Part shown: one piece after another, positions 1-64,000 of the stretch
Layout: each line of letters starts with the position of its first letter
Numbering within the stretch: the first letter of the stretch is position 1
Assembly (NCBI GenBank): GCA_032127745.1
Contig: JAQBHL010000368.1
Span: 2,184-66,183 of the forward strand
DNA from: Acidobacteriota bacterium
GTDB lineage: Bacteria > Acidobacteriota > Vicinamibacteria > Fen-336 > JAGNNV01
Length of the DNA stretch: 64,000 bases
Direction of reading: 5' to 3'
The notes under the pieces: model-generated
The model's input: the letters and a program-made list of their open reading frames with translations, nothing else
The model's database searches: none
Told to the model about the DNA's origin: nothing
Translations under genes and position numbers: made by a program

Positions 1-369
1 ATGACCATCTACAAGGACGAGATCTTCGGACCGGTGCTGAGCGTGGTTCGAGCGAAGACCTACGACGAGGCGCTCAGCCTGGTCAACGACAATCCCTGGG
101 CGAACGGTGTCGCCATCTTCACCAACGACGGCGGGGCGGCCCGCCGTTTCCAGAACGAGGTCCAGGTCGGCATGGTCGGCATCAACGTGCCGATCCCCGT
201 GCCCATGGCCTACTACTCGTTCGGGGGCTGGAAGAATTCACTCTTCGGCGACTCCCACGTGCATGGCAAAGAGGGCATCCACTTCTACACCCGCGGCAAA
301 GTGGTGACCAGTCGCTGGCCCGAACCCCATCACCGGGGCGTGAACCTCGGCTTCCCGGAGATGAAATAG
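1..369 (+). CDS. mmsA: CoA-acylating methylmalonate-semialdehyde dehydrogenase, C-terminal fragment (5' end outside window)
   Basis: Translation ...FGPVLSVVRAKTYDEALSLVNDNPWANGVAIFT...GINVPIPVPMAYYSFGGWKNSLFGD... matches the aldehyde dehydrogenase/MmsA C-terminus. Stop TAG at 367-369. Confidence 0.8.
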   Translation: MTIYKDEIFGPVLSVVRAKTYDEALSLVNDNPWANGVAIFTNDGGAARRFQNEVQVGMVGINVPIPVPMAYYSFGGWKNSLFGDSHVHGKEGIHFYTRGKVVTSRWPEPHHRGVNLGFPEMK

Positions 370-389
370 CTTCGAGATGAAATAGCTTC
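358..389. repeat. Perfect 16-bp tandem duplication (GAGATGAAATAGCTTC x2) spanning the mmsA stop codon
   Basis: Read directly from the sequence: gagatgaaatagcttc gagatgaaatagcttc. Confidence 0.6.
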
Positions 390-402
390 GAAAGAGGCCC
401 GA

Positions 403-1227
403 TCACCCTCTCACGACGGCGGGCGGGACCGTGGGCCCGGCTTCGGGACTCTCGATGGCGTCCTTCTCCCTCAGGGCGTAGAGGATCATCAGTTTCTGCC
501 AGATCTTGCCGGAAAGGCCGGTGGTCACGCTCTCGACCTCGTTGACGGCCTGAAGAGCCACGGTGTCGTCGAAGCGCTGGATGTAGAGGGCCGCGATCTT
601 CCCGGTCATGGAAAGCATCTCGCTGCAGTAGTCGAGATAGCGCGAGAGTTCGAAGGGGGTCATCGTGCGGGAGGGGCCCGCCGCGGTATCGGCTTCCCGA
701 TTGAGGACCCACTCGGGATCCTTGGTCAGCTGGTGCATGTCGATGACGTGGGCGATGGCCCGGAGTTCGTGAATGGATCTGAGGGCGCGGTTCCGCTTGA
801 TGCGCGTCTCCAGGCTGGCGAGAAAGAAGATCGCAGCCACGATCAGAACCACATCGTTGATGCCGGCTTCGAGAACCTGGATGAACTCGGAAAGTCGAAG
901 GCGACCCTGAGGCACCTCCAGGGTCCACAGGGTGAGCCCCAGCCCCACCACGATGAGCAGGATGAGGCCGCCCACGAGGACGCGCAGGGAGATGATCGGG
1001 CGCGCGATCCACTCGGAGGTGGCACCCGCCCTCGAGGCGATGTTCGAGAGCTGTGCGGCCACCTTCGAGAGGCCGGACTGGGGGAACCGCGCATCCACGC
1101 GCCTTGCCAGCAGGTTGATGGTTTCGGAGATCAACCGGGCGTCGAGGGTCGTTGCGGCCATCGACCACGAGGCTAGCAGCCCGGCTGCCCGTGTTCCAGG
1201 GGTCCAAGCCGAGGGGTGCGACGACAT
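403..1227 (-). CDS. Hypothetical membrane protein (2 predicted TM helices)
   Basis: 274-aa ORF with a hydrophobic stretch LRVLVGGLILLIVVGLGLTLW and a second one VVLIVAAIFFLASL. No recognisable family; true start may be an internal Met. Confidence 0.45.
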   Translation of the reverse strand: MSSHPSAWTPGTRAAGLLASWSMAATTLDARLISETINLLARRVDARFPQSGLSKVAAQLSNIASRAGATSEWIARPIISLRVLVGGLILLIVVGLGLTLWTLEVPQGRLRLSEFIQVLEAGINDVVLIVAAIFFLASLETRIKRNRALRSIHELRAIAHVIDMHQLTKDPEWVLNREADTAAGPSRTMTPFELSRYLDYCSEMLSMTGKIAALYIQRFDDTVALQAVNEVESVTTGLSGKIWQKLMILYALREKDAIESPEAGPTVPPAVVRG

Positions 1228-1319
1228 CGCGACGGCTCCGTCCCAAAACCGAACAGTCGGCCACCCCGATCGGGGAGTCTAAAGAATTAGATTAGATCGA
1301 GTTAGGGCCAGGGCGCGGG

Positions 1320-2528
1320 ATGGCACACGTCTTCCTAGTAGGAAGGAGCATGACCTTGCTTCCTGCTCCTTCCGTTCTGGTCGCCGATGATCAGGCCGAT
1401 GTGAGGACCTCCTTGCATCTGGCCCTCAAGTGCGCCGGTTTCGATGCTCATATGGCCGATTCTCCAGAGGCCGTCCTCGCCGCGGTGGCGCGCCGACGCT
1501 ACGACGTGGTGCTCATGGACCTGAACTACACCCGGGACACGACTTCAGGGGGAGAGGGTCTCGACCTTCTGCCTCGACTGAAGGCCCTCGATCAGGACCT
1601 GCCCGTGGTGGCGATGACGGCCTGGGCCACCCTCGACCTGGCCGTCGAAGCCATGCGGAGAGGTGCTGGAGATTTCGTCTTGAAGCCGTGGGACAACGCG
1701 ACCCTGGTGAAGACCGTGCGTGAGCAGGTCGACGCGCGTCGTCAGAGCAACGACCGCAACGCGGTTCGCGCCCTCGAAGTCCGCGACCAGGCGGGCGCGC
1801 GTCGGGTGCAGTCCCGGCTCCTGCCTCAGAATCTTCCCCGGCTCGCCACCCTGGAGTGCGCGGCGGAGTGCGCCGAGGCCGGCGCGGTGGGCGGCGACGG
1901 GTACGACTTCATCGATCTCGGCTCGGGCCAGTTCGCGGTCGTTCTCGCCGATGTGTCGGGAAAGGGGATGCCGGGTGCGATCCTGTGGGCCCATCTTCAG
2001 GCGACCATCCGCAGTCGAATCGTGGAGATGAGCGGCGATCTGGTCGCGCTGATGCGCATGGTCAACCGTCTTTTCTTCGCCGCCACCGCGCCCGAGCACT
2101 TCGCGACCATGTTTCTGGGCGTGTACGAGGAGAAACTGCGCGTCCTCCACTACGTCAACTGCGGTCACAACGCCCCCCTGCTGTTGAGGGCGAACGGAGA
2201 CTGCGAGCAGCTTCCCTCGACCGCGCCCGCGCTGGGAATGATGGAGCGGTGGACGGCGCAGGTTGGGGAGGTGGAACTGCGCGCCTCGGACACTCTCCTT
2301 GTCTACTCGGATGGCGTGACCGAGGCTCGGCAGACCGCCTTCTCCGGCGATGAGGATGAGTTCGGCGAAGCGCGCCTCACCGCCTCTGTGCTTCGCCATC
2401 GTGGCCTGGCCCTGTCCGATCTGCCCTCGGCCCTGCTGGCCGAGGTAGAGGCGTTCGCGGGGGGCGAGCCCCAGGATGATCGCACCATCGTGGCCCTGCG
2501 GGGCAGGCCCGAGCCGCCCCTGATCTGA
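1320..2528 (+). CDS. Response-regulator receiver domain fused to PP2C-type (SpoIIE/RsbU-like) serine phosphatase
   Basis: N-terminus has the REC fold (VLVADDQADV...DVVLMDLNYTRDTTSGGEGLDLL...VVAMTAW...KPW). C-terminus has PP2C motifs (GGDGYDFIDLG...LADVSGKGMPGAIL...YSDGVTEA). The start could be ATG 1350. Confidence 0.85.
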   Translation: MAHVFLVGRSMTLLPAPSVLVADDQADVRTSLHLALKCAGFDAHMADSPEAVLAAVARRRYDVVLMDLNYTRDTTSGGEGLDLLPRLKALDQDLPVVAMTAWATLDLAVEAMRRGAGDFVLKPWDNATLVKTVREQVDARRQSNDRNAVRALEVRDQAGARRVQSRLLPQNLPRLATLECAAECAEAGAVGGDGYDFIDLGSGQFAVVLADVSGKGMPGAILWAHLQATIRSRIVEMSGDLVALMRMVNRLFFAATAPEHFATMFLGVYEEKLRVLHYVNCGHNAPLLLRANGDCEQLPSTAPALGMMERWTAQVGEVELRASDTLLVYSDGVTEARQTAFSGDEDEFGEARLTASVLRHRGLALSDLPSALLAEVEAFAGGEPQDDRTIVALRGRPEPPLI

Positions 2529-2610
2529 GCGAGCGCCCGGTCCGCGAGGGCGTCGATGGCCGTCCCGGCTTCATTCCTCTCCGGCTCGATCGGCAGAGGG
2601 AGAACGGTCC
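2421..2610. repeat. Copy A of a ~175-190 bp imperfect dispersed repeat (3' end of the REC-PP2C gene plus ~80 bp downstream)
   Basis: About 85% identity to 8002-8175 on the same strand, with a 7-nt indel near the 5' end. Aligned by eye. Confidence 0.55.
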
Positions 2611-2650
2611 TCCCCCTCGATGCGGCCCCGGGCTGCTAGCCTTCTTCGTC

Positions 2651-3772
2651 TTGAAGAACGGAACCAGCCCGGGCCCGCGGGCCGATGCGATCACTCTCGA
2701 ACAGCGCTTCCTGCTGCGGGCCGCCGGGTCCCGCGACCGTACCGAGGTGACCGAGGCCTGGGCCAGCTTCAGACAGCTGGTGCCCGAAGGGAAAGAGGAC
2801 CAGCCGTCCCGCCGCCTTCTGCCCGCGGTGTGCCTCAATCTGGCCCGGGCCGAAGGCGGCCAGGACATCTTCCTCCTGCACGCGTACGCGCAGAGCTTCG
2901 GCGCGAGCGCACGCCTTCTCGCAGCGACCGCGGGGGCGTTGCGCGTCCTCAATCGGGCCTCCATTCCCGCGATGGTCCTCAAGGGTGCCGCCCTCCTCGT
3001 CGCCCACTACCGCGACCTGGGAATCCGCCCGATGTCCGACGCCGACATTTTGGTACCCGAGGCGCGCATCGTCGACGCCATCGAAGCGCTGATGAGAGAA
3101 GGCTGGCACGGCGATCGGACCCTCGCCTGGCTCCAGACCGAAATGCATGCGGGCACGCTGACGCATTCCGGGTCAACCATCGACCTTCACCGCCATGCGC
3201 TCTACGAAGCGCGGTACGCCGCGGCCGACGACGCTTTGTTCGCCGTCTCCATTCCGGTCGAGGTTGCGGGCGTGCCGTGCCGCGCCATGAGCGCCGAGGA
3301 TCAGCTGGTCCATTCCGTCGTCCACGGTCTGCGCTGGAGCATCGCGCCCTCGAACATCTGGATTCTGGACGCAATCACACTCTTGCGCGGAGGTGCTATC
3401 GACCCCGAGGCCGTCCGCTCCCGAGCCGAGAACCTGGGTTTCACCGTCCCCCTCCGGCGCGGGCTCGATCTCGTGGCCTCGGTATTCGGACCGGAGGAAG
3501 CGCTTTCCGCACTCCTCGCCCACCTTGCGCGTTCTCCCCAGCCGATGGGAGCTCGGGCGGAACACTGGTTTCGCGTGCGCGAGCCCGCAGGCCTTTGGGG
3601 CGCGCTTCCCAACCTCTGGTTCGCCCATCAACGGTCGGAGCGCCCAGGACGGATCGGAATCGCGGGCTTTCCCTCGTTCCTCACCCGGGCCTGGGGGCTG
3701 GGAGGGCCCGGCCAGCTGCCCGGTGCGCTCTTCCGCAAAGCGGCCAGGCGGTTGCGATCGACGGTCCGCTGA
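2651..3772 (+). CDS. Nucleotidyltransferase family protein (NTP_transf_5 / PF14907-like)
   Basis: 373-aa ORF with conserved blocks ...VLKGAALLVAHYRDLGIRPMSDADILVPE...TIDLHRHA... A paralog lies at 30914-32275. Confidence 0.65.
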   Translation: MKNGTSPGPRADAITLEQRFLLRAAGSRDRTEVTEAWASFRQLVPEGKEDQPSRRLLPAVCLNLARAEGGQDIFLLHAYAQSFGASARLLAATAGALRVLNRASIPAMVLKGAALLVAHYRDLGIRPMSDADILVPEARIVDAIEALMREGWHGDRTLAWLQTEMHAGTLTHSGSTIDLHRHALYEARYAAADDALFAVSIPVEVAGVPCRAMSAEDQLVHSVVHGLRWSIAPSNIWILDAITLLRGGAIDPEAVRSRAENLGFTVPLRRGLDLVASVFGPEEALSALLAHLARSPQPMGARAEHWFRVREPAGLWGALPNLWFAHQRSERPGRIGIAGFPSFLTRAWGLGGPGQLPGALFRKAARRLRSTVR

Positions 3773-3981
3773 GATCTCGCTCCCCCGACGCGGAGATGGA
3801 CACGCGCCTCGTCACCCGCTGTTCATCAGGCAGCCCGGGGCGAAGGAGAGGGCCTCAGGGACCGCTTTCGACTTCTCTCTCCCCGTCCCCGGCCTCGCCT
3901 GAAACCACCGGACCCTTCAGCCCAAAATGGGAGGCTTCGGCAGACTCACGATTAATGCGGGCCAAGAGGCTCCGCGGAGCA

Positions 3982-6324
3982 TCACGCCGAAGCCGGCGGT
4001 CCTCCATGCCGGCGGCGTGACCGCCGAGCCTTTGAAGACCGAACCTCGGGCGCGGCTCGGTTGATGTCGTCGGGCGGGGTCGGGGCAGGGGCTGAGGTGG
4101 CCTCAGTCGCCGCGCTCACCCTCAGCGCCTCGGCGGCGGCCAGGGTCTTCGCGGCTGAAGCGGCACCGTAGTCGCTGTAATAGCCGCTGTAGTAGTACCG
4201 GTAGTAGTACGAATCCGCCTGGAGATCGGCTGCGTTCAGAATGCCGCCTCGAACCCTGGCCCCCACCGCCTTCAGTTGGCTCAGGGCCGCGCGGACCGCC
4301 CCCACCGGGGGCTTGCCGGCCCGGATGACCATGACCACCTCGTCGGCCACCCCGCAAAGGACGGCGGCATCGGCCACGGCCAGCACGGGAGGCGCATCGC
4401 AGACGATGAAGCGGTATTCGCCCGCGAGAGCCCGGATGGCGGCGCGGAAGCCGTCCCTGGTCAGCGCCTCGGGCGTGGCCGCTTCGGGGCTTCCGCAGGG
4501 CAGAAAGTCGAGGCCCGCGAAGCGGGTGGAGCCCACACAATCGTGGGCGGGGGCGTTTGCGGCCAGGTCGAGCAGCCCCTTTCGATCCATGAGCCCGAGG
4601 TGCCGAGACAAGCTGCCCCGGCGGACGTCGCCGTCGATCAGGAGGACCCGTTTGCCGGTGGCGGCCAGGGCGACCGCGAGCCCGAGACTGGTGGTGGTCT
4701 TTCCTTCGCCTGGACTCGAGCTGGTGAGGAGGAGGAAGACGGAACCCTCGCCCGGATGGGCGGCGGTCACGTTGGTGCGTATGACCCGATACGCCTCGAT
4801 GAGTCGCGAATTGAGCCCCCCGTCTGTGAAAAAGGAGCTCATGCTCTCCGGATCGACCCTCGGCACCAGACCCAGGCACGGCAGGTGAAGCGAGGTGCTG
4901 ATCTGCTCCGGCGTGCTGATGGTTTCGTCGAGACCCTTGATCAGCCAGGTCAGGGCAACGCCGAGCCCCAACCCGATGGCCAGGCTGTAGAGAAGATTGC
5001 GGCTGCGCTGGGGCGAGACCAGGGGGGCCGGTCCCTCGGCCGTTCCAACCACGCGGGGAGAGAGGAAGATGATCTCGTCCGGTTCCCGAACGCTTCGGTC
5101 GATGAGCTCGCCGACCGCGCGTTCATTGGCGTCGCTCTGCTTCCGCATGAGCGAGAACTCAACCGCTTGGGGAGCCATCTGGCTCAACTGCCACTCGACG
5201 CCGGCGAGATTGCGGCTCAGTGAGGCCTCTTCCTCCTCGGCCATGCGGTGGTCGCGCTCGATGGTCTGGCGCAGGACGAGAAGTCGCGCTTTCAGCCCCC
5301 GCTCGGCGAGGGCCAGTTCCTCCTTCAGGGCCCTCACGTCGGGATGCATCTCTCCGAGAGTGGCCTGACTGCGCGCCTGTTGGGCTTCCAGATCGGCAAT
5401 CCGCGCCAGGAGCGACGCGATCTCGGGGTCCGCACGCACGGTGGGGATGGTCAGCATCCCCGGCCCCGCCAGTCGCTGTTCTTCTTCGAGCAGCACCCGA
5501 CGGGCGAGCCGGGCCTGCCGGGCCTGAACGAGCGCATTCTGGAGGCTCGCGAGCTGCTTCTCCAGGAATAGACGTTTCGACTCGGCGCCTTGAAGGCCGG
5601 TCCACTTGTCGTCCTGTTTCAAAGCGACGAGGCTGTCCGACACGAGATTCTTACGAGTCTCCACCTCTCGTTGCAGTTCAGCGCGTCGGATTTCCGCGAG
5701 GTTCTCGGTGTGCTTCTTCGCCTCGGCGACATACGTCTCGACCAGTTTGTTCACGGTCCAGGTCGCGACCGCCGGGTCATAGGCCCGGAACGCGATGGTC
5801 ACCCATGCGGTTTGCGCTTCGTTGGTGACCTGGAGCCGCGAACGAAGGGCTTCCACCTGATCGCCGATGGACACGCTGTGCGCTTGACCCAGACCCAGAA
5901 CAAACTGGACCTCCCTGCGAATCCGGCCCAACCAGGTATCGAGCCGCCCGCGGGCCAGTTCGGCGCTCAGGCCCGGCCCGTGGGTGTTGACCACGCGCAA
6001 GGCGAGTTCCGGGGACTTGATCACCGCCAGTTGCTCCCACAGGGCGACGGACCGTCTGGTCTGATCGACTGCGGTCTTCACCTGGAGCGTCGATGCGCCG
6101 TCCACATCCAGCGATATCACCGACTCGGCCTCATACAGAGGCCGCGCGCCACAGTTGTAGACGGTGGCCATGAGCGCGCTCGCCGCCACACAACCGGCGA
6201 TGAGCCGGCGCCGCCGAAACAGCACCGCCAGTTCGCGCCGCAGAAGAGATGGCTGCGAGAGATCTTCAAAGCCGTCGGTCAGCGAACTGATGGCGGGTAC
6301 GGGCGAGGGTGCCTCTGTACTCAT
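3982..6324 (-). CDS. Polysaccharide biosynthesis tyrosine autokinase / chain-length determinant (Wzc/EpsG-type BY-kinase)
   Basis: 780 aa. N-terminal TM, long coiled-coil periplasmic region, second TM, Walker A SSSPGEGKTTTSLGLAVALAATGKRVLLIDGD, and a C-terminal Tyr cluster YYYRYYYSGYYSDY. Confidence 0.85.
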   Translation of the reverse strand: MSTEAPSPVPAISSLTDGFEDLSQPSLLRRELAVLFRRRRLIAGCVAASALMATVYNCGARPLYEAESVISLDVDGASTLQVKTAVDQTRRSVALWEQLAVIKSPELALRVVNTHGPGLSAELARGRLDTWLGRIRREVQFVLGLGQAHSVSIGDQVEALRSRLQVTNEAQTAWVTIAFRAYDPAVATWTVNKLVETYVAEAKKHTENLAEIRRAELQREVETRKNLVSDSLVALKQDDKWTGLQGAESKRLFLEKQLASLQNALVQARQARLARRVLLEEEQRLAGPGMLTIPTVRADPEIASLLARIADLEAQQARSQATLGEMHPDVRALKEELALAERGLKARLLVLRQTIERDHRMAEEEEASLSRNLAGVEWQLSQMAPQAVEFSLMRKQSDANERAVGELIDRSVREPDEIIFLSPRVVGTAEGPAPLVSPQRSRNLLYSLAIGLGLGVALTWLIKGLDETISTPEQISTSLHLPCLGLVPRVDPESMSSFFTDGGLNSRLIEAYRVIRTNVTAAHPGEGSVFLLLTSSSPGEGKTTTSLGLAVALAATGKRVLLIDGDVRRGSLSRHLGLMDRKGLLDLAANAPAHDCVGSTRFAGLDFLPCGSPEAATPEALTRDGFRAAIRALAGEYRFIVCDAPPVLAVADAAVLCGVADEVVMVIRAGKPPVGAVRAALSQLKAVGARVRGGILNAADLQADSYYYRYYYSGYYSDYGAASAAKTLAAAEALRVSAATEATSAPAPTPPDDINRAAPEVRSSKARRSRRRHGGPPASA

Positions 6325-6391
6325 AAGGATCGTCGTGAGACGACCTTAGCTCAGGGAAGCGAGACCGGAAAACTTTCTGCCGCCCAGACGC

Positions 6392-7000
6392 CTAGTTCCC
6401 GACACAGGCGAAGGCCCCTGGACCGGTCATGACGGAGGCTCCGCTGCAGCAATTGTTGCCGGAAGCGTTCGCTCCGGGGTCGGTATCACACAGAGTGTCC
6501 ATGGTCGCCGCCGCCGTGCAGCATCTTGTGCCATTTGCGCCCGTCGTGCAGGTGCGGCCGGCCGTGGCGCACGTATCCGTCACACCGCCCGGGCAGACCG
6601 CACAGTCGGCGACATTGGATGCCGCCACCGCCGCCGAGGGGGCCAGAATCGAGATCACCATGGGCAACGCCGCGGCCGTGCCGAGACTCCTTAGAAGGCC
6701 TCGACGATCGGCCCGCCTCAGCGCGTCTCCATCCGCGACCAGGAGCCCGGCGCGTTCGAGATCGGAAATGGCAAGCTGCACGAGCCGGCTCGCTTCCTCG
6801 GGGTTCGCCCCACCCATCAAAGACGCCAGGGCGGCCGCCTCGGTTTCGCCTGAACTCGCGCGCCAGATCGCGGCCGCGCGCGCATCCAGCAGGTGAGCCT
6901 TGTTGGTCCGGCGATTGAAGATGACCATCCCGTTTCCCAACGCCTCGATGATTAGGTGAGATCCGGAGCACCGTTGAACTCGAACGTTTGTTGCCGACAT
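6392..7000 (-). CDS. PqqD-family (RiPP-recognition-element-like) domain protein with central hydrophobic segment and Cys/Thr/Gly-rich C-terminal tail
   Basis: ATG at 7000-6998 preceded by GAGG. Residues ~10-85 (HLIIEALGNGMVIFNRRTNKAHLLDARAAAIWRA...EEASRLVQLAISDLERAGLL) resemble PqqD. This is followed by LGTAAALPMVISILAPSAAVAA and then a 70-aa tail containing 10 Cys (CAVCPGG...RCC...NCCSG...ACVGN). Confidence 0.6.
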   Translation of the reverse strand: MSATNVRVQRCSGSHLIIEALGNGMVIFNRRTNKAHLLDARAAAIWRASSGETEAAALASLMGGANPEEASRLVQLAISDLERAGLLVADGDALRRADRRGLLRSLGTAAALPMVISILAPSAAVAASNVADCAVCPGGVTDTCATAGRTCTTGANGTRCCTAAATMDTLCDTDPGANASGNNCCSGASVMTGPGAFACVGN

Positions 7001-7131
7001 CTCGAAGGACCTCAACTACAAGATCTCCGGTCGCGAACCGGCCTGGAAAGGGACCTGAAACAGGTTTCGTGCGCTGCGACTGGAAAGATTTCGAGGGGGC
7101 AATCTATCCCACGTTCTTCTTCGTTCGTCAA

Positions 7132-7941
7132 TCACGGACCCAGGCTGAGGCAACCCGGATGGTCCCATCCCGGTACCCCATGGTCGTGGAAAATGACGTG
7201 CAGGCCGGCTTGGGCGGCCTCCTCCTCGATCTCCGCGGGGGCGAAGAATCGCGAGTGGTAGAGGCGGGCCGCCCCAGGGGGACCACTGAACCGGAACTCC
7301 TCGAAATCCTCCGGAGGCTCTCCGCCCACGAGTCTCGCGACCGCTCGCGAAAGCCGCCCCAGAGCCCTGGAGCCCGAGCCCGGCTTGTAGGAGATCAGGA
7401 TCACGCCCCCTTGCGCCGCCAGGACTCTCGCCGCCTGCTGGAGCGCGCGGATGCGGTCCGCTCGAGTTGGGATCAGGATGTAGGCGAGCCACGAGAAAAT
7501 GACGGCGTCGAACCGATCCGGCGACTGGAAATCGACGATGGACCCGGCGCGAATCACCGCCGTCCGCTCGGCCTGAGCCAGGCGCCGGCTCAACTCTTCG
7601 AGGGCCGGGGCCGACTCATCGAGGGCGACGATGTCGTGATCCGCCCGGAGGAAACACAAGACATCCCGCCCCGATCCGGCGCCCACCACCAGCAGCTTCG
7701 ATCTCGGCTTCAGAGCCTTGGAATAGAACTTCTCCTCCCAGAGGAAGAGCCCCTGCTTTCGGCTCACGTGTTCCGTGGAGAAAGCAGCCCAGTGTCGGAC
7801 CCGCGATTCCTGGAGTTCGGTCGCGCTGAACGTCCCGGCGGCTACGGCGGAGAGGACTCGCGCCAACCGGCCATTGGATCTGATTCCGCCCGGCATGAGG
7901 GCAAAGGCGGTGGTGCGAAGTGCCATGCGAAGCCAGAGCAT
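7132..7941 (-). CDS. Class I SAM-dependent methyltransferase
   Basis: Rossmann SAM-binding motif LLVVGAGSGRDVLCF...IVALDES...DAVIFSW. Probably co-transcribed with the PqqD-like gene downstream. Confidence 0.75.
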   Translation of the reverse strand: MLWLRMALRTTAFALMPGGIRSNGRLARVLSAVAAGTFSATELQESRVRHWAAFSTEHVSRKQGLFLWEEKFYSKALKPRSKLLVVGAGSGRDVLCFLRADHDIVALDESAPALEELSRRLAQAERTAVIRAGSIVDFQSPDRFDAVIFSWLAYILIPTRADRIRALQQAARVLAAQGGVILISYKPGSGSRALGRLSRAVARLVGGEPPEDFEEFRFSGPPGAARLYHSRFFAPAEIEEEAAQAGLHVIFHDHGVPGWDHPGCLSLGP

Positions 7942-8001
7942 CGATTGGACGTTAGTCGATCAGGGACGCCGCGCCGCGCTCGCCCTGCGGCGGGGTCCGC
8001 G

Positions 8002-8175
8002 CTGCCCTGCTGGCCGAGGTGGAGGCGTTCGCGGGAGGGGAGCCCCGGGATGCTCGCACCATCGTGGCCCTGCGGGGCTAGGAGCCCATGATCTGAGTGA
8101 GCGCCCGGTCCGCGAGGGCGGCGATGGCCCTCCCGGCTTCATCCTCTCCGGCTCGACCGGCAAACGAGAGGGCCT
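8002..8175. repeat. Copy B of the dispersed repeat (truncated REC-PP2C 3' end fragment)
   Basis: The + strand encodes the remnant ALLAEVEAFAGGEPRDARTIVALRG*, matching the C-terminus of the 1320-2528 gene. It overlaps the 3' end of the minus-strand 8078-8998 gene. Confidence 0.55.
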
Positions 8176-8998
8176 GGAGGAAGGCCACGGTGTTGTGTCG
8201 CTTCGCCAGGCCCTCCACCGAGAGGAATGCGGCGCCCCAGCCCGCAAGAGGGGCCGGGTTCGCGATCCCTGAGAACCAGGCTTCCCAGAAAGGGGCGTCG
8301 AGGAGTCCTCTACGGTAGGTGAAGACCACCGCTCGGGCCAGCCGCTCCGGTTCGCCGAAGGTGTAGAACACCGCCGCCCGCGGGGCGATCTGCGTGGCGG
8401 TCGCCTCCATCAGCCTTCGAAGACCCAGGGCGCCGACCTTCGGGTTCATTCCCAGTTGAAGGACGAGATCGGCGCCGTGCGCGACTCCGTGACGCCAGCC
8501 GGAAACCGCGTCGAAACCGCGATAGTCGTCGACGCGTTCCAGGCTCGAGGCGGCGACCTCAACCAGGGAGGCGCGGACCGACTCCTCGAACACTGGCTCG
8601 ATTCGGTCCGCGCGCGCCACCTCCGACAGCGCGAGCGCGGCGAAGGGGAGGCGAAAGCCGCGGGCGTCCTTTTCGCCGGAGAGCGTGGACCGGAGGGAAC
8701 GCTCGAGGACGGCGATCGTGTCGGAAGTCAACGCCCTGGCTCGGAGCCAGGTGGAGAGCGCCTCGAACGCCACGCCGTCACGGATCGCCGGGTCGGGATC
8801 ATCGAGGCAGGAGAGGAAGGCCACGGCCAGCCGATTGCGTTCGTCGGCTGCCGGCACTTCGAACCTTGTCTCTTTGAGCTCCATCAATCCCGCCCTGGTC
8901 ATGGGGGCGGGCGGGCACGGGGCGCTCACCGAAATCAACGGGGCGGCCGGGCCGGGCAGCACGAGGCGAGCCACCAGCAGGGGCAGGGCGGGAATCAT
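8078..8998 (-). CDS. Secreted hypothetical protein (DUF2785-like)
   Basis: Start taken at the internal Met giving signal peptide MIPALPLLVARLVLPGPAAP. The upstream 49 codons of the ORF are Arg-rich and probably non-coding. Family assignment is tentative. Confidence 0.5.
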   Translation of the reverse strand: MIPALPLLVARLVLPGPAAPLISVSAPCPPAPMTRAGLMELKETRFEVPAADERNRLAVAFLSCLDDPDPAIRDGVAFEALSTWLRARALTSDTIAVLERSLRSTLSGEKDARGFRLPFAALALSEVARADRIEPVFEESVRASLVEVAASSLERVDDYRGFDAVSGWRHGVAHGADLVLQLGMNPKVGALGLRRLMEATATQIAPRAAVFYTFGEPERLARAVVFTYRRGLLDAPFWEAWFSGIANPAPLAGWGAAFLSVEGLAKRHNTVAFLQALSFAGRAGEDEAGRAIAALADRALTQIMGS

Positions 8999-9226
8999 CA
9001 GGATTCTCCACCCCTTTGATTCTCGGTGTCGTCCGGATAGAAGATGGCGATGCTCAGGGCGGCGCCCACATAGGCGTTCAGCATCCGGCTCAGTTCTCTC
9101 GCGCGCGGATGGAGAGGGCGTCGTTGCCCGCGCGCGGCGGAGCACCGAAGAAGCGCCGGAACCTGTCCATCATGAACGCGGTGATCCTATGCGATCCGCC
9201 GCTGCTGGTCTTCAGCCCGTGGGCCT

Positions 9227-10315
9227 CTACGGCTTCTGGTATGCGGGGACCGCTCTCAGCACGGGTGCGATGTTTGCCAGGGTGGCGCCCGGCCACATCG
9301 AGGGAACGCCGCGGATGAATGTAATGAGGCCTCCAACCGGCGCCTTCACCTGGCCCGTGACCCGGCCCAGGTAATCGGTGGTCTCGCCGATGACATCGCC
9401 TTCCTTTACGATCGCGCTCCGCTTCGCCTTCGCGAAGAACATGCCCCCGGCGTCGGCCTGGGCGCGCGCGCCGGAGCCGACAAACACCGGCTTGGCCAGG
9501 GGCGTGAACGAGTGCGCGATCATCTTGAGAGAAGCCAGCACGTTCAGGCTGCCCGCGATCAACGCGTCCACGTCCTCGGGAAGAGCCAGTCCGCTTCGGC
9601 CGGCCTCCGCGACGAAGGTTGTCTTTCCAAGGGAAAGCGCGTAGCCGCTGAGGCTGCGGATGCTGTTGAGGTTCGTCACGTCGATGTCGCGCAGGATCAC
9701 GTGGTCAAGACCGAAAGCGCCCACCAGGTCGCGCGACGCCTGGTCCTGGACCTCGTTACCGGTGCGAATCCAGTAGCTGTAGGGCCGGAGGTCCTCGTCC
9801 ATATCGCCGCCATGAAGATCCACGATCACGCTCGCCGGCTTCACAATCTGCTCTGCCACCATGGCCAGCGCCCGCTCGGTCTGCGTGCCCGCCGGGCTGC
9901 CGGGGTAGGAGCCATTCATGGGCTTCCGGTCGACCGGGTTCAGGTGGACCGTCATCTGCTCGAACGACGCGACGTTGAGGAGGGGCGCGACGATAACCGT
10001 GCCGCTCAGCGTCTTCGGATCGATGCGGCTGGTGAGCCGGGTGAGCGCCACTATGGAGGCGTATTCGGTGCCGTGACTCCCCGCGACGAAAGCGACCACG
10101 GGGCCCGGCTTCGCGCCGTTCACCACCGCTATCGCGATGTTCAACGCCGGGTCGGTCCCGGCGGGAACTTTCAACTCGCCGTAGGCGGTGGCGCCGCGGG
10201 TGGCGTTGGCCGTGCCCACCGTGAAGGTCGCGTCTTCGGCGGGAACGATCACGCCTTGGAACGCAAACAAGGCGGCGAGAAGTGCGGGACGGGCAAATCG
10301 TTGGGTGGATCTCAT
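9227..10315 (-). CDS. Succinylglutamate desuccinylase/aspartoacylase family zinc hydrolase, secreted
   Basis: Signal peptide (MRSTQRFARPALLAALFAFQG) and family blocks ...VAFVAGSHGTEYAS...DLHGGD... Confidence 0.7.
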   Translation of the reverse strand: MRSTQRFARPALLAALFAFQGVIVPAEDATFTVGTANATRGATAYGELKVPAGTDPALNIAIAVVNGAKPGPVVAFVAGSHGTEYASIVALTRLTSRIDPKTLSGTVIVAPLLNVASFEQMTVHLNPVDRKPMNGSYPGSPAGTQTERALAMVAEQIVKPASVIVDLHGGDMDEDLRPYSYWIRTGNEVQDQASRDLVGAFGLDHVILRDIDVTNLNSIRSLSGYALSLGKTTFVAEAGRSGLALPEDVDALIAGSLNVLASLKMIAHSFTPLAKPVFVGSGARAQADAGGMFFAKAKRSAIVKEGDVIGETTDYLGRVTGQVKAPVGGLITFIRGVPSMWPGATLANIAPVLRAVPAYQKP

Positions 10316-10521
10316 GGCGCTCCTGGCTCGGCGCGCCGCCTGGCCTTCGGTCACTCCGAAATGGAGGGCGCGTCAACCCCGCGATTGTAGTCCGAAGGGG
10401 CCGGAGCGTCGGCTGCCGTCGAATTGAGTCGGAGGGGGTCTGCAAACCGAGGCGCCGCCCCTGTCCCTGGATCCGAGGTAGGCGAGAATAGGGAGAAGAA
10501 ACACACGCTGAAGGAGGATGG

Positions 10522-11595
10522 ATGGGTTTGCATGGAGTGGTCGTGCTGGGTTTAGGCAAGGTCGGAAGTCTCGTCGGCACGCTGTTGAAAGAGAGCGGTT
10601 TCAAGGTGAGCGGCCTGGACGCGGCGCCGCGAAAGGAGTTGCCCTTCGACACCCAGGTGGTGAACCTGTCGGACGCCGCCGCCCTGCGGCCGTTTCTGAA
10701 GGCCGCCGACGCGGTCGTGAGCTGCCTGCCCTTTCATCTGAACATCGCCCTTTCGAAGGAGGCCCACGCCGCCTCCATCCACTATTTCGATCTGACCGAA
10801 GACGTCGCCACCACGGAGCAGATCCGGGAGCTGGCGAAGAGCAGCAAGCGCGTGATGGCGCCGCAGTGCGGCCTGGCTCCCGGCTTTATTGGCATCGTGG
10901 GGGCTGACCTGGCCAGGAAGTTCGATCGTCTGCGGAGCATCGAGCTGAAAGTGGGTGCCTTGCCCAGGCATCCGCGCGGCAAACTCGGCTACGCCTTCAA
11001 CTGGAGTCCCGAGGGCGTCATCAATGAGTACATCAACGACTGCGAAGTGATCCGGATGGGCCATCGCCAGCTGGTCCCCGCACTGGAAGGCTACGAGATG
11101 GTCGTGATCAACGGCGTCCAGCTCGAAGCCGCCACCACGTCAGGGGGCCTGGGCACGATGTGCGAGACCTACGAGGGGAAGGTGGAAACGCTCCACTACA
11201 AGACCATGCGGTACCTCGGCCACTTCGAGCACATCAAATTCCTCTTCCAGGAACTGCGCATGCAGGAAGACCGAGCCGCCCTGGGCCGGATCATGAAGAA
11301 CGCCCTGCCCCCGGTGGCCGAGGACTACGTTTTCGTCCACGCCGCGGTGGAAGGCTGGAAAGACGATCAGCTTTCTCGCGAAGAGTTCGTGCGTTCGTAC
11401 CCCCAGATGCAGGTCGTAGGTCAAGAGTGGCGCGCGATCAGCTGGACCACCGCCGCGAGTCTGTGCGCGGTCATCGAAATGGTGCGCGATGGGAACCTGC
11501 CCCAGCAGGGCTTCCTGAAACAGGAATCGATTCCGCTCGATGGCTTCCTGAAGACGAAGAACGGCGCCTACTACCTGAGCCACGAGCGGTCCTAG
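10522..11595 (+). CDS. Saccharopine dehydrogenase family NAD(P)-binding protein
   Basis: N-terminal Rossmann motif VVVLGLGKVGSLV. AAGGAGG Shine-Dalgarno 4 nt upstream of the ATG. Length and blocks fit saccharopine/lysine dehydrogenase-like enzymes. Confidence 0.8.
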   Translation: MGLHGVVVLGLGKVGSLVGTLLKESGFKVSGLDAAPRKELPFDTQVVNLSDAAALRPFLKAADAVVSCLPFHLNIALSKEAHAASIHYFDLTEDVATTEQIRELAKSSKRVMAPQCGLAPGFIGIVGADLARKFDRLRSIELKVGALPRHPRGKLGYAFNWSPEGVINEYINDCEVIRMGHRQLVPALEGYEMVVINGVQLEAATTSGGLGTMCETYEGKVETLHYKTMRYLGHFEHIKFLFQELRMQEDRAALGRIMKNALPPVAEDYVFVHAAVEGWKDDQLSREEFVRSYPQMQVVGQEWRAISWTTAASLCAVIEMVRDGNLPQQGFLKQESIPLDGFLKTKNGAYYLSHERS

Positions 11596-11755
11596 TCCAG
11601 GCTCCGGGTGACGGCGGGGGTGACGACGGCGGCCGGGTCGCCTCGATTCGCCGCGGATCGAGTCGCCACATCACCTCGGTCGATCCGCCGATGGCGACCA
11701 GCCGCCCCTTCCGGCTCTTGTGGGAAACTCGGGCCAGCGAATAACCTTATCGGCT

Positions 11756-12325
11756 ATGGCCATCAACGTATCGGACCTGAAGCGCGGCGACATCCTGGAG
11801 ATCGACGGTGACCCCTGGCAGGTGGGAGAGGTCCAGTCGCAGACGCCCTCCGCGCGTGGCGCGTCCATGTTGATCAAGACCAAGATCAAGAATCTCCGCA
11901 CCGGACAGAGCCAGGCCAAGACCTGGCGCGGCGGCGACATGGAGAAGAACGCCGAGGTGGACTACCGCAACGCCCAGTTTCTCTACAAGCAGGGCGACGA
12001 TTTCGTGTTCATGGACCTCGCTTCTTATGAGCAGTTCACCCTGGCCGCGGACCATGTGGGCGACGCCGCCGGCTTCATGCTCGAGAACCTGGAGGTCCGC
12101 ACCACCCTGTTTCAGGACCGGGTGATCGCTCTGATCCTGCCCATTGCCGTGGATCTCGAGGTCAAGGAGACGGCGCCCGCCATCAAAGGGGCCACCGCGC
12201 AGGCTCAACTCAAGCCCGCGATCACCGAAACCGGGGCCCAGGTGATGGTGCCGTCCTACGTCGAGACGGGCGAGAGGATCCGGGTCGACACTCGGGACGG
12301 CCGGTTTCTGGAGCGATCCAAGTGA
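11756..12325 (+). CDS. efp: Elongation factor P
   Basis: MAINVSDLKRGDILEIDGDPWQV...KTKIKNLRTG...VPSYVETGERIRVDTRDGRFLERSK aligns with EF-P along its full length (KOW/OB domains). Confidence 0.9.
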   Translation: MAINVSDLKRGDILEIDGDPWQVGEVQSQTPSARGASMLIKTKIKNLRTGQSQAKTWRGGDMEKNAEVDYRNAQFLYKQGDDFVFMDLASYEQFTLAADHVGDAAGFMLENLEVRTTLFQDRVIALILPIAVDLEVKETAPAIKGATAQAQLKPAITETGAQVMVPSYVETGERIRVDTRDGRFLERSK

Positions 12326-12344
12326 CCCTCCGGGTGCCCGGCGC

Positions 12345-14057
12345 CTACGGTCGCTGGTAGCCGGGACCGCGAAGGGCACGACCTGGACGGGCGCTCGTGA
12401 TCGTGCCGCCATCGACCACCAGCTGGCCATTCACGGCCACGTAGGGGATCCCGGCGCTGTAGTGAAGCGGATCGGCGTAGGTGGCGCGGGAATCCACGGT
12501 CTCGGGGTCGAAGGCGACGAGGTCGGCGGCCAGGCCCGCGCGCACGATCCCGCGATCCTGAAGATGCATGCGGGCCGCGGGCAGGGAGGTCATCTTGCGC
12601 ACCGCTTCTTCCAGGCTCAGCACCTTCTGGTCGCGGACGTAATAGCCGAGGATTCTGGAAGCCGACCCAAAGGCCCGGGGATGAGACTTCTCCTTCGAGA
12701 AGATGCCGTCCTCGGCGCTCGCTCCCGAGTCGGTGCAGAAGGAGACGAAGGGGTGACGCAGGGCCAGGCGAACATCGTCCTCGTTCATGGAGAAGGAGAC
12801 GCGAGCGGTGGCGCCCCGGTCGGCGATGACCAGATCGAAGATTACATCGATGGGGTCCTTCCCCTCCGAGGTGGCAAGCTGAGCGATGGTCTGTCCTTCA
12901 TCCTTCTTGAGCGCCTGGTTGATCACGCTGGTGATGAGAATCCGCGCCGCACCTTCGGGCCAGTCCTTGTTCTCGGGAAGTTTGAGGAAGTCCTCTCGCG
13001 CCCTGGCGCGCTGCTTCGGGTCCTGGAGCCGCCCCACCATCTTCTCCGCCCCGCCCTCGCGGACCCAGAAGGGCAGGCTGGCGTCGAGGCCGTTGGAGCT
13101 CGCCGCCCAGGGATACTGGTCGGCGCTCACGTCGAGGCCCGCGGCCCGCGCGTCCTCGATACGCTGGAGCATCGACTTCATCCGCCCCCAGTTGTCCTTG
13201 CCCGAGGCCTTTAGGTGATAGATCTCGGCCGGTATCCCCGCCTCGCGGGCGATCCTGAACACTTCGTCCATGCTGGCGTCGAGTCCTCCGCCGTTGTCGT
13301 CGCCCTCGTCCCTCTGATGAGTGATGTAGCTGCCGCCATAGCTCGCCGCCACTTTGGCGAGGGCGATGATCTCTTCGGTCGACGCGAAGTGATCGGGTAC
13401 GTAGATCAAGGAGGTGGACACTCCGAGCGCGCCCTCCTCCATGGCCTGAGCCACCGTCTTCTTCATCAGGTCCAGTTCCGCGGGCGTGGGCGGACGGTCG
13501 TCCTCCCCGATCACCAGGTTGCGCACTCCACCCGCGCCCACGAAAGTCCCCAGGTTGAGCGCCGATCCGCGCTTCGTCCATTCGTCGAAGTAGCCGGCCA
13601 GAGTGGTGAAGCTCGGGGTGTAGCCGTAGTGCTCGTAGCTCTCACGGCCCGCTTCCAGCATGCGCGCGTTAAGAGGCGCGATTGAACCTCCTTCCCCGGT
13701 GATCTCGGTGGTGATGCCCTGGGTGATCTTGCTGGCCCCGCGTGAATCCACCAGCAGCCGATACTCCGACTGCCCCATCATGTCGATGAAACCGGGAGCG
13801 ATGACCAGTCGGCTGGCATCGATCCGCCTCTTCGCCGCGGCATTGAGCGCGGGCCCGACCGCGGCGATCCGATCGCCGGAGACGCAGACATCCGCGCGGA
13901 ACCACGGCGCGCCCGTGCCATCGACCACCCGCCCGCCGGCGAAGAGAAGGTCGCATCGAAGCTCGGCCGCGGTCTGAGCGGCCATCGCGACCTCCGCCTC
14001 CGTCGTCGGACTCATGAGCGCAGCGAGGGTGAGGGCCAGCCAGGTGGATGATTTCAT
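12345..14057 (-). CDS. N-acyl-D-amino-acid deacylase (D-aminoacylase), amidohydrolase superfamily, with signal peptide
   Basis: 570 aa. ...GFIDMMGQSE...GITTEITGEGGSIAP...YPWAASSN... are typical D-aminoacylase blocks. N-terminal signal peptide. Confidence 0.85.
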   Translation of the reverse strand: MKSSTWLALTLAALMSPTTEAEVAMAAQTAAELRCDLLFAGGRVVDGTGAPWFRADVCVSGDRIAAVGPALNAAAKRRIDASRLVIAPGFIDMMGQSEYRLLVDSRGASKITQGITTEITGEGGSIAPLNARMLEAGRESYEHYGYTPSFTTLAGYFDEWTKRGSALNLGTFVGAGGVRNLVIGEDDRPPTPAELDLMKKTVAQAMEEGALGVSTSLIYVPDHFASTEEIIALAKVAASYGGSYITHQRDEGDDNGGGLDASMDEVFRIAREAGIPAEIYHLKASGKDNWGRMKSMLQRIEDARAAGLDVSADQYPWAASSNGLDASLPFWVREGGAEKMVGRLQDPKQRARAREDFLKLPENKDWPEGAARILITSVINQALKKDEGQTIAQLATSEGKDPIDVIFDLVIADRGATARVSFSMNEDDVRLALRHPFVSFCTDSGASAEDGIFSKEKSHPRAFGSASRILGYYVRDQKVLSLEEAVRKMTSLPAARMHLQDRGIVRAGLAADLVAFDPETVDSRATYADPLHYSAGIPYVAVNGQLVVDGGTITSARPGRALRGPGYQRP

Positions 14058-14972
14058 TTCTTGTCTCCGGGAGCGTTTCGAAACTGAACGATAGTCCGGT
14101 CCGGACTTCGCGGGGAGGCCGGGTTTCCGCTAGCCGAAGAGCGAGGTGAAGAACCGCCTGACCCGCGACACGACGCGCGCCAGCAGGCCTGGGGTTGCCA
14201 CGGCGCCGCTCGGGGTTGCCCCCGCGGGCGCGGTTGGTTCGGCGGGGGTGGAACCAACCGCAGGCGCCGCGGTCGGGAGAGGCGGCCGGGGTTCGGGTTT
14301 CTGCGGAAGCACGGCGGACCGGCCGGCGGGTGAGAGAGCGGGCGGCAGGGTCGAAGCGCCTGCGGCGATGGGGGGCGTCGTCGGCGCGATCGTCGGGGTA
14401 GCGAGCGGGGTCGGAGATGGAGACGGAACCGGAGCGGCCGCGACCTGCCCCGGCGCCACGCGACCCCTGGATAGAAGTGAAAGACGACCGACCGCCCACA
14501 TAGTGCTGACCCTTGATTCCTTGTCTGGTTGAGTTGGGAGGGTAAGCCTACTTCGGTGAGGCCGCGATGGCGATCTGGTCGCCCCCGCGGATTGATGGCG
14601 AGGCGGCTCAGATCCTTGAGCCCGAGGCTCCGAAAGTCCGCGATCTCGCGCCAGTCCTGGTCGAGGCCCGGCTTCAGGGCCAGGACCCTGGGTCCGGCGG
14701 AGATCACCAGGGTTTCCATCCTTCAGCCACGTCGTAGTCTTCGCGGCCCTTCGGAGCGCGAGCGATGTCCTTCACCGCGCCTCTGGCATCGACCTCCTTG
14801 ATCGTCCATCGGGTGGGCTGGCTTCGCCAGGCAACGCTCGACCCCCCGGTTCGAAGGAGAATGCCGTGAGGGGAGCCGGGTCAGGGCACACCACCACGCC
14901 CGTCGACGGCACCGACCTCGGGGAGATATCCTGTCTTGCCTCCTGGCCCTCGCTCCTGTCCAGCTCTCCGGT

Positions 14973-17537
14973 ATGGTCGCCACTCTCTTCAACTCCCTGC
15001 CCGACCCGTCCGCTGGAACCGACGAACTCCTCGGCCGCTTCCTCGACTACGTCGCGTCCCGGGGTCTGAGTCTGTATCCGGCGCAGGAAGAGGCAATCCT
15101 CGACCTGTTCGAGGGGAAGAACGTCATCCTCAACACCCCCACCGGTTCCGGGAAGTCGCTGGTCGCTTCGGCTCTGCATTTCGACGCCCTCACCCGCGGC
15201 CGCCGTTCCGTCTACACCTGTCCGATCAAGGCGCTGGTCAACGAGAAGTGGATGGCCCTGTGCCGTGAACTGGGTCCGGAGAACGTGGGCCTGTCGACCG
15301 GCGACGCCACCGTCAATCGCGACGCGCCCGTGCTGTGCTGCACCGCCGAGGTGCTGGCCAACATCGCTCTGCGCGACGGCGAGGACGCGCGCATCGACGA
15401 TGTGGTGATGGATGAATTTCACTGGTACGCGGATCGCGATCGAGGTGTGGCCTGGCAGGCCCCTTTGCTGACCCTCAAGCGGACGCGGTTCCTTCTCATG
15501 TCCGCCACCCTGGGAGACATGACGTTCTTCTCCGAGGCCCTGACCTCCCTCAACGGCCTTCCGACCAGGACGGTGATGTCCGTGGACCGGCCGGTGCCGC
15601 TGGAGTTCACCTACTCCGAGATCCCGCTTCCGCAGACCCTCGAGAATCTGGTCGGCGAGGGCAAGGGCCCGGTCTACGTGGTCCACTTCACGCAAGGAGA
15701 CGCGGCGGACAGCGCCCAGGCCTTCACCAGCCTCGTCCTCTCCTCCCGCGAGGAAAAGAACGCGGTGGCGAGGGAGATCGAAGACTTCAAGTTCAAGAGC
15801 CCCTACGGGCCGAACATCCGGAAGTGGCTGAAGCAGGGCATCGGCCTGCATCACGCCGGGCTCCTGCCGAAGTACCGGGTGCTCATCGAGCAACTGGCCC
15901 AGCGCGGCCTGCTGAAGGTCATCTGCGGCACGGATACGCTCGGCGTCGGCATCAATGTTCCCATCCGCACCGTGCTGTTCACGCGGCTGTGCAAGTTCGA
16001 TGGCCAGAAGACCGGAATTCTCTCCGCCCGGGACTTCCACCAGATCGCGGGTCGCGCGGGCCGCAAGGGCTTCGATGATGTCGGCTTCGTGGTCGCCCAG
16101 GCTCCGGAGCACTACATCGAGAATCTCAAGCTCGAAGAGAAGGCGGCGCAGGGCGGCAAGAAGTCGGTCAAGCGCAAACCGCCCGACCACAACTTCGTCA
16201 ACTGGGACAAGAAGACGTTCGAACGTCTGATCGGCGCTCCGCCGGAACGGCTGGCCTCGCGCTTTCAGGTGACCCACGCCATGCTCCTGAACGTCCTCTC
16301 CCGGAAGACCGACGGTTGCGCGGCCATGCGCGATCTGATTCGCGATTCTCACGAGACGGATCGCGCGAAGAGGGGCCACTTCAAGCGCGGATGGCAGCTC
16401 TTCAGGTCGCTGGTGCAGCGCGGGATCGTGGAGATCACCGGGCGGGCCGAGGCGCAGGGCGGATCGAAGGTCCGGGTGAATGTCGAGCTGCAGGACGACT
16501 TCTCGATGAACCAGACTCTGTCCTTGTACCTGATCGAGACCATTCCTCTCCTGGACGCGGATTCGCTCGACTATCCCCTCGACCTGTTGAGCCTGATCGA
16601 GGCCATCCTCGAGAACCCGGAGTTGATCCTGCGACGCCAGCTCGACAAGGTGAAAGGTCGCGCCATCGCCCAGATGAAGGCGGACGGGCTTGACTACGAC
16701 CAACGCATGGCCGAGTTGGAGAAGCTCGAATACCCGAAGCCGCGGCGCGAGTTCATCTACATGACCTTCAACGCCTTCGCGGACCGGCATCCCTGGGTGG
16801 GGGGGGAGGCCATCCGCCCCAAGTCGATCGTGCGGGAAATGTTCGAGGGATTCTGGTCGTTTTCCGACTACGTCTCGGAATACCAGATCGAGCGCGCCGA
16901 GGGCCTGCTCCTGCGTCATCTCAACAGTGTCTACAAGGTTCTGAGCCAGACCGTGCCCGATCCGGTGAAGTCCGACACCGTCCTCGAGATGGAGATCTAT
17001 CTCCGCACCATGCTCCGCGACGTGGACTCCAGCCTGCTCGAAGAGTGGGAGAGGATGAAGGACCCGAATTATCAGCCGGGCGCGGGATCGGGGGCGGGTG
17101 GTCTGGAAATGCGGCCGCCGGGCGCGGATGAGCCGACCGACATCACCCGCGACGCGAAGGCGTTCACGGCGGCCATCCGCACCCGCGCGTTCTCGTTCAT
17201 CCGCGCCTGGAGCGTGGGGGACGACGAAGCCGCGATGACGGTGCTGGCCTCAGCACGCGAAGGATCCGGCGAAGCGTGGACCCCGGACCGCCTGAAGAGG
17301 GCGCGTGAGGAGCACCGGGCGGAGCACAAGGGCGTCCGCCTCGACCCAGAGGCCCGCAATATGCGGCATACGCATGCGAAGGTGGCGCCCGATGGCGGGT
17401 CATGGCAGGTTCAGCAGATGCTGATCGACACGGAAGGCATCAACGACTGGGTTGCGGAGTTCGAGACGCCGCTGGCCGAGTCCCGCGACGCCGGCGAGCC
17501 GGTGATCCGGCTCACCAGGCTGGGTCCGTTCGAATGA
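14973..17537 (+). CDS. DEAD/DEAH-box helicase with C-terminal DUF3516-like domain
   Basis: Walker [17 protein letters not shown]-like VMDEFHW, SAT motif MSATLG and helicase C blocks ([15 protein letters not shown]), followed by a long C-terminal extension. Confidence 0.85.
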
Positions 17538-17550
17538 CCGGGCGGGGCGG

Positions 17551-17588
17551 AGGGGGTGTAGTCGAATCCATCACTGGTCACCCCCTCG
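17551..17588. terminator. GC-rich hairpin between convergent genes (possible bidirectional terminator)
   Basis: GAGGGGGTG...(20 nt)...CACCCCCTC forms a 9-bp stem. No U-tract, so function is uncertain. It overlaps the last codons of the SGNH gene. Confidence 0.3.
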
Positions 17589-18692
17589 AACGGGTTTGCC
17601 GTTCTCAGCCGCTTGTGCCTTCAGTCGATCGCCGATGGCCTGCTCCACTTCGGGCAGGAAGGCGGCGGCCAGGTCCCGGATGCCGCTCCGGGTCATATGG
17701 CATATGTCCACGAAGCGATCAGGCTCTTTCAGCCGTTCGGCCACCGGGGCGATACGGTATCCCGAGGAGGCGTGAGAGGCCAGGGCTTCGTTGAAGTACT
17801 GGAGCAACGCGTAGTAGGAGGTGTAGCTGTACAAGGGGCTTCGGCGCGAACCCCATTGTTCCATGAGGTTGACCTCGAGGTACCGGCGAACCTCGGCACT
17901 CGCCCGGGAAATGTCAGGCGCCGCGAAGGTGCCAACCACGTGGGCGGCCCCCGCTTTGGCGCTGGCCGTGGTCACGCCGACCATGTTCTCGACCGTGCCG
18001 CGGATGTGCTCATCGAACTGATGATGCGGATACGGGGCGAGGCTCGCAAACAGCACGCTCCGGTAGAGGGCAGCCACATAGGGATGGTCGCGCGCCCATC
18101 TCCGCATATGGGTGTGCAGGAGGTCGTTGACCCCTTCGTACTGCACCACGACGTCAGGTTCGAAGTCCAGGAACGAGTAACGCTTCCGCGGCCAGTACTC
18201 TGACTGGACGCCGCTGATTCCGAGGTTCAGGACTTCGACGGACCAGGACGGATGCCGCTCTCGAAGCATGGCCTCGAGGAGGGCCGGATAGGTCGTGGCG
18301 TTGGTTTGTCCCTGAACCGTGGTGGAGCCTCCGATGCAGATGACTCGGACAACTCCACTGGCTTTCCTGGGCGAGAACTCGCGGGTGCGATAGCCAAGAC
18401 TGTTGGTCTCAACCACGTACTCCTGATCGCCCACGCTCATGACCGCCCGAGCCGATTTCTTGTACTCCTCCCACGGCTGCGCCCAAAGGCTGTCCGTCCA
18501 TGCCTCCATCAGGGTGCGGGCATCGTATGCGTGCGGATGGCGGACGCGAAACGCCTCCGCTCCGGCGACCTTCCGCGCGAGGAGCAGCCGGCAGGCAATC
18601 TCTCCGGCCAGGGCCAGGATGACGATTCCCATGAAGAACAGGTAGACGTTCCCGGCCCGGCGAAGAATCTTGAATCGCGATCGTGGGTGCAT
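17571..18692 (-). CDS. SGNH/GDSL hydrolase family protein with N-terminal membrane anchor
   Basis: N-terminal TM (VYLFFMGIVILALAG), then block I VICIGGSTT with a nucleophile Ser and later GxND-like VQYEGVNDLL. Confidence 0.7.
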   Translation of the reverse strand: MHPRSRFKILRRAGNVYLFFMGIVILALAGEIACRLLLARKVAGAEAFRVRHPHAYDARTLMEAWTDSLWAQPWEEYKKSARAVMSVGDQEYVVETNSLGYRTREFSPRKASGVVRVICIGGSTTVQGQTNATTYPALLEAMLRERHPSWSVEVLNLGISGVQSEYWPRKRYSFLDFEPDVVVQYEGVNDLLHTHMRRWARDHPYVAALYRSVLFASLAPYPHHQFDEHIRGTVENMVGVTTASAKAGAAHVVGTFAAPDISRASAEVRRYLEVNLMEQWGSRRSPLYSYTSYYALLQYFNEALASHASSGYRIAPVAERLKEPDRFVDICHMTRSGIRDLAAAFLPEVEQAIGDRLKAQAAENGKPVRGGDQ

Positions 18693-18710
18693 GGTGGATG
18701 TGGCTTCGTG

Positions 18711-20438
18711 CTAGAGCGCGGGCGCCTCGATGAGGGCGCGCCACTCGCTATCGTTGAGCGGGAAACGCGGCACGCGATACGCATCGCTCAGGGCTATCGC
18801 GGGCGGGAAACGGGGCTCGGCCGGGAGACGCAACAGGAAGTAGCGGCCGTCGAAGAGCCACAAATGACGGGTGCTGGTCATGGCGAGGATCTCGCTGCCC
18901 TCGGAGGGGAGGCGATCCTGGAAAGTGGGCAGAACATGGAGCGGCCACGAATACTTCTTGCCGATCACCACTCCCGGACTGAGGTAGCGATGGAACCCCG
19001 CGATGTCGCGGTCCGTCGCCCCGTCGTGGGTCGCATACCAGGGGTGGAAGTACCAGCCGTGGAATCCAAACGGCGCCTTGGCAATCTCGGACGGCTCGAT
19101 GCTCTTCGCTCGGACGGCCTCCTCATGCAGGCGACACAGGGCGTAGGCCTTGTCCACGGCGCCCTTCAACTGCGCAATGAAGACCAGATGGAATCCCGCC
19201 AGGGCCAGTGCTGAGGCCCGCTGCCAGCGCGGTGGATTGAACACACGACGTGTTCCCGGAAGGATGGGCGTCGGTGGAGTGGCGCTCAAGAACCCGAGCA
19301 CGCCAACCTCGAGAAAGTAGTAGTCCCAGACCTGGGAGCGCAGCGCCACCACCAGCAGGCTCCCCCCGGCCGCGAACACGTAGCTCCCTTTCAGCTTGAT
19401 GTAACCGGTCGCCCATCCCCGTAACGCAATCAGAAGGACCAGCACTCCGTAGAACCAGCCCAGATCCGGCGACAGGAGCCGATGCTCCGTCTGCACCCGA
19501 GTCCTCAGGTCGAAGAGTATGAGGGGCAGGCCAACCGCGCAGACCACGGCAATACGCGCCCTGGTCGTCCATGGGTCCCGGCGAAGGTCCGCCTGGCCAG
19601 AGGCGAAGTGGGCGCCCAGGCCTGCCGCGCAGAGGAAGAAGAGTCCGCCGAGGCTCAGGGTTTGCAGGAAGTCAAGGCCGGAGAGGGACTCGAACATGCG
19701 GTCCGTGATCAGCGACTGGGAATGCGTCTTGTTCATTCCGTGCTGTACCAGAAAGAAGAGCCCCATGGCAGCAGGAATCACGGCGGCCACGCGCGGCCAT
19801 TCCTTCGCTTCGTTCTCTCCGCGACTCCGAAGGAGTCGGAGCAACTCCGCCAAGGGAAGGAGTCCCCATGTGAATGCGCTCTGGCGAGTGGCCAGGGCGA
19901 TAGCCCAGAAAACCAGGAACCGTCCCCATCGGCGCTTCTCGGAAGCATTCAGGGCGAGCAGAAGGCAGGGCAGGTACAGGGCGAGGCCGGTGAACTGAAC
20001 ACTCTTCCAGAGGAGGGTTGGAAAGCTCAGGAACAGCGCAGCCAGAAGAATGGCGGCGTGGTGCTTGAGTCCGCGAGCGAGCAGGAGGACGGTGGTGGCG
20101 AAAAAGGCGCCGCTCGCGCAGATCCCCAGCGTTCCCTGGACGGCAAACTCAAAGCTCCCGGTTATCCGATAGAGCAAGGCGGTCAGTACGGACAGACTCG
20201 CCGACCAGGGTTCGAGCCAGGAGTCCGTCCAAGGCCGGCCGAATCGGAGCGTCTCAATCACGGAGCGCAGATAGCCGAACTCATCATCCATGACCACCAC
20301 GCCGGTCGGCTGCATCAGGTAGACGAACAGCCCGTAGGCGAGAGTTGAAGCCAGCAACGCAGGGTCAAAGCCCCATGGAGCCCGCCCGTCTTCACCGGGC
20401 GCGTGCGAGATCAAGCGGCTCCGGAGCGAATCAGGCAT
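18711..20438 (-). CDS. Polytopic integral membrane protein (>=10 predicted TM), unknown function (possible glycosyl/polysaccharide-modifying enzyme)
   Basis: 575 aa, many hydrophobic helices over the first ~400 residues and a soluble C-terminal domain. Only 19 bp separate it from the SGNH gene on the same strand, so co-transcription is likely. Confidence 0.55.
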   Translation of the reverse strand: MPDSLRSRLISHAPGEDGRAPWGFDPALLASTLAYGLFVYLMQPTGVVVMDDEFGYLRSVIETLRFGRPWTDSWLEPWSASLSVLTALLYRITGSFEFAVQGTLGICASGAFFATTVLLLARGLKHHAAILLAALFLSFPTLLWKSVQFTGLALYLPCLLLALNASEKRRWGRFLVFWAIALATRQSAFTWGLLPLAELLRLLRSRGENEAKEWPRVAAVIPAAMGLFFLVQHGMNKTHSQSLITDRMFESLSGLDFLQTLSLGGLFFLCAAGLGAHFASGQADLRRDPWTTRARIAVVCAVGLPLILFDLRTRVQTEHRLLSPDLGWFYGVLVLLIALRGWATGYIKLKGSYVFAAGGSLLVVALRSQVWDYYFLEVGVLGFLSATPPTPILPGTRRVFNPPRWQRASALALAGFHLVFIAQLKGAVDKAYALCRLHEEAVRAKSIEPSEIAKAPFGFHGWYFHPWYATHDGATDRDIAGFHRYLSPGVVIGKKYSWPLHVLPTFQDRLPSEGSEILAMTSTRHLWLFDGRYFLLRLPAEPRFPPAIALSDAYRVPRFPLNDSEWRALIEAPAL

Positions 20439-20477
20439 GGTCGTCTGATTCGGCCCTGAATTGACGGCCGTTGGGCA

Positions 20478-21851
20478 TCAGGTGAGGGTCAGCTGGTTGC
20501 CGCCCGCGCGTTTGGAGGCGTAGAGGCGTCGGTCGGCGACCTCGAGCAGTTCGGCCCCGGTCCTCGCGTCGATGGGCAGGGCCGCGCCGCCCACGGAGAA
20601 GCAGGGTGCCTCGAAAGGGAACGGAGGTGTGGCCAGAGCCCACAGGCGGTTCCGCTCTTCGATCATCCTCTCGAACATGCGCGGGGCGATCGCGGCGGGG
20701 CTGCCCGCGATCAGGATGGCGAACTCCTCTCCTCCGTAGCGGCACACCGTGTCGTTCTGGCGGGCCACCGCGCGGAGGAGTTCTCCGAAGAGGGTCAGGA
20801 CCCGGTCGCCGGTGGGATGGCCGTGGGTGTCGTTGATCCGTTTGAACTGATCGAGGTCGATGAGAAGGAGGAGAAGTCCGTCGCTCCTGGTCTGGGCGCG
20901 GTCGCTCTGGATCCGCAGCTCGTGATCGAAATAGGCGCGGTTGAAGACGCCGGTGAGGGCGTCGCGCACCGCCACCTGCTGGAGATCCCGGAACCGATCC
21001 TTGTAGGTGACGGGGCCGCTCGAACGGTTGGGCCTTCCGCGGCCGGTCGGACTCGCGGGCAGTCCCGAAAAAGGCAGGAGGAAAGCGAAGGCCAGCGAAT
21101 AGAACACCGCCGCGCCCACCTTTGCGATCAGGTCCATCGGGAGGATGCTGCCAGACCGGAGATTCGCTCCAAAGACCGCGAACGGAAGGACGAGGGCGTC
21201 GAAGGCGAGACTGACGCTGAGCGCGAACAGAGCCCGGGCCAGAATGATCCGGCTCACCCGGTCTCCGAACCACTCGAAGGCCCGGATCAGAATGAGCGCG
21301 TCGATGGCCAGCAGGATCGACCCGAGGATGATGATTCGGCAGAGACGAGCCGCGGCCTCGGAGCTCAGGCGGATGCCGCCGGCCAGGTCCGGCACGTCGA
21401 TCAGGGGTTGACCGGAGAAGATGACCAGGGCGAGCGCGACATTGGCCAGGAGAATGCCGTACACCAGCCGCCGCGCCTCCGCTTCGTCTTCCAGGACGTA
21501 GACGAGCAGAATGGCGAACAGAGTGGCGGGGAAGACGGCCACCGCGCCCGGGCTGATGGTCGCGCCCGGGAAGACTTCGATGCGGGTGCCCATGACCAGG
21601 ACGAGCTGGAGCACCTGAAAGAGTCCGGCCAGCACCGCGATCGGGGCGATTCCCCAGAACCTGCGGAACCTCGCGGCCACGACGATGCACCCAGCCAGGA
21701 GCAGGGCCATGAGGCCAAGACGAGTCAGGCTGGCGGTGAAGTTCGGGTTGAGATCGACCACTTGGTTTCGGGAAGGCGCGATTGTGACAGGCCTTCGGCG
21801 CTTCCGCCACTCCGATGGCCGGGAAGCGCCCAGCCGTTGCGAGATCGGCAC
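20478..21851 (-). CDS. Membrane-anchored diguanylate cyclase (multi-TM N-terminal domain + GGDEF domain)
   Basis: RYGGEEFAIL active-site motif and DLDQFKRINDTHGHPTGD. About 7 N-terminal TM helices. Confidence 0.85.
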   Translation of the reverse strand: MPISQRLGASRPSEWRKRRRPVTIAPSRNQVVDLNPNFTASLTRLGLMALLLAGCIVVAARFRRFWGIAPIAVLAGLFQVLQLVLVMGTRIEVFPGATISPGAVAVFPATLFAILLVYVLEDEAEARRLVYGILLANVALALVIFSGQPLIDVPDLAGGIRLSSEAAARLCRIIILGSILLAIDALILIRAFEWFGDRVSRIILARALFALSVSLAFDALVLPFAVFGANLRSGSILPMDLIAKVGAAVFYSLAFAFLLPFSGLPASPTGRGRPNRSSGPVTYKDRFRDLQQVAVRDALTGVFNRAYFDHELRIQSDRAQTRSDGLLLLLIDLDQFKRINDTHGHPTGDRVLTLFGELLRAVARQNDTVCRYGGEEFAILIAGSPAAIAPRMFERMIEERNRLWALATPPFPFEAPCFSVGGAALPIDARTGAELLEVADRRLYASKRAGGNQLTLT

Positions 21852-21879
21852 CGCCGGTCAACTATGCTCGTGCTCCTCG

Positions 21880-23925
21880 ATGACTGCTTCGCGCCTTGGC
21901 TTTCGGATCGACGCGGCGGCGGCGGGCTCGAGGGCCAGAGCCGCCACCATGAGCACAAGGCGACATGAGGTGCAGACCCCTCTCTTCATGCCGGTGGGAA
22001 CGCAGGCGTCGGTGAAGGCGCAGCCTCCCGAAGCCCTGGCCGCCGCGGGCTCCCAGATCCTCCTCGCCAATACCTACCATCTGCTCCTGCGGCCCGGCCT
22101 CGAGGTCTTTAAGAAGGTGGGCGGCATCCATCGCTTCATGACCTGGGACCGGTCGGTCCTGACCGACTCGGGGGGCTACCAGATCTTCTCCCTCCCGCAC
22201 TCCCGCGCCGTCACCGACGCGGGCGCCGTCTTCCAGAGCTACATTGACGGGAAGAGCATCCTGCTCTCGCCGAAGGTAAGCATCGAGGCCCAGATGGTCA
22301 TCGGCAGCGACATCATGATGGTGCTCGATCAGTGTGTCCCCTCCACCGCCGACCGGGCCACGGTCAAGGCCGCCCTGGATCTCACCCACCGCTGGGCGGC
22401 CCAGAGCCTCGAGGCGCGCGGCGATGCGCCGGGGTCGATGTTCGGCATCGTGCAGGGCGCCTTGTTCCCCGATCTGCGCCGGGAGAGTGTCGAGCGTCTC
22501 GCCCTTATGCCCTTCGAGGGTCTCGCCATCGGCGGCCTGGCCGTGGGCGAGTCGAAGGAAGAACGGCAGGACATGTGCGAGCTGACCGCGGCCATGATGC
22601 CGAAGGACAAGCCGCGCTACCTGATGGGGGTGGGCACGCCGCTCGACATCCTGGAGGCCGTGCACCGGGGGGTCGACATGTTCGACTGCATCATTCCCAC
22701 CCAGCTCGCGCAGCGGGGCGGCGTGTTCACGTCCCGCGGCTACGTGCAGCTCCGGCGCGGCGTTCACAAACTCGCGGACCTGCCCTTGGATCCGAAATGC
22801 GGTTGTCCGACCTGCGCCCGCTATTCCCGCGCCTATCTGCACCATCTGACCAAGTCCAGTGAGCCCCTGGGCTGGCAGCTTCTGGGCCAGCACAACCTCT
22901 ACTTCTATCACCAGCTCATGCGCGACGTTCGCGAGAGCATTCTGGCCGGCGCCTTCGCCGCGTTTTACGCGGAACGGCGGGAGATTCTCGGCGAACACGA
23001 CATAGACAATGAGATCGCGAAGGTCAAGGTGCGGCCCGCGCCGCCAAAAACCCGCGGCCAGTTCGAGGTGCATCTGGCCAAGGAGGGCTTTGGCGCCATC
23101 CGGCATGTGGCTTCGGGCGAGACCATGCACGCGCACACCTCGCCCATGGATGAGGCCCGATCGCTCTACGTCGAGCAGGCCAGGGTAAGGGAGCGGGTGC
23201 GCCTGTCCGGGAATTCCAATCCGGCCGAGGCCGAGCCGCTGGTGATCTGGGACGTGGGCCTGGGAGCGGCGGCGAACGCCATCGCCGCGATTCACTGCTA
23301 TCAGGAAGAGGCGGACTCGGGCGCCGTCCGTCCGCTGCGCGTGGTCAGCTTCGAGAACGACCTCGACGCCCTGCGGCTGGCTTGCCAGAACCTCAAGCAC
23401 TTTCCTTACCTCCGTCATGGCGGTCCGGGCGGTCTGCTCGAAAGGGGGGAGTGGCACTCCAAGAAGTATCCGGGCCTTCACTGGTATCTCGTGGAAGGCG
23501 ACTTCCAGGAAGGGATGGCCCGCTCGCCCTTCGCGCCGGACCTCATCTTCTTCGACTTGTTCTCGAGCCGGACCAACGCCGAGGCATGGACCCTGGAGTC
23601 CTTCCAGCGTCTTTATGCGGCTTGTGCCGGTAGAGATGTGGAGCTGTTCACCTACACGTCTTCCACCGCCGCGCGCGTGGCCATGCTGGGGGCGGGGTTT
23701 CATCTGGCCAAAGGACGCGCCACGGACTGGCAGTCCGAGACCACCATCGCCTTTACCCCGGGTGCTTTGACTCGCGGAACCGCGGAAAGGCACGACGGCC
23801 TCGGTTCTTCGTGGCTGTCCAAATGGAAGCGCTCGCAGGCGCGCTTTCCGAGGGATCTGGTGGAGTCTGAATATGAGGCGTTCGAAAGAGTGATTCTGGA
23901 TCACCCGCAGTTTCGCCTGATGTAA
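21880..23925 (+). CDS. tgt: Queuine tRNA-ribosyltransferase fused to a C-terminal MnmC-like (DUF752/Methyltransf_30) domain
   Basis: N-terminal ~370 aa is Tgt (FRIDAAAAGSRARAATM..TPLFMPVGT, zinc site CGCPTCARYSRAYLHHL). The C-terminal ~300 aa aligns with the MnmC N-terminal methyltransferase domain (LVIWDVGLGAAANA...FFDLFSSRTNAEAWT...FTYTSSTAAR). Confidence 0.8.
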   Translation: MTASRLGFRIDAAAAGSRARAATMSTRRHEVQTPLFMPVGTQASVKAQPPEALAAAGSQILLANTYHLLLRPGLEVFKKVGGIHRFMTWDRSVLTDSGGYQIFSLPHSRAVTDAGAVFQSYIDGKSILLSPKVSIEAQMVIGSDIMMVLDQCVPSTADRATVKAALDLTHRWAAQSLEARGDAPGSMFGIVQGALFPDLRRESVERLALMPFEGLAIGGLAVGESKEERQDMCELTAAMMPKDKPRYLMGVGTPLDILEAVHRGVDMFDCIIPTQLAQRGGVFTSRGYVQLRRGVHKLADLPLDPKCGCPTCARYSRAYLHHLTKSSEPLGWQLLGQHNLYFYHQLMRDVRESILAGAFAAFYAERREILGEHDIDNEIAKVKVRPAPPKTRGQFEVHLAKEGFGAIRHVASGETMHAHTSPMDEARSLYVEQARVRERVRLSGNSNPAEAEPLVIWDVGLGAAANAIAAIHCYQEEADSGAVRPLRVVSFENDLDALRLACQNLKHFPYLRHGGPGGLLERGEWHSKKYPGLHWYLVEGDFQEGMARSPFAPDLIFFDLFSSRTNAEAWTLESFQRLYAACAGRDVELFTYTSSTAARVAMLGAGFHLAKGRATDWQSETTIAFTPGALTRGTAERHDGLGSSWLSKWKRSQARFPRDLVESEYEAFERVILDHPQFRLM

Positions 23926-23935
23926 GGTCTTGGCT

Positions 23936-25437
23936 CTATTCGACTCGCAGTGCTTCGAGGGGGCTGATGCTGGTGGCCCGGCGCACCGGGGCCAGGCAGG
24001 CGAGAACGGCGGCGAGGGTGATCAGCACCGGTGCTACGGAGAGCGACAGGGGATTGGTTGCGGCCACTCCGTAGAGCAGCTTCCCGACCATCTGCGAGAA
24101 GGCGAGATACACCCCGAGCCCGGCCACGATGCCGATGGCCACCAGGGTTCCACCCTGGCGAAGGACGAGCTCCGCAATGCTTCGCCGGCTGGCGCCAAGA
24201 GCAATGCGCACACCGAACTCCGATGTCCTCTGGGCCACCGCGAAGGCGAGCACGCCGTAGACGCCCAGAACCGCGAGCAGGAGCGCCACCGCGCTGAAGA
24301 GCGAGATCGAAATCATGGTCGCGCGTCGAGACAAAGAGACGGTGTCGATACGTTGCTGCATCGTCTTGATGTCGAACACCGGCTGGTCCGGGTCTGCAGC
24401 CTTCACCGCCTCGCGCAGCGCCGGAGCGAGGCGCAGGGCGTCGCCCTCCGCTTTCGCCGCGATGATGAGGTTCGGCCGCGGGCTCTGGGCGTACGGGTAG
24501 TAGATGGCCTCCTTGGTCACGTCTTCATCGAGGCTTTGGAACTTGATGGGTGCTATGACTCCGACGATTGTCCACGGGTGTTCGGGGTCGCCGCGCACTA
24601 TGCGCTTGCCGAGAGGATCCTGGCCGGGCCAGTACTTGTCGGTCAGCAGCCGGTCGACCACGACCACGGGCGGTGTGGTCGCCACGTCCGCTTCCTCGAA
24701 CAGCCGCCCTCGCAGCAAGGTCATCCCGAGCGTCTTGAAGTAACCGGGATCCACCACGCGTTGCCGGGGGGGTGAGGCTCGGGCGCTCCGGCCGGCACCA
24801 CGATGTCGGGGCTCGAGTAGCTGCCGGAGCCGTTGCGGCCCGCGAACGGAATGAGGTCCGTCATCCCGGCCGAGGTAACTCCGGGGAGAGCCCGGACGCG
24901 CGAGAGAACCGCGTCCGTGAAGGCGATCCTCTTCTCCGGCACCTCGTACCGAGCGGGGGGCAGGGCGAGTTGAACCGTGATAATGCCGTTCGGGCTGAAG
25001 CCAGGGTTCTCGCGCTGAAGAGCTTCAAAGCTCTTGACCAGCAGCGACGCGGTGGAAAGCAGCATCACCACGAGGCCGATTTCGGTGACGACCAGCGCGG
25101 AGCGGAGGAACTGCGTGTGCTTTCCGCCCGACCTGCCCCGTCCTCCGACTTCCTTCAAGGTGGTGGCGGTGTCTTCCCGGGCCGCGCTCCAAGCCGGGAG
25201 CGCGCCGAAAAAGACGCCGGTCGCGAGGGCGCAAGCGAGCGTGAAGGTCACGACGGTCACGTCCAGCTCGACGCTGAAACCGCGGGGCAGAGTGGAAAGC
25301 CCCAATTGACCAAGGGCGGTGACACCCCACCAGGCGACCAGCACGCCCAGGATTCCTCCGCCCGCGAAAAGCAGGACGCTCTCGGTGAAGGCCTTCGACT
25401 TCCCGAGGGCGCGGATGGAGTAGCGGATGTCGTTCAT
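23936..25437 (-). pseudogene. Degenerate ADOP/MacB-like FtsX permease paralog (internal deletion plus frameshift)
   Basis: Two overlapping ORFs in different frames (24721-25437 and 23936-24757). The first has TM1 (DIRYSIRALGKSKAFT...) joined directly to the second half of the protein. The second carries the C-terminal FtsX domain. Confidence 0.55.
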
Positions 25438-25463
25438 GGTTTGTTCTGCCGATCGATGGAACG

Positions 25464-27887
25464 CTATTCTTCTCGAAGCGCTTCGATGGGATCGATGCCG
25501 GCGGCCCGTCGCGCGGGCAGCCAGCTGGCCGACAGGGCGACGAGCATCAAGGCCGCGGCCATGCCCACGAACGTGGTCGGGTCGGTGGTGGTGATCTCGT
25601 AGAGCTGGCTCTCGAGCACGCGTGTCACCCCCAGGGCGCCGAGCACTCCCAGGGCCACGCCCGCCCCGGCCAGTCTGCCTCCGTCGCGCAGGATCCTGGC
25701 CAGAACCTGGACAGCATTCGCGCCCAGGGCCATGCGAATGCCGATATCGCGGGTCTCGAGGGCCACCCGGTAGGAAACGACCCCGTAGATACCCAGGGTC
25801 GCCAGGATCAATGCCAGAGCCGCGAACAGGCCGAAGAGAAGAGTGGTGAACCGGGCCCGCACCACGGTTCCCGCCATCAGTTCCTCCATGGTCCGCGGTT
25901 CGGGCGCGGGCAGGCCGGGATCGATAGCCCAGATCTCGCGCTGCAGCGCCGGCGCCAGCAGGTGAGGATCGCCTTGCGTTCTGATGGCCAGGGTCATCAT
26001 GGGAATGGGCAGCTCGGAATGCGGCCAGTAGACCATCTCGCGAGCCGGCTGATCGAGACGCGCGTGACGGATGTCGCCGACCACGCCCAGCACCTCGCTC
26101 GCGGTGTTTGGATTCCTCATGTCGATGATCAGCTTCTCGCCGATGGGATCGCGGCCGGCGAAATGCTTGCGCGCCAGCATCTCATTGATAATCACGACAT
26201 CCCGCTTCTCCTTCTGTTCCTCGGGAGAGAAGGCCCTTCCGCGCAGGACAGGAATCTTCATGGTCGAGAAGTAGTCCGCGGCGACCGGGCGCACATCGGC
26301 CACCGGGGCATCGCCGGCGGGAACGGACCGGCCCACGATCTGAAAATCGGTCGCGGCTCCTGGACCCGCGAAGGGCCCGAAGACACTCCCGCTGGCCGCG
26401 ATCACGCCGGGCCGGGCCTTGATCCTGGCCAGCAGGTCCTCATAGAAGCGTTGAATCCGCGCGTCGTCACTGTAGGTGGAGCGAGGGAGGATGATCTTCG
26501 CGGTCAGGATATGGCTGGCGTCGAAACCGGGACTGGTGGAGACGAGGCGATCGAAGCTGCGCACGAGCAGGCCGGCGCCGATCAACACCATCAAGGCGAC
26601 CGCGACCTGTGCGGCCACGAACGTCTGTCCCAGCCTTCGGCCGCTCGCCGATGTCGCCCCCCGGCTTCCTTCCTTGAGCGCCTCGGCAAGATGCGGCTTC
26701 GAGGCCACCAGCGCGGGGATCAGGCCAAAGAGGAGGCCGGTGAGCAGGGAAAGGGCGATGGTGAAGCCGAAAACGCGGGCGTCGAGGCCGATGAAGTCAG
26801 CGGGAAGGAGATCCTTTGGCATCAAGGCCTGGAGGGACCTGAGACCAAAGCGGCCCAGGGCCAGTCCAAAGGCGCCTCCGAGAAGGGCAAGCATGAGGTT
26901 CTCGATCAGCAGAGCCTTGATGAGCCGGGCTCGTGACGCACCCAGCGCCGCGCGCACCGTGAACTCGCGGGCCCGCGCGGACGCGCGCACGAGTTGCAGG
27001 TTGGCTACGTTGGCGCAGGCGATGAGCAGGATCAAACCCACCGCGCCGAAGACGATGAGCAGGGCGGGCCGGATGTCGCCGGTGAACTGCTGGCGCAATG
27101 GGACGAGATTGACCGTCCAGTCCTGGTTGAAGTCCTGGTACTGTTTTTCCAGGCTGGAGGCGATGGTGGACATTTCCGCGCGAGCCTGGTCAAGGGTCAC
27201 TCCGGCCTTGAGCCCGCCCAGCACGGCCATGTAGCGGCCCCGTCGAACCCGGCTCGCGGCGTCGAATCGAGCCTGGACCCAGACGTCGGCCGGACTCGAA
27301 TTGAAGGAGGCCTCCTTGACGTAGAAGCCGAAGTCCTCGGGCAGCACGCCCACCACATTGGCCGGGGTTCCGCTGAGGGTGATCTTTTTCCCGAGCACCG
27401 CTGGATCGCCCCCGAACTGCTTCTGCCAGAACTTGTGGGTGAGGACGACGGAGAGCGCGCTCTCCGGCTTTTCATCGTCTTCGCTCAGCAGCCGTCCCAA
27501 TTGCGGCTGGGCTCCGAGCAGGGTGAAGAGGTTCGGGGTGGCGCCCACGGCCAGAACCTCCACCGGGTTCCCCTCGCCGGTCAGGGTGAACTGCCGGTCG
27601 TAGAAGCCGGCGAGGCCGGTGAAGCTGTGGCTCTGGTCCTTCCAGTCGAGGAAGTTCGCGGGCGAGACCACGTTCATGACCTTGTTGCGCTTGACGTGCT
27701 TCTCCCAGACCATGACCAGCCGATCGGGCTCAGCGTAGGGGAGGTCGCGCAGCAGGACGTCGTTGATCACGCTGAAGATCGCGGTGTTGGCGCCGATCCC
27801 GAGAGCGAGCGTCAGTACGGCGGCGAGGGTATACCAAGGAGACTTCCGCAAGGACCGGAGGGCGTTCGTGACATCGGTGCTCAGCAT
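25464..27887 (-). CDS. ABC transporter permease, duplicated FtsX/MacB-like (ADOP family)
   Basis: 807 aa. N-terminal TM ([28 protein letters not shown]), two periplasmic MacB-like domains and two FtsX 4-TM modules. Confidence 0.85.
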
Positions 27888-27935
27888 GGTCTGGTTCCTC
27901 TATCCCCTTTTCGCTCCCGCGGACCGAGTACGACC

Positions 27936-30410
27936 TTATTCCTCACGGAGCGCCACCATCGGATCGACCAGCGCGGCGCGCCTGGCGGGGAGGCCGCAGG
28001 CCAGGGCCGCGGTTAGAATCAGCACGAGGCCGGCGGCGAGATACGCGAGCGGATCGAGGCCCCTGACCCCGAAGAGCTGGTCCTCGATGACCCGCGACAA
28101 TGCGGTCGCCCCCACGATTCCGAGCGCGAGACCGGCAGCCACCAGTCCGCCCCCCGTCTTGAAGATCAACCAGACGGTGTCGAGCACCCGGGAACCGAGA
28201 GCGGCGCGAATCCCGAACTCGCGCCGCCTTTGCGCGACCTGGAACGACAGGAGGCCATAGAGGCCGATCGCCGACAGGAAAAGTCCGAGCGCGCCGAACA
28301 GGCTCACCATCACAAGTCCGAAGCGATCTTCGACCCGAGTGTCGTCCACCAGGCGGTCGAGGGTGTGGAAATCGTAGGACGCAATGGTGGCATCGATCCG
28401 GTCGAGCTCCGCTCGGATCTGCTTCTGCAGGCTTTCCGCCTTCACCTTGGAGTGGACCACGAAGGTGACGTCGTTCGCCAGATAGTTTGGATTCTGGGCG
28501 TAGGGAAGAAACCACATCCCGGCCAGTTCTCCGTCGGTGGGATCGGCGATGCCGTGAATGTCGGCAGCCACACCCACCACGAGGTAGGGAGGCCGCGGAT
28601 CGTCGGCCCGTCCCCGCCGGATAATCTTGCCGATCGGATCCTGGCCCGGCCAGAAGCGTTTCGCGAAGGTCTCGCTGATCACTGCCACCTTCTGCCCATC
28701 CGGACGGTCCGTCGCATCGATCGCCCGCCCTCTCAGAATGGGAATGCCCGAGTCCTTGAAATAGCCGGGAACCACCATTCGATGCGTGGTCACGAAATAG
28801 CCGCGGGCCTCGGGCGGGTGGCTGCCCTCGGGCGTGATTCCGGCCAGGTTGCGGCCGAGCTGGATCACATCGAGAGTGGTGGCGGTGGCGCTCTCGACTC
28901 CGGGCAGGGCGCGCAGCCGCTCGAGCGATTGATCGACGTAGGCGGTGCGCTCGGGGTGACCTCGGCGAAGGCGATCGGAGAAGGTCACGGTGAAGGCGAG
29001 GCGGTCCTCCGTCTCGAAACCCCATTTGAGGGCGACGAGATTCGAGAAGCTCCTGATCATCAGACCGGTACCCACCATCAGGACGACCGCAACCGCGATC
29101 TCGCCGACTACCAGGGCGCCCAGGGTGCGCTGGGTTCCCCGGTCGACGGTGGCGCCGCGGCCCGCGCCCTTGATGGCCAGCTGCAGATCATTCCTGGTTC
29201 CGCGGAGAGCGGGAATCAGGCCAAAGCCGAGGCCCACCAGCAGGGTCAGTCCCGTGGTCACGAGCAGGACCTGGCCGTCGAGGCGAACGGTGGTGTTGAA
29301 TTCGCGCATGGCGTTGCCGGTGGCATCGCTGGCCATGGGACTGAGCGCGTAGAGAGGGCCGGTGAGAGTGGCGGCGAGGATGACTCCCAGCGCGCTGCCG
29401 ACGACGGCGAGCATGAGGCTGTGGGCGAGGAAGCCCTGAAGCAGGGAAGCGCGCGACGCGCCCAGGGCGGCGCGAACGCTGGTCTCGGTGGCCCGGCTCA
29501 CCTGGCGCGCCAGCAGAAGGCTCGCGATGTTGGCGCCGGCGATCAGGAGCACGAACGCCGCCGCGGCCATGATCGCGAACATCCTGGGTCGCGAGTCGCG
29601 TACAAAGCTGTCTTGAAGGGGCGCGATCTGGGCCTGTCGCGCGTTGTTGGGGTCGGGAAACTCCCGCTGGATGTTTTCGCACAGGTCGCGCATCGCCTCG
29701 CTCGCCTGGGCGATGTTTACCCCGGGCTTCAGCCGGGCGGGCGCGTAGATATAGCGGCTTGCCGACTGCGACGGGTCGATGGTGAGAGCGATAGGCGCCC
29801 AGATCTGTGCGCGGTAGGGATGGCGGAAAGACGGCGGCATGACGCCCACGATGGTCCGCTTCGCGCCGTCGAGGGTGATGACCCGGCCGATCACATCGGG
29901 AGCGCCTCCCAAGGCTCGCTGCCAGAATCCATGGCCCACCAGAACCACGCCCGGGGCGCCCGGACCGTCCTCTTCGGCCAGAAAGTTCCGCCCGAGCATG
30001 GGCTTCACGCCGAGGACGGAGAAGAAGTTGTGGGAAACCACCGCGGCCGGGACGTACTCGGCCTCGCCTTCTCCGGTGAGGGTGTAGGTGGCCCCGGTGG
30101 CCGCGCCAATGTCGGTGAAGACCGTGTTCGATTCGCGCCAGCGCCGCCAGGTGACCGGTGACAGATTGAGCTGGGTCTCCTCCGCGCCGCTCGCGAAGTT
30201 CTCCCGCAGCCGCACCAGGCGATCGGGCTCGGTCATGGGAATCGGCCGCAGCATCACCGCGCGCGCCACCGAGAAGATGGCGGCATTGGCGCCGATCCCC
30301 AGGGCGATGATCAGGATGATCAGAAAGCTGAACCCCGGCGCCCGATGGAGCTGCCGGAAGGCCTGCTGAAGCGCGTAGAGCACACGACGAGCGTTCGCCA
30401 TGGCCGTCAT
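27936..30410 (-). CDS. ABC transporter permease, duplicated FtsX/MacB-like (ADOP family)
   Basis: 824 aa, same architecture as 25464-27887. Confidence 0.85.
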   Translation of the reverse strand: MTAMANARRVLYALQQAFRQLHRAPGFSFLIILIIALGIGANAAIFSVARAVMLRPIPMTEPDRLVRLRENFASGAEETQLNLSPVTWRRWRESNTVFTDIGAATGATYTLTGEGEAEYVPAAVVSHNFFSVLGVKPMLGRNFLAEEDGPGAPGVVLVGHGFWQRALGGAPDVIGRVITLDGAKRTIVGVMPPSFRHPYRAQIWAPIALTIDPSQSASRYIYAPARLKPGVNIAQASEAMRDLCENIQREFPDPNNARQAQIAPLQDSFVRDSRPRMFAIMAAAAFVLLIAGANIASLLLARQVSRATETSVRAALGASRASLLQGFLAHSLMLAVVGSALGVILAATLTGPLYALSPMASDATGNAMREFNTTVRLDGQVLLVTTGLTLLVGLGFGLIPALRGTRNDLQLAIKGAGRGATVDRGTQRTLGALVVGEIAVAVVLMVGTGLMIRSFSNLVALKWGFETEDRLAFTVTFSDRLRRGHPERTAYVDQSLERLRALPGVESATATTLDVIQLGRNLAGITPEGSHPPEARGYFVTTHRMVVPGYFKDSGIPILRGRAIDATDRPDGQKVAVISETFAKRFWPGQDPIGKIIRRGRADDPRPPYLVVGVAADIHGIADPTDGELAGMWFLPYAQNPNYLANDVTFVVHSKVKAESLQKQIRAELDRIDATIASYDFHTLDRLVDDTRVEDRFGLVMVSLFGALGLFLSAIGLYGLLSFQVAQRRREFGIRAALGSRVLDTVWLIFKTGGGLVAAGLALGIVGATALSRVIEDQLFGVRGLDPLAYLAAGLVLILTAALACGLPARRAALVDPMVALREE

Positions 30411-30642
30411 CTACCAAGAGGCGTGCCAACGGCCAATCGGCTGATTCAGACGGTTTGGGCAGCGGGACCGTTCGTGTTTGGGAACAAGTTTCCCGCAATT
30501 GGACGTGGGGGGTGACCGCGCGATCCTGGGAAGACCGATGTGCCACCTCTTCGAAGTCGCTCTGTAACGCGGTCAAGGAGGAACGTCCCTGGAGGTAGGT
30601 GATGCCCGCGCCCGGATAGCCCGGAACCGCAGCCACATTGCG

Positions 30643-30672
30643 TTGACGCTTTTCGAGGGGGGAAACTACGAT
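30643..30672 (+). promoter_or_regulatory. Candidate sigma-70-type promoter (TTGACG - 18 nt - TACGAT)
   Basis: Motif read in the intergenic region upstream of the NTP_transf_5 paralog. By-eye match only. Confidence 0.2.
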
Positions 30673-30913
30673 AAGGGGGTTGGATCTGCGAAGGAAAACC
30701 GACGGGGGCTCTGCCGGTTCGACCCCGAGGCCTGCTCCACCCTGGTCCACGGCCCCCCGAAGATGTCGGGTCCGGCTCAACCTCAACGGGGCAAGAACCG
30801 CCATGTTTCGCGCATTGATGGACATCAATCAGCTTTTCCTGCGCGGGCCCTCGGGAGCGTCTCGTCCCGAATCCGCCCTGGCGTCTCCGGGTCGTCCAAT
30901 CGGCCCGTCTTTG

Positions 30914-32275
30914 TGGATGGTCAGCAGATCTCGCGTGAGGCCCTCCTGAGTCGCGGAAGCGGGCCCGCCCGGTCCCATGACCTTCTCTTGCGGGCCGTGC
31001 TTCTGGACGATGCCGCTGCGGCCCGGGCGGCGTGGGCCGCGTGGGCGGATCTGGCCCCCGAGCCCGTCCTCGACGACGCGTCATCGCGCCTGCTCCCGCT
31101 GCTTTATCGGCGGCTCGCCGGACCCCCACCCCATGCTCGAAGGCACCGCTTCCAGAATCTCGGTTGCCCTGTCTTCCCGCGCCGCGGCCGCCTTCCAGCG
31201 GACGCGTTATAGAAACGCCTTGCTCTTTGCCGAGGCGGCCACGGCGATGCGGGCGTTGAGCGATGCGGGGGTCGACACCTGCCTGCTCAAGGGCGCCGCG
31301 CTCGCGGTGACGGTCTACGACGAGCCCGCGCTCCGGCCCATGAGTGACGTCGATATCCTGGTTCCGCCGACGGAACTGAACCTGGCGGTGGCCGCCCTGC
31401 AGGGAGCGGGCTTTCAGACCTCGTCGCCCTTCGGTCCGGCAGAGCGTGCCGAAGCCCACGCCGCGGGGTTCACCAACCTGACCTACGGGTCCATCGACCT
31501 CCACTGGAGGAGCCTCGATGTCGCCGCCTCCGCCGCCGGCGACCTTGGCCTTTGGGCCGCGTCACGGCCCGCGGTGTTGGGCGGCGCCGCCACGCGGGTT
31601 CCGGCCTTCACCGACCTGCTGCTCCACGCGTGCGTTTCCGGCCAGCGCTGGGGCGCCGACCAGGCATGCCGGTGGGTCGCCGATGCGCTCGCGATCCTGA
31701 CCCACCCCGGGGAGGCCGTGGACTGGGAGAGATTCGAACGCGAGGCGGTGGACAAGCGGGAGGCCGGGCCGGTCGCCGAGGCCCTCCACTATCTGCGCAC
31801 GCTTGGAGCGCCGGTGTCCGCGGACGTCCCGGCACGCCTGGCTCGCGGGCGTCCGGGCCTTGCCGGGAGGTTGCTGGTCCAGGCACGCGGGCAGGACCCC
31901 GAGCAGCGGGGTCCGCTTCTCGCGGGCGCCTTGCACTACGAGTCCTATCGGCGCCTCCTCGAGGGCGGGATTGTTCCCATCGGACTGCTGGGGTTTGTAC
32001 GCTCGGCCGCGCGCACCTGGGGTCTGCGCTCCGCCTGGCAGGTGCCGATGCACACGCTGGTTCGAGGTGCGAGACGTCTGGCGCAGCTTCTGGCCCAGCG
32101 GGCGAAGCCAGGCCGGCTCCGCCTCCGCGGAGCCCCCGGATCGCCGCCACCGGTCGCGCAGGGGGCCGGGCAAAGGGGCGGCGGTCCGCGGTTACCCGAT
32201 GCGGGTGGGGGCGGGTCGCGCGGCTCTCGCTCCCCGCATCCTATTCGCCGACCAGGGAATCAACCAGGCGGTTGA
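30914..32275 (+). pseudogene. Nucleotidyltransferase family (NTP_transf_5-like) paralog, frameshifted
   Basis: The N-terminal homology (HDLLLRAVLLDDAAAARAAWAAWADL...SSRLLPLLYRRLAG) is in frame 1. The remainder (ALLFAEAATAMRALSDAGVDTCLLKGAALAV...MSDVDILVPP...IDLHWRS) is in frame 2. The switch is at the C5AC4 run near 31121-31132. Confidence 0.5.
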
Positions 32276-33353
32276 ACCGACTTCTATCGGGCGGGCTGAT
32301 GCTGGCGATTTCGGTCCCATAGACGAAGGAGTTGACGTCGGGAGTTTTGTTGAGGATCCTGCACAATAGGATCACGGGTTCGTCGTGCCCCTCGACTTCG
32401 AGTTTCACCTTGACGATCGCCTCCGGGGACAGATCGTCCTCACAGATGAAACGGATCCCCCCCTTGCTGACGTTCAGGGTTCGAATGCTCGAGGTCGAGG
32501 CGGCAAAGTTGGCGAGTTCGCCCCGGATGGAAGCGGTCAGGCGTTTGAATCGCCTCTGGTTTTCGGAGAATAGGCAGACGATGTTCTTGCCCGAGCCCTT
32601 GGCGTTGTACAAGGCCTTGTCGGCATTCGAGATGAGAAGCTGGGTGCTATCGCAGTCATGCGGGTAGGTGGCGACGCCCAGAGAGGCAGTCACCGACATC
32701 AGGTGCCTTGGGGTGCTGTTCTCGTTCACGAACTCGTGCACGGAGATCTTCTCGCACAGCCGGTTGGCCACGTCATAGGCCTCCTGCTTGGCCTGCCTGG
32801 GGAGGATCACGGCGAATTCTTCGCCGCCGTAGCGGAATGCGGGACCATAGGCCAAGGTCTCGGCCTGGATGAGCTTGGCGATCTGCCGGAGAATGCCGTC
32901 ACCGGTCAGGTGCCCATAGTCGTCGTTGACGTGTTTGAAATTGTCGATATCGAGGATCACCAGCGACAACTCTTCGCCCCGATGCACGGCCCCTTCCATC
33001 TCCGCCTGGATGCATTGCTTGAAGTAGCGAAAGTTGAACATGGACGTCAAGTCATCCAGGATCACCTTCTCTTGAGTTCTCTGGAGAACCTTCATCTCGA
33101 TGATCTTTGGGTTCTCCAGCAGTTTGTTCTCATTGATGAAGTAGCTCAGGGTGGTGACTCGGGTGTCGATCGGGTAGCCCAGATCCTTTTCGAACTTGAG
33201 GTGGTACTTCTTGAACTCATCCCAATGCCTGATGGCGTCGGCTTCCTCAAACTCCAGGTGAGTGAGCAGGTAGAAGTAGTTCCGGAATACCTCCACGCCC
33301 TGGTTCGCGGCGCTCAGAGACCGGAGGGATGCCTCCACTTGAGCGAGTCTCAT
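32241..33353 (-). CDS. GGDEF diguanylate cyclase fused to a C-terminal PilZ domain
   Basis: RYGGEEFAVIL GGDEF motif. The C-terminus has PilZ signatures (RRFKR = RxxxR, NVSKGG = D/NxSxGG). Start taken at the internal ATG (MRLAQVE...) because the upstream ~130 codons of the ORF are Arg/Gly-rich and unlikely to be coding. A TTG ~70 nt upstream is an alternative. Confidence 0.8.
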   Translation of the reverse strand: MRLAQVEASLRSLSAANQGVEVFRNYFYLLTHLEFEEADAIRHWDEFKKYHLKFEKDLGYPIDTRVTTLSYFINENKLLENPKIIEMKVLQRTQEKVILDDLTSMFNFRYFKQCIQAEMEGAVHRGEELSLVILDIDNFKHVNDDYGHLTGDGILRQIAKLIQAETLAYGPAFRYGGEEFAVILPRQAKQEAYDVANRLCEKISVHEFVNENSTPRHLMSVTASLGVATYPHDCDSTQLLISNADKALYNAKGSGKNIVCLFSENQRRFKRLTASIRGELANFAASTSSIRTLNVSKGGIRFICEDDLSPEAIVKVKLEVEGHDEPVILLCRILNKTPDVNSFVYGTEIASISPPDRSRFNRLVDSLVGE

Positions 33354-33842
33354 GTGGGGGGTTTCAAAGATCTGGCTCAACTCTGTTGGCGCAGAATCAT
33401 CGTCCTGATGCTCGTCGGTCAATGGCGGACCCCTTTCAGTTTGCTTCCCGCCGCCGAGAAGAGCGGTCCGGTTCGTAGATCGTACCGCGATCGCGCCGCT
33501 CGGGGGTGCTCGGTCGCCGGTTCTCCCCCGGGATCGGCCCAATGCGGTCGAGCGCCTCCCGGCCCTCCCCTGGCCGCGAAGAGTTCGGATCCGGGCCGGC
33601 CCTCTCTCTCCGGTGCGCGGCCGGCGTCCCCCCTTCTTGCCTGCGACACGGTGACGGAACTCATGGAGGGCTCGACCCGCATGTTTCCAGGCTCGTGTCC
33701 CGGGGAGACTGAGCCTACCGCGACCGCCTCCGGCCCGCCGCAAGTTGCCCCCCCAAGGCTCCGATCACCGCCAACCCGAGCCACGTTCCTCCGGTCATCC
33801 CGGCCGATGAAGACCAGGCGTGCCCGTCCAACCGCCCGTCGA

Positions 33843-34484
33843 TCAATCTTCGCGGAAATCCCGGTCCGCATGTGGATGAGGGGGCATCCACTCCTCAAGA
33901 TCCACGCCGACCGCGTCGGCGATGCGATTGATGTAATTGAAGTAGCTCACGACGTGCACCGCGTCGGAGATCGCGCGGTCGTTGAAGCCGGCAGCGCGGA
34001 GCGCGTCCACATGCCCGCGGGTCATGGCACCTGGCGTTTCGGTGAGGGTTACGGCAAAGTCGAGCAGCACGCGATCGGCCGCTCGGAGGGGCGCCCGGGT
34101 CCAATCGGTCTTGATCGCTTCAACCAGTGATTCGTCGTCGACCTCGGCACGGAGGTCGTGGGCATGCGCCTCCACTCAATAGTGGCAGTGGTTGGTCTTT
34201 GACACCACCACCGCAAGCATCTCGCGCTGGGCGCGCGTGAGCGGCGACGCGCCGTGCATGAGTGTGCCGTAGAGCGCGGTCGACTGCTTCATCGCCGGCC
34301 CATTGAGGCTCTTGGCCTTGATGATCTGCCACACGCGTCCGGCGCGGGCGATGGCCGCGTCATACTCGGCGCGCACGACACCGGTGGCTTCCGCTACCGG
34401 TACGGTCTTGATCCATGCCACGGTCGTTCCTCCCTTGAATGTTCGGCGGTCCGGCTCCGGCTTCGTCAGCATCATACGGCTCAA
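33843..34484 (-). CDS. AhpD-like / carboxymuconolactone-decarboxylase-family peroxidase-related protein with in-frame TGA (candidate selenocysteine, CxxU motif)
   Basis: Two abutting same-frame ORFs (34176-34484 and 33843-34175) are separated only by TGA at 34176-34178 (minus strand). Reading through gives ...SKTNHCHY-U-VEAHAHDL..., i.e. CxxUxxxH in place of the AhpD CxxCxxxH active site. Confidence 0.6.
34151..34175 (-). other. Putative bacterial SECIS-like hairpin immediately 3' of the in-frame UGA
   Basis: The mRNA after the UGA reads GUGGAGGCGCAUGCCCACGACCUCC. GGAGG can pair with CCUCC (or GUGG with CCAC), giving a hairpin that starts 1-4 nt after the UGA. Confidence 0.3.
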
Positions 34485-34632
34485 GCTTGCGGTCTCCAGG
34501 GTCGGCTGAACTGACCACGGAGGGTACGGTGATCGGACGGCAAAGTCGCATCGGCGAGGCCTGGGCCGCGATCCTCAATGGCCATTGAACACGGTGAGAT
34601 AGGATCGGCGGCCTCTTCCGAGGAACGACTGA

Positions 34633-35133
34633 ATGAACTCAACAAGATCAAAGCTGACTGACGCTGTCAAACCGATGTCTATGATCCTGGCGGCATCCAT
34701 CGCAGTGCTGGGCTTGTCCCTCACCCTGCTTCAAGCCGCCCAGGATCATCCGGGGGCCACGGAGGAGGATGCAACGAAGTGGCCCGGATACAAGGGGGAA
34801 ATCGAGTACAAGCCCGCGGACCTGGTGATCACGTATTGGAAGGACACCGACGGAGTCGATCCAGCGAAGGCGGGATGTCATGTCGGTTATGACCAAGCGG
34901 GTAAACAGAACGGCAGGTTTTTCGCCGAAGCCTGCTTGCCGAATGGTCTCCTGGTCGAGTCCAATCCGGCGGCCGGCGTTCTCCACGGACATAAGGGTGA
35001 TATCGGTCATCCCTACACTTTCGACTGCAATGCCTGGTGTGTAGGTGTCAAGATGACCAGAGGAGGGAGTTGCAAGGCCGGGGTGCCAGCTCCCGATCCC
35101 TGCAAGACCTCAGCTATTTGTGAATGCAGGTGA
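34633..35133 (+). CDS. Secreted cysteine-rich small protein, unknown function
   Basis: 166 aa. Signal peptide/TM (MSMILAASIAVLGLSLTLLQAA) and 8 Cys in the mature part. Local GC is visibly lower (~55%) than the flanks. Confidence 0.55.
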   Translation: MNSTRSKLTDAVKPMSMILAASIAVLGLSLTLLQAAQDHPGATEEDATKWPGYKGEIEYKPADLVITYWKDTDGVDPAKAGCHVGYDQAGKQNGRFFAEACLPNGLLVESNPAAGVLHGHKGDIGHPYTFDCNAWCVGVKMTRGGSCKAGVPAPDPCKTSAICECR

Positions 35134-35162
35134 GGGGCGGCCTGCCTTTCGAGATTCAGCGA

Positions 35163-37604
35163 TCAGGGCTCGGCGAGGGTGCGGGCCGGATCGACCTGTG
35201 AGGCCCGCCATGCGGGTAAGGCACTCGCCAGGAGCGCCACCGTGACCAGCACCGATGCGGCGGCGCAAAGAATCCACGGGTCCCGGCCGGATACTCCAAT
35301 GATCATCGCTTCGAGGGCTCGCCCTTGAGCGGCCACTCCCAGACCCCCCACGATCAGGCCTGCTCCAATGGCTCGCAGACCTTGGCCCACCACCAGCCCG
35401 ATCACGTCTGTGGGCCGAGCGCCGATGGCCATGCGCACACCGAACTCCCGCGTCCTCTGGCTCACCCCGTAGGCGATAACGCCATAGATCCCGATCGCCG
35501 AGAGGGCGAGTCCCACCAAGCCGAGGGCCACCATGAGAAGGCGGTTGAAACGAGTGACCGCCGTCGAAGCCCGCACCCGCGAGGCCATGGTGGCCACATC
35601 GTAGAGGGGAAGGGAAGGACTCTCGGCCCGCAACGCGTCGCGAAACTGCGGGGTCAGGGACTCGGGATTTCCATTCGCGGCGCGCGCCACGAGCGTGATC
35701 GAACCCCCGTTCGCCTCAAATGCCCGCGCGGGGGCCTGGTCCATCGGCAAGTAGAACTCATTCAGGCCGGGTGACGTCAGGCCCCGAGCCCTCGTGTCGG
35801 CGACCACGCCGATGACCTCCTTCCACGAGGGGTCCGAATCACTTCCCTCGCAGCACGCGACTCGCTTGCCGAGCGGGCTCTCTCCCGGCCACGCAACTCG
35901 CGCCAGAGTCTCGCTCACGATCATCACCCGCGCGCCACTCCGTCGGTCGTCCGCGGTGAAGGTCCGGCCGATTCGCAACCGCACTCGCATGGTCTCGAGA
36001 AACCCTGGAGTCACGAGCTGCATCCGCCCGCCCAGGCGATTCTGGGGGTTCGGATCTGCCCCCTCGACGCGAAGCCCGTAACCGACATAGCCGATCATCG
36101 GAGGCCGCGTGGAGGCCGCGGCTTCGACGACACCCGGGCTGCCGGAGAGGGTTGAGACAATCCGGGAGATCGCCGCGGCGGGCTTCTCTTCCCCCGGGTA
36201 GACCTTCGCGGGCAGGGCGACACGCGCGGAAAGAAGATTGTCGGGGTCGAACCCCGGCGAGACCCGGCTCAGGTTGTCGTCGCTGCGGATGAGCAGGCCC
36301 GCGCCCATGAGAAGCATCAAGGTCAGCGCCACCTCGGCGGCCACAAAGGCCTGCCGGACGCGATCGCGCGCCCCCCCGGTCGAGCCGCGGGAAGCCTGGG
36401 CGGCTCCAGACGAAAGCCCGGCGCGAGATTCACGGAGGGCGGGCACGAGGCCGGCTAAGAGAGTGGCGAGTAGTGCTACCAGCGACGCCGCCATCAGCAC
36501 GGGCGTATTGATCTGGGCCTCCGCGAGGCGCGGAACGTCCGCCGGCCCTTGCGCCACGAAGATCGGAACCGCGATGGCGGCCAGGATCAACCCCGCTCCG
36601 GCGCCGAGGGCGCACAGCACCAGAGCTTCCGTCATCAACTGGCGGGCGATCCGCAGCCGGCTGGCTCCGAGGGCGGCCCGGACCGAGATCTCGCGCGAGC
36701 GAAGGGCGCCTCTCGCCATCAGCAGGCTCGCCACATTGACGCAGGAGATGAGGAAGACGAGAGAGACGGCGCCGAGCAGGATGTAGAGCCGTTGTTTGTA
36801 GTCGCCTACGACGCGGTCGAGCAGCCGAACGCTCACGAACACCCGGCCCTCGTTCTCGCGAGGCGCCGCCTCGCCGGCTGCGCGATCGATCGCCTTGATG
36901 TCCTCTCCGAGCTGAGGGTCGCTCACGCCAGGCTTGATCAAGGCGGTGATTCCCAGATAGTGCGCGTCGAAGCTCCGCTCGGCGGTGAAGGCGATGGGCG
37001 TCCAGATGTCTGTTTCCTCTTCGGGAATCTGGAATTCGCGCGGCATCACTCCCACGACGACATGGGGAACGTCGCTCAACTGGATCGTCCGGCCCACCAG
37101 GGTTGGATCGGCGCCGAATCGCCGCTCGAAGAGGCGCTCACTGATGAGGGCCATCTTGGGCTGGCCGGGCGCGTCTTCGGCCTCGGTGAACACCCGGCCC
37201 AACTTCGCCGGAGTGCCCAGCACGTTGAAGTAGCTGGCGGTCACGCGCGCCCCGACGACGCGCTCCGGCTCGCCTTCGTCCGCGAGATTGAAAGTAGCTC
37301 CCATTCTGGCGGCCACGCTTTCCAGTGTTCGTGAAGTCTCCTTGATCACGAAATAATCGCCGATGGAGACGGCGCCTGGGTCCCCGTGCCAGGTGGTATA
37401 GATATCGACGAGGCGCTCCGAGTGCGGAAAAGGGAGCGGGGTGAGCACCACTGCGTTCAATACGGTGAACAAGGTGGTGGTGGCGCCTATTCCGAGGGCG
37501 AGGGTAAGGGCGGCGACCACGGCGAAGGACCGATGCCGTCTCAACTGGCGTAGAGCGAAACGAGCGTCCTGAGCGAAGTCCGCGAAGGGAATGGGTGGGG
37601 TCAT
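35163..37604 (-). CDS. ABC transporter permease, duplicated FtsX/MacB-like (ADOP family)
   Basis: 813 aa, same architecture as the other ADOP permeases (N-terminal [31 protein letters not shown]). Confidence 0.85.
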   Translation of the reverse strand: MTPPIPFADFAQDARFALRQLRRHRSFAVVAALTLALGIGATTTLFTVLNAVVLTPLPFPHSERLVDIYTTWHGDPGAVSIGDYFVIKETSRTLESVAARMGATFNLADEGEPERVVGARVTASYFNVLGTPAKLGRVFTEAEDAPGQPKMALISERLFERRFGADPTLVGRTIQLSDVPHVVVGVMPREFQIPEEETDIWTPIAFTAERSFDAHYLGITALIKPGVSDPQLGEDIKAIDRAAGEAAPRENEGRVFVSVRLLDRVVGDYKQRLYILLGAVSLVFLISCVNVASLLMARGALRSREISVRAALGASRLRIARQLMTEALVLCALGAGAGLILAAIAVPIFVAQGPADVPRLAEAQINTPVLMAASLVALLATLLAGLVPALRESRAGLSSGAAQASRGSTGGARDRVRQAFVAAEVALTLMLLMGAGLLIRSDDNLSRVSPGFDPDNLLSARVALPAKVYPGEEKPAAAISRIVSTLSGSPGVVEAAASTRPPMIGYVGYGLRVEGADPNPQNRLGGRMQLVTPGFLETMRVRLRIGRTFTADDRRSGARVMIVSETLARVAWPGESPLGKRVACCEGSDSDPSWKEVIGVVADTRARGLTSPGLNEFYLPMDQAPARAFEANGGSITLVARAANGNPESLTPQFRDALRAESPSLPLYDVATMASRVRASTAVTRFNRLLMVALGLVGLALSAIGIYGVIAYGVSQRTREFGVRMAIGARPTDVIGLVVGQGLRAIGAGLIVGGLGVAAQGRALEAMIIGVSGRDPWILCAAASVLVTVALLASALPAWRASQVDPARTLAEP

Positions 37605-37774
37605 CGTCTCTCCAGGAATATCGACGGGGTGAGCTTGAGCGGACGGCGGTCAGGGGTCAGACGCTGCGACATGGAGGAGAGTTAGCAAGGTTCGCCCCGA
37701 CCGGACCCGTCACCTTCGGAGCGGCCGCGGATGTCGAACGCTTCGGGGAGGGACAGCCACTCTGCTACCCCCTC

Positions 37775-38026
37775 TCACTCAACGGCGTAGCCGAGCGCTC
37801 GGGCGTTGTCTCGGACCCGAGCGTCCCGCGTCACGATCGTCACGAGCGCCGATGGTTCGTCCGATGCTTCTGCGGTCGCCAGATGCACGGCGTCGAGGGT
37901 GCGAACGGGCTCCGCCGGGAAGGGGCGGCCAACTCGCGCAAGAACCGCGTCCGTGACACCGACGAGGTCGCAACGATGCGCGAACACTTGGAGCCCACGT
38001 ATCGCGGCGCGCCCCGAAATATTCAT
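37775..38026 (-). pseudogene. VapC/PIN-domain toxin C-terminal fragment (remnant)
   Basis: ...LDAVHLATAEASDEPSALVTIVTRDARVRDNARALGYAVE resembles the C-terminal half of VapC. No N-terminal PIN half or vapB was found. Confidence 0.3.
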
Positions 38027-38320
38027 CCCTTACCGGCAAAACCCCTGCCCGGCCCTCCGGGCGGAGGGAACCCTTTTGGCGGAACGCTCGTCTCCTCTGA
38101 TTGTGAAGCAACGAATGAATCGAGGGTCGAGGGCGCAGCCAAGTATTTGTACAGACGGCGTTTCTCGGCCCTGTTCCGTTCGGTCGTGGGACGCCCCTGT
38201 GCGCTTCCAAGCACCGGATGGTTCGTGTCCAACGAAGCGGCATTCTTTCCTCTCTTGCTCACAAACCAAGACGTACCTTGTGCCGTCTCACTGGCATGAC
38301 TAACTCAAGGAGCTATGTAA

Positions 38321-38692
38321 ATGATCAAGCCTTTCTTCAAGACCCTGCCACTTTCCGTGCTGGCCTTCGCTCTGGCCGCCACGTCCCCCGCCGACGAACT
38401 CTCGCGGCTGAATGCCGCCTCCGCTCCGAAAGATCCTGACCAGGTCGCATGCTCAACCCGGGAGGCGATCGACCGCGGTTGGGAGTATCAGCGCGGCCTG
38501 CTTGAAGGCCGCCTTGAAGCGAAGGCGCCCGCGAGCCTCGAGGTCAAAGGCGCGATTATTTCTCCGCCCTTCCCGAGCTACGCACCGTATCGCAAGGATG
38601 TGCCCTCCGCCGTGCCGTGGACCCAATCGACCGACTCGAGGCTCAGCCGACGGCAGCCTGCGCACCACGAGCCGTCTGTCGATCGGTTCTAG
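38321..38692 (+). CDS. Hypothetical secreted protein
   Basis: Signal peptide MIKPFFKTLPLSVLAFALAATSPA. No family recognised. Confidence 0.4.
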   Translation: MIKPFFKTLPLSVLAFALAATSPADELSRLNAASAPKDPDQVACSTREAIDRGWEYQRGLLEGRLEAKAPASLEVKGAIISPPFPSYAPYRKDVPSAVPWTQSTDSRLSRRQPAHHEPSVDRF

Positions 38693-39040
38693 CCAAACCG
38701 TTCAGGCGTGCCGGGGGAGCGCTCCACCGCCCGGCGGAAGCGGGCGCCCCGTTCCCTTGCCGGGTTCGACGGGCTCGCCCCTGGATCCGGCGGCGGTTTG
38801 AGCTGACGAGCGGGGGACTGGCGCTGCGCTGCGCTCCCGCTCCTTCGCCGCCGGCGGGCGCGGAGTCCCCTCGGATTCCTGCCCGGTACCGTTCCGGGCT
38901 CACCCTGGGACTTTTGGTCAAAGGGCGGTTCGGCCTCGGGAAAACGGTGTCCGGTATTGGGACTCGCGCCAGGGTCGAGGAGCGGTTGGCAAGGATTGGA
39001 AGTATCTGCAAATACTATGGATAGGGACATTCAACAAGGG

Positions 39041-39056
39041 TGGCACGGGCATTGAT
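39041..39056 (+). promoter_or_regulatory. Candidate sigma-54 (-24/-12) promoter element TGGCAC-N5-TTGA upstream of the macA-like gene
   Basis: TGGCACGGGCATTGAT. The GG to GA spacing fits -24/-12 but -12 is GA rather than the consensus GC. The predicted transcription start would fall at or near the ATG at 39068. Confidence 0.25.
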
Positions 39057-39067
39057 AGACTGCGGGC

Positions 39068-40321
39068 ATGGACATCGCACGCCCTGACCTTGCGATCAAA
39101 CGCAGGAAGCGGAACATTCAGCTCGGCATCGGCGCCGCCGTGCTCCTGCTGAGCGCCACCTGGGGCCTGTCCCAGCTCAAGCCCGCCGCCCCGAGCGTGG
39201 ACCGCGGAACGCTCTTCCTCGACAAGGTGAAGCGTGGCGAAATGCTGCTGCAGGTTCGCGGCCTGGGCACGCTGGTGCCCGAGGAAGTTCGCCTGATCCC
39301 CGCCCTCACCGAGGCCCGGGTTGAGCGCATCGTGGCTCTACCCGGGACCATCGTGAAGCCGGACACGGTCATCCTGGAGATGTCGAACCCCGACCTGGAG
39401 CTCCAGGTCCTCGATGCCGAGTCTCAGCTGCGTGAAGCTGAGGCGCGGCTGATCGAGGCGCGGTCGCGCATTGAAGTCTCGCGGCTGGACCAGCAGGCGA
39501 CCGCGGCGCGCGTGGCTTCCGAAGCCCGGCAGGCTCGGCTTCGGGCCGACGCCGACGTGGAACTGGCGGCCCAGGGCCTGGTCGCCGGCTTGAACGCGAA
39601 GATATCGAAGTCGGCGGCCGACGAACTCGAGAGTCGGGCCAAGATCGAGCAGGAGCGGCTCAAGCTCTCCACTTCGTCCATTGACGCGCAAATTGCGGTG
39701 CCCCGCGCCACCGTCGAACAAAGGCTCGGCACCGCCCGCCTTCGCCGCGCCCAGCGCGACGCGCTGAGAGTCCGCGCCGGTATCACCGGCGTGCTGCAGT
39801 CGGTGGCGGTCGAGGTCGGTCAGCGGGTGAGTCCGGGCACGAATCTGGCTCGCGTGGTGGAGCCAACCAAGCTCAAGGCGGTTATCCGAGTGGCCGAGAC
39901 TCAAGCCAAGGACCTCGCCATCGGCCTGCCCTGCGACATCGACACCCGGAACGGCATCGTGAAGGGCAAGGTCACGCGCATCGATCCGGCGGCTCAGAAC
40001 GGAACCGTGGCGGTGGACGTGGCCCTCGAGGGCGAGTTGCCCAGAGGTGCGCGTCCCGATCTGACTGTCGATGGAACCATCGAGCTGGCCCGCCTTGAAG
40101 ACACTCTCTATGTGGGCCGGCCCGCCCAAGGGGCAGGGGAGAGCACCATCAGCCTGTTCCGCGTCGATCCGGCAACCGGCGAGGCCTACCGGGTGCGAGT
40201 TCGTCTCGGCCGGGCTTCGGTGAACAGTGTTCAGATCCTTGAAGGCCTGGAACTGGGTGATGAAGTGGTTCTCTCCGACGCTTCGGCCTGGGATGCCTTC
40301 GACCGAATTCGATTGAAGTGA
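39068..40321 (+). CDS. Efflux transporter periplasmic adaptor subunit (MacA/HlyD family)
   Basis: N-terminal TM, long coiled-coil hairpin, lipoyl and beta-barrel blocks (VVEPTKLKAVIRVAE...GKVTRIDPAAQNGTVAVDV). Confidence 0.85.
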   Translation: MDIARPDLAIKRRKRNIQLGIGAAVLLLSATWGLSQLKPAAPSVDRGTLFLDKVKRGEMLLQVRGLGTLVPEEVRLIPALTEARVERIVALPGTIVKPDTVILEMSNPDLELQVLDAESQLREAEARLIEARSRIEVSRLDQQATAARVASEARQARLRADADVELAAQGLVAGLNAKISKSAADELESRAKIEQERLKLSTSSIDAQIAVPRATVEQRLGTARLRRAQRDALRVRAGITGVLQSVAVEVGQRVSPGTNLARVVEPTKLKAVIRVAETQAKDLAIGLPCDIDTRNGIVKGKVTRIDPAAQNGTVAVDVALEGELPRGARPDLTVDGTIELARLEDTLYVGRPAQGAGESTISLFRVDPATGEAYRVRVRLGRASVNSVQILEGLELGDEVVLSDASAWDAFDRIRLK

Positions 40322-40457
40322 GTAGCCGAATCTTCCGACCAAACGTCAAAGAAATGCGGAACATAAGACGCGCGGCCGACGTTGAACCGCGAAAGAGCAT
40401 CTCTCGTTTTTGAAAAGCACCCCCCTGAAAAGACCCCCCCCAGGAGCACAGAGAACC

Positions 40458-41174
40458 ATGACCGATTCCCCTTCCTTGATCGACCTCTCCGGCGTCACCA
40501 AGGTCTTCCTGACCGATGAAGTCGAGACCCACGCTCTTTCGGGCATCCACCTCAAGATCGAGAAGGGCGAGTTCGTGGCCATCGCCGGGCCTTCGGGCTG
40601 CGGCAAGTCGACCCTGCTCTCCATCCTCGGCCTGCTCGACTCGCCGACTGGCGGCCAGTACATCCTGAACGGCCAGCCCGTGGCCAAGCTCACCGCCGCC
40701 GATCGGGCCCGGGTCCGGAACCGTGAGATTGGCTTCATCTTCCAGAGCTTCAACCTCATCGGCGATCTCACCGTCTTCGAGAATGTCGAACTCCCGCTGA
40801 CCTATCGCGGCACCAGTTCGGCGGAGCGGAAGAAGCGTGCGATGGACTCGCTCGAGCGCGTGGGCATGGGACATCGGGCCAAGCATCTTCCCAGCCAGCT
40901 CTCCGGCGGTCAGCAGCAGAGAGTCGCGGTGGCGAGAGCCCTCGTGGGCGCGCCCGCTGTCCTCCTCGCCGACGAGCCGACGGGTAATCTCGACTCGAAG
41001 AACGGCGATGCGGTGATGGCATTGATGACCGAGCTTCATCAGGGCGGCGCCACCATCGTCATGGTCACCCATGATCCCCGGTTCGCGCGCTATGCCGACC
41101 GCACCATCCACATCTTCGACGGCCGCATCGTTGAAGAGGGCTCGATTCCCACCGACAGCGCCCAGATCGCGTAA
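40458..41174 (+). CDS. ABC transporter ATP-binding protein (MacB/LolD-like ATPase)
   Basis: Walker A GPSGCGKST, signature LSGGQQQRVAVARAL, Walker B LLADEPTGNLD. The stop overlaps the next gene start (TAATG). Confidence 0.85.
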   Translation: MTDSPSLIDLSGVTKVFLTDEVETHALSGIHLKIEKGEFVAIAGPSGCGKSTLLSILGLLDSPTGGQYILNGQPVAKLTAADRARVRNREIGFIFQSFNLIGDLTVFENVELPLTYRGTSSAERKKRAMDSLERVGMGHRAKHLPSQLSGGQQQRVAVARALVGAPAVLLADEPTGNLDSKNGDAVMALMTELHQGGATIVMVTHDPRFARYADRTIHIFDGRIVEEGSIPTDSAQIA

Positions 41175-43672
41175 TGGGCGGCCTGCTCGGTGACGTGCGC
41201 CTCGCCCTGAGGCGCGTCGCGGGAAGTCCAGGCCTGACCTTTCTGATCGTCGCCACGTTCGCCCTCGGTATCGAGGCGAACACCGCGGTCTTTTCGCTCT
41301 TCGACCAGGTGCTTCTGCGCGCGATGCCGGTGAAGGATCCGGGGAGTCTCGTCATCATCCACACCCCGGGACCGAACCAGGGGATGTTCGAGTCAAACAA
41401 GAACTTCCCGGTTCCGATCTCGTACCCGATGTTCACGGACTTCCGGGACAAGACGGATGTCTTCGATGGCGTGCTTGCTTATATGCCGACCACCGTGTTC
41501 TTTGGGGTGGACAACAACACCGAACGGGTGCGCGCCGATCTCGTCTCCGGCACCTACTTTGGCGTTCTGGGTCTCCAACCGGTCCTTGGCCGTCTCCTTT
41601 CGCCGGCCGACGACGAGACCCCGGGGGCGCATCCGGTTGTGGTCATCTCCCACAGTTACTGGCAGCGGCGATTCGCCTCCGACCCCGGAGTGATCGGGAA
41701 GACGGTTCGAATCAACTCGTCGAGCATGGAGATCGTGGGCGTGGCGCCCGCGGGTTTCCGGGGCATGGAGGTGGGGCAGGAGTCTCTCGCCTTCGTGCCG
41801 ACCTCGATGAAACGAGAAGTCACGCCGACCTGGGATGAGCTGCAATCCCGGCGGGCGATGTGGCTGACCCCCATGGCCCGGTTGAGGCCAGGCGTCACCA
41901 TGGAGCAGGCCCAGGCCAGGGCCAACGTCCTCTATCACCAGATCCTGGCCGAGGAGGTCAAGGCGATCGCGCGGGGCTCCGAGAGCTTCAAGGAGCGATT
42001 CCTCAAGAAGAACCTGCAGTTCTTCCCCGGCGGGACCGGCGCCTCGGCGCTGCGCGAGCAAACGGAGGCTCCTTTCCGGATCCTGCTTGCCACCGCCTCG
42101 CTGGTTCTTTTCATCGGCTGCCTCAACATCGCGAATCTCCTGCTCACCCGCGCGACCAGGCGCCGAAAGGAAATCGCGGTGCGATTGTCGCTTGGGGGCA
42201 CCAGGGCACGCTTGATACGGGAGCTGATCGTCGAGGGAGCCGTGCTCGCCACCCTCGGTCTGATCGCGGGCCTGGCCGTCGCTATCGTGGGCGGGAAACT
42301 GCTGGTCGACACCCTTCCCGATCCCGATGCGCGCGCGCTTTTGACTTTTTCCCTGGACGCCCGGGTGCTCGGCTTTGCCGCCCTTCTGGCCTTCCTGGGC
42401 GTGGTGATCTCGACCGTCGTTCCGGCTCTTCAGGGAACGCGAGTGGCTCTGACTCCCTCCTTGCGTGAAGGAAGCGGTGCCACCGCGGCGGGTGGGCGGA
42501 AGACGCGGAACGCGCTCGTGGTCGGCCAGCTCGCCCTGTCTCTGGCTCTGTTGGTCGGGGCCGGGCTGCTCGCCCGGTCGCTCTTCAATCTCGCGAGCCG
42601 TCCCGTGGGTTACCGCACCGAAAAGATCGCCACGTTCAGTCTCAATCCGGCGCTTGCCGGCTACGACGAGGCTCAAAAGCGTTCGCTCTTCGAACGCGTC
42701 AACGCTGAGCTCGTGGCTCAACCCGACGTGGCCTCGGTGGGCATGTCCGACAATGCTCTGCTCACCAACAACGTTTCCATGAGCACCATCAAGCTTCCTG
42801 GATACACCCCGGCCGAGGAAGAGAACATGAACCCGCTGTGGATGGAGGTAAGTCCGGCCTTCTTCACCACCATTGAAGCGCCACTGATGGCCGGGCGGGG
42901 ATTCGACGACCGGGACGGACCGGACGCGCCCAAGGTTGCCATTGTGAACGAATCCTTCGCCAGGCACTACTTCAAGGACGAGAGCCCCGTGGGCCGGAGG
43001 TTCGGTTCGAGACGAGCCGAGGACTACGAGTTCGAGATCATCGGGGTGGTGAAGGACTTCCGGCAGACCGCGGTCAACGAGGAGGAGGGCCGTCGCCAGG
43101 TCTTCTTCCCCTTCGCCCAATCCCGGGTTTTGAGCTCGATGACCTACTACGTGCGGGCCCGCGCCTCCGAGACCGCGTTGTTCGAGTCCATCCGGTCCAT
43201 CGCGAGGCGGATCGATCCTTCCGTGCCCCCGACCGACGTCGCCACCCTGGCCCAGACCCGCGACGATTCGATGGCCAGCGAGCGGACCATGGCCTACCTG
43301 GCCAGCGTTTTTGGCGCGCTCGCCCTGCTTCTCGCCGCCTTGGGCCTCTACGGCGTCTTGAGCCACGGAGTGACTCAGCGATTCCGGGAGATCGGGGTGC
43401 GGGTGGCCATGGGCGCCCAGAGCGGCGACATCGTGAGACTGATCCTCGGACAGGCTGGTCGATTGCTTCTGGCTGGACTGCTTCTGGGTGTCCCGGTCGC
43501 GGCGGGCGTGGCCGCGCTGGTCAGGTCTCAACTGTTCGGGGTTCCCGCTTTCGATGCCGCGGCTCTCTCCATCGCGCTCGTGGTCCTGGCCGCCTCCGCC
43601 TTCCTGGCCGCCTACCTTCCGGCCGCCCGCGCCGCGCGGGTCGATCCTTCTCAGACTCTCCGGTACGAGTAG
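41174..43672 (+). CDS. ABC transporter permease, duplicated FtsX/MacB-like (ADOP family)
   Basis: 832 aa, same architecture as the other ADOP permeases. Confidence 0.85.
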   Translation: MGGLLGDVRLALRRVAGSPGLTFLIVATFALGIEANTAVFSLFDQVLLRAMPVKDPGSLVIIHTPGPNQGMFESNKNFPVPISYPMFTDFRDKTDVFDGVLAYMPTTVFFGVDNNTERVRADLVSGTYFGVLGLQPVLGRLLSPADDETPGAHPVVVISHSYWQRRFASDPGVIGKTVRINSSSMEIVGVAPAGFRGMEVGQESLAFVPTSMKREVTPTWDELQSRRAMWLTPMARLRPGVTMEQAQARANVLYHQILAEEVKAIARGSESFKERFLKKNLQFFPGGTGASALREQTEAPFRILLATASLVLFIGCLNIANLLLTRATRRRKEIAVRLSLGGTRARLIRELIVEGAVLATLGLIAGLAVAIVGGKLLVDTLPDPDARALLTFSLDARVLGFAALLAFLGVVISTVVPALQGTRVALTPSLREGSGATAAGGRKTRNALVVGQLALSLALLVGAGLLARSLFNLASRPVGYRTEKIATFSLNPALAGYDEAQKRSLFERVNAELVAQPDVASVGMSDNALLTNNVSMSTIKLPGYTPAEEENMNPLWMEVSPAFFTTIEAPLMAGRGFDDRDGPDAPKVAIVNESFARHYFKDESPVGRRFGSRRAEDYEFEIIGVVKDFRQTAVNEEEGRRQVFFPFAQSRVLSSMTYYVRARASETALFESIRSIARRIDPSVPPTDVATLAQTRDDSMASERTMAYLASVFGALALLLAALGLYGVLSHGVTQRFREIGVRVAMGAQSGDIVRLILGQAGRLLLAGLLLGVPVAAGVAALVRSQLFGVPAFDAAALSIALVVLAASAFLAAYLPAARAARVDPSQTLRYE

Positions 43673-43744
43673 AGGCCGGCGATTATGAGAGCGGAAGCAG
43701 TCTAGGGGCGCAGGGCGACGTTCATTAGCGAGGAGGGAAACGCC

Positions 43745-46144
43745 ATGTCAGGCTTGTTCTCAGAACTGAAGGTCGGTCTCCGGCAGCTTCGGACGCACCC
43801 CGGTCATTCCGCGGTGGTGATCGTGACCCTCGGCCTTGCTCTTGGCCTGTCGGCGGTCATCTTCAGCTTCGTGACCTTCTTTCTGCTTCGGCCCCTTCCG
43901 GTGCGGGACGAGGCGACTGTGGTTCTGGCACGCGGTGCGCATCCACAACAGAACGGAAATCGTCCGCGTATTTCCTACCCCGACTTTCTCGATTTCAAGG
44001 CACAGACCCAGACCGTCGAAGAACTCGTGGCCCTATCGCGTGGCACAGGCGCCCTGACGGGCCAAGGGGATGCCCGGCGGGTGTCCGTCGCCAACGCGAG
44101 CGAGGGCCTGTTTCGAGTCTGGGACCTTGCCGTGATTCACGGGCGCCGATTCCTAGCGGCTGAGGACGCGCCCGGCGAAGCACTGGTCATGCTGCTTGCG
44201 CACGGGTTCTGGGAACGCGAGTTCGGTTCGGACCCCGGGTTGGTGGGGAAGACGCTCACTTTGGACGGGCGGACCGGCACGGTCGTCGGCATCCTGTCTC
44301 CGGCCATAGAATTCGGTGGCTTTTCGGAGATCGACCTTTGGATCCCGCTCGCTCAGTCGAATCCGTCGATGGATCGTCAACGTCGCGACATGATGGTCAC
44401 TGGACGCCGCAAGCCCGGGGTGACGACCGAACAGGTCAGTTCGGAGTTCGCCACGATTGCTGCGCGACTGCAACAGGAGCATCCGGAGACCAATCGCGAC
44501 TGGACCGCGAATGCCGTCCCCCTTCGCGCCGCGCTCTATGGAACCAATACGCAAGTCATCCTCGCGCTGCTGGTGGTGGGCGTGTGCCTGGTCTTCGCGG
44601 TGGCCTGCGCCAACGTGGCCGGGATCATGCTGGCGCGCGCCACGACGCGGGAGCGTGAGATGGCGCTTCGGATGAGCCTTGGGGCTGAACGCAGCCAGAT
44701 CGCGCGGCAGCTTGTGGTGGAAGGGGCGGTGCTCTCGTTCCTGGGCGCCGTTTTGGGCCTCGTTCTCGCCCAGGTGGCGATCCAATTGATGAGGGCGGTC
44801 GCCTTCGAGCAGTTCTACCAGCTGGTTACGATCGATGGGACGGTTCTGGCCTTCTCGGCTGGTCTGGCCCTCGCCGCACCGATTCTCTTCGGTCTCGCTC
44901 CGGCCCTGCAGCTCGCACGCCGGGAGCTCTCGAACGTGCTCCGCGATTCAGGGGCGAGTGCCGGCACATCCGGCCGGGTAGGCCGGAGTCGACGCAGCCT
45001 GGTGGTGACGCAGATCGGCCTCGCCACGGCCCTGATGATGGTGTCGGGTCTTGCGGTGCGCACGGCGATGGCACTTCGGAACTTCGACTACGGGTACAAC
45101 ATCGCCGATCTGCTGAGCGTTCGCATCGATCTGACAGAGGCTCGCTACAAGTCGCCCGAGGACCTCCGCCTTCGCGTGAGCGGGCTGGTGGATGCATTGC
45201 TCCGCCAGCCTCAGGTTCGCAGCGTGGCTGTTGGAACCGAACTGCCGGTGTTGGACCGCGTTCGTCAGATGGCTTTCAAGCGAGAAGGGTCGACGGAAGG
45301 CGAGTCGAAGATTGCTTTGGTCACCGCGGCCACTCCTGGGTACTTCCGTGCCCTGGGAATCGGAGTCAGGCAGGGTCGCGAGTTTGCGGACGCGGACACT
45401 CCGGAGGCTCCCGCGGTGGCCCTCGTCAGTCAGGCCCTGGTTGCTCGAGACTTCGGCGCGGAGGATCCGCGGGGCCGACGTATTCAGGTCGGCGGGCCGG
45501 AGACGCCCTGGATGGAGATCGTGGGCGTGGTGGCCGACGTCGCGAATCCAGACCTCGGCAACCCGCCGACGCCACAGGTCTACGTGCCTTTCGCACAACG
45601 CCCCGAACGTTCCATCGTCCTGCTCGTGCGGACGGCGAATCCGGCGCCGGTACTGGTTTTCTTCCGGGAGACCATGAGGACGCTCGATCCCGATCAGCCG
45701 CTCTACGACACGAAGACGGTTGAGCAAGTGGCGTGGGAGGAGTTGGCGAGCAACCGAATCATCACCGGCCTGTTCGTGGCTCTTGGGAGTGTCGCGCTGG
45801 CTCTGGCCACGGTTGGACTCTATGGACTGACTGCTTTCCTGGTCGCGCAGCGGTCCCGGGAAATCGGTGTACGGATGGCGCTGGGTGCGTCCGTCCGTGA
45901 CGTGCTCAGCATGGTCCTGTCTCAAGGAGCAAGGCTCACGCTGACCGGCCTGACCCTGGGTCTCGCAATCGGCCTCTTGCTGGGCCGCGGCATGTCGAGC
46001 ATTCTTGTGGAGGTAAAGCCTTGGGATCCGGTGACGCTCCTGGCAACGCTCGCCACATTAGGGTGTGCCGCCATCGTGGCTCACTGGGCCCCGGCGCGTC
46101 GGGCCGCGTTGCTCAACCCTATCGACGCCCTTCGTCACGACTAG
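43745..46144 (+). CDS. ABC transporter permease, duplicated FtsX/MacB-like (ADOP family)
   Basis: 799 aa. Confidence 0.85.
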   Translation: MSGLFSELKVGLRQLRTHPGHSAVVIVTLGLALGLSAVIFSFVTFFLLRPLPVRDEATVVLARGAHPQQNGNRPRISYPDFLDFKAQTQTVEELVALSRGTGALTGQGDARRVSVANASEGLFRVWDLAVIHGRRFLAAEDAPGEALVMLLAHGFWEREFGSDPGLVGKTLTLDGRTGTVVGILSPAIEFGGFSEIDLWIPLAQSNPSMDRQRRDMMVTGRRKPGVTTEQVSSEFATIAARLQQEHPETNRDWTANAVPLRAALYGTNTQVILALLVVGVCLVFAVACANVAGIMLARATTREREMALRMSLGAERSQIARQLVVEGAVLSFLGAVLGLVLAQVAIQLMRAVAFEQFYQLVTIDGTVLAFSAGLALAAPILFGLAPALQLARRELSNVLRDSGASAGTSGRVGRSRRSLVVTQIGLATALMMVSGLAVRTAMALRNFDYGYNIADLLSVRIDLTEARYKSPEDLRLRVSGLVDALLRQPQVRSVAVGTELPVLDRVRQMAFKREGSTEGESKIALVTAATPGYFRALGIGVRQGREFADADTPEAPAVALVSQALVARDFGAEDPRGRRIQVGGPETPWMEIVGVVADVANPDLGNPPTPQVYVPFAQRPERSIVLLVRTANPAPVLVFFRETMRTLDPDQPLYDTKTVEQVAWEELASNRIITGLFVALGSVALALATVGLYGLTAFLVAQRSREIGVRMALGASVRDVLSMVLSQGARLTLTGLTLGLAIGLLLGRGMSSILVEVKPWDPVTLLATLATLGCAAIVAHWAPARRAALLNPIDALRHD

Positions 46145-46161
46145 ACAACGAGGGCTCTGGA

Positions 46162-47190
46162 ATGCGCCACTTTCTCTCTGAGCTCAAACTCGCGATGAGG
46201 ACGTGGTCGCATCGACCGGGTCTCGCCCTGGCCGCCGTCGTGACCCCCTCCCTGGGACTCGGGTCCGCCACCGCGATCTGGAGCCTGCTGCAGGCGGTTC
46301 TCATAGCACCCCTGCCCTACGCGGAGGGAGCGCGCCGCGGTGGTCTTCAACCCATGGAGCGGCTTCGAGAAGACCTGGGTCAACCCGGGGGAGATGCTCG
46401 CTTTGAAAGGCGGGGCGTCGTCCATCGAAGACGTGGCCTACTCGTTTTCGCGGTGCTACCGGATTTCGGACTCGCGAAAGCGCGTTTGCTGGACGGCCTC
46501 TCCCGCGCCAGTCGCCGCACGGGCGGATCTCCCCGACAGCGCTTCGTCCGGCGGGGACTGGTGGCGGCGCAACTCGCCTTTGCGGTCCTGCTTTGCGTCG
46601 GTGGACTATTGATCGCAGTCACGGTGCGCGAACTCGGAAGCATTGATATCGGATTCAAGCCCGATGGAGTGCTGACCGCTCGGGTGAGTCTCCCCGCGGC
46701 CACCCAACCCGACGCGGAGAAGACGACGGCGTACCACACCCGGCTTCTGGACGGTGTCCGGGCCCTCCCGGATGTGAAGGCGGCCGGCCTTCTTCGGAAT
46801 CTTCCATTGGGAGAGTCGATCGGTGATTTTGGGGTCCAGGTCGAGGGACCGAATGGGCAAGAGCACGGACAGGCGGACTGGCAAGCGTCGTCCGACGGGA
46901 CCATCGAGACGCTGGGCCTGCGGCTCTTGGCCGGTCGTGATTTCCTGCCGAGTGACATTGCGACCGCGCCGCAGGTGGCACTCATCAATGAGGCCATGGC
47001 TCGTCGCTACTGGCCAGGGCTCGACCCGGTGCGGGTCACGTCTTCGCTCCGTGCCCTGACCCAAAGGCTGGATCCGGTCGTCTTCATCGCCTCCGGAGCA
47101 TTTCTGCTTCTCGTCGCGGCGGTGGGCGCGGCACTTCCGGCTCGACGCGCCTGCGGCATCGATCCGGCCGAGGCTCTGCGCGATGAATAG
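46162..47190 (+). pseudogene. Truncated ADOP permease paralog (TM1 joined to second periplasmic domain and last TM; first FtsX module missing)
   Basis: MRHFLSELKLAMRTWSHRPGLALAAV... N-terminus, ~60 residues of poor sequence, then the homologous C-terminal third ending GIDPAEALRDE. Confidence 0.5.
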
Positions 47191-47247
47191 CGATCTCGAT
47201 GCCAATCTGCCCTGCCCCCCGTCTCATTCCCGAACCAGGAGTCCACG

Positions 47248-49740
47248 ATGAACTCATTGCTGCTGGACTTGAAATACGCGGCCCGACAACTCGTGCGCAC
47301 ACCTCTGTTCACCGTGCTCGGCGTGGTCATGCTGGGGCTGGGGATCGGCCTCAACACGGGACTCTTCAGCGTCACCTGGAGTGTGTTGCTGAAACCGCTT
47401 CCCTTCGCCGAGCCTGACCGCACGGTGAAGGTCTATGCGCTGACGCCCGAGGGACGACTCGCCTCCTTGAGCTACCCGGACGTCCGGGATCTCCGCGCCG
47501 GCACGGAGCTGTTCTCGGAGGTGGCGACATCGGAGATCTTTGGCGTCGCTCTCTCCCGCGAGCGTGAGACTCAAGCACTCTGGGGCGAGCTGGTGTCGGG
47601 CAACTACTTCGAGGCACTGCCGGTCAGACCCCTGCTCGGGCGGCTCTTCGGCCCCGAGGTGGATACTTCGGCGCAGGCCGCGACGATTGCCGTGCTCAGC
47701 CACCGGGCCTGGCGGCTCCATTTCGACTCCGACCCCAAGGTGGTGGGCCGCACGGTGACGCTCAACGGCCAGGCTTTCACCATCAGCGGAATCACCCCCG
47801 AAGACTTCCGGGGCGTCTATTCTGTCTGGTTCTCGCCCGACCTGTGGATCCCCGTGGCTGCCGGTCCCCAGCTCGACCCGGCGCGCCGCGGCGCCCTCGA
47901 AGCCCGCGACCAGCGGCAGCCGACGACCCTCGGTCGTCTCGCCCCGGGCGTCTCAGTCGCGCAGGCCCAGGCCCAGGTCGAGACCTTCGCTCAAACGCTG
48001 GCCCGGATCCATCCGGAGAGCCACGCCCGCTGGCGCGCGCGGGTGCTCGCTGAGACGGACACCCGGCCCGAGACCGAGATGGGTCCTGGGGCTCGCGCGG
48101 CGATGTTGGTTTTCCACGCCCTGGCCGGTCTGGTGTTGCTGGTCGCGTGCGCCAACGTCTCCAACCTTTTGCTGGCTCGCGCCGCCTCGCGGCGCCGCGA
48201 GGTGGCCATCCGCATCGCCGTTGGAGCGGGCCGCGCGCGCCTGGTGCGCCAGCTCCTCGTCGAAGCGTCCCTCATTGCCGCCCTCGCGGCGACCCTCGGG
48301 ACGGCCCTCGCGTGGCTGCTGGTCAAGCAACTGGCGGCCTTCCAGATGCCGACCCATTTCCCGCTCCGAATCGACGTCGGCGTCGATGCCCACGCCCTCG
48401 CCTTCTCGGTAGGCCTCGCGACGGTGACCGCGTTGCTGTTCGGCCTGCTCCCTGCGCTGCAGACATCCCGCCCCGACCTCGTCCCCGCGCTCAAAGGCGA
48501 GTCCGCCGGCAGCGTCGGATCGCGCTCCCGCTTGATGAGCGGGCTTGTGGTCGCCCAGATTGCGGTGTCGATCGTGCTGCTTGTTGCGGGCGGACTCTTC
48601 CTGCGCAGCATGGGAGCCGCCGGAGATCTGGAGTTGGGCTTCCGTCCCGAGCGGTTGCTGCTCGCCAACCTGAGCCTCGATCGCCCCGGTGAGCAAGCTC
48701 CCGGATACCGGGAGCAGCTGATCCTCAACATCAAGGCGCGCGTGGCGTCGCTCCCGGGTGTCTTGGGAGCGAGCCTCGCCGCCCCGGTCCCGATGGAGTT
48801 CTGGTCGTCCGGAGGTCGGCTCTACGTGGATGGGCGCGAGGTTTTGCCCGGCGAAGAGCCCGGCCTCGCGACGCTATGGAGCCGTGTGGCTCCCGACTAT
48901 TTCGAGGTGATGGAGACGCGCATCGAGCAAGGCCGTGGGTTCGAAGTCTCAGATGACGCGCCCTCGCGCCAGGTGGCAGTCGTGAACCGGCGGCTCGCCG
49001 AGACGCTCTGGCCCGGCCTCGACCCGATCGGACGGGCGCTCCGGGTGGGCGCGCCCGACGCCCCGCCGGTCGAGGTTGTGGGTGTCGCCCAGGACGGCAA
49101 GTACAACGCGCTCTTCGAGCCGCAGAGGACCTACCTCTTCACTCCGCTGCTCCAGGCGTCAGGCGGTGGGCGGGCCGGCGCCGCCTCGGCAGGGATGGAG
49201 CCCTTGACGTTGCTGGTGCGGACCGAGGGTGACCCAACTGCAATGGCGCCCACGGTCCGCGCCGAACTCCACGCCCTCGACGCGTCGCTGCCCGTCCTCG
49301 ACGTCAAGACCATGGAGGAGTTGATCGACGGCCGCTCGTTCGTCCTGTTCCGCCTGGGCGCGGGCTTCGGGGGGGCGATGGGGTTGATGGCCCTCGCCCT
49401 TGCCGTGATCGGGCTCTACGGCCTGGTCTCGCTTTCGGTGACGCAGCGGACGCGGGAGATCGGAGTGCGCATGGCCCTGGGAGCGCAGCGAGGAGCCGTG
49501 CTGCGCCTCGTCCTGCGACAGGGCATGGGTCTGGTTGCCCTGGGCGGGCTGATCGGTGGAGTCGGGGCTTTTGGCGTCGGCCGCGTCGTCTCCAGCCTGC
49601 TGATCGGGGTCGGGGCCCACGACCCCCTCACGCTGGGGCTGGTCATGGCGCTGCTCGCCGCGGTCGCCGCCGTCGCGACCCTGCTGCCGGCCCGCCGTGC
49701 GGCCGGCGTGGATCCGATACAGGCGCTGCGGACCGATTAG
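47248..49740 (+). CDS. ABC transporter permease, duplicated FtsX/MacB-like (ADOP family)
   Basis: 830 aa. Confidence 0.85.
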   Translation: MNSLLLDLKYAARQLVRTPLFTVLGVVMLGLGIGLNTGLFSVTWSVLLKPLPFAEPDRTVKVYALTPEGRLASLSYPDVRDLRAGTELFSEVATSEIFGVALSRERETQALWGELVSGNYFEALPVRPLLGRLFGPEVDTSAQAATIAVLSHRAWRLHFDSDPKVVGRTVTLNGQAFTISGITPEDFRGVYSVWFSPDLWIPVAAGPQLDPARRGALEARDQRQPTTLGRLAPGVSVAQAQAQVETFAQTLARIHPESHARWRARVLAETDTRPETEMGPGARAAMLVFHALAGLVLLVACANVSNLLLARAASRRREVAIRIAVGAGRARLVRQLLVEASLIAALAATLGTALAWLLVKQLAAFQMPTHFPLRIDVGVDAHALAFSVGLATVTALLFGLLPALQTSRPDLVPALKGESAGSVGSRSRLMSGLVVAQIAVSIVLLVAGGLFLRSMGAAGDLELGFRPERLLLANLSLDRPGEQAPGYREQLILNIKARVASLPGVLGASLAAPVPMEFWSSGGRLYVDGREVLPGEEPGLATLWSRVAPDYFEVMETRIEQGRGFEVSDDAPSRQVAVVNRRLAETLWPGLDPIGRALRVGAPDAPPVEVVGVAQDGKYNALFEPQRTYLFTPLLQASGGGRAGAASAGMEPLTLLVRTEGDPTAMAPTVRAELHALDASLPVLDVKTMEELIDGRSFVLFRLGAGFGGAMGLMALALAVIGLYGLVSLSVTQRTREIGVRMALGAQRGAVLRLVLRQGMGLVALGGLIGGVGAFGVGRVVSSLLIGVGAHDPLTLGLVMALLAAVAAVATLLPARRAAGVDPIQALRTD

Positions 49741-49832
49741 CTGATGGGATCGCGCCAGCTACACATTTCCCCGGACGCGATGCCGCACGCACCGAGCCCG
49801 CCGCAGCCCACGGGCAGGAGTAGGGAGGAGCC

Positions 49833-49997
49833 ATGTTGAGCCGTCTCACGGACGACGCCACCGCAGCGGTGCGGGCGTTGCGACGCAACCCTCGCCTGAC
49901 CCTGGTCATGGTGTTGACCCTTGGCCTGGGTCTGGGCGCAAACACGACGATCTTCTCAGCCATCGACCATCACCTACCAGGCGCACTGGAGACATAG
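49833..49997 (+). pseudogene. N-terminal remnant (54 codons) of another ADOP permease paralog
   Basis: MLSRLTDDATAAVRALRRNPRLTLVMVLTLGLGLGANTTIFSAIDHHLPGALET* is the characteristic permease N-terminus/TM1, ending in a stop. GGAGGAG lies upstream. Not in the ORF track (<60 aa). Confidence 0.4.
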
Positions 49998-50004
49998 ACA
50001 TCTC

Positions 50005-50724
50005 ATGATCGAACTACGCAATCTCGAAAAGTCATACCCCCTCGCCGCGGGCCGGGTGTACGTTCTTCGCAACATCACTCTCTCGATCGCGGAGGGCGAG
50101 TTCGTGTCGATCATGGGCCCTTCGGGAGCAGGGAAGTCGACCCTGCTGCACATTCTCGGCATGCACGACGGCGACTTCACCGGCGACTACGAATTCCGCG
50201 CGGAGATCGTGAACAAGTTGAAGCCTCGTGATCGGCAGGAACTGCAGAAGCGAAACATCGGTTTCGTCTTCCAGAGCTTCCATCTGCTCGACGATCTGAC
50301 CGTGTACGAGAACCTTGAACTGCCCCTTTCCTACCGTGACCTGAAGAAGGCCGAGCGACAGGCCATCGTGGGCGATGTTCTCGACAAGTTCAACATCGTG
50401 GGGAAGAAGGATCTGTATCCCTCGCAGCTCTCCGGAGGTCAGCAGCAACTGGTGGGGGTGGCCCGCGCCATCGTGGCCAAGCCGAAGGTGATCCTCGCCG
50501 ACGAGCCCACGGGCAACCTGCACTCGGACCAGGGTCGCGAAATCATGGAGCTTTTCAAGAGCCTCAACCAGGAAGGCTGCACGATCATTCAGGTCACACA
50601 CTCGGAGACGAACGCGACGTATGGAAACCGGGTCATTCGGCTGAAGGACGGCTGGCTCGCCGCACCCGCCCCTGGGCGACCGGGGGCGGCGCCCGCCCAA
50701 TCCGGCTCGACCCGGGCCGACTGA
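50005..50724 (+). CDS. ABC transporter ATP-binding protein (MacB-like ATPase)
   Basis: Walker A GPSGAGKST, signature LSGGQQQLVGVARAI, Walker B LADEPTGNL. Confidence 0.85.
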   Translation: MIELRNLEKSYPLAAGRVYVLRNITLSIAEGEFVSIMGPSGAGKSTLLHILGMHDGDFTGDYEFRAEIVNKLKPRDRQELQKRNIGFVFQSFHLLDDLTVYENLELPLSYRDLKKAERQAIVGDVLDKFNIVGKKDLYPSQLSGGQQQLVGVARAIVAKPKVILADEPTGNLHSDQGREIMELFKSLNQEGCTIIQVTHSETNATYGNRVIRLKDGWLAAPAPGRPGAAPAQSGSTRAD

Positions 50725-50893
50725 CGCGAGAGCGCGATGCCTTTCCTGCACTCCTCGACGGCCAGGGCTCCGTGGTTCCGCATGAACAGCCCGGTCAGAT
50801 CTTTCACGAATTCGAAGGTCATTTCGTGGCCGGCGCGTTTGGAATCTGTGGTGGGCCGGTCGGTGATGCCCCCCTCGTATACTCGGTGATTCT

Positions 50894-52255
50894 GTGACCT
50901 CATCTCCCCGCATTCTTGTCGCCGACGATCAACAGGACGTCCTTGAAGCCCTGCGGCTGCTGCTCAAAGCCGAAGGCTTCACCATCGAAACCGCGGGGTC
51001 GCCGGCCGCGGCCTGGGCCGCGCTCGAGGGCCGTGAGTTCGATGTCGCCCTGATCGATCTCAACTACACCCGGGACACGACCTCCGGTCAGGAAGGCATG
51101 GAACTGCTGGCCCGCATCCAGGAACTGGACGAGACGCTGCCGGTGGTGGTTATGACCGCTTGGGCGAGCGTCAGCCTCGCCGTGGAAGCCATGCGCCACG
51201 GCGCACGAGACTTCGTGAGCAAGCCCTGGGAGAACGCCCGGCTCATCGCCATTCTCCGGACCCAGGCCGAGCTCTCCAAGGCTCTGCGCCACGGGCGTCG
51301 ACTGGAAAGCGAGAATCGCGCGCTCAGGGGCGAGGTGAAGCTCGAGGTCATCGCCGAATCCCCGAGCATGCAGAAGGTCATGGACATGGTGCGTCGAGTC
51401 GGGCCCTCGGACGCCAACGTCCTGCTGCTGGGCGAGAACGGGGCCGGCAAAGGGACGGTGGCCCAGGCCCTGCACGCGGTGTCCAATCGAAAGCTCAAGG
51501 CTCTGGTGACCGTCAACGTGGGCGGCCTGTCGGAAGGAGTCTTCGAGAGCGAGCTGTTCGGTCACGTCCGCGGCGCCTTTACCGATGCCCGCGCCGACCG
51601 GGTGGGGCGCTTTGAACTCGCCGACGGCGGCACGCTGTTCCTGGACGAAATTGCGAATGTCACCCCGGGCCTTCAGTCGAAACTCCTTCGCGTGGTGGAG
51701 GCCGGAGAGTTCGAGCCGGTGGGGTCCTCGAGGACGCGAAAGGCCAACGTGCGGATCATCTCGGCCACCAACGCAGACCTCGACGCGGAGGTGGCGGCCG
51801 GTCGTTTCCGTCAGGATCTTCAGTTCCGGCTCAACACCATCGAGATCCGAATTCCGCCCCTGCGCGACCGGCGCGAAGACATCCCGGCGCTGGCTGCTTA
51901 TTTCCTGGGTGCGCACGCGGCGCGGTATCGGAAGAAAGTGTCCGGTTTCGATGCGGGGGCCACCCAGGCCCTCCTCGACCACGGCTGGCCCGGGAACGTC
52001 CGGGAGCTGGACCACGCGGTCGAACGAGCGGTTCTCCTGAGCTCGGGGGAGCGGATCGGGGCGAGCGATCTCGCCCTGCGCGCGACCGGGGAGCCCCGCG
52101 GAGGCCGACTCGAAGACATGAGCCTTGAGGAGGTCGAGGCCTTCCTGATCAAGAAGACGTTGAGCCGCTTCGAAGGCAATGTGACGCGCGCGGCGGATGC
52201 GCTCGGTCTGTCGCGCAGCGCGCTTTACCGGCGCATCGAACGCCACGGCCTCTGA
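50894..52255 (+). CDS. Sigma-54-dependent response regulator (NtrC family: REC + AAA+ with GAFTGA-like motif + Fis HTH)
   Basis: REC domain ...ALIDLNYTRDTTSGQEGMELL... AAA+ domain (GENGAGKGTVAQ, GAFTDA, LFLDEI). C-terminal HTH RAADALGLSRSALYRRI. Confidence 0.9.
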   Translation: MTSSPRILVADDQQDVLEALRLLLKAEGFTIETAGSPAAAWAALEGREFDVALIDLNYTRDTTSGQEGMELLARIQELDETLPVVVMTAWASVSLAVEAMRHGARDFVSKPWENARLIAILRTQAELSKALRHGRRLESENRALRGEVKLEVIAESPSMQKVMDMVRRVGPSDANVLLLGENGAGKGTVAQALHAVSNRKLKALVTVNVGGLSEGVFESELFGHVRGAFTDARADRVGRFELADGGTLFLDEIANVTPGLQSKLLRVVEAGEFEPVGSSRTRKANVRIISATNADLDAEVAAGRFRQDLQFRLNTIEIRIPPLRDRREDIPALAAYFLGAHAARYRKKVSGFDAGATQALLDHGWPGNVRELDHAVERAVLLSSGERIGASDLALRATGEPRGGRLEDMSLEEVEAFLIKKTLSRFEGNVTRAADALGLSRSALYRRIERHGL

Positions 52256-52337
52256 GCGGTGGTGTTCTGATCGGCACCGTGACCCGGCGGCGCGAGATCC
52301 CACAAGCCGGCCACGCTCACCCGGGTGATCCGGCCGA

Positions 52338-53672
52338 GTGACCATGTCCCGGCGCTCTCTCTCGCTGGACAACCGGGTCTTCCTTCTGGCCTTTCTGGCC
52401 GGGCTTCCGGGTTCCCTCTTCTTCCTGGGCTGGCTGTGGTGGAGTCCGCACGACAGCGAGCTCCGATGGACCCTGTCGCTTCTCGCCGCGGGACTGTGGC
52501 TCGGGCTCGCGCGGGCCGCCCAGATGGCGGTCATCCGCCCCATGCAGACGGTGTCGAATCTGCTCGCCGCTCTCCGCGAGGAGGATTTCTCGTTCCGGGC
52601 CCGCGGGCGCGGGGGAGACGACGCTCTCTCCCTGGTTCTCTTCGAGGTCAATTCCCTTGCCGACACTCTGAAGCACGAACGTCTGGGCGCGCTCGAAGCC
52701 ACCGCTCTGCTCCGCACCGTGATGGAAAAGATCGACGTGGCGGTGTTCGCCTTCGACGAAGGCGAGCAGCTTCGCCTGGTCAATCGCGCGGGCGAGGGCC
52801 TGCTCGGCTTCGCCGCCGAGCGCGCTCTCGGGAGAACGGCCACCGATCTGGGCCTGGGCGAAGCCCTTCGCGGCGAGGCTCCGCGGGTGATGGATGCCGG
52901 CTTCGCGGGCCGCCCGGGTCGATTCGAGGTCCGGCGATCCGTGTTCCGGCAGGACGGCCGGCCTCACCATCTGCTCGTGCTGACCAACGTCTCGCGCGCC
53001 CTGCGGGATGAAGAGCGTCAGGCCTGGCAGAGACTGATTCGGGTGATCGGGCACGAATTGAACAATTCGCTCGCCCCCATCCAATCCATCGCGGGAAGCC
53101 TGGAGACGCTGCTCTCCCGAACGCCCCGCCCTTCGGACTTCGACGATGACCTTCGTCGGGGCCTGGCCGTCATCGCCTCCAGATCGGAGGCTCTGGCCAA
53201 GTTCACCGAGGCCTATGCCAGGCTCGCCCGACTTCCTCCGCCTTCGCTCGCCCCGGTCGACGTGGCCGATCTGGTCCGGCGGGTCACCGTTCTCCAGGCG
53301 CATCACCGCCTGGTGGTCCAACCCGGTCCGGGCATGACGCTGCTCGCCGATGCCGCGCAGCTGGAACAGGCGCTCATCAATCTCATTCGCAATGGAGTCG
53401 AGGCGGCTCATGAACTCTCGGGCGGCGTTCGTCTCAGCTGGCGGGTGTTCCGGGGGGCGCTCGAGATTCTGGTCGAGGACGAAGGACGCGGACTTCCGGC
53501 CACCGCGAATCTGTTCGTGCCCTTCTTCAGCACCAAACCCGGAGGATCCGGCATCGGTCTGGTTCTGACCCGACAGATCGCGGAGGGCCATGGCGGCTCT
53601 CTCACCCTCGAGAATCGATCGGATCGTTCGGGGGTTTGCGCCCGCCTCCGGGTTCCGCTCGCGAAGGGCTGA
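52338..53672 (+). CDS. Sensor histidine kinase (2 TM, HisKA + HATPase_c)
   Basis: H-box IGHELNNSLAPI, N/G boxes (LINLIRNGVEA, GGSGIGLVL). Sits downstream of the NtrC-type regulator. Confidence 0.85.
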   Translation: MTMSRRSLSLDNRVFLLAFLAGLPGSLFFLGWLWWSPHDSELRWTLSLLAAGLWLGLARAAQMAVIRPMQTVSNLLAALREEDFSFRARGRGGDDALSLVLFEVNSLADTLKHERLGALEATALLRTVMEKIDVAVFAFDEGEQLRLVNRAGEGLLGFAAERALGRTATDLGLGEALRGEAPRVMDAGFAGRPGRFEVRRSVFRQDGRPHHLLVLTNVSRALRDEERQAWQRLIRVIGHELNNSLAPIQSIAGSLETLLSRTPRPSDFDDDLRRGLAVIASRSEALAKFTEAYARLARLPPPSLAPVDVADLVRRVTVLQAHHRLVVQPGPGMTLLADAAQLEQALINLIRNGVEAAHELSGGVRLSWRVFRGALEILVEDEGRGLPATANLFVPFFSTKPGGSGIGLVLTRQIAEGHGGSLTLENRSDRSGVCARLRVPLAKG

Positions 53673-53895
53673 CCGCGTGAGTTCTCCCCGCGGCTTCACG
53701 CCTCCAGCCGACCCAAAGGCACCGCCTCCGCGACCTCCCGGCCCGCTCGGCGGCCGCCCCAGGCGGTCTGCGACGGCGGCGGGAGACGTGCTTCCGCGGA
53801 CCGCAGGGTCACCGCGAGGACAGGCCAGAACCGGCGCTTGGCCCGGGCGCCGGCGGGAACCCCGGAGGGAGAGCCGCGCGCGGGACTGGGATTGC

Positions 53896-54156
53896 TTACT
53901 GAGCTTGGAGAAGGTCGCCGCCGTATGACGAAACGAAGTCGTCCACGGTGATTCCTGGCCGGGACGAACGCAGTCCGAGCCGCTTCATCTTCTCCGAGAG
54001 AGTTGAGGGCAGGAGACCGAGAGACGCGGCCACCCGGCGCTGATTCCAGCCCGCGAGTTCCAGCGCCATGAGGAGTAGTTGCCGTTCATATTCCTGAACG
54101 AGGTCTTTTAGAGTTTGGCCTTCAGGGATCAACAGTTTCGTCGCAAGTTCGCTCAT
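53896..54156 (-). CDS. Small Fis-family helix-turn-helix DNA-binding protein
   Basis: 87 aa starting MSELATKLL... with a GAGGAG Shine-Dalgarno. LLLMALELAGWNQRRVAASLGLLPSTLSEKMKRLGL is a Fis-type HTH. Confidence 0.55.
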   Translation of the reverse strand: MSELATKLLIPEGQTLKDLVQEYERQLLLMALELAGWNQRRVAASLGLLPSTLSEKMKRLGLRSSRPGITVDDFVSSYGGDLLQAQ

Positions 54157-54460
54157 GAACGCTCCTCGTTCGTTAACGGACAATTGTGGATGACGGGAGA
54201 GGCCACAAACCCCTATCCCGCCACGTTTCCGGGTGGGTCCAGGCCCCTTTGGGGCGGTGTTCGGGCGCCCTGGCCTCACCCGGTCGCTTGGATCGCAAGA
54301 AAACGTTGATCCCGCGGTACAGCAGAGCAAGTCCCGTTCCAGGCTCTTGGTTCCGGACCGGCTGCGACCTCGATCCCGAAGCGCTCAGTGTTGCGGAGGA
54401 GGGCGATCAATGCCGCGGGGCGGGGCGATCGATACCTGGGGGCGGGCGGAGCGAAGCGGG

Positions 54461-54871
54461 CTAGAACTGCCGGTCGAAGTGGCGGGCGCCCTCGTGGTGC
54501 GGGGTGGGCTTCGTCCAGTACGAGGACTCGTCTTCTCGCTTGAAGGTTCTGTTCATCGGGTCCTTCCCGGACAGCCGCATCAGCAGGCCGGTGGGGGTGA
54601 CCCCGACGAGGTAGAAGGCTCCGAGCAGAAGGCCGGTATTGATGTACCCCAGAATTTCGGCGAACTTCATCCACGGCCCGTAGGCGGGTCGAAGCAGGCC
54701 CGGGACAGTCGCGCCGACGAGGAAGAAGGCCGCAGCGGCGATGAGGAAGCCCTCGGCGGGCGCGGGCCGTCCCCGCCACATCAGGACGAGGCCGAAGGCG
54801 CCGGCCACGAAGCCAAAGGTGAACCCGAAGTTCCGGAGATCCTTCGCGGTGGCCGGAGGGGGAGTCGCCAT
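54461..54871 (-). CDS. SxtJ-family small membrane protein
   Basis: ~136 aa with 3 TM, immediately downstream of (5 bp from) the carbamoyltransferase gene on the same strand, the usual SxtJ-like partner arrangement. Confidence 0.55.
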   Translation of the reverse strand: MATPPPATAKDLRNFGFTFGFVAGAFGLVLMWRGRPAPAEGFLIAAAAFFLVGATVPGLLRPAYGPWMKFAEILGYINTGLLLGAFYLVGVTPTGLLMRLSGKDPMNRTFKREDESSYWTKPTPHHEGARHFDRQF

Positions 54872-54875
54872 GGCG

Positions 54876-56705
54876 TCAGTCAAGCTCGAACTCCTGCATC
54901 CATTTCCGGTCATCCTCGACCACCGGCTGGTCCTCCTTCAGGAAGATCCACTGATCCACCACCAGCACGTCGATGTCGGAACGCATGAAGCAGCGATATG
55001 CGTCTTCGGGAGAGCACACGATGGGCTCGCCCCGAACGTTGAACGAGGTATTGACGATGACCGGACAAGCGGTGAGCTTGAAGAATTCGTTGATCAGATC
55101 GTAGTAGCGCGGGTTGGTCTCGCGATGCACGGTCTGGATCCGGGCCGAGTAGTCGACGTGGGTGGCGGCCGGGATCTTCGAACGGGGAACGTTGAGTTTC
55201 TCGATGCCGAACAGCTTCTCCTGGTCCTCGGTCATGGGGATCTGCTGCTTCCTGGCCACCTGGGCCACGAGCAGCATGTACGGGCTCTCGCGGTCGAGGT
55301 CGAACCAGTCGGAAACCTGATCGGCCAGCACCGAAGGCGCGAAAGGCCGGAAGGACTCGCGGAATTTGATCTTCAGGTTCATCCGCTTCTGCATCTGCGG
55401 GTCGCGCGCGTCGCCCAGAATCGACCTTCCCCCGAGCGCTCGTGGACCGAACTCCATCCGCCCGCTCATCCAGCCGATGATCTTCCCCTCGGCCAGCAGG
55501 CCGGCGAGCCTCGGGAGCAGCGCCGCGTCTTCAAGTCGCGCTGCCTTCGCCCCTCGGGCGTCGAGGAGCCGCTGGACATCCTGATCGTGATACGCCGGGC
55601 CCAGGTACGACCCCTGCTGCCGGTCCAGGCCCGGGGCGCCGGTGAAGGGGGCGCGGGGCTGGTCCAGGTAACGATGCCAAACCGCCAGAGCCGAGCCGAG
55701 CGCTCCCCCCGCGTCTCCGGCCGCGGGCTGGACGAAGATGTTCTTGAACGGCCCCTCGCGCAGGAGGCGGCCGTTGCCCACGCAGTTCAGGGCCACGCCC
55801 CCGGCCAGGCAGAGATTGTCGAGCCCGGTTTCCTTATGGACGTGACGGGCGATGCGCAGCATGGCGTCCTCGGTGACCCGCTGCACGCTGGCCGCGAGGT
55901 CCATCTCGCGCTGGGTGAGTCGCGCCTCCGGCTTTCGGGGCGGCCCTCCGAAGATCGCGTCGAAACGGGAGTTCGTCATGGTGAGACCGGCGCAGTAGTC
56001 GAAGTAGTCCATGTTGAGATGGAACGAACCATCCTCGCGCAGATCGAGAATGTGCTCGTAGATGGCGTCGACGTACTTTGGCTCGCCATAGGGAGCGAGG
56101 CCCATGACCTTGTACTCGCCCGAATTCACCTTGAACCCGGTGTAGTAGGTGAAGGCCGAGTAGAGAAGTCCGATCGAGTGCGGAAAGAGGATCTCGCCCT
56201 TCGCCTCGAGGGCATGGCCCCGGCCCGCCCAGAAACTGGTGGTGGCCCATTCGCCCACTCCGTCGAAGCAGATGATGGCCGCTTCGTCGTAGGGGGACGG
56301 GTAGAAGGCGGAGGCGGCGTGAGATTCGTGGTGCTCACCGAAGAGAACCTTGCCGTCGTAGCCGCAGGCCTTGCGGATCTCGGTCCGCATGTGCAGCTTT
56401 TCCTTGAGCCACAGCGGCATCGATTTCAAGAACGAGGACACGCCCCGGGGCGCGTAGGCGAGATACGTCTCCAGCAGTCGTTCGAACTTGAGGAGGGGCT
56501 TGTCGTAGAAGACGACGTAATCGACGTCTTCGGGTCCCTTGAGACCGCCCTCTTTCAGGCAGTAGTTGAAAGCCCCGACGGGGAAACGGTGATCGTGCTT
56601 CTTCCGGCTGAAGCGCTCTTCCTGAGCGGCGGCTTTGATCTCACCATCCTGGACCAGGCACGCGGCGGAGTCGTGGTAGTAGGCCGAAACTCCGATTATG
56701 TTCAC
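54876..56705 (-). CDS. Carbamoyltransferase (NodU/CmcH/HypF-like family)
   Basis: MNIIGVSAYYHDSAACLVQDGEI...GEHHESHAASAFY... and the C-terminal blocks are typical of the O-carbamoyltransferase family. 609 aa. Confidence 0.9.
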   Translation of the reverse strand: MNIIGVSAYYHDSAACLVQDGEIKAAAQEERFSRKKHDHRFPVGAFNYCLKEGGLKGPEDVDYVVFYDKPLLKFERLLETYLAYAPRGVSSFLKSMPLWLKEKLHMRTEIRKACGYDGKVLFGEHHESHAASAFYPSPYDEAAIICFDGVGEWATTSFWAGRGHALEAKGEILFPHSIGLLYSAFTYYTGFKVNSGEYKVMGLAPYGEPKYVDAIYEHILDLREDGSFHLNMDYFDYCAGLTMTNSRFDAIFGGPPRKPEARLTQREMDLAASVQRVTEDAMLRIARHVHKETGLDNLCLAGGVALNCVGNGRLLREGPFKNIFVQPAAGDAGGALGSALAVWHRYLDQPRAPFTGAPGLDRQQGSYLGPAYHDQDVQRLLDARGAKAARLEDAALLPRLAGLLAEGKIIGWMSGRMEFGPRALGGRSILGDARDPQMQKRMNLKIKFRESFRPFAPSVLADQVSDWFDLDRESPYMLLVAQVARKQQIPMTEDQEKLFGIEKLNVPRSKIPAATHVDYSARIQTVHRETNPRYYDLINEFFKLTACPVIVNTSFNVRGEPIVCSPEDAYRCFMRSDIDVLVVDQWIFLKEDQPVVEDDRKWMQEFELD

Positions 56706-56764
56706 GCACCGGAGATTTTACGGTGAGGGGGCTGGATTAGAGGAGTGGGCTCCTTACGCGCTCA

Positions 56765-57003
56765 TGGTGACGTACTGGCTCGGTGACGAAGCGACGTCCG
56801 TGAACATCGTGGTGCGCGACGCTCAAGGGGCCTTGGTCCGGGAGATGGAAGGACCGAGAACCCGGGGGGCTTCATCGCGTGGCCTGGGACCTCGCGGACA
56901 AAGAGAAGAAACGGGCGCCGGCGGGCGAGTATGAGATCGAGCTGCGGGCGGGCTTCGGCTCGATCAAGGTACGGAGCGCGATTCGGGCGAGGATCGTGCG
57001 CTA
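56765..57003 (+). pseudogene. Short FlgD-Ig-like/sorting-domain-like fragment interrupted by a frameshift in a G6 run
   Basis: MVTYWLGDEATSVNIVVRDAQGALVREMEGP in one frame, continuing after GGGGGG (~56860) in another frame as ...WDLADKEKKRAPAGEYEIELRAGFGSIKVRSA... Weak call. Confidence 0.25.
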
Positions 57004-57025
57004 AACTCCCCGCCCTTGCCTTCCT

Positions 57026-57112
57026 CGCCGGAGTGGCGGAACTGGCAGACGCACGGGACTCAAAATCCCGCGTTGCTCGCAACGTGTGGGTTCGACCCCC
57101 ACCTCCGGCACC
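57026..57112 (+). tRNA. tRNA-Leu (anticodon CAA)
   Basis: GCCGGAG acceptor stem, D arm GCG/CGC, anticodon stem-loop CGGGA-CTCAAAA-TCCCG, long variable arm, T arm GTGGG-TTCGACC-CCCAC, 3' CTCCGGC-A-CCA encoded. Confidence 0.85.
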
Positions 57113-57180
57113 ATCGTCCCCCAAAGGGTCTCACCGCCGCCATTCGCGGCCTCAGACCGGAGTCGCGAATTCCAACCGAT

Positions 57181-57998
57181 TGGCCACCGTGAATTCTTCG
57201 AAGATCCTGGGCGCGACCCTGGCCGCGGTCCTGTCCATGGGCAGCCCGGCGTCGTCGGACGAGGGAGTCAGGTTTCTGCCTTTCATGGGCCCTCGCCTCG
57301 AAGCGGCCCGCTATTCGCCCGCGGACGAAGCGTTCGCCTGGGTGGGCTGGATCGGAGCCACCGTCGATCTGGTCGAAAAGGGAAAATGGTCGGCCTATTT
57401 CAACCCGGACGTCGAGACCATCCTCGGGCATCGCGTCCGATCCTTCGAGGCGGTGCAGGCGAACTACTCACTCGAAGTCGGCGTGGGCCGGGAGGTGGGC
57501 CGCGGCCGGGTCTCATCCTTCTTCCATCACGTGTCCAGGCACGTCCTGGACCGGGATAAGTCCGAGGCCGTCGATTGGAATTTCCTCGGCGCTCGATTCG
57601 AGTCAGGCTGGCCGCAGAGGTGGAATCGCCGGGGCGGTTTTCAGACCTCCCTGGCCGCCGCCACCCTGGCCACGACGGTGGAGTACAAATGGGAGGCGCG
57701 GTTGTCCGCGGACATCGATGTGGTGCGGAAGAACAACCTGGCCCTGTTCGTGCTCGCCGATGTGCGTCACGTGGGTGCGGCGGCCACCCCTGATTCGCCC
57801 CGGGATCAGTTGACCGATGTGCGGGCGGAAACGGGATTCAGACGCTGGCAGGAGAAGTCCCTGTTCGACCTCTTCGTGGCTTACGAGCACCGAAACGATG
57901 CGCTGATCCCTCGCGCTCTGGCCAGGGACAGGGCTCTGTTCGGCTTTCGATTGAGAGGAAGCACGCGTTCCACGCCCGCGATCGTGCCGCTACCCTGA
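57181..57998 (+). CDS. Hypothetical secreted/outer-membrane protein (beta-rich)
   Basis: Signal-like N-terminus (ATVNSSKILGATLAAVLSMGSPASS), alternating hydrophobic pattern. Start is uncertain (TTG 57181 or GTG 57190). Confidence 0.45.
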
Positions 57999-58040
57999 GG
58001 GGTCTTGCCCTTCGGCCGCGAATCCTCGCGCGCCGCGAGG

Positions 58041-58373
58041 CTAGGAGGGCTCGCCGCTTCCGCCCAGAATCGCCTTCAACTCCTTGCCCATCCGGAAGTA
58101 GGGCACGCGCTTGGCCGGCACTTCCACGCGCTCGCCGGTCTTCGGATTGCGTCCCTTGCGAGGGGCCCGCGACCGGAATCGAAATGAACCCAGTCCGCGG
58201 ATTTCCACTTCCTCGCCTTTCTTGAGAGCGGAAACAACGCCCTTCAGGAACGAATCGACCACGATGGCCGCCTGAACCTGGGTGAAGTCGAGACGTCGTG
58301 CGACTCCGGCCACGATGTCGGCCTTGGTGAGGGATCGCTGGGCAGGACCCTTTTCGTCGGAAGTGTCAGACAT
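58041..58373 (-). CDS. HU/IHF-family nucleoid-associated DNA-binding protein
   Basis: ...LTKADIVAGVARRLDFTQVQAAIVVDSFLKGVVSALKKGEEVEIRGLGSFRFRSRAPRKGRNPKTGERVEVPAKRVPYFRMGKEL is a canonical HU/IHF fold sequence. Confidence 0.85.
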   Translation of the reverse strand: MSDTSDEKGPAQRSLTKADIVAGVARRLDFTQVQAAIVVDSFLKGVVSALKKGEEVEIRGLGSFRFRSRAPRKGRNPKTGERVEVPAKRVPYFRMGKELKAILGGSGEPS

Positions 58374-58409
58374 AGGTGCACTTAGAGTGTACCAAAGAGC
58401 GTCGCCGAT

Positions 58410-59597
58410 CTAGGGGTTCTCCGCCGGACGGCGGAATGTCGATCCCATGAGACGGAGTTCGGAACTCCCTCCAGTCGGATCCAGGACGAACGACGCTGTC
58501 GTCGTTCCTCGCCACTTCGCGGCCCACTGCGCCATGAAGGTGTCGAAGTTCCAATGCTCGAGGGGACCGTCAAAAGCATCGCCATATCTGGCGTGCAGGG
58601 TCCCGTCGGCCGGGTTGAACGAGATCTCCACATCGCCATGCAAAGGATCGGAATACCGTCCGGCGTAGGCGCTCAGGGGCAGGGACGGTTTGGTGCCGAG
58701 CACGCGCAGGTCCGCCTCCTTCTTCACCACCTTCTGGCCTTCCTCCTCCAGGCGGGCATAGAGCACACGCATCTCCGTGCTCCAGTCCCGCGGGGGGCGG
58801 CCGAGCAAGCGATCGAACGCGGTCAGCATCAGGGCATGACGAAGCTCGGCGTGATCGAGGTTGCCCAGAATGTAGATCCCGATACCCTCGGAACGAATCA
58901 GTCCGCAGATCGCCACCATTGGGTTTCGATGAAGCGCTCCCAGGACATGCCGCTCGCCGCCTCGATCACCGCCCCCGCCGCCGCGTACATGATGTTCTGG
59001 TAGATGAAACTCGACCTCACCGGATAAGCAGGGTCGACCAGGCGCAGGCGCTCGAGAACGGCACGTCGGGAGTGGGTCTGCCCGTACCAGAGATAGTCGG
59101 CGTTGGGCAGGCCGGCCCGGTGGGTGAGGAGGTCCCGGATCGTGATCTCGCGCGTCATCCGCGGATCCTGAAGCACGAACTCAGGGCAGGTGCTTCGTCA
59201 CCGCATCGTCCCAGCCCAGCCTCTTTTCTTCGACCAGCATGCCGATCGCGGCGGCGGTGATGGCCTTCGTGGTGGATCCGATGGCGAAGAGGGTGTGAGC
59301 GTCGACGAGGTCGTGATGTCCGATGTCCCTGAGGCCGTAGCCCCTGGAAAAGATCACCTCGCCCTCCTTCACCACGGCGATGGCAAGGCCGGGAGTCCGC
59401 CAGTCCTTCACCGCCCTCACGACCTGGGCGTCGAAGCCGGCGAGCGGGTCGGGCCTGGGAGTGGACCTGGGGGCGGGGGCGGAGGCGCCCAGGGACAATG
59501 CCGCCAGCAACAGGGGGAGAGCGGGAGTTGGATTCTTCATGCCAAACGCAATCTGTCGCGCCTCGGTCGGGTCCACGCTCCCGGGGGTCCGCACCAC
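58410..59597 (-). pseudogene. Serine hydrolase (beta-lactamase/transpeptidase-like) with at least two frameshifts
   Basis: Three consecutive ORFs in different frames carry the N-terminal SxxK (GSTTKAIT), middle YxN (YQNIMY) and C-terminal parts. The junction near 59178 looks like a +1 insertion (CACCTGCCC-T-GAGTTCGTG). Confidence 0.5.
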
Positions 59598-60175
59598 TAC
59601 TTGAGGTCGATGATCACGGGACGCCAGGTCGCGGGATCGCCGGACAGGCCGTCCGGGGCGCTCACCACCTCGACCCGCGAAGGCGCGATGCGATACAGGG
59701 TGTAGGAATCGGGCTTATCGCGAGGGAAGAAGGTCTGCCACTCATCCTTGTGGTGGGATCGCTTCTCGGCCTCTCCGGCCTCGACGGCACGGCCGATGAG
59801 GGTGACGTAGGCCGGACGGGCCGCGTCGAAGTACAACAGGGTGACCCGGGCGTCGCGCCGGATCTCGGCCACTTTCCGGCTTCGGGGGTTGGTGGCGACG
59901 TAGACGGTGAGGGAGGCACCGGGAGCGAGCGGATCCATGATCCGCGCCTGGGGTTGATGCCCCTCGCCCAGCGTGACCAGGGTGCAGTAGCGGGCCGCGA
60001 CCATGATCTGGCGCGCCACCTCCAGAACCCGGCCAACGTCCCTGCTCTGCGACTGGTCCCTGGGCGAGGCGGCGGCCTGGGCCCCGGCCGCCGATCCGTT
60101 CTCGGGCATGGCCAGACCCAGCGCCAGGGTGAGGCCGCAGAGCACCCCGGTTGCCACCGCGGGCCGGGCCCTCAC
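59597..60175 (-). CDS. Pyridoxamine 5'-phosphate oxidase-like (FMN-binding split-barrel) family protein, secreted
   Basis: Signal peptide, then ...CTLVTLGEGHQPQARIMDP...TVYVATNPRSRKVAEIRRDARVTLLY... Confidence 0.65.
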   Translation of the reverse strand: MRARPAVATGVLCGLTLALGLAMPENGSAAGAQAAASPRDQSQSRDVGRVLEVARQIMVAARYCTLVTLGEGHQPQARIMDPLAPGASLTVYVATNPRSRKVAEIRRDARVTLLYFDAARPAYVTLIGRAVEAGEAEKRSHHKDEWQTFFPRDKPDSYTLYRIAPSRVEVVSAPDGLSGDPATWRPVIIDLK

Positions 60176-61299
60176 TCGACGAGGTGGATCGGCGATTCGC
60201 GATACGCCTTGAGTGCCGCCACCAGCTTCTCGAGGTCCTCGTCGTTGTTGTAGAAGTGCGTGGCCACCCGAATTCCTTCCGGTTTCTGGGTCACGATGAT
60301 GTTCTCGCCGCGAAGGAATTCCGTGGCGTCGCTCGGATTCTCGAGGGCCACCAGGGTCTCTCCCGACCGACCCGAACCCGAAGGGGAAAGCACCTCAAAG
60401 CCCTCGTGAAGCAGGGCGGAGGTCAAGGAGGTGTTCAGTTGCAGAACCCGCGCCTGGATCCGCTCCCGGCCAATGCCGTCGAGGTAGGACACCGCGGCCC
60501 CGAGGGCGAAGATTCCGGGAAAGGCCGGACACCCGTACTCGTAGCGGCGGGCGGTCCCCACCGGGACACCGGCGCGATTGTTGAAAGCAAAAGGGTCCTT
60601 CACGCTCCGCCAGCCGAGTCCCCGGGGCGGGCGCTTCAGCAACTCCCGGCTGACGTAAACGAATCCGGCGCCGTATCCAGCCCCCAGCCACTTGTGCCCC
60701 GCGCAGGCAAGCCCGTCGATCTTCATGGCCTCGACGTCGACCTGGAAGGCCCCCACCGACTGCGACCCGCAGACGATCAGGGGGCGCCGGCCCTTGTGCC
60801 CACCGAGGGCCTCGAGGTCGATACGGAATCCGTTGGAGAACTGAACATGGCTGACCGCGATCGAAGCGGTGCGCGGGGCGTGAACTTCGTCGAACATCTC
60901 CAGGCGAAGCTCGCCCTCGATGGCGGGAACGAACTGCATCTGAGCGCCGCGGTGCAAAAATGGCAGGGTTACGGTGGGGAACTCAAGCTCGTCCGACAGG
61001 ACGGGGCCATCCGGGGCCACCAGATCGGCCAGGATGTTCATCCCCTCCGAGGTGTTGGCGACGAACGCGATCTCATCCGCCTGGGCGCCGATGAAACGCG
61101 CCACCCGTTCCCGCACGACTTCGGCCTGGGCCAGCCAAAGATCCCAGGGGTCGTCCCCGTTCTGTTCGAACTCCAGGAGATAGCGCTCCACCGCCTCGCG
61201 CACCCACCTGGGCGTGACCGAGGCGGCGGCGGCGTTGAGATAGACGCGGTCCTTGATTCCCGGAAAATCCTGGCGGAGTTCCTCCCATTCGCGACTCAT
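60172..61299 (-). CDS. Aminotransferase class V-fold PLP-dependent enzyme (cysteine desulfurase/SufS-like)
   Basis: 375 aa. PLP-lysine region [15 protein letters not shown] and fold-type I blocks. Confidence 0.75.
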
Positions 61300-61331
61300 G
61301 GCAAGCAGAGAATACTTCGTTTGGACGGAGG

Positions 61332-63326
61332 ATGGCGGGCCGGAGTCGAACTCTCAAACTCCGATATGCTCCGCCGTTCATGAATCCATCGGGCGATCGC
61401 GACGCCTCGGAATTGAAATCGTTCCAGGTCGCCCCGGTTCGGGACCGGCGCTGGCTGGGGGACTGGCTCTTAAAGGGCCACGACGAGCGGGCAGAGCAAC
61501 AATCGACCGCCCCGTGGTGGCAGGTCATGTGTCTCACCGGCGTCGACTACTTCTCGACCCTCGGCTACCAGCCGGGCATCGCGGTTCTGGCCGCGGGCAT
61601 GCTCTCGCCCATTGCCACCCTGATCCTCGTGCTCGTGACCCTGTTCGTGGCCCTGCCCATCTACGGTCAGGTGGCGAAGCATTCGCCCCACGGACAGGGG
61701 AGCATCCTGATGCTCGAGGAGTTGCTGCCCCGCTGGAAAGGGAAGGCCTTCGTGCTGGTCCTGCTCGGTTTCGCCTTCACCGATTTCATCATCACGATGA
61801 CCATGTCCGCGGCCGATGCCACCGCTCATATCGTCGAGAACCCCTACGTGCCCGATGCCGTCCGGCAACACGTGGTGCTGGTGACCTCCCTGCTCCTGGT
61901 CGCGCTGGGCGCGGCCTTTCTCCGCGGATTCAAGGAAGCGATCAGCGTGGCCGTCCTGATCGTGGTCCTGTATCTCTTGCTGAATCTGGTGGTGGTGGGG
62001 CGCGCCGCGGCGGAGGTGTTTTCTCACCCGGAAGCGATCCGTTCATGGTGGGGTGGCGTGCTGGGGAGGCACGGCAGCCCGTGGATGGCCATTGGCCTCG
62101 CCCTCTTCCTGTTTCCCAAGCTGGCCCTGGGCCTGTCGGGCTTCGAAACCGGGGTCGCGGTGATGCCTCTGGTGAGGGGGCGAGCCGACGATCTCCCGGC
62201 TCGACCCGCGGGACGGATCCGCAATACCCGGAAGCTGCTGGCCACGGCCGCGCTGATCATGAGCTTGGCCCTGATCGCCTCCTCGTTCGTCACCACTCTT
62301 CTCATCCCCGCGCCGGAGTTCGAGCAAGGGGGTCGAGCGTACGGTCGGGGACTCTCGTTCCTGGCCCACGGGTTCATGGGCGACAATTTCGGGACCCTCT
62401 ACGACCTGGTCACCATCGGGATCCTGTGGTTCGCCGGGGCCTCGGCCCTGGCCGGGCTCTTGAACCTCGTGCCCCGATATCTCCCTCCCTACGGCATGGC
62501 CCCCGACTGGGCCCGGGCCAACCGGCCGCTGGTTCTCGTCTTCACTCTCATCGCCCTGATCGTCACCGCCTTTTTCGACGCGAATGTGAACAAGCAGGGT
62601 GGGGCCTACGCCACCGGCGTGCTCGTGCTCATGACCTCGGCGGCGGTGGCGGTGACCATCGCGCACCGGGGATCGCGCTCCCGTTTTGCCTACGGCTCGA
62701 TGGCCCTCATCTTCGCCTACACCACCGCCCTCAACATCTACGAGCGTCCGGAAGGGCTCAAGATCGCATCGATCTTCATCGCGGTCATCGTAGGGGTGTC
62801 CATCGTTTCGCGGGCCATGCGATCGACGGAGCTCCGGATCGGCCAGGTGACCTTCGGTCCCATGGCCACGGAGTTCATTTCCAGCTTCGGCGCCCTGCCG
62901 GTTCGGATCATCGCCCACCGGCCCGACAAGCGGCGCCTGGAGGAATACGAGAAGAAGGAGCTTCAGGCGCGCGAGGATCACTCGCTCCACAACGGCGAAC
63001 CGGTGGTGTTTCTGGAACTCGTGCAGGGCGACGCGTCGGCCTTTGCGGATGACATCGAGGTTCGAGGGGTGAAGATCGGTCCGCATCGGATACTCCGCTG
63101 CACCGTGCCCGCCATTCCGAACGCGATCGCCGCGATCCTGCTGAAGGCCCAGGCCGCCTCCGGTCGAACCGCACATGCATATTTCGGCTGGACGGAAGGG
63201 AATCCCATCTCCTTTGTGTTGAAATACATTTTCCTGGGCGAGGGAGACACCGCGCCCGTGACTCGTGAAGTCCTGCGGCGGGCGGTCAAGAACCCGCTGG
63301 ATCGCCCCAGGATTCATGTCGGCTAA
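61332..63326 (+). CDS. APC-family amino acid permease with long C-terminal cytoplasmic domain
   Basis: 12 predicted TM helices in the first ~450 aa and a ~200-aa soluble C-terminus. Start is uncertain (ATG 61332 or 61380). Confidence 0.7.
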
Positions 63327-63338
63327 GGAGTTGTCCGG

Positions 63339-63677
63339 TTGACGAAAGTTCTGAAAGGGTATTTCCTTGTGGTCCTGGTTGCCATGTTCTGGGTCACCTG
63401 GCGCGCGAGCCTTGACCGCGGAGTGATGCAGGCCTTCGCGGAGATCGCCGCCGATCCGTGGGGCCTGGCCACGTTGTTCGACGCCTACTTCGCCTTCCTG
63501 ACCTTCTACTTGTGGCTCGCCTACAAGGAGGCGTCCTGGCTGGCCCGGGCCCTGTGGCTGCTGGGCATCCTGCTGCTCGGCAATTTCGCGATCGCGAGCT
63601 ACGTCCTCCTTCAACTCTTCACTCTGCCACCGGGCGGATCGATGAAGGACCTGCTGATGAGACGCGAGGGATCATGA
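63339..63677 (+). CDS. Small membrane protein (DUF1475-like)
   Basis: TTG start, 3-4 TM. The stop overlaps the next start (ATGA). Confidence 0.45.
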   Translation: MTKVLKGYFLVVLVAMFWVTWRASLDRGVMQAFAEIAADPWGLATLFDAYFAFLTFYLWLAYKEASWLARALWLLGILLLGNFAIASYVLLQLFTLPPGGSMKDLLMRREGS

Positions 63678-64000
63678 CCGCAAACGGGGACCCCGGGTAT
63701 TTTCACCGGTACATCGGCCTGCCGTTCGAAGCCCTCATTCTGCAGGGCAGTTCGACGCGGCAGCTGGCGTTCGCGGTCTCGATCGGTGTGACCTTCGGTC
63801 TATTTCCGATCATGGGCACCTCCATTCCCCTGTGCTTCGTCGCCGCCCTCGCCCTCAGGGCCCCCCAGCCCCTGACCCACGCGGTGAACTACGCCGTGTA
63901 CCCGATTCAGATCCCCATGATCTTCGCGTTTGTCCGGCTGGGAGAGTGGATGGTGGGCGCCCCCAACGTTTCGCTCGCGCCTTCGGAGATTCTTCACCTG
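63674..64000 (+). CDS. Membrane protein (DUF2062-like), 5' part; 3' end outside window
   Basis: Open frame from ATG 63674 to the window end with no stop: MTANGDPGYFHRYIGLPFEALILQGSSTRQLAFAVSIGVTFGLFPIMGTSIPLCFVAALAL... Not in the supplied ORF track. Confidence 0.4.
   Translation, partial: MTANGDPGYFHRYIGLPFEALILQGSSTRQLAFAVSIGVTFGLFPIMGTSIPLCFVAALALRAPQPLTHAVNYAVYPIQIPMIFAFVRLGEWMVGAPNVSLAPSEILHL

Follow-up and report, generated by a model that had tools for sequence, protein, structure and literature searches.

Queuosine is among the best-studied tRNA hypermodifications. The gene described here joins Tgt and an MnmC2-like methyltransferase domain in one protein, which raises the question of whether such a fusion is genuine and, if so, on which wobble nucleotide its second domain acts. 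The gene lies on a metagenome-assembled Acidobacteriota contig, of which a 64-kb stretch was analysed (hereafter, the window). The original prediction placed the two halves in two different wobble pathways, and in our analysis this is one of two comparably likely readings. We slightly favour the other, with a probability of roughly 0.4, namely that the Tgt-linked domain may methylate the aminomethyl group of the preQ1 newly placed by Tgt, over ordinary nm5(s2)U34 methylation. No branch that methylates a queuosine precursor in tRNA was found in the searchable literature.

One gene encodes both domains

The complete fusion gene occupies 21880..23925 on the forward strand (681 codons plus stop) as a single ORF, within an open frame that the ORF list of the window gives as unbroken over 21685..23925 (+). 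Translation from the ATG at 21880 yields 681 residues with a lone, terminal stop, as the single ORF of the original prediction requires. Furthermore, neither a stop nor a frameshift is present near ~23000; the junction between the halves (...FYAERREILGEHDIDNEIAKVKVRPAPPKTRGQFEVH...) is continuous.

The public protein P0275 is 100% identical, and its call begins at Met24, giving 658 aa. The start at 21880 is the better one, since F8 and A19-A21, upstream of Met24, are invariant in 50 orthologues and since the residues upstream of Met24 can be aligned to the N-terminal end of E. coli Tgt. By exact look-ups, no contig on record carries the window protein or its 100%-identical public version.

The N-terminal half is a preQ1-type Tgt

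The Tgt domain comprises residues 1-372 (21880..22995, +). The Pfam TGT model matches residues 18-368 with an E value of 7.7e-138, and the Tgt equivalog TIGR00430 (NCBIfam) scores 426.5 bits, above its cut-off of 306.75, over model positions 7-365 of 368. Five further fused proteins score 403-450 bits on the same model. The identity between this half and E. coli Tgt is 45% over 363 residues. D96 and D269, the catalytic residues, and C307, C309, C312, and H338 of the zinc site (CxCxxC...H) are aligned with residues of E. coli Tgt and are invariant in 50 orthologues. The same invariance holds for the preQ1 pocket, which consists of LDQC (D150, C152) and GGLAVGE (residues 218-224).

We take D96/D269 and the zinc site to be the counterparts of D102/D280 and the zinc site of Zymomonas mobilis Tgt. 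Likewise, D150, C152, and GGLAVGE presumably correspond to D156, C158, and L231-A232-V233 of that enzyme, a preQ1-type rather than a queuine-type pocket. The meaning of these pocket residues follows the literature on Tgt specificity, e.g., PMC3660597. Bacterial Tgt enzymes are homodimers that act on tRNAs with GUN anticodons. Thus, both catalytic aspartates, the zinc site (Cys-x-Cys-x2-Cys...His), and the Cys/Val pair typical of preQ1-specific bacterial enzymes are common to the fusion protein and the E. coli and Z. mobilis enzymes, whereas of these only the fusion protein has the C-terminal addition of ~310 residues. The completeness of the Tgt domain, which had been claimed beforehand, is borne out by the Pfam match, the equivalog, and all key residues, and the assignment of this half as a canonical bacterial Tgt of preQ1 type is well supported by its sequence.

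The C-terminal half resembles MnmC2

The methyltransferase core spans residues ~393-632 (23056..23775, +) and is supported by PF05430, AlphaFold2, Foldseek, and hhalign. The Pfam model Methyltransf_30 (PF05430) matches residues 537-624 with 36.8 bits (gathering score, 22), so that profile searches with PF01702 and PF05430 recover both domains from the translated ORF. The AlphaFold2 model of the methyltransferase domain has a pLDDT of 92.8 and a pTM of 0.90. Its best Foldseek match is 3vyw, the Aquifex MnmC2 (E 7e-16, TM 0.62, 301 aligned columns), followed by 2qy6, 3ps9, and 3awi, i.e., MnmC of E. coli and Yersinia. Aquifex MnmC2 is also the sole sequence match among solved structures, and hhalign pairs the domain with residues 1-260 of E. 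coli MnmC at 90.7% probability.

The MnmC2 signature includes a (Gx)GxGxN motif I, a Glu in motif II, a DxFxP motif IV, and an aromatic residue in motif VI (PMC3527978). The roles of the SAM-binding and catalytic residues given here were assigned after that report. The core contains motif X (S412-G-E-x-M-H417), motif I (D458-V-G-L-G-A-A-A-N466), motif II (S490-F-E492), motif IV (D559-L-F561-S-S-R-T-N566-A-E568-A-W570), and motif VI (Y592). N466, E492, D559, F561, and Y592 are invariant in the orthologue alignments. In the alignments, the motif IV block FFDLFSSRTNAEAW is paired with FHDAFSPYKNPELW in Aquifex MnmC2; in E. coli MnmC, its counterpart is the DGFAPAKNPDMW region. A DxFxP-like block had been predicted here; its Asp and Phe are kept, but its proline is replaced (DLFSS in the window protein, D[PLM]FS across the fused clade). 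In motif I of the window protein, Ala takes the place of the third Gly.

The MnmC2 equivalog NF033855 (NCBIfam), whose cut-off is 136, matches residues 412-612 with 51.5 bits; the other fused proteins reach 55-64 bits, all below this cut-off. Of the models of bifunctional MnmC, one gives 32 bits (cut-off 540) and the other 20 bits (cut-off 600), and Pfam and NCBIfam searches detected no DAO-type FAD oxidase domain in the 681 residues. Beyond the core, a family-specific helical extension of ~50 residues (~633-681; 23776..23922, +) carries W645, W649, S652, P657, and H675-x-Q-F678. The full-length AlphaFold2 model predicts helices at 643-651, 662-673, and 676-679. This extension lies beyond the part that aligns with residues 1-260 of E. 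coli MnmC.

Profile search, fold search, and motif conservation thus confirm the predicted alignment of ~300 aa with the MnmC methyltransferase domain. The assignment to MnmC itself stands only as far as an MnmC2-like enzyme, given the score below the NF033855 cut-off and the C-terminal extension. Judged from sequence and predicted structure, this half appears to be an intact class I SAM methyltransferase of MnmC2 type with the MnmC2 N- and C-terminal modules and a predicted activity.

The domain could instead alkylate another amine or another site on the tRNAs that Tgt uses, or on a different molecule, could transfer a SAM group other than methyl, or could be chiefly an additional module for tRNA binding. 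Such a role would agree with the spermidine synthases (aminopropyl transferases) being the next-best folds after MnmC2, with a C-terminal extension that has no assigned role, and with a substrate specificity that is unreadable from sequence. We consider it unlikely. The fold match to MnmC2 is far stronger than that to spermidine synthases (E 7e-16 vs 4e-7), and the active-site residues of an MnmC2-type N-methyltransferase are invariant, which argues for MnmC2-like catalysis and not for a purely structural module.

The two halves are connected by a linker of variable sequence (residues ~373-392; 22996..23055, +), recognized by its low pLDDT and its poor conservation in the alignments. The full-length AlphaFold2 model has a pTM of 0.53 and a pLDDT below 50 at residues 374-384. 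Both domains are folded in it, and it gives neither confident interdomain geometry nor a fixed interface. In this model, the ~20-residue linker would tether the two domains flexibly.

The fusion is fixed in two phyla

Relatives of the methyltransferase domain occur in at least 582 species genomes. Among the best 80 of these, examined as species-level loci, 68 have one frame spanning both domains, so that the same fusion is indeed present in related genomes, and those loci belong to two phyla. The fusion is carried by Chthoniobacterales, among them the cultured Chthoniobacter flavus Ellin428, and by the acidobacteriotal classes Vicinamibacteria and Thermoanaerobaculia. At least two carriers are isolates, the type strain Ellin428 under NZ_ABVL01 and sgz303538 under CM136900.1, the latter with a 7.8-Mb chromosome. 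The loci that lack a single spanning frame are mostly at contig ends or in frameshifted long-read assemblies. All of the best 120 full-length matches have at least 644 aa; precomputed annotation assigns both Pfam domains to 115 and TGT only to five. Odd architectures among the relatives (AMIN, DUF5522, and a 988-aa form) were not functionally informative. A scan of viral contigs found no viral relatives of the methyltransferase domain.

Could a sequencing or assembly error have joined two neighbouring genes? The window derives from a metagenome-assembled contig, and the gene is frameshifted in some long-read assemblies (L001, L002, L012, L029, L049, and L075). However, the long-read errors split the gene and never join it; the same unbroken frame recurs in 68 of the 80 independent genomes, isolates among them; and GC3 is high in both halves (0.87 in one and 0.79 in the other). 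The comparative data effectively refute an artefact. Among the related loci examined, tgt and methyltransferase genes were never seen adjacent but unfused, and in this respect the fusion does not resemble an accidental read-through of neighbours. Two "split" pairs, L001 and L002, were considered as unfused relatives and rejected because tblastn shows the Tgt part itself changing frame, i.e., long-read indels. The methyltransferase-only loci L061, L068, and L081 have unrelated neighbours.

The fusion had been described as not canonical. This holds relative to model organisms, but in Chthoniobacterales and some Acidobacteriota the fused form of the gene is the norm. Hundreds of species that are abundant in soil and fresh water carry it, as do at least two isolates, and public records reduce the protein to "Tgt". 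Literature searches on the fusion and on DUF752/PF05430 architectures found no paper on a Tgt-MnmC2 fusion, and searches on Chthoniobacter and queuosine found nothing relevant; only PMC3527978 and PMC10516641 proved to be relevant.

On which wobble nucleotide does the methyltransferase act?

By sequence, the C-terminal domain is closest to a clade of standalone 'MnmC family methyltransferase' proteins of about 270-300 aa, whose named members are from Bdellovibrionales and whose genes carry the IMG label MnmC. These proteins align end to end with the domain, with profile scores of about 200-230 bits, and share the C-terminal extension, which is conserved in both clades. On NF033855, they score 59-90 bits, again below 136. 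The fused proteins form a cluster of their own, apart from this all-standalone sister clade. The prolines of the canonical motif IV (DxFxPxxNP) are lost in the fused clade and kept in the sister clade. In six contexts examined, tgt was neither fused nor adjacent to a sister-clade gene; the ancestral function of the domain was therefore probably nm5U methylation. One sister-clade gene adjoins a TrhO-like gene, an observation judged too weak for use.

With the preQ1 reading, the protein would be a bifunctional enzyme whose two domains act in succession on the same wobble nucleotide. First, the Tgt half would swap G34 of tRNA-Asp/Asn/His/Tyr for preQ1 (7-aminomethyl-7-deazaguanine). The tethered MnmC2-like domain, using SAM and its Asp-x-Phe motif, would then methylate the primary aminomethyl group on the flipped-out wobble base. 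The target would be the 7-aminomethyl of preQ1, either in tRNA that has just left Tgt or in the free base that has yet to be inserted. Position 34 would end up as 7-(methylaminomethyl)-7-deazaguanosine, instead of queuosine or in competition with queuosine formation. Chemically, the step would be that of nm5U to mnm5U, and the novelty would lie in the base bearing the amine. Since the tRNA substrates of Tgt (G34) and MnmC2 (U34) are disjoint, we infer that tethering would be useful only with the Tgt product as substrate of the methyltransferase.

Several features tentatively favour preQ1 methylation: the canonical preQ1-type Tgt half, the MnmC2 fold with its catalytic motifs, and the retention of the adjacent Asn and Glu. 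The fixed fusion, the separate fused clade, the lost motif IV prolines, and the score below the NF033855 cut-off may point the same way. Against it, all MnmC2-family enzymes characterised so far methylate nm5(s2)U34, to our knowledge. The fused tRNA-modifying domains of MnmC can act independently. No report of N-methyl-preQ1 in tRNA was found in the searchable literature. The sister clade, with its probable ancestral nm5U methylation, also counts against the preQ1 reading, as does the lack of a fixed domain interface in the predicted full-length model. In favour of the preQ1 reading, N-methyl-preQ1 does exist in nature, as the product of an unrelated enzyme in phage DNA (PMC10516641).

It is also quite possible that the two halves work independently and that the fusion gives co-expression only. 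The Tgt half would then supply preQ1-tRNA for queuosine synthesis by QueA and QueG/QueH encoded elsewhere. The C-terminal half would be an MnmC2 (MnmD) that methylates nm5(s2)U34 from the ammonium route of MnmE/MnmG in tRNA-Lys, Glu, Gln, and others, without MnmC1, as in Aquifex. Action of MnmC2 without MnmC1 has a precedent (PMC3527978). The closeness of the domain to Aquifex MnmC2, its PF05430 score, its conserved catalytic and SAM-binding motifs, the standalone sister clade, and the flexible linkage all agree with independent activities. However, NF033855 is missed by a wide margin, identity to characterised enzymes is ~20%, and, as the tRNA sets do not overlap, strict conservation of the fusion in at least two phyla would bring no obvious benefit. 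Besides, mnmE, mnmG, and mnmA were not found in the window and 85 related loci, a weak argument at ±10 kb per locus.

If the methyltransferase acts on nm5(s2)U, it would be the missing MnmC2 of two large phyla, and the fusion would be a rare one that joins enzymes of two distinct wobble pathways. If it acts on preQ1, the result would be a new wobble nucleoside, and an MnmC2 domain would clearly have been recruited to a purine analogue. The modification would then parallel, by convergence and at the RNA level, mdPreQ1 of phage DNA. In Chthoniobacterales and some Acidobacteriota, queuosine may be left unfinished or not be the sole product, and a neofunctionalised MnmC2 domain may make an undescribed tRNA nucleoside, the 7-(methylaminomethyl)-7-deazaguanosine proposed above.

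Relation to known systems

The fusion protein shares with the 308-residue Aquifex MnmC2 the fold, the alignment of both N- and C-terminal modules, the order of motifs, the DxF motif, the motif II Glu, the motif VI Tyr, and the lack of an FAD oxidase partner domain. It differs in its low identity (only ~20%), its score below the NF033855 cut-off, its motif I (GLGAAAN vs GFGxGxN), and the loss of the motif IV prolines. Elsewhere, MnmC2 is fused to MnmC1 or stands alone, whereas here it is fused to Tgt. Bifunctional MnmC (MnmC2 plus MnmC1) carries the DAO-type FAD oxidase domain that the fusion protein lacks.

Two other enzymes act on the same amine. In phage DNA, DpdM (DUF3109) methylates dPreQ1 after DpdA, a Tgt-family transglycosylase, has inserted the base (PMC10516641). 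This N-methylation of the preQ1 aminomethyl group after insertion by a Tgt-family enzyme is what we propose for the fusion; DpdM, however, acts on DNA, and its metal-binding fold is unrelated and lacks a Rossmann SAM domain. QueA (S-adenosylmethionine:tRNA ribosyltransferase-isomerase) likewise derivatises the preQ1-34 amine with SAM directly after Tgt, but its fold is unrelated, and it transfers the ribosyl moiety of SAM, not a methyl group. In E. coli, queA adjoins tgt in the arrangement queA-tgt-yajC, which the fusion gene does not share.

Genomic neighbourhood

Searches with E. coli queries (tblastn) gave no match to QueA, QueG, QueF, MnmE, or MnmG in the window and 85 loci. The original prediction had raised the presence of a separate mnmC/mnmE/mnmG set; none was found in the 64-kb window. 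Clustering of ORFs over 82 loci returned no que or mnm genes among the neighbours, which were patchy (PPK2, GHL10, SIR2, and a response-regulator kinase, each in at most 14 loci). An Rfam scan found no riboswitch near the fusion gene.

The divergent neighbour of the fusion gene in the window (20478..21851, -) encodes, according to Pfam, a VUPS membrane sensor with a GGDEF diguanylate cyclase, and we regard it as context only. The sensor was considered as a relative of the preQ0/preQ1 transporter YhhQ, an idea that was dropped as Pfam and BLASTP found no similarity. The divergent VUPS-GGDEF arrangement is kept only in the close Vicinamibacteria relatives L003, L005, and L006.

Domain architecture of the fusion gene

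The original prediction, that one 681-aa ORF (window 21880-23925, + strand) encodes Tgt followed by an MnmC-like domain, was examined by Pfam and NCBIfam profile searches. Pfam places TGT at residues 18-368 (E 7.7e-138) and Methyltransf_30 (PF05430) at residues 537-624 (36.8 bits, gathering score 22), and the predicted FFDLFSSRTNAEAW block is present; these profile placements therefore confirm the architecture. The ORF listing gives a single stop-free frame from 21685 to 23925 (+) with no frameshift, and translation from the ATG at 21880 yields 681 residues with one stop at the end.

The identical public protein (P0275, 658 aa) opens at Met24, thus omitting window 21880-21948. Upstream of Met24, F8 and A19-A21 are invariant across 50 orthologues, and residues 6-20 align with the E. 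coli Tgt N-terminus (residues 1-20). The better start is 21880, as the Met24 start would remove a conserved N-terminal strand. The linker between the domains (residues ~373-392) varies in sequence between orthologues. Modelled at full length, the protein has a pTM of only 0.53 and pLDDT <50 at residues 374-384, yet both domains fold. The low linker pLDDT and this pTM indicate that the domains are flexibly tethered rather than packed as a fixed unit.

The N-terminal half passes the NCBIfam Tgt equivalog (426.5 bits; cut-off 306.75) and shares 45% identity with E. coli Tgt over 363 residues. The catalytic aspartates (D96, D269), the pocket residues (D150, C152, and the GGLAVGE segment, 218-224) and the zinc ligands (C307, C309, C312, H338) are invariant in all 50 aligned full-length fusion orthologues. 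The reference residues of Z. mobilis Tgt are D102, D156, C158, L231-V233, and D280, and we take the pattern in the fusion to be that of preQ1-inserting bacterial Tgt, not of queuine-inserting enzymes. The predicted exchange of G34 for preQ1 by this half, in tRNAs with GUN anticodons, is well supported.

The C-terminal half does not qualify for the curated MnmC2 equivalog of NCBIfam, scoring 51.5 bits over residues 412-612 against a cut-off of 136. Its only match among solved-structure sequences is Aquifex aeolicus MnmC2/DUF752 (3VYW; E 2e-5, residues 16-251 of the 308-residue query). An AlphaFold2 model built with 44 homologues is confident (pLDDT 92.8, pTM 0.90). Foldseek against the PDB ranks 3VYW first (E 7e-16, TM 0.62), then the MnmC structures of E. 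coli (N-terminal domain, and full protein) and Yersinia (full protein), with spermidine synthases and generic methyltransferases far behind. When its profile was compared with that of E. coli MnmC residues 1-260, the probability was 90.7% and the identity 22%. With motif roles taken from the DUF752 study (PMC3527978), motif I (D458-VGLGAAA-N466), the motif II Glu (E492), the catalytic Asp-x-Phe (D559, F561), the adenine-contacting Asn and Glu (N566, E568), and the motif VI Tyr (Y592) are all kept. Unlike canonical MnmC2, the domain lacks the motif IV prolines, has a slightly changed motif I, and continues after the core into a conserved helical extension of ~50 residues, in which W645, W649, S652, P657, and H675-x-Q-F678 are conserved. 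No FAD oxidase domain was found in the fusion protein. We conclude that the C-terminal half is a predicted active N-methyltransferase, MnmC2-like in its mode of action; other roles for this domain are unlikely. Homology favors independent activities, with Tgt supplying the normal queuosine pathway and the second domain methylating nm5(s2)U34 as an Aquifex-like MnmC2, a possibility to be taken seriously, if short of an even chance.

Distribution and relatives of the fusion

Scanning one genome per species with an alignment of the C-terminal domain found relatives in at least 582 genomes. The best 80 loci fall in two phyla: Acidobacteriota, with Vicinamibacteria (68-72% identity, evidently the window's own lineage) and Thermoanaerobaculia, and Verrucomicrobiota, mainly Chthoniobacterales, among them the cultured type strain Chthoniobacter flavus Ellin428. 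The fusion recurs in 68 of these 80, defined by the FMPVGT (Tgt) and WDVGLG (methyltransferase) motifs within one stop-free frame. Among the rest, contig ends interrupt three, the Tgt part itself shifts frame in four long-read assemblies, and three loci (L061, L068, and L081) hold a true methyltransferase-only gene and have no tgt for 10 kb around it.

The best 120 matches to the full-length protein are all of comparable length (≥644 aa); precomputed Pfam annotation assigns both domains to 115 and TGT alone to five, and one belongs to an isolate whose 7.8-Mb chromosome is closed. An artefactual origin of the fusion is excluded, its probability being negligible. Named entries among these 120 read only "tRNA guanosine(34) transglycosylase Tgt" or "queuine tRNA-ribosyltransferase", existing annotation ignoring the second domain. 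Our literature search found no paper describing or testing the fusion. Both domains belong to known families, and public sequence data show the architecture, so the finding is not new in kind.

Two loci, L001 and L002, were considered as split tgt/methyltransferase pairs and rejected as frameshift artefacts. Frameshifts within the Tgt part break the gene in long-read metagenome assemblies (L001, L002, L012, L029, L049, and L075), producing spurious "standalone" MnmC-like calls of 280-430 aa and thereby inflating the number of unfused homologues in databases. The three methyltransferase-only genes (about 10001-10870 in each locus), all from Verrucomicrobia, share 53-57% identity with the methyltransferase domain of the window, within the range of fused Verrucomicrobia loci. 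Their neighbors are unrelated (DNA polymerase III alpha, a DUF2911 protein, and a TonB receptor), and they may be secondary fissions.

A profile search with the methyltransferase domain against 1.84 billion cluster representatives gave 446 clusters at E <1e-30. In a neighbor-joining tree, one group takes in all fused proteins; the many short "standalone" entries scattered within it look like truncated gene calls. The second group consists exclusively of standalone proteins of 270-300 residues, the few named members being Bdellovibrionales. This clade shares the C-terminal extension with the fused clade, keeps motif IV closer to the canonical form (D-[FY]-Y/F-s-P-k..p.lW), and scores 59-90 bits on the MnmC2 model, somewhat above the fused proteins and still under the cut-off. 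No tgt lay nearby in the six contexts inspected. In a single case, the gene of one member (P0234, on a JGI contig) is arranged head to head with a gene of the TrhO type (UPF0176_N and rhodanese), whose product likewise acts on wobble U34.

Possible function of the fused protein

Alternatively, the two domains would act in sequence on one nucleotide, the second methylating the preQ1 aminomethyl group freshly installed by Tgt. We give this reading a rough probability of 0.4, and it and independent activities stand close to each other. Several points favor sequential action. The tRNA substrates are disjoint (G34 for Tgt, U34 for MnmC2), and the fusion is fixed in two phyla despite this lack of overlap, with no unfused-but-adjacent stage seen. 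Both substrates would present the same chemical target, a primary aminomethyl on the wobble base (C5 of U or C7 of 7-deazaguanine), and the fused clade has diverged at motif IV. N-methyl-preQ1 is natural in phage DNA, where an unrelated enzyme makes it (PMC10516641). Against methylation of preQ1, our literature search turned up no description of the nucleoside from tRNA, and the standalone clade shows no tgt link.

Gene neighborhood

Gene context does not help in assigning a function. Besides the fusion gene, no neighbor is common to more than 14 of 82 loci, no que or mnm genes occur among their shared neighbors, and E. coli QueA, QueG, QueF, MnmE, and MnmG as queries gave no match, either to the window or to any of 85 loci. 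Divergent from the fusion gene lies a gene for a VUPS ("vitamin uptake-like sensor") membrane domain with a GGDEF diguanylate cyclase (20478-21851, - strand), the two standing head to head with start codons 28 nt apart. This pairing recurs in three close Vicinamibacteria relatives (L003, L005, and L006) and is absent elsewhere, including Verrucomicrobia. No similarity of the VUPS sensor to the queuosine-precursor transporter YhhQ was detected.

The remainder of the window holds ADOP-type permeases, signaling proteins, efp, a DEAD/DUF3516 helicase, and one tRNA-Leu. Directly downstream of the fusion gene and convergent with it is a ~1.5-kb ADOP/MacB-FtsX permease remnant (23936-25437, - strand), split between two frames that overlap (23936-24757 and 24721-25437). 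The first periplasmic/FtsX half of the ~800-aa paralogues is missing from it, and truncation or a frameshift probably accounts for this copy. At the orthologous position in L005, the sequence aligns with the intact window paralogue ADOP1 almost end to end, which suggests a full-length gene there. Six full-length duplicated MacB_PCD-FtsX paralogues follow inside 25 kb (25464-49740), with an HlyD-type adaptor plus a pair of ABC ATPases (39059-41174, 49918-50724) interspersed between them, a large expansion of a single transporter family. A second diguanylate cyclase (32241-33764, - strand) carries a fused C-terminal PilZ c-di-GMP receptor domain. The efp gene (about 11750-12325) encodes an Arg-type loop (PSARGAS); a saccharopine-dehydrogenase-like gene (10492-11595) lies immediately upstream, and upstream of that, on the opposite strand, an AstE/AspA-like gene (9227-10372). 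The grouping at 9227-12325 could be coincidence or could hint at an EF-P-modification locus.

Follow-up and report, generated by a model that had tools for sequence, protein, structure and literature searches.

A probable AhpD-like selenoprotein gene read through an in-frame UGA codon in a Vicinamibacteria-like acidobacterium

Positions 33843-34421 of the minus strand, within the 64 kb stretch of DNA analysed here (hereafter the window), very probably form a single gene for an AhpD-like protein of the CMD fold (TIGR01926/COG2128), in which the in-frame UGA at codon 82 appears to be read as selenocysteine (Sec). The locus carries the signature of recoding: a column of Sec and Cys codons among orthologs, a bacterial SECIS hairpin downstream of the UGA, purifying selection on the sequence past that codon and, in orthologs, linkage to sel genes. 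The interpretation put forward in the original prediction, an AhpD-like protein with Sec at the TGA, is supported by these observations, and its errors are secondary, affecting the choice of hairpin and the start codon. The gene is an unannotated new member of the known AhpD-like selenoprotein family, not a selenoprotein of a new kind.

Gene organization and translation start

Two minus-strand open reading frames, 34176-34484 and 33843-34175, abut in one frame and are divided only by the TGA at 34176-34178, exactly as first described. Reading through this codon gives the translation ...AVVVSKTNHCHY*VEAHAHDLRAEV..., with the TGA in the motif ...SKTNHCHY[TGA]VEAHAHDL... on the minus strand, which agrees with the placement within NHCHY[TGA]VEAH that had been proposed. 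The features assigned to the locus are collected in Table 1.

Table 1. Features of the AhpD-like locus in the window
Feature	Position	Strand	Details and basis
Putative AhpD-like selenoprotein gene	33843..34421	-	192 codons including UGA-Sec82, plus terminal stop; translation, profile matches, full-length tblastn
Start codon GTG	34419..34421	-	Orthologs begin at the homologous ATG or GTG
Shine-Dalgarno sequence GGGAGG	34429..34434	-	7 nt 5' of the GTG; sequence
Sigma-70-like promoter match TGGAGA-16-TATGAT	34471..34498	-	Consensus scan; weak evidence
UGA codon 82, probably read as Sec (U82 of C79-H-Y-U82)	34176..34178	-	Sec/Cys column in orthologs
Bacterial SECIS hairpin	34139..34158	-	7-bp stem CGACCUC/GAGGUCG, loop CGUGCC; MFE and centroid fold
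Active-site segment	34164..34223	-	E67 34221-34223, C79 34185-34187, Y81, U82, H86 34164-34166
Terminal TGA stop	33843..33845	-	The same gene's own end; sequence

The start codon is set by comparison with orthologs, whose N-termini fall on the same M/V-AWI[KR]... codon as the GTG in the window. In four of these loci (L001, L078, L083 and L159), in-frame stops lie just 5' of the homologous start, and GGAGG-type motifs occur in orthologs at a place equivalent to that of the Shine-Dalgarno sequence in the window. The TTG at 34484, from which a product of ~213 aa had been proposed, is ruled out as a start by the ortholog starts together with the in-frame stops upstream of them. With translation beginning at GTG 34421, the protein has 192 residues and the recoded position is number 82. 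Full-length tblastn matches in orthologs cover residues 1-192. The promoter consensus scan returned 2 sites, against 0.1 expected in shuffled sequences. The TTG at 34484 lies inside the promoter match at 34498-34471, and hence 5' of any transcript start from that promoter. A conserved gene neighbourhood, sought as a clue to function, was not found beyond near-identical contigs, which alone share the neighbouring genes for a GGDEF-PilZ protein, a 166-aa Cys-rich protein and MacB-type permeases.

The same layout could in principle reflect a true split gene, in which the ribosome terminates at the UGA and re-initiates on the GUG next to it (34175-34173), so that two polypeptides are made and then assemble. 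The codon after the UGA in the window is indeed a possible start, and the public annotation of a near-identical contig (GCA_032124695.1, L157) divides the gene into two open reading frames of 98 and 110 aa. However, the GUG restart is peculiar to the window, as most orthologs have ACC, ATC, CTG or similar non-start codons after the TGA, and no Shine-Dalgarno sequence precedes the GUG. Such a split would also cut the CxxC motif within the active-site helix, and the stop is always TGA, which is not required of a plain stop. Two separate polypeptides are therefore extremely improbable, and a single recoded gene is the preferred reading.

Conservation of the UGA codon and selection past it

Conservation of the recoded position was assessed in orthologous loci, 76 from one-genome-per-species contigs and 80 from metagenomes, by reading the codon at the aligned column. 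In a first tally, 54 TGA, 13 TGT and 10 TGC codons were counted over the 76 genome loci together with the window. A wider tally, restricted to sequences in which the motif was unambiguous (140 loci and the window, 141 in all), gave TGA in 113, TGT in 17 and TGC in 11, with neither TAA nor TAG in any of them. The TGA of the window is thus aligned with TGT or TGC in 28 of 141 sequences, as anticipated for a selenoprotein compared with its Cys homologs, and its conservation at this column far exceeds chance. Sec forms are found in Acidobacteriota (Vicinamibacteria, Pyrinomonadaceae, Terriglobia), Planctomycetota, Gemmatimonadota, Armatimonadota and others. The Cys forms are more distant homologs from Rhodobacterales and Rhodospirillales, and three Binataceae loci, present in the first tally only, likewise have Cys. 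The motif reads CFYUT in the orthologs L009-L012 and L017.

Protein databases show the trace of the same codon. Many close homologs returned by a protein search are ~110 aa long and span just the C-terminal 57% of the query, which is the product expected from ORF callers that halt at a UGA-Sec codon. Seemingly full-length homologs in the database carry a 'W' at the Sec site. The underlying DNA was read for P0001 alone among P0001, P0007, P0009 and P0039, and its codon is TGA; the W of P0001 is therefore an artefact of translation with genetic code 4, and on the strength of this locus Trp was rejected as a third residue type at this position.

The part of the gene downstream of the UGA evolves as coding sequence. 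Relative to its orthologs, the window differs mainly by synonymous codons both before and after the UGA. Codon differences between the window and L001 comprise 20 synonymous and 4 non-synonymous changes upstream of the UGA, and 20 and 12, respectively, downstream of it. Synonymous changes outnumber non-synonymous ones downstream in most of eight comparisons, including those with the two closest relatives, and relatives as close as 91% in protein identity still show the excess; the exceptions are L004 (27/42) and L083, which is about even (30/29). This predominance of synonymous differences indicates that the 3' half is a maintained coding sequence.

These data bear directly on the alternative named in the original prediction, a Cys-to-stop nonsense pseudogene. 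In this case, as in that of a former selenoprotein gene surviving as a relic in a genome no longer able to decode Sec, the product would be limited to an 81-residue fragment. The window contains no Sec machinery, and another of its genes is broken by frameshifts, so that damaged genes or assembly errors do occur there. Decay of the AhpD-like gene is nevertheless very unlikely, given that 113 loci from several phyla keep TGA while neither TAA nor TAG is seen at the column, that purifying selection acts 3' of the UGA, and that the SECIS stem described below is conserved with frozen synonymous sites. In addition, the identical sequence was recovered independently in the assemblies of two near-identical relatives, L157 and L158.

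The SECIS element

For the canonical bacterial SECIS, a consensus model was given by Zhang and Gladyshev in 2005. The criteria of the bacterial model, as listed in a 2026 review (Fig. 2 legend, PMC13188914), are a loop of 3-9 nt, an upper stem of 4-16 bp, a G at loop position 1 or 2, a loop placed 16-37 nt from the UGA, and an energy of at most -7.5 kcal/mol. When the 76 nt that start just before the UGA of the window are folded, the MFE and centroid structures share a hairpin at +21..+40 (U of UGA = 1). Its loop of 6 nt has G and then U as second and third bases, its stem has 7 bp, the loop lies 24 nt from the UGA, and the energy is -11.6 kcal/mol. The hairpin thus falls within all four published criteria of the bSECIS model. 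It resembles the E. coli fdhF-type SECIS in lying within the coding region a short way 3' of the UGA and in having a small apical loop with G and then U at positions 2-3; its sequence is unrelated to that of fdhF, and within the AhpD-like family the register differs between clades.

Over 19 distinct sequences from the clade of the window, pairing in the helix reaches 97%; shifting the 3' arm by 1-3 columns lowers this to 21-46%. Covariation in this clade is modest, with two compensatory pairs (for example GAUCUC/GAGAUC in L088) and most stem pairs invariant. Further evidence comes from codon choice. The stem encodes Asp89-Leu90 and Glu93-Val94, and Leu90 is CUC in 19/19 sequences and Val94 is GUC in 16/17, although CUC makes up 38% of Leu codons in the genes of the window and GUC has a usage of likewise 38%. 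Outside the stem, the synonymous sites of Val83, Leu99, Val100 and Glu101 are free to vary. The frozen synonymous sites of the stem point to a constraint at the RNA level beyond what the protein requires.

The prediction of a SECIS just 3' of the UGA was correct in that a stable element fitting the consensus is present, but the hairpin originally singled out is not the conserved one. That candidate, formed by GGAGG (34173-34169, +6..+10) and CCUCC (34155-34151, +24..+28), would tie up CCUCC bases that also pair in the conserved hairpin. It was rejected as the SECIS, being 79% paired in the clade with no compensatory change; as read here, with the best inner pairs, it also falls outside the loop and spacing criteria, since a mere ~9 nt separate its loop from the UGA and neither of the first two loop bases is G.

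Hairpin strength also separates the two forms of the gene, with a median of -8.9 kcal/mol in Sec forms against -5.5 kcal/mol in Cys forms (Mann-Whitney p = 2e-9, uncorrected for phylogeny). Most other Sec-form clades carry a hairpin of the type ACGCAGA-GUU-UCUGCGU at +14..+30, a register other than the +21..+40 of the clade of the window. Across 72 distinct sequences of this class, the loop is GUU without exception and 89-100% of pairs are kept. The conserved Asp-Leu-Arg codons form the 3' arm of the hairpin in L009-L012 and the 5' arm in the clade of the window. A permissive Rfam scan of the locus gave chance-level matches only.

Selenocysteine decoding

Decoding of UGA as Sec would require a dedicated machinery, and this genome presumably encodes it. 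Within the 64 kb window, ARAGORN and Rfam searches found a tRNA-Leu and no tRNA-Sec, and a Pfam scan of the 50 predicted ORFs found no SelA, SelB or SelD. A tblastn search with the SelD, SelB and FdhD proteins of L043 gave no match in the window or in L001-L008, the flanks of the closest relatives included. An association with Sec genes is visible in other orthologous loci. In the Armatimonadota loci L041, L043 and L049, the TGA-containing ortholog lies next to fdhD, tRNA-Sec, selD and selB, the last three within ~3 kb. The tRNA-Sec of these loci has the anticodon UCA according to ARAGORN and scores 74-75 bits with RF01852 (gathering score 47). Their SelD-type AIRS protein has an in-frame TGA of its own at the known position (...SSAG*AAKLGPG...), and their selB encodes the SelB winged-helix domains. 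In L119, selD is adjacent to the ortholog.

Other selenoprotein genes were sought in the window by scanning for TGA interruptions with coding-like composition on both sides. The first two filters missed the AhpD-like site, and the scan was loosened until this positive control was recovered. None was found in the 64 kb; the other four sites were rejected, as they lie antisense to long genes or at their true ends. TGA ends about half of the predicted genes of the window, including the AhpD-like gene itself, and is consequently an ordinary stop here, which excludes a reassigned genetic code. Acidobacteria were credited with selenoproteins as early as 2006, and a literature search on Sec in Vicinamibacteria found nothing relevant.

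A related possibility is that the UGA is recoded to Cys or another residue by an opal suppressor, either a selC*-type tRNA-Cys acting with a SelB paralog or an acidobacterial allo-tRNA. Opal suppressors of the type tRNA-Sec-like tRNA-Cys were described by Mukai et al., and allo-tRNAs of Acidobacteria may serve as nonsense suppressors (PMC5389517); the inserted amino acid, moreover, is not readable from sequence alone. On the other hand, selC* was reported from Firmicutes, Thermodesulfobacteria, Nitrospirae and Proteobacteria, not from Acidobacteria (PMC5389517), while the orthologs discussed above adjoin a canonical tRNA-Sec, selD and selB, and the SECIS fits the canonical SelB-type model. Recoding to a residue other than Sec is thus unlikely to a high degree, and the same small probability applies to the more general idea that a non-canonical tRNA-Sec-like suppressor, whether allo-tRNA or selC*-type tRNA-Cys, of the kinds known from Acidobacteria and other phyla, decodes this UGA in place of Sec-tRNA(Sec). 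A SECIS that has shifted within one protein family is better supported than this idea. If such a suppressor did operate, the large 'selenoprotein' clade of soil phyla would represent a conditional switch between Cys and Sec or between stop and sense.

Under canonical Sec insertion, the favoured reading, SelB carrying Sec-tRNA(Sec) would bind the hairpin at 34158-34139, with its loop CGUGCC 24 nt downstream, while the ribosome is positioned at UGA82. Sec would then be inserted at codon 82 in place of termination.

Relation to known selenoproteins and annotation

AhpD-like proteins are an established selenoprotein family, as the original prediction held. The family (COG2128, CxxU) was reported as new in 2005 from the Sargasso Sea, with 27 sequences, by Zhang, Fomenko and Gladyshev (PMC1088965). 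In the GOS analysis, 'AhpD-like 1' was the fourth most abundant selenoprotein family, with 299 Sec sequences (PMC2398784). The 2026 review of prokaryotic selenoproteomes lists 'AhpD-like protein, CxxU' with TIGR01926 as its model (PMC13188914), and the family is browsable in BSepDB. The protein of the window shares with these selenoproteins the passing TIGR01926 score, a CxxU motif with Sec in second place, Cys-form homologs and a SECIS directly 3' of the UGA. It differs in origin, in that the published sets consist mostly of marine metagenome reads and a few genomes of Clostridia and Deltaproteobacteria, whereas the copy studied here comes from a Vicinamibacteria-like acidobacterium; there is no difference in kind.

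Public records misrepresent the gene in three ways: as fragments of 110 aa, as two abutting ORFs, and as full-length proteins with a spurious code-4 Trp. The first is exemplified by a Vicinamibacteria relative, in which the gene is annotated as a 110-aa 'peroxidase', and the second by the near-identical contig mentioned above. In Acidobacteriota (including Vicinamibacteria), Planctomycetota, Gemmatimonadota and Armatimonadota, the TIGR01926 clade is overwhelmingly Sec-containing. Recognition of this marks lineages of soil and sediment as selenium users and mends a recurrent mis-annotation. The main value of the result, which is expected for the AhpD-like family and brings no new mechanism, therefore lies in annotation and ecology.

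Protein family and proposed catalytic role

Profile searches were run on the protein with Cys put in at position 82. The NCBIfam model TIGR01926, "peroxidase-related enzyme", was matched with 145.3 bits (cut-off 81.8) over profile positions 1-173 of 178, and the Pfam CMD domain PF02627 with 51.4 bits (gathering score 23), which bears out the assignment to the carboxymuconolactone-decarboxylase/AhpD family. Two narrower models were not passed. TIGR00777, which describes AhpD proper, scored 29.3 bits against a cut-off of 191.95, so the protein is not an AhpD ortholog, and no ahpC was found nearby among the window genes scanned. NF041238 ('AhpD_rel_CFYUT') scored 69.3 bits against 175, with a match confined to its C-terminal half (positions 151-339 of 357); this model represents a related CMD-type domain that also has CxxU, but the window protein is not a member.

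The closest solved structures belong to Cys-form homologs. The PDB entries 2pfx and 2oyo ('uncharacterized peroxidase-related protein'), 3c1l (Mlr4105, 'putative antioxidant defense protein') and 6k40 (AhpD) align over ~150 residues with E values of 3e-28 to 4e-24, and similarity at the level of E ~1e-28 fixes both the fold and the motif alignment. Their N-x-C-x-Y-C-x-x-A-H corresponds column for column to N77-H-C79-H-Y81-U82-V-E-A-H86, with NxCxYC..AH opposite NHCHYU..AH; these proteins differ in having Cys where the window protein would have Sec. The TGA therefore occupies the second Cys of the CxxCxxxH motif (C79-H-Y-U82-x-x-x-H86), opposite a Cys in 2pfx and 3c1l, as had been proposed.

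The spacing of E67, C79, Y81, U82 and H86 (E-12-C-x-Y-[C/U]-xxx-H) matches the proton-relay set of AhpD exactly. This set comprises Glu118/Cys130/His132/Cys133/His137 in AhpD of M. tuberculosis and Glu36/Cys48/Tyr50/Cys51/His55 in PA0269 (PMC3141380). The window protein shares with M. tuberculosis AhpD the CMD fold and the relay spacing Glu-12-Cys-x-[His/Tyr]-Cys-xxx-His, and differs from it in having Tyr81 for His132, as does PA0269. A filter for this relay (E at -15 ± 1, C/S/T at -3, Y/F at -1 and H at +4) was passed by 110 of the 113 TGA loci, and all 110 have Glu, Cys and Tyr at exactly -15, -3 and -1, a uniformity that is partly circular, arising in part from the filter itself.

A catalytic role as a thiol/selenol oxidoreductase may be proposed from these relationships. 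Sec82 would take the second position of CxxC, beside the proton relay of Glu67, Tyr81 and His86, and by homology to AhpD it is most likely the attacking nucleophile. Mutagenesis of M. tuberculosis AhpD is reported to have identified the second Cys (Cys133) as the attacking nucleophile in that enzyme. By analogy with AhpD, the protein may cycle between a selenol and a Cys79-Sec82 selenenylsulfide, with Cys79 as the resolving residue, and its substrate would be an oxidised partner of the peroxiredoxin type or a hydroperoxide. Elsewhere among the homologs, P0016 (L162), a TxxC protein with ~50% identity, is encoded directly after the genes for 2-oxoacid dehydrogenase E1-beta and lipoyl-E2. This context beside lipoyl-E2 recalls the lipoyl-dependent reduction of AhpD and may offer a hint in that direction.

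SECIS register and residues at the selenocysteine position

The SECIS hairpin does not keep one register throughout the AhpD-like selenoprotein family, as its position in the orthologous loci L009-L012 and L085 differs from that in the clade of the window (34139-34158, minus strand). In L009-L012, where the hairpin reads CACGGGGA-GGA-UCUCCGUG, the codons for a conserved Asp-Leu-Arg stretch (GAxCUCCGU) make up the 3' arm, whereas in the clade of the window the same codons supply the 5' arm.

The residue at the selenocysteine position, the second Cys column of the CxxC motif, also varies. P0010, a 52%-identical ortholog, carries an AGA (Arg) codon there, a single substitution away from TGA, and still has a SECIS-type hairpin (GACCUCC-GGGCU-GAGGUC). 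This form occurs in two independent assemblies (L160 3001-3582 and L161 638-1219), and it may reflect either a recent loss of activity or a shift in function. A further homolog, P0016 (L162 511-3570), is a TxxC variant in which the first Cys is missing and the selenocysteine position is occupied by Cys. Its gene lies directly downstream of genes for a 2-oxoacid dehydrogenase E1-beta and a lipoyl-E2 protein, a neighbourhood which hints that lipoyl proteins may act as the reductant, as with AhpD of M. tuberculosis.

Public metagenome protein sets contain apparently full-length versions of the selenoprotein with Trp at the selenocysteine site, and one such cluster comprises 583 members. Among the four Trp-form homologs (see table), the underlying codon was read at the DNA level for P0001; it is TGA, so the Trp in this entry results from translation under genetic code 4.

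Genomic neighbourhood of the orthologs

A compact sel cluster containing fdhD, tRNA-Sec, selD and selB adjoins the AhpD-like selenoprotein gene in Armatimonadota (L043 3562-6567, likewise L041 and L049), and the selD of this cluster itself contains a UGA (SSAG*AAK). On the opposite side, L043 encodes a protein with TIR and AAA_35 domains (768-2852).

Other genes in the window

ABC permease genes of the MacB_PCD/FtsX type, each coding for about 800 aa, are present in the window as a paralogous set of at least seven, accompanied by ABC ATPase genes and a HlyD-type adaptor gene; expansion of such permeases is typical of Acidobacteriota. The 166-aa ORF divergent from the AhpD-like gene has no Pfam match, and L157 and L158, both near-identical contigs, are the only others that carry it. 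A predicted 355-aa ORF, likewise without a Pfam match, overlaps a tRNA-Leu(CAA) gene and is probably spurious.

A serine hydrolase gene is split over three ORFs. Each successive ORF lies in a different frame from the preceding one; the interruptions are frameshifts, reflecting either a pseudogene or assembly errors, rather than TGA read-through.

Coordinates of further features (window positions unless a locus is named)
Feature	Position	Strand	Remark
Trp-form entries P0001, P0007, P0009, P0039, and locus L159	L159 104-682
MacB_PCD/FtsX-type permease regions	23936-30410, 35163-37604, 41174-49740
ABC ATPase genes	40410-41174, 49921-50724
HlyD-type adaptor	39068-40321
166-aa ORF	34633-35133	plus	hydrophobic N-terminus, Cys-rich C-terminus
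Queuine tRNA-ribosyltransferase (TGT) + Methyltransf_30 (MnmC-type) fusion	21685-23925	plus	746 aa
355-aa ORF	56931-57998	plus	tRNA-Leu(CAA) at 57027-57113
Beta-lactamase-family serine hydrolase	58410-59597	minus	DUF3471 tail
Hydrolase ORFs	59181-59597, 58898-59176, 58410-58919	minus
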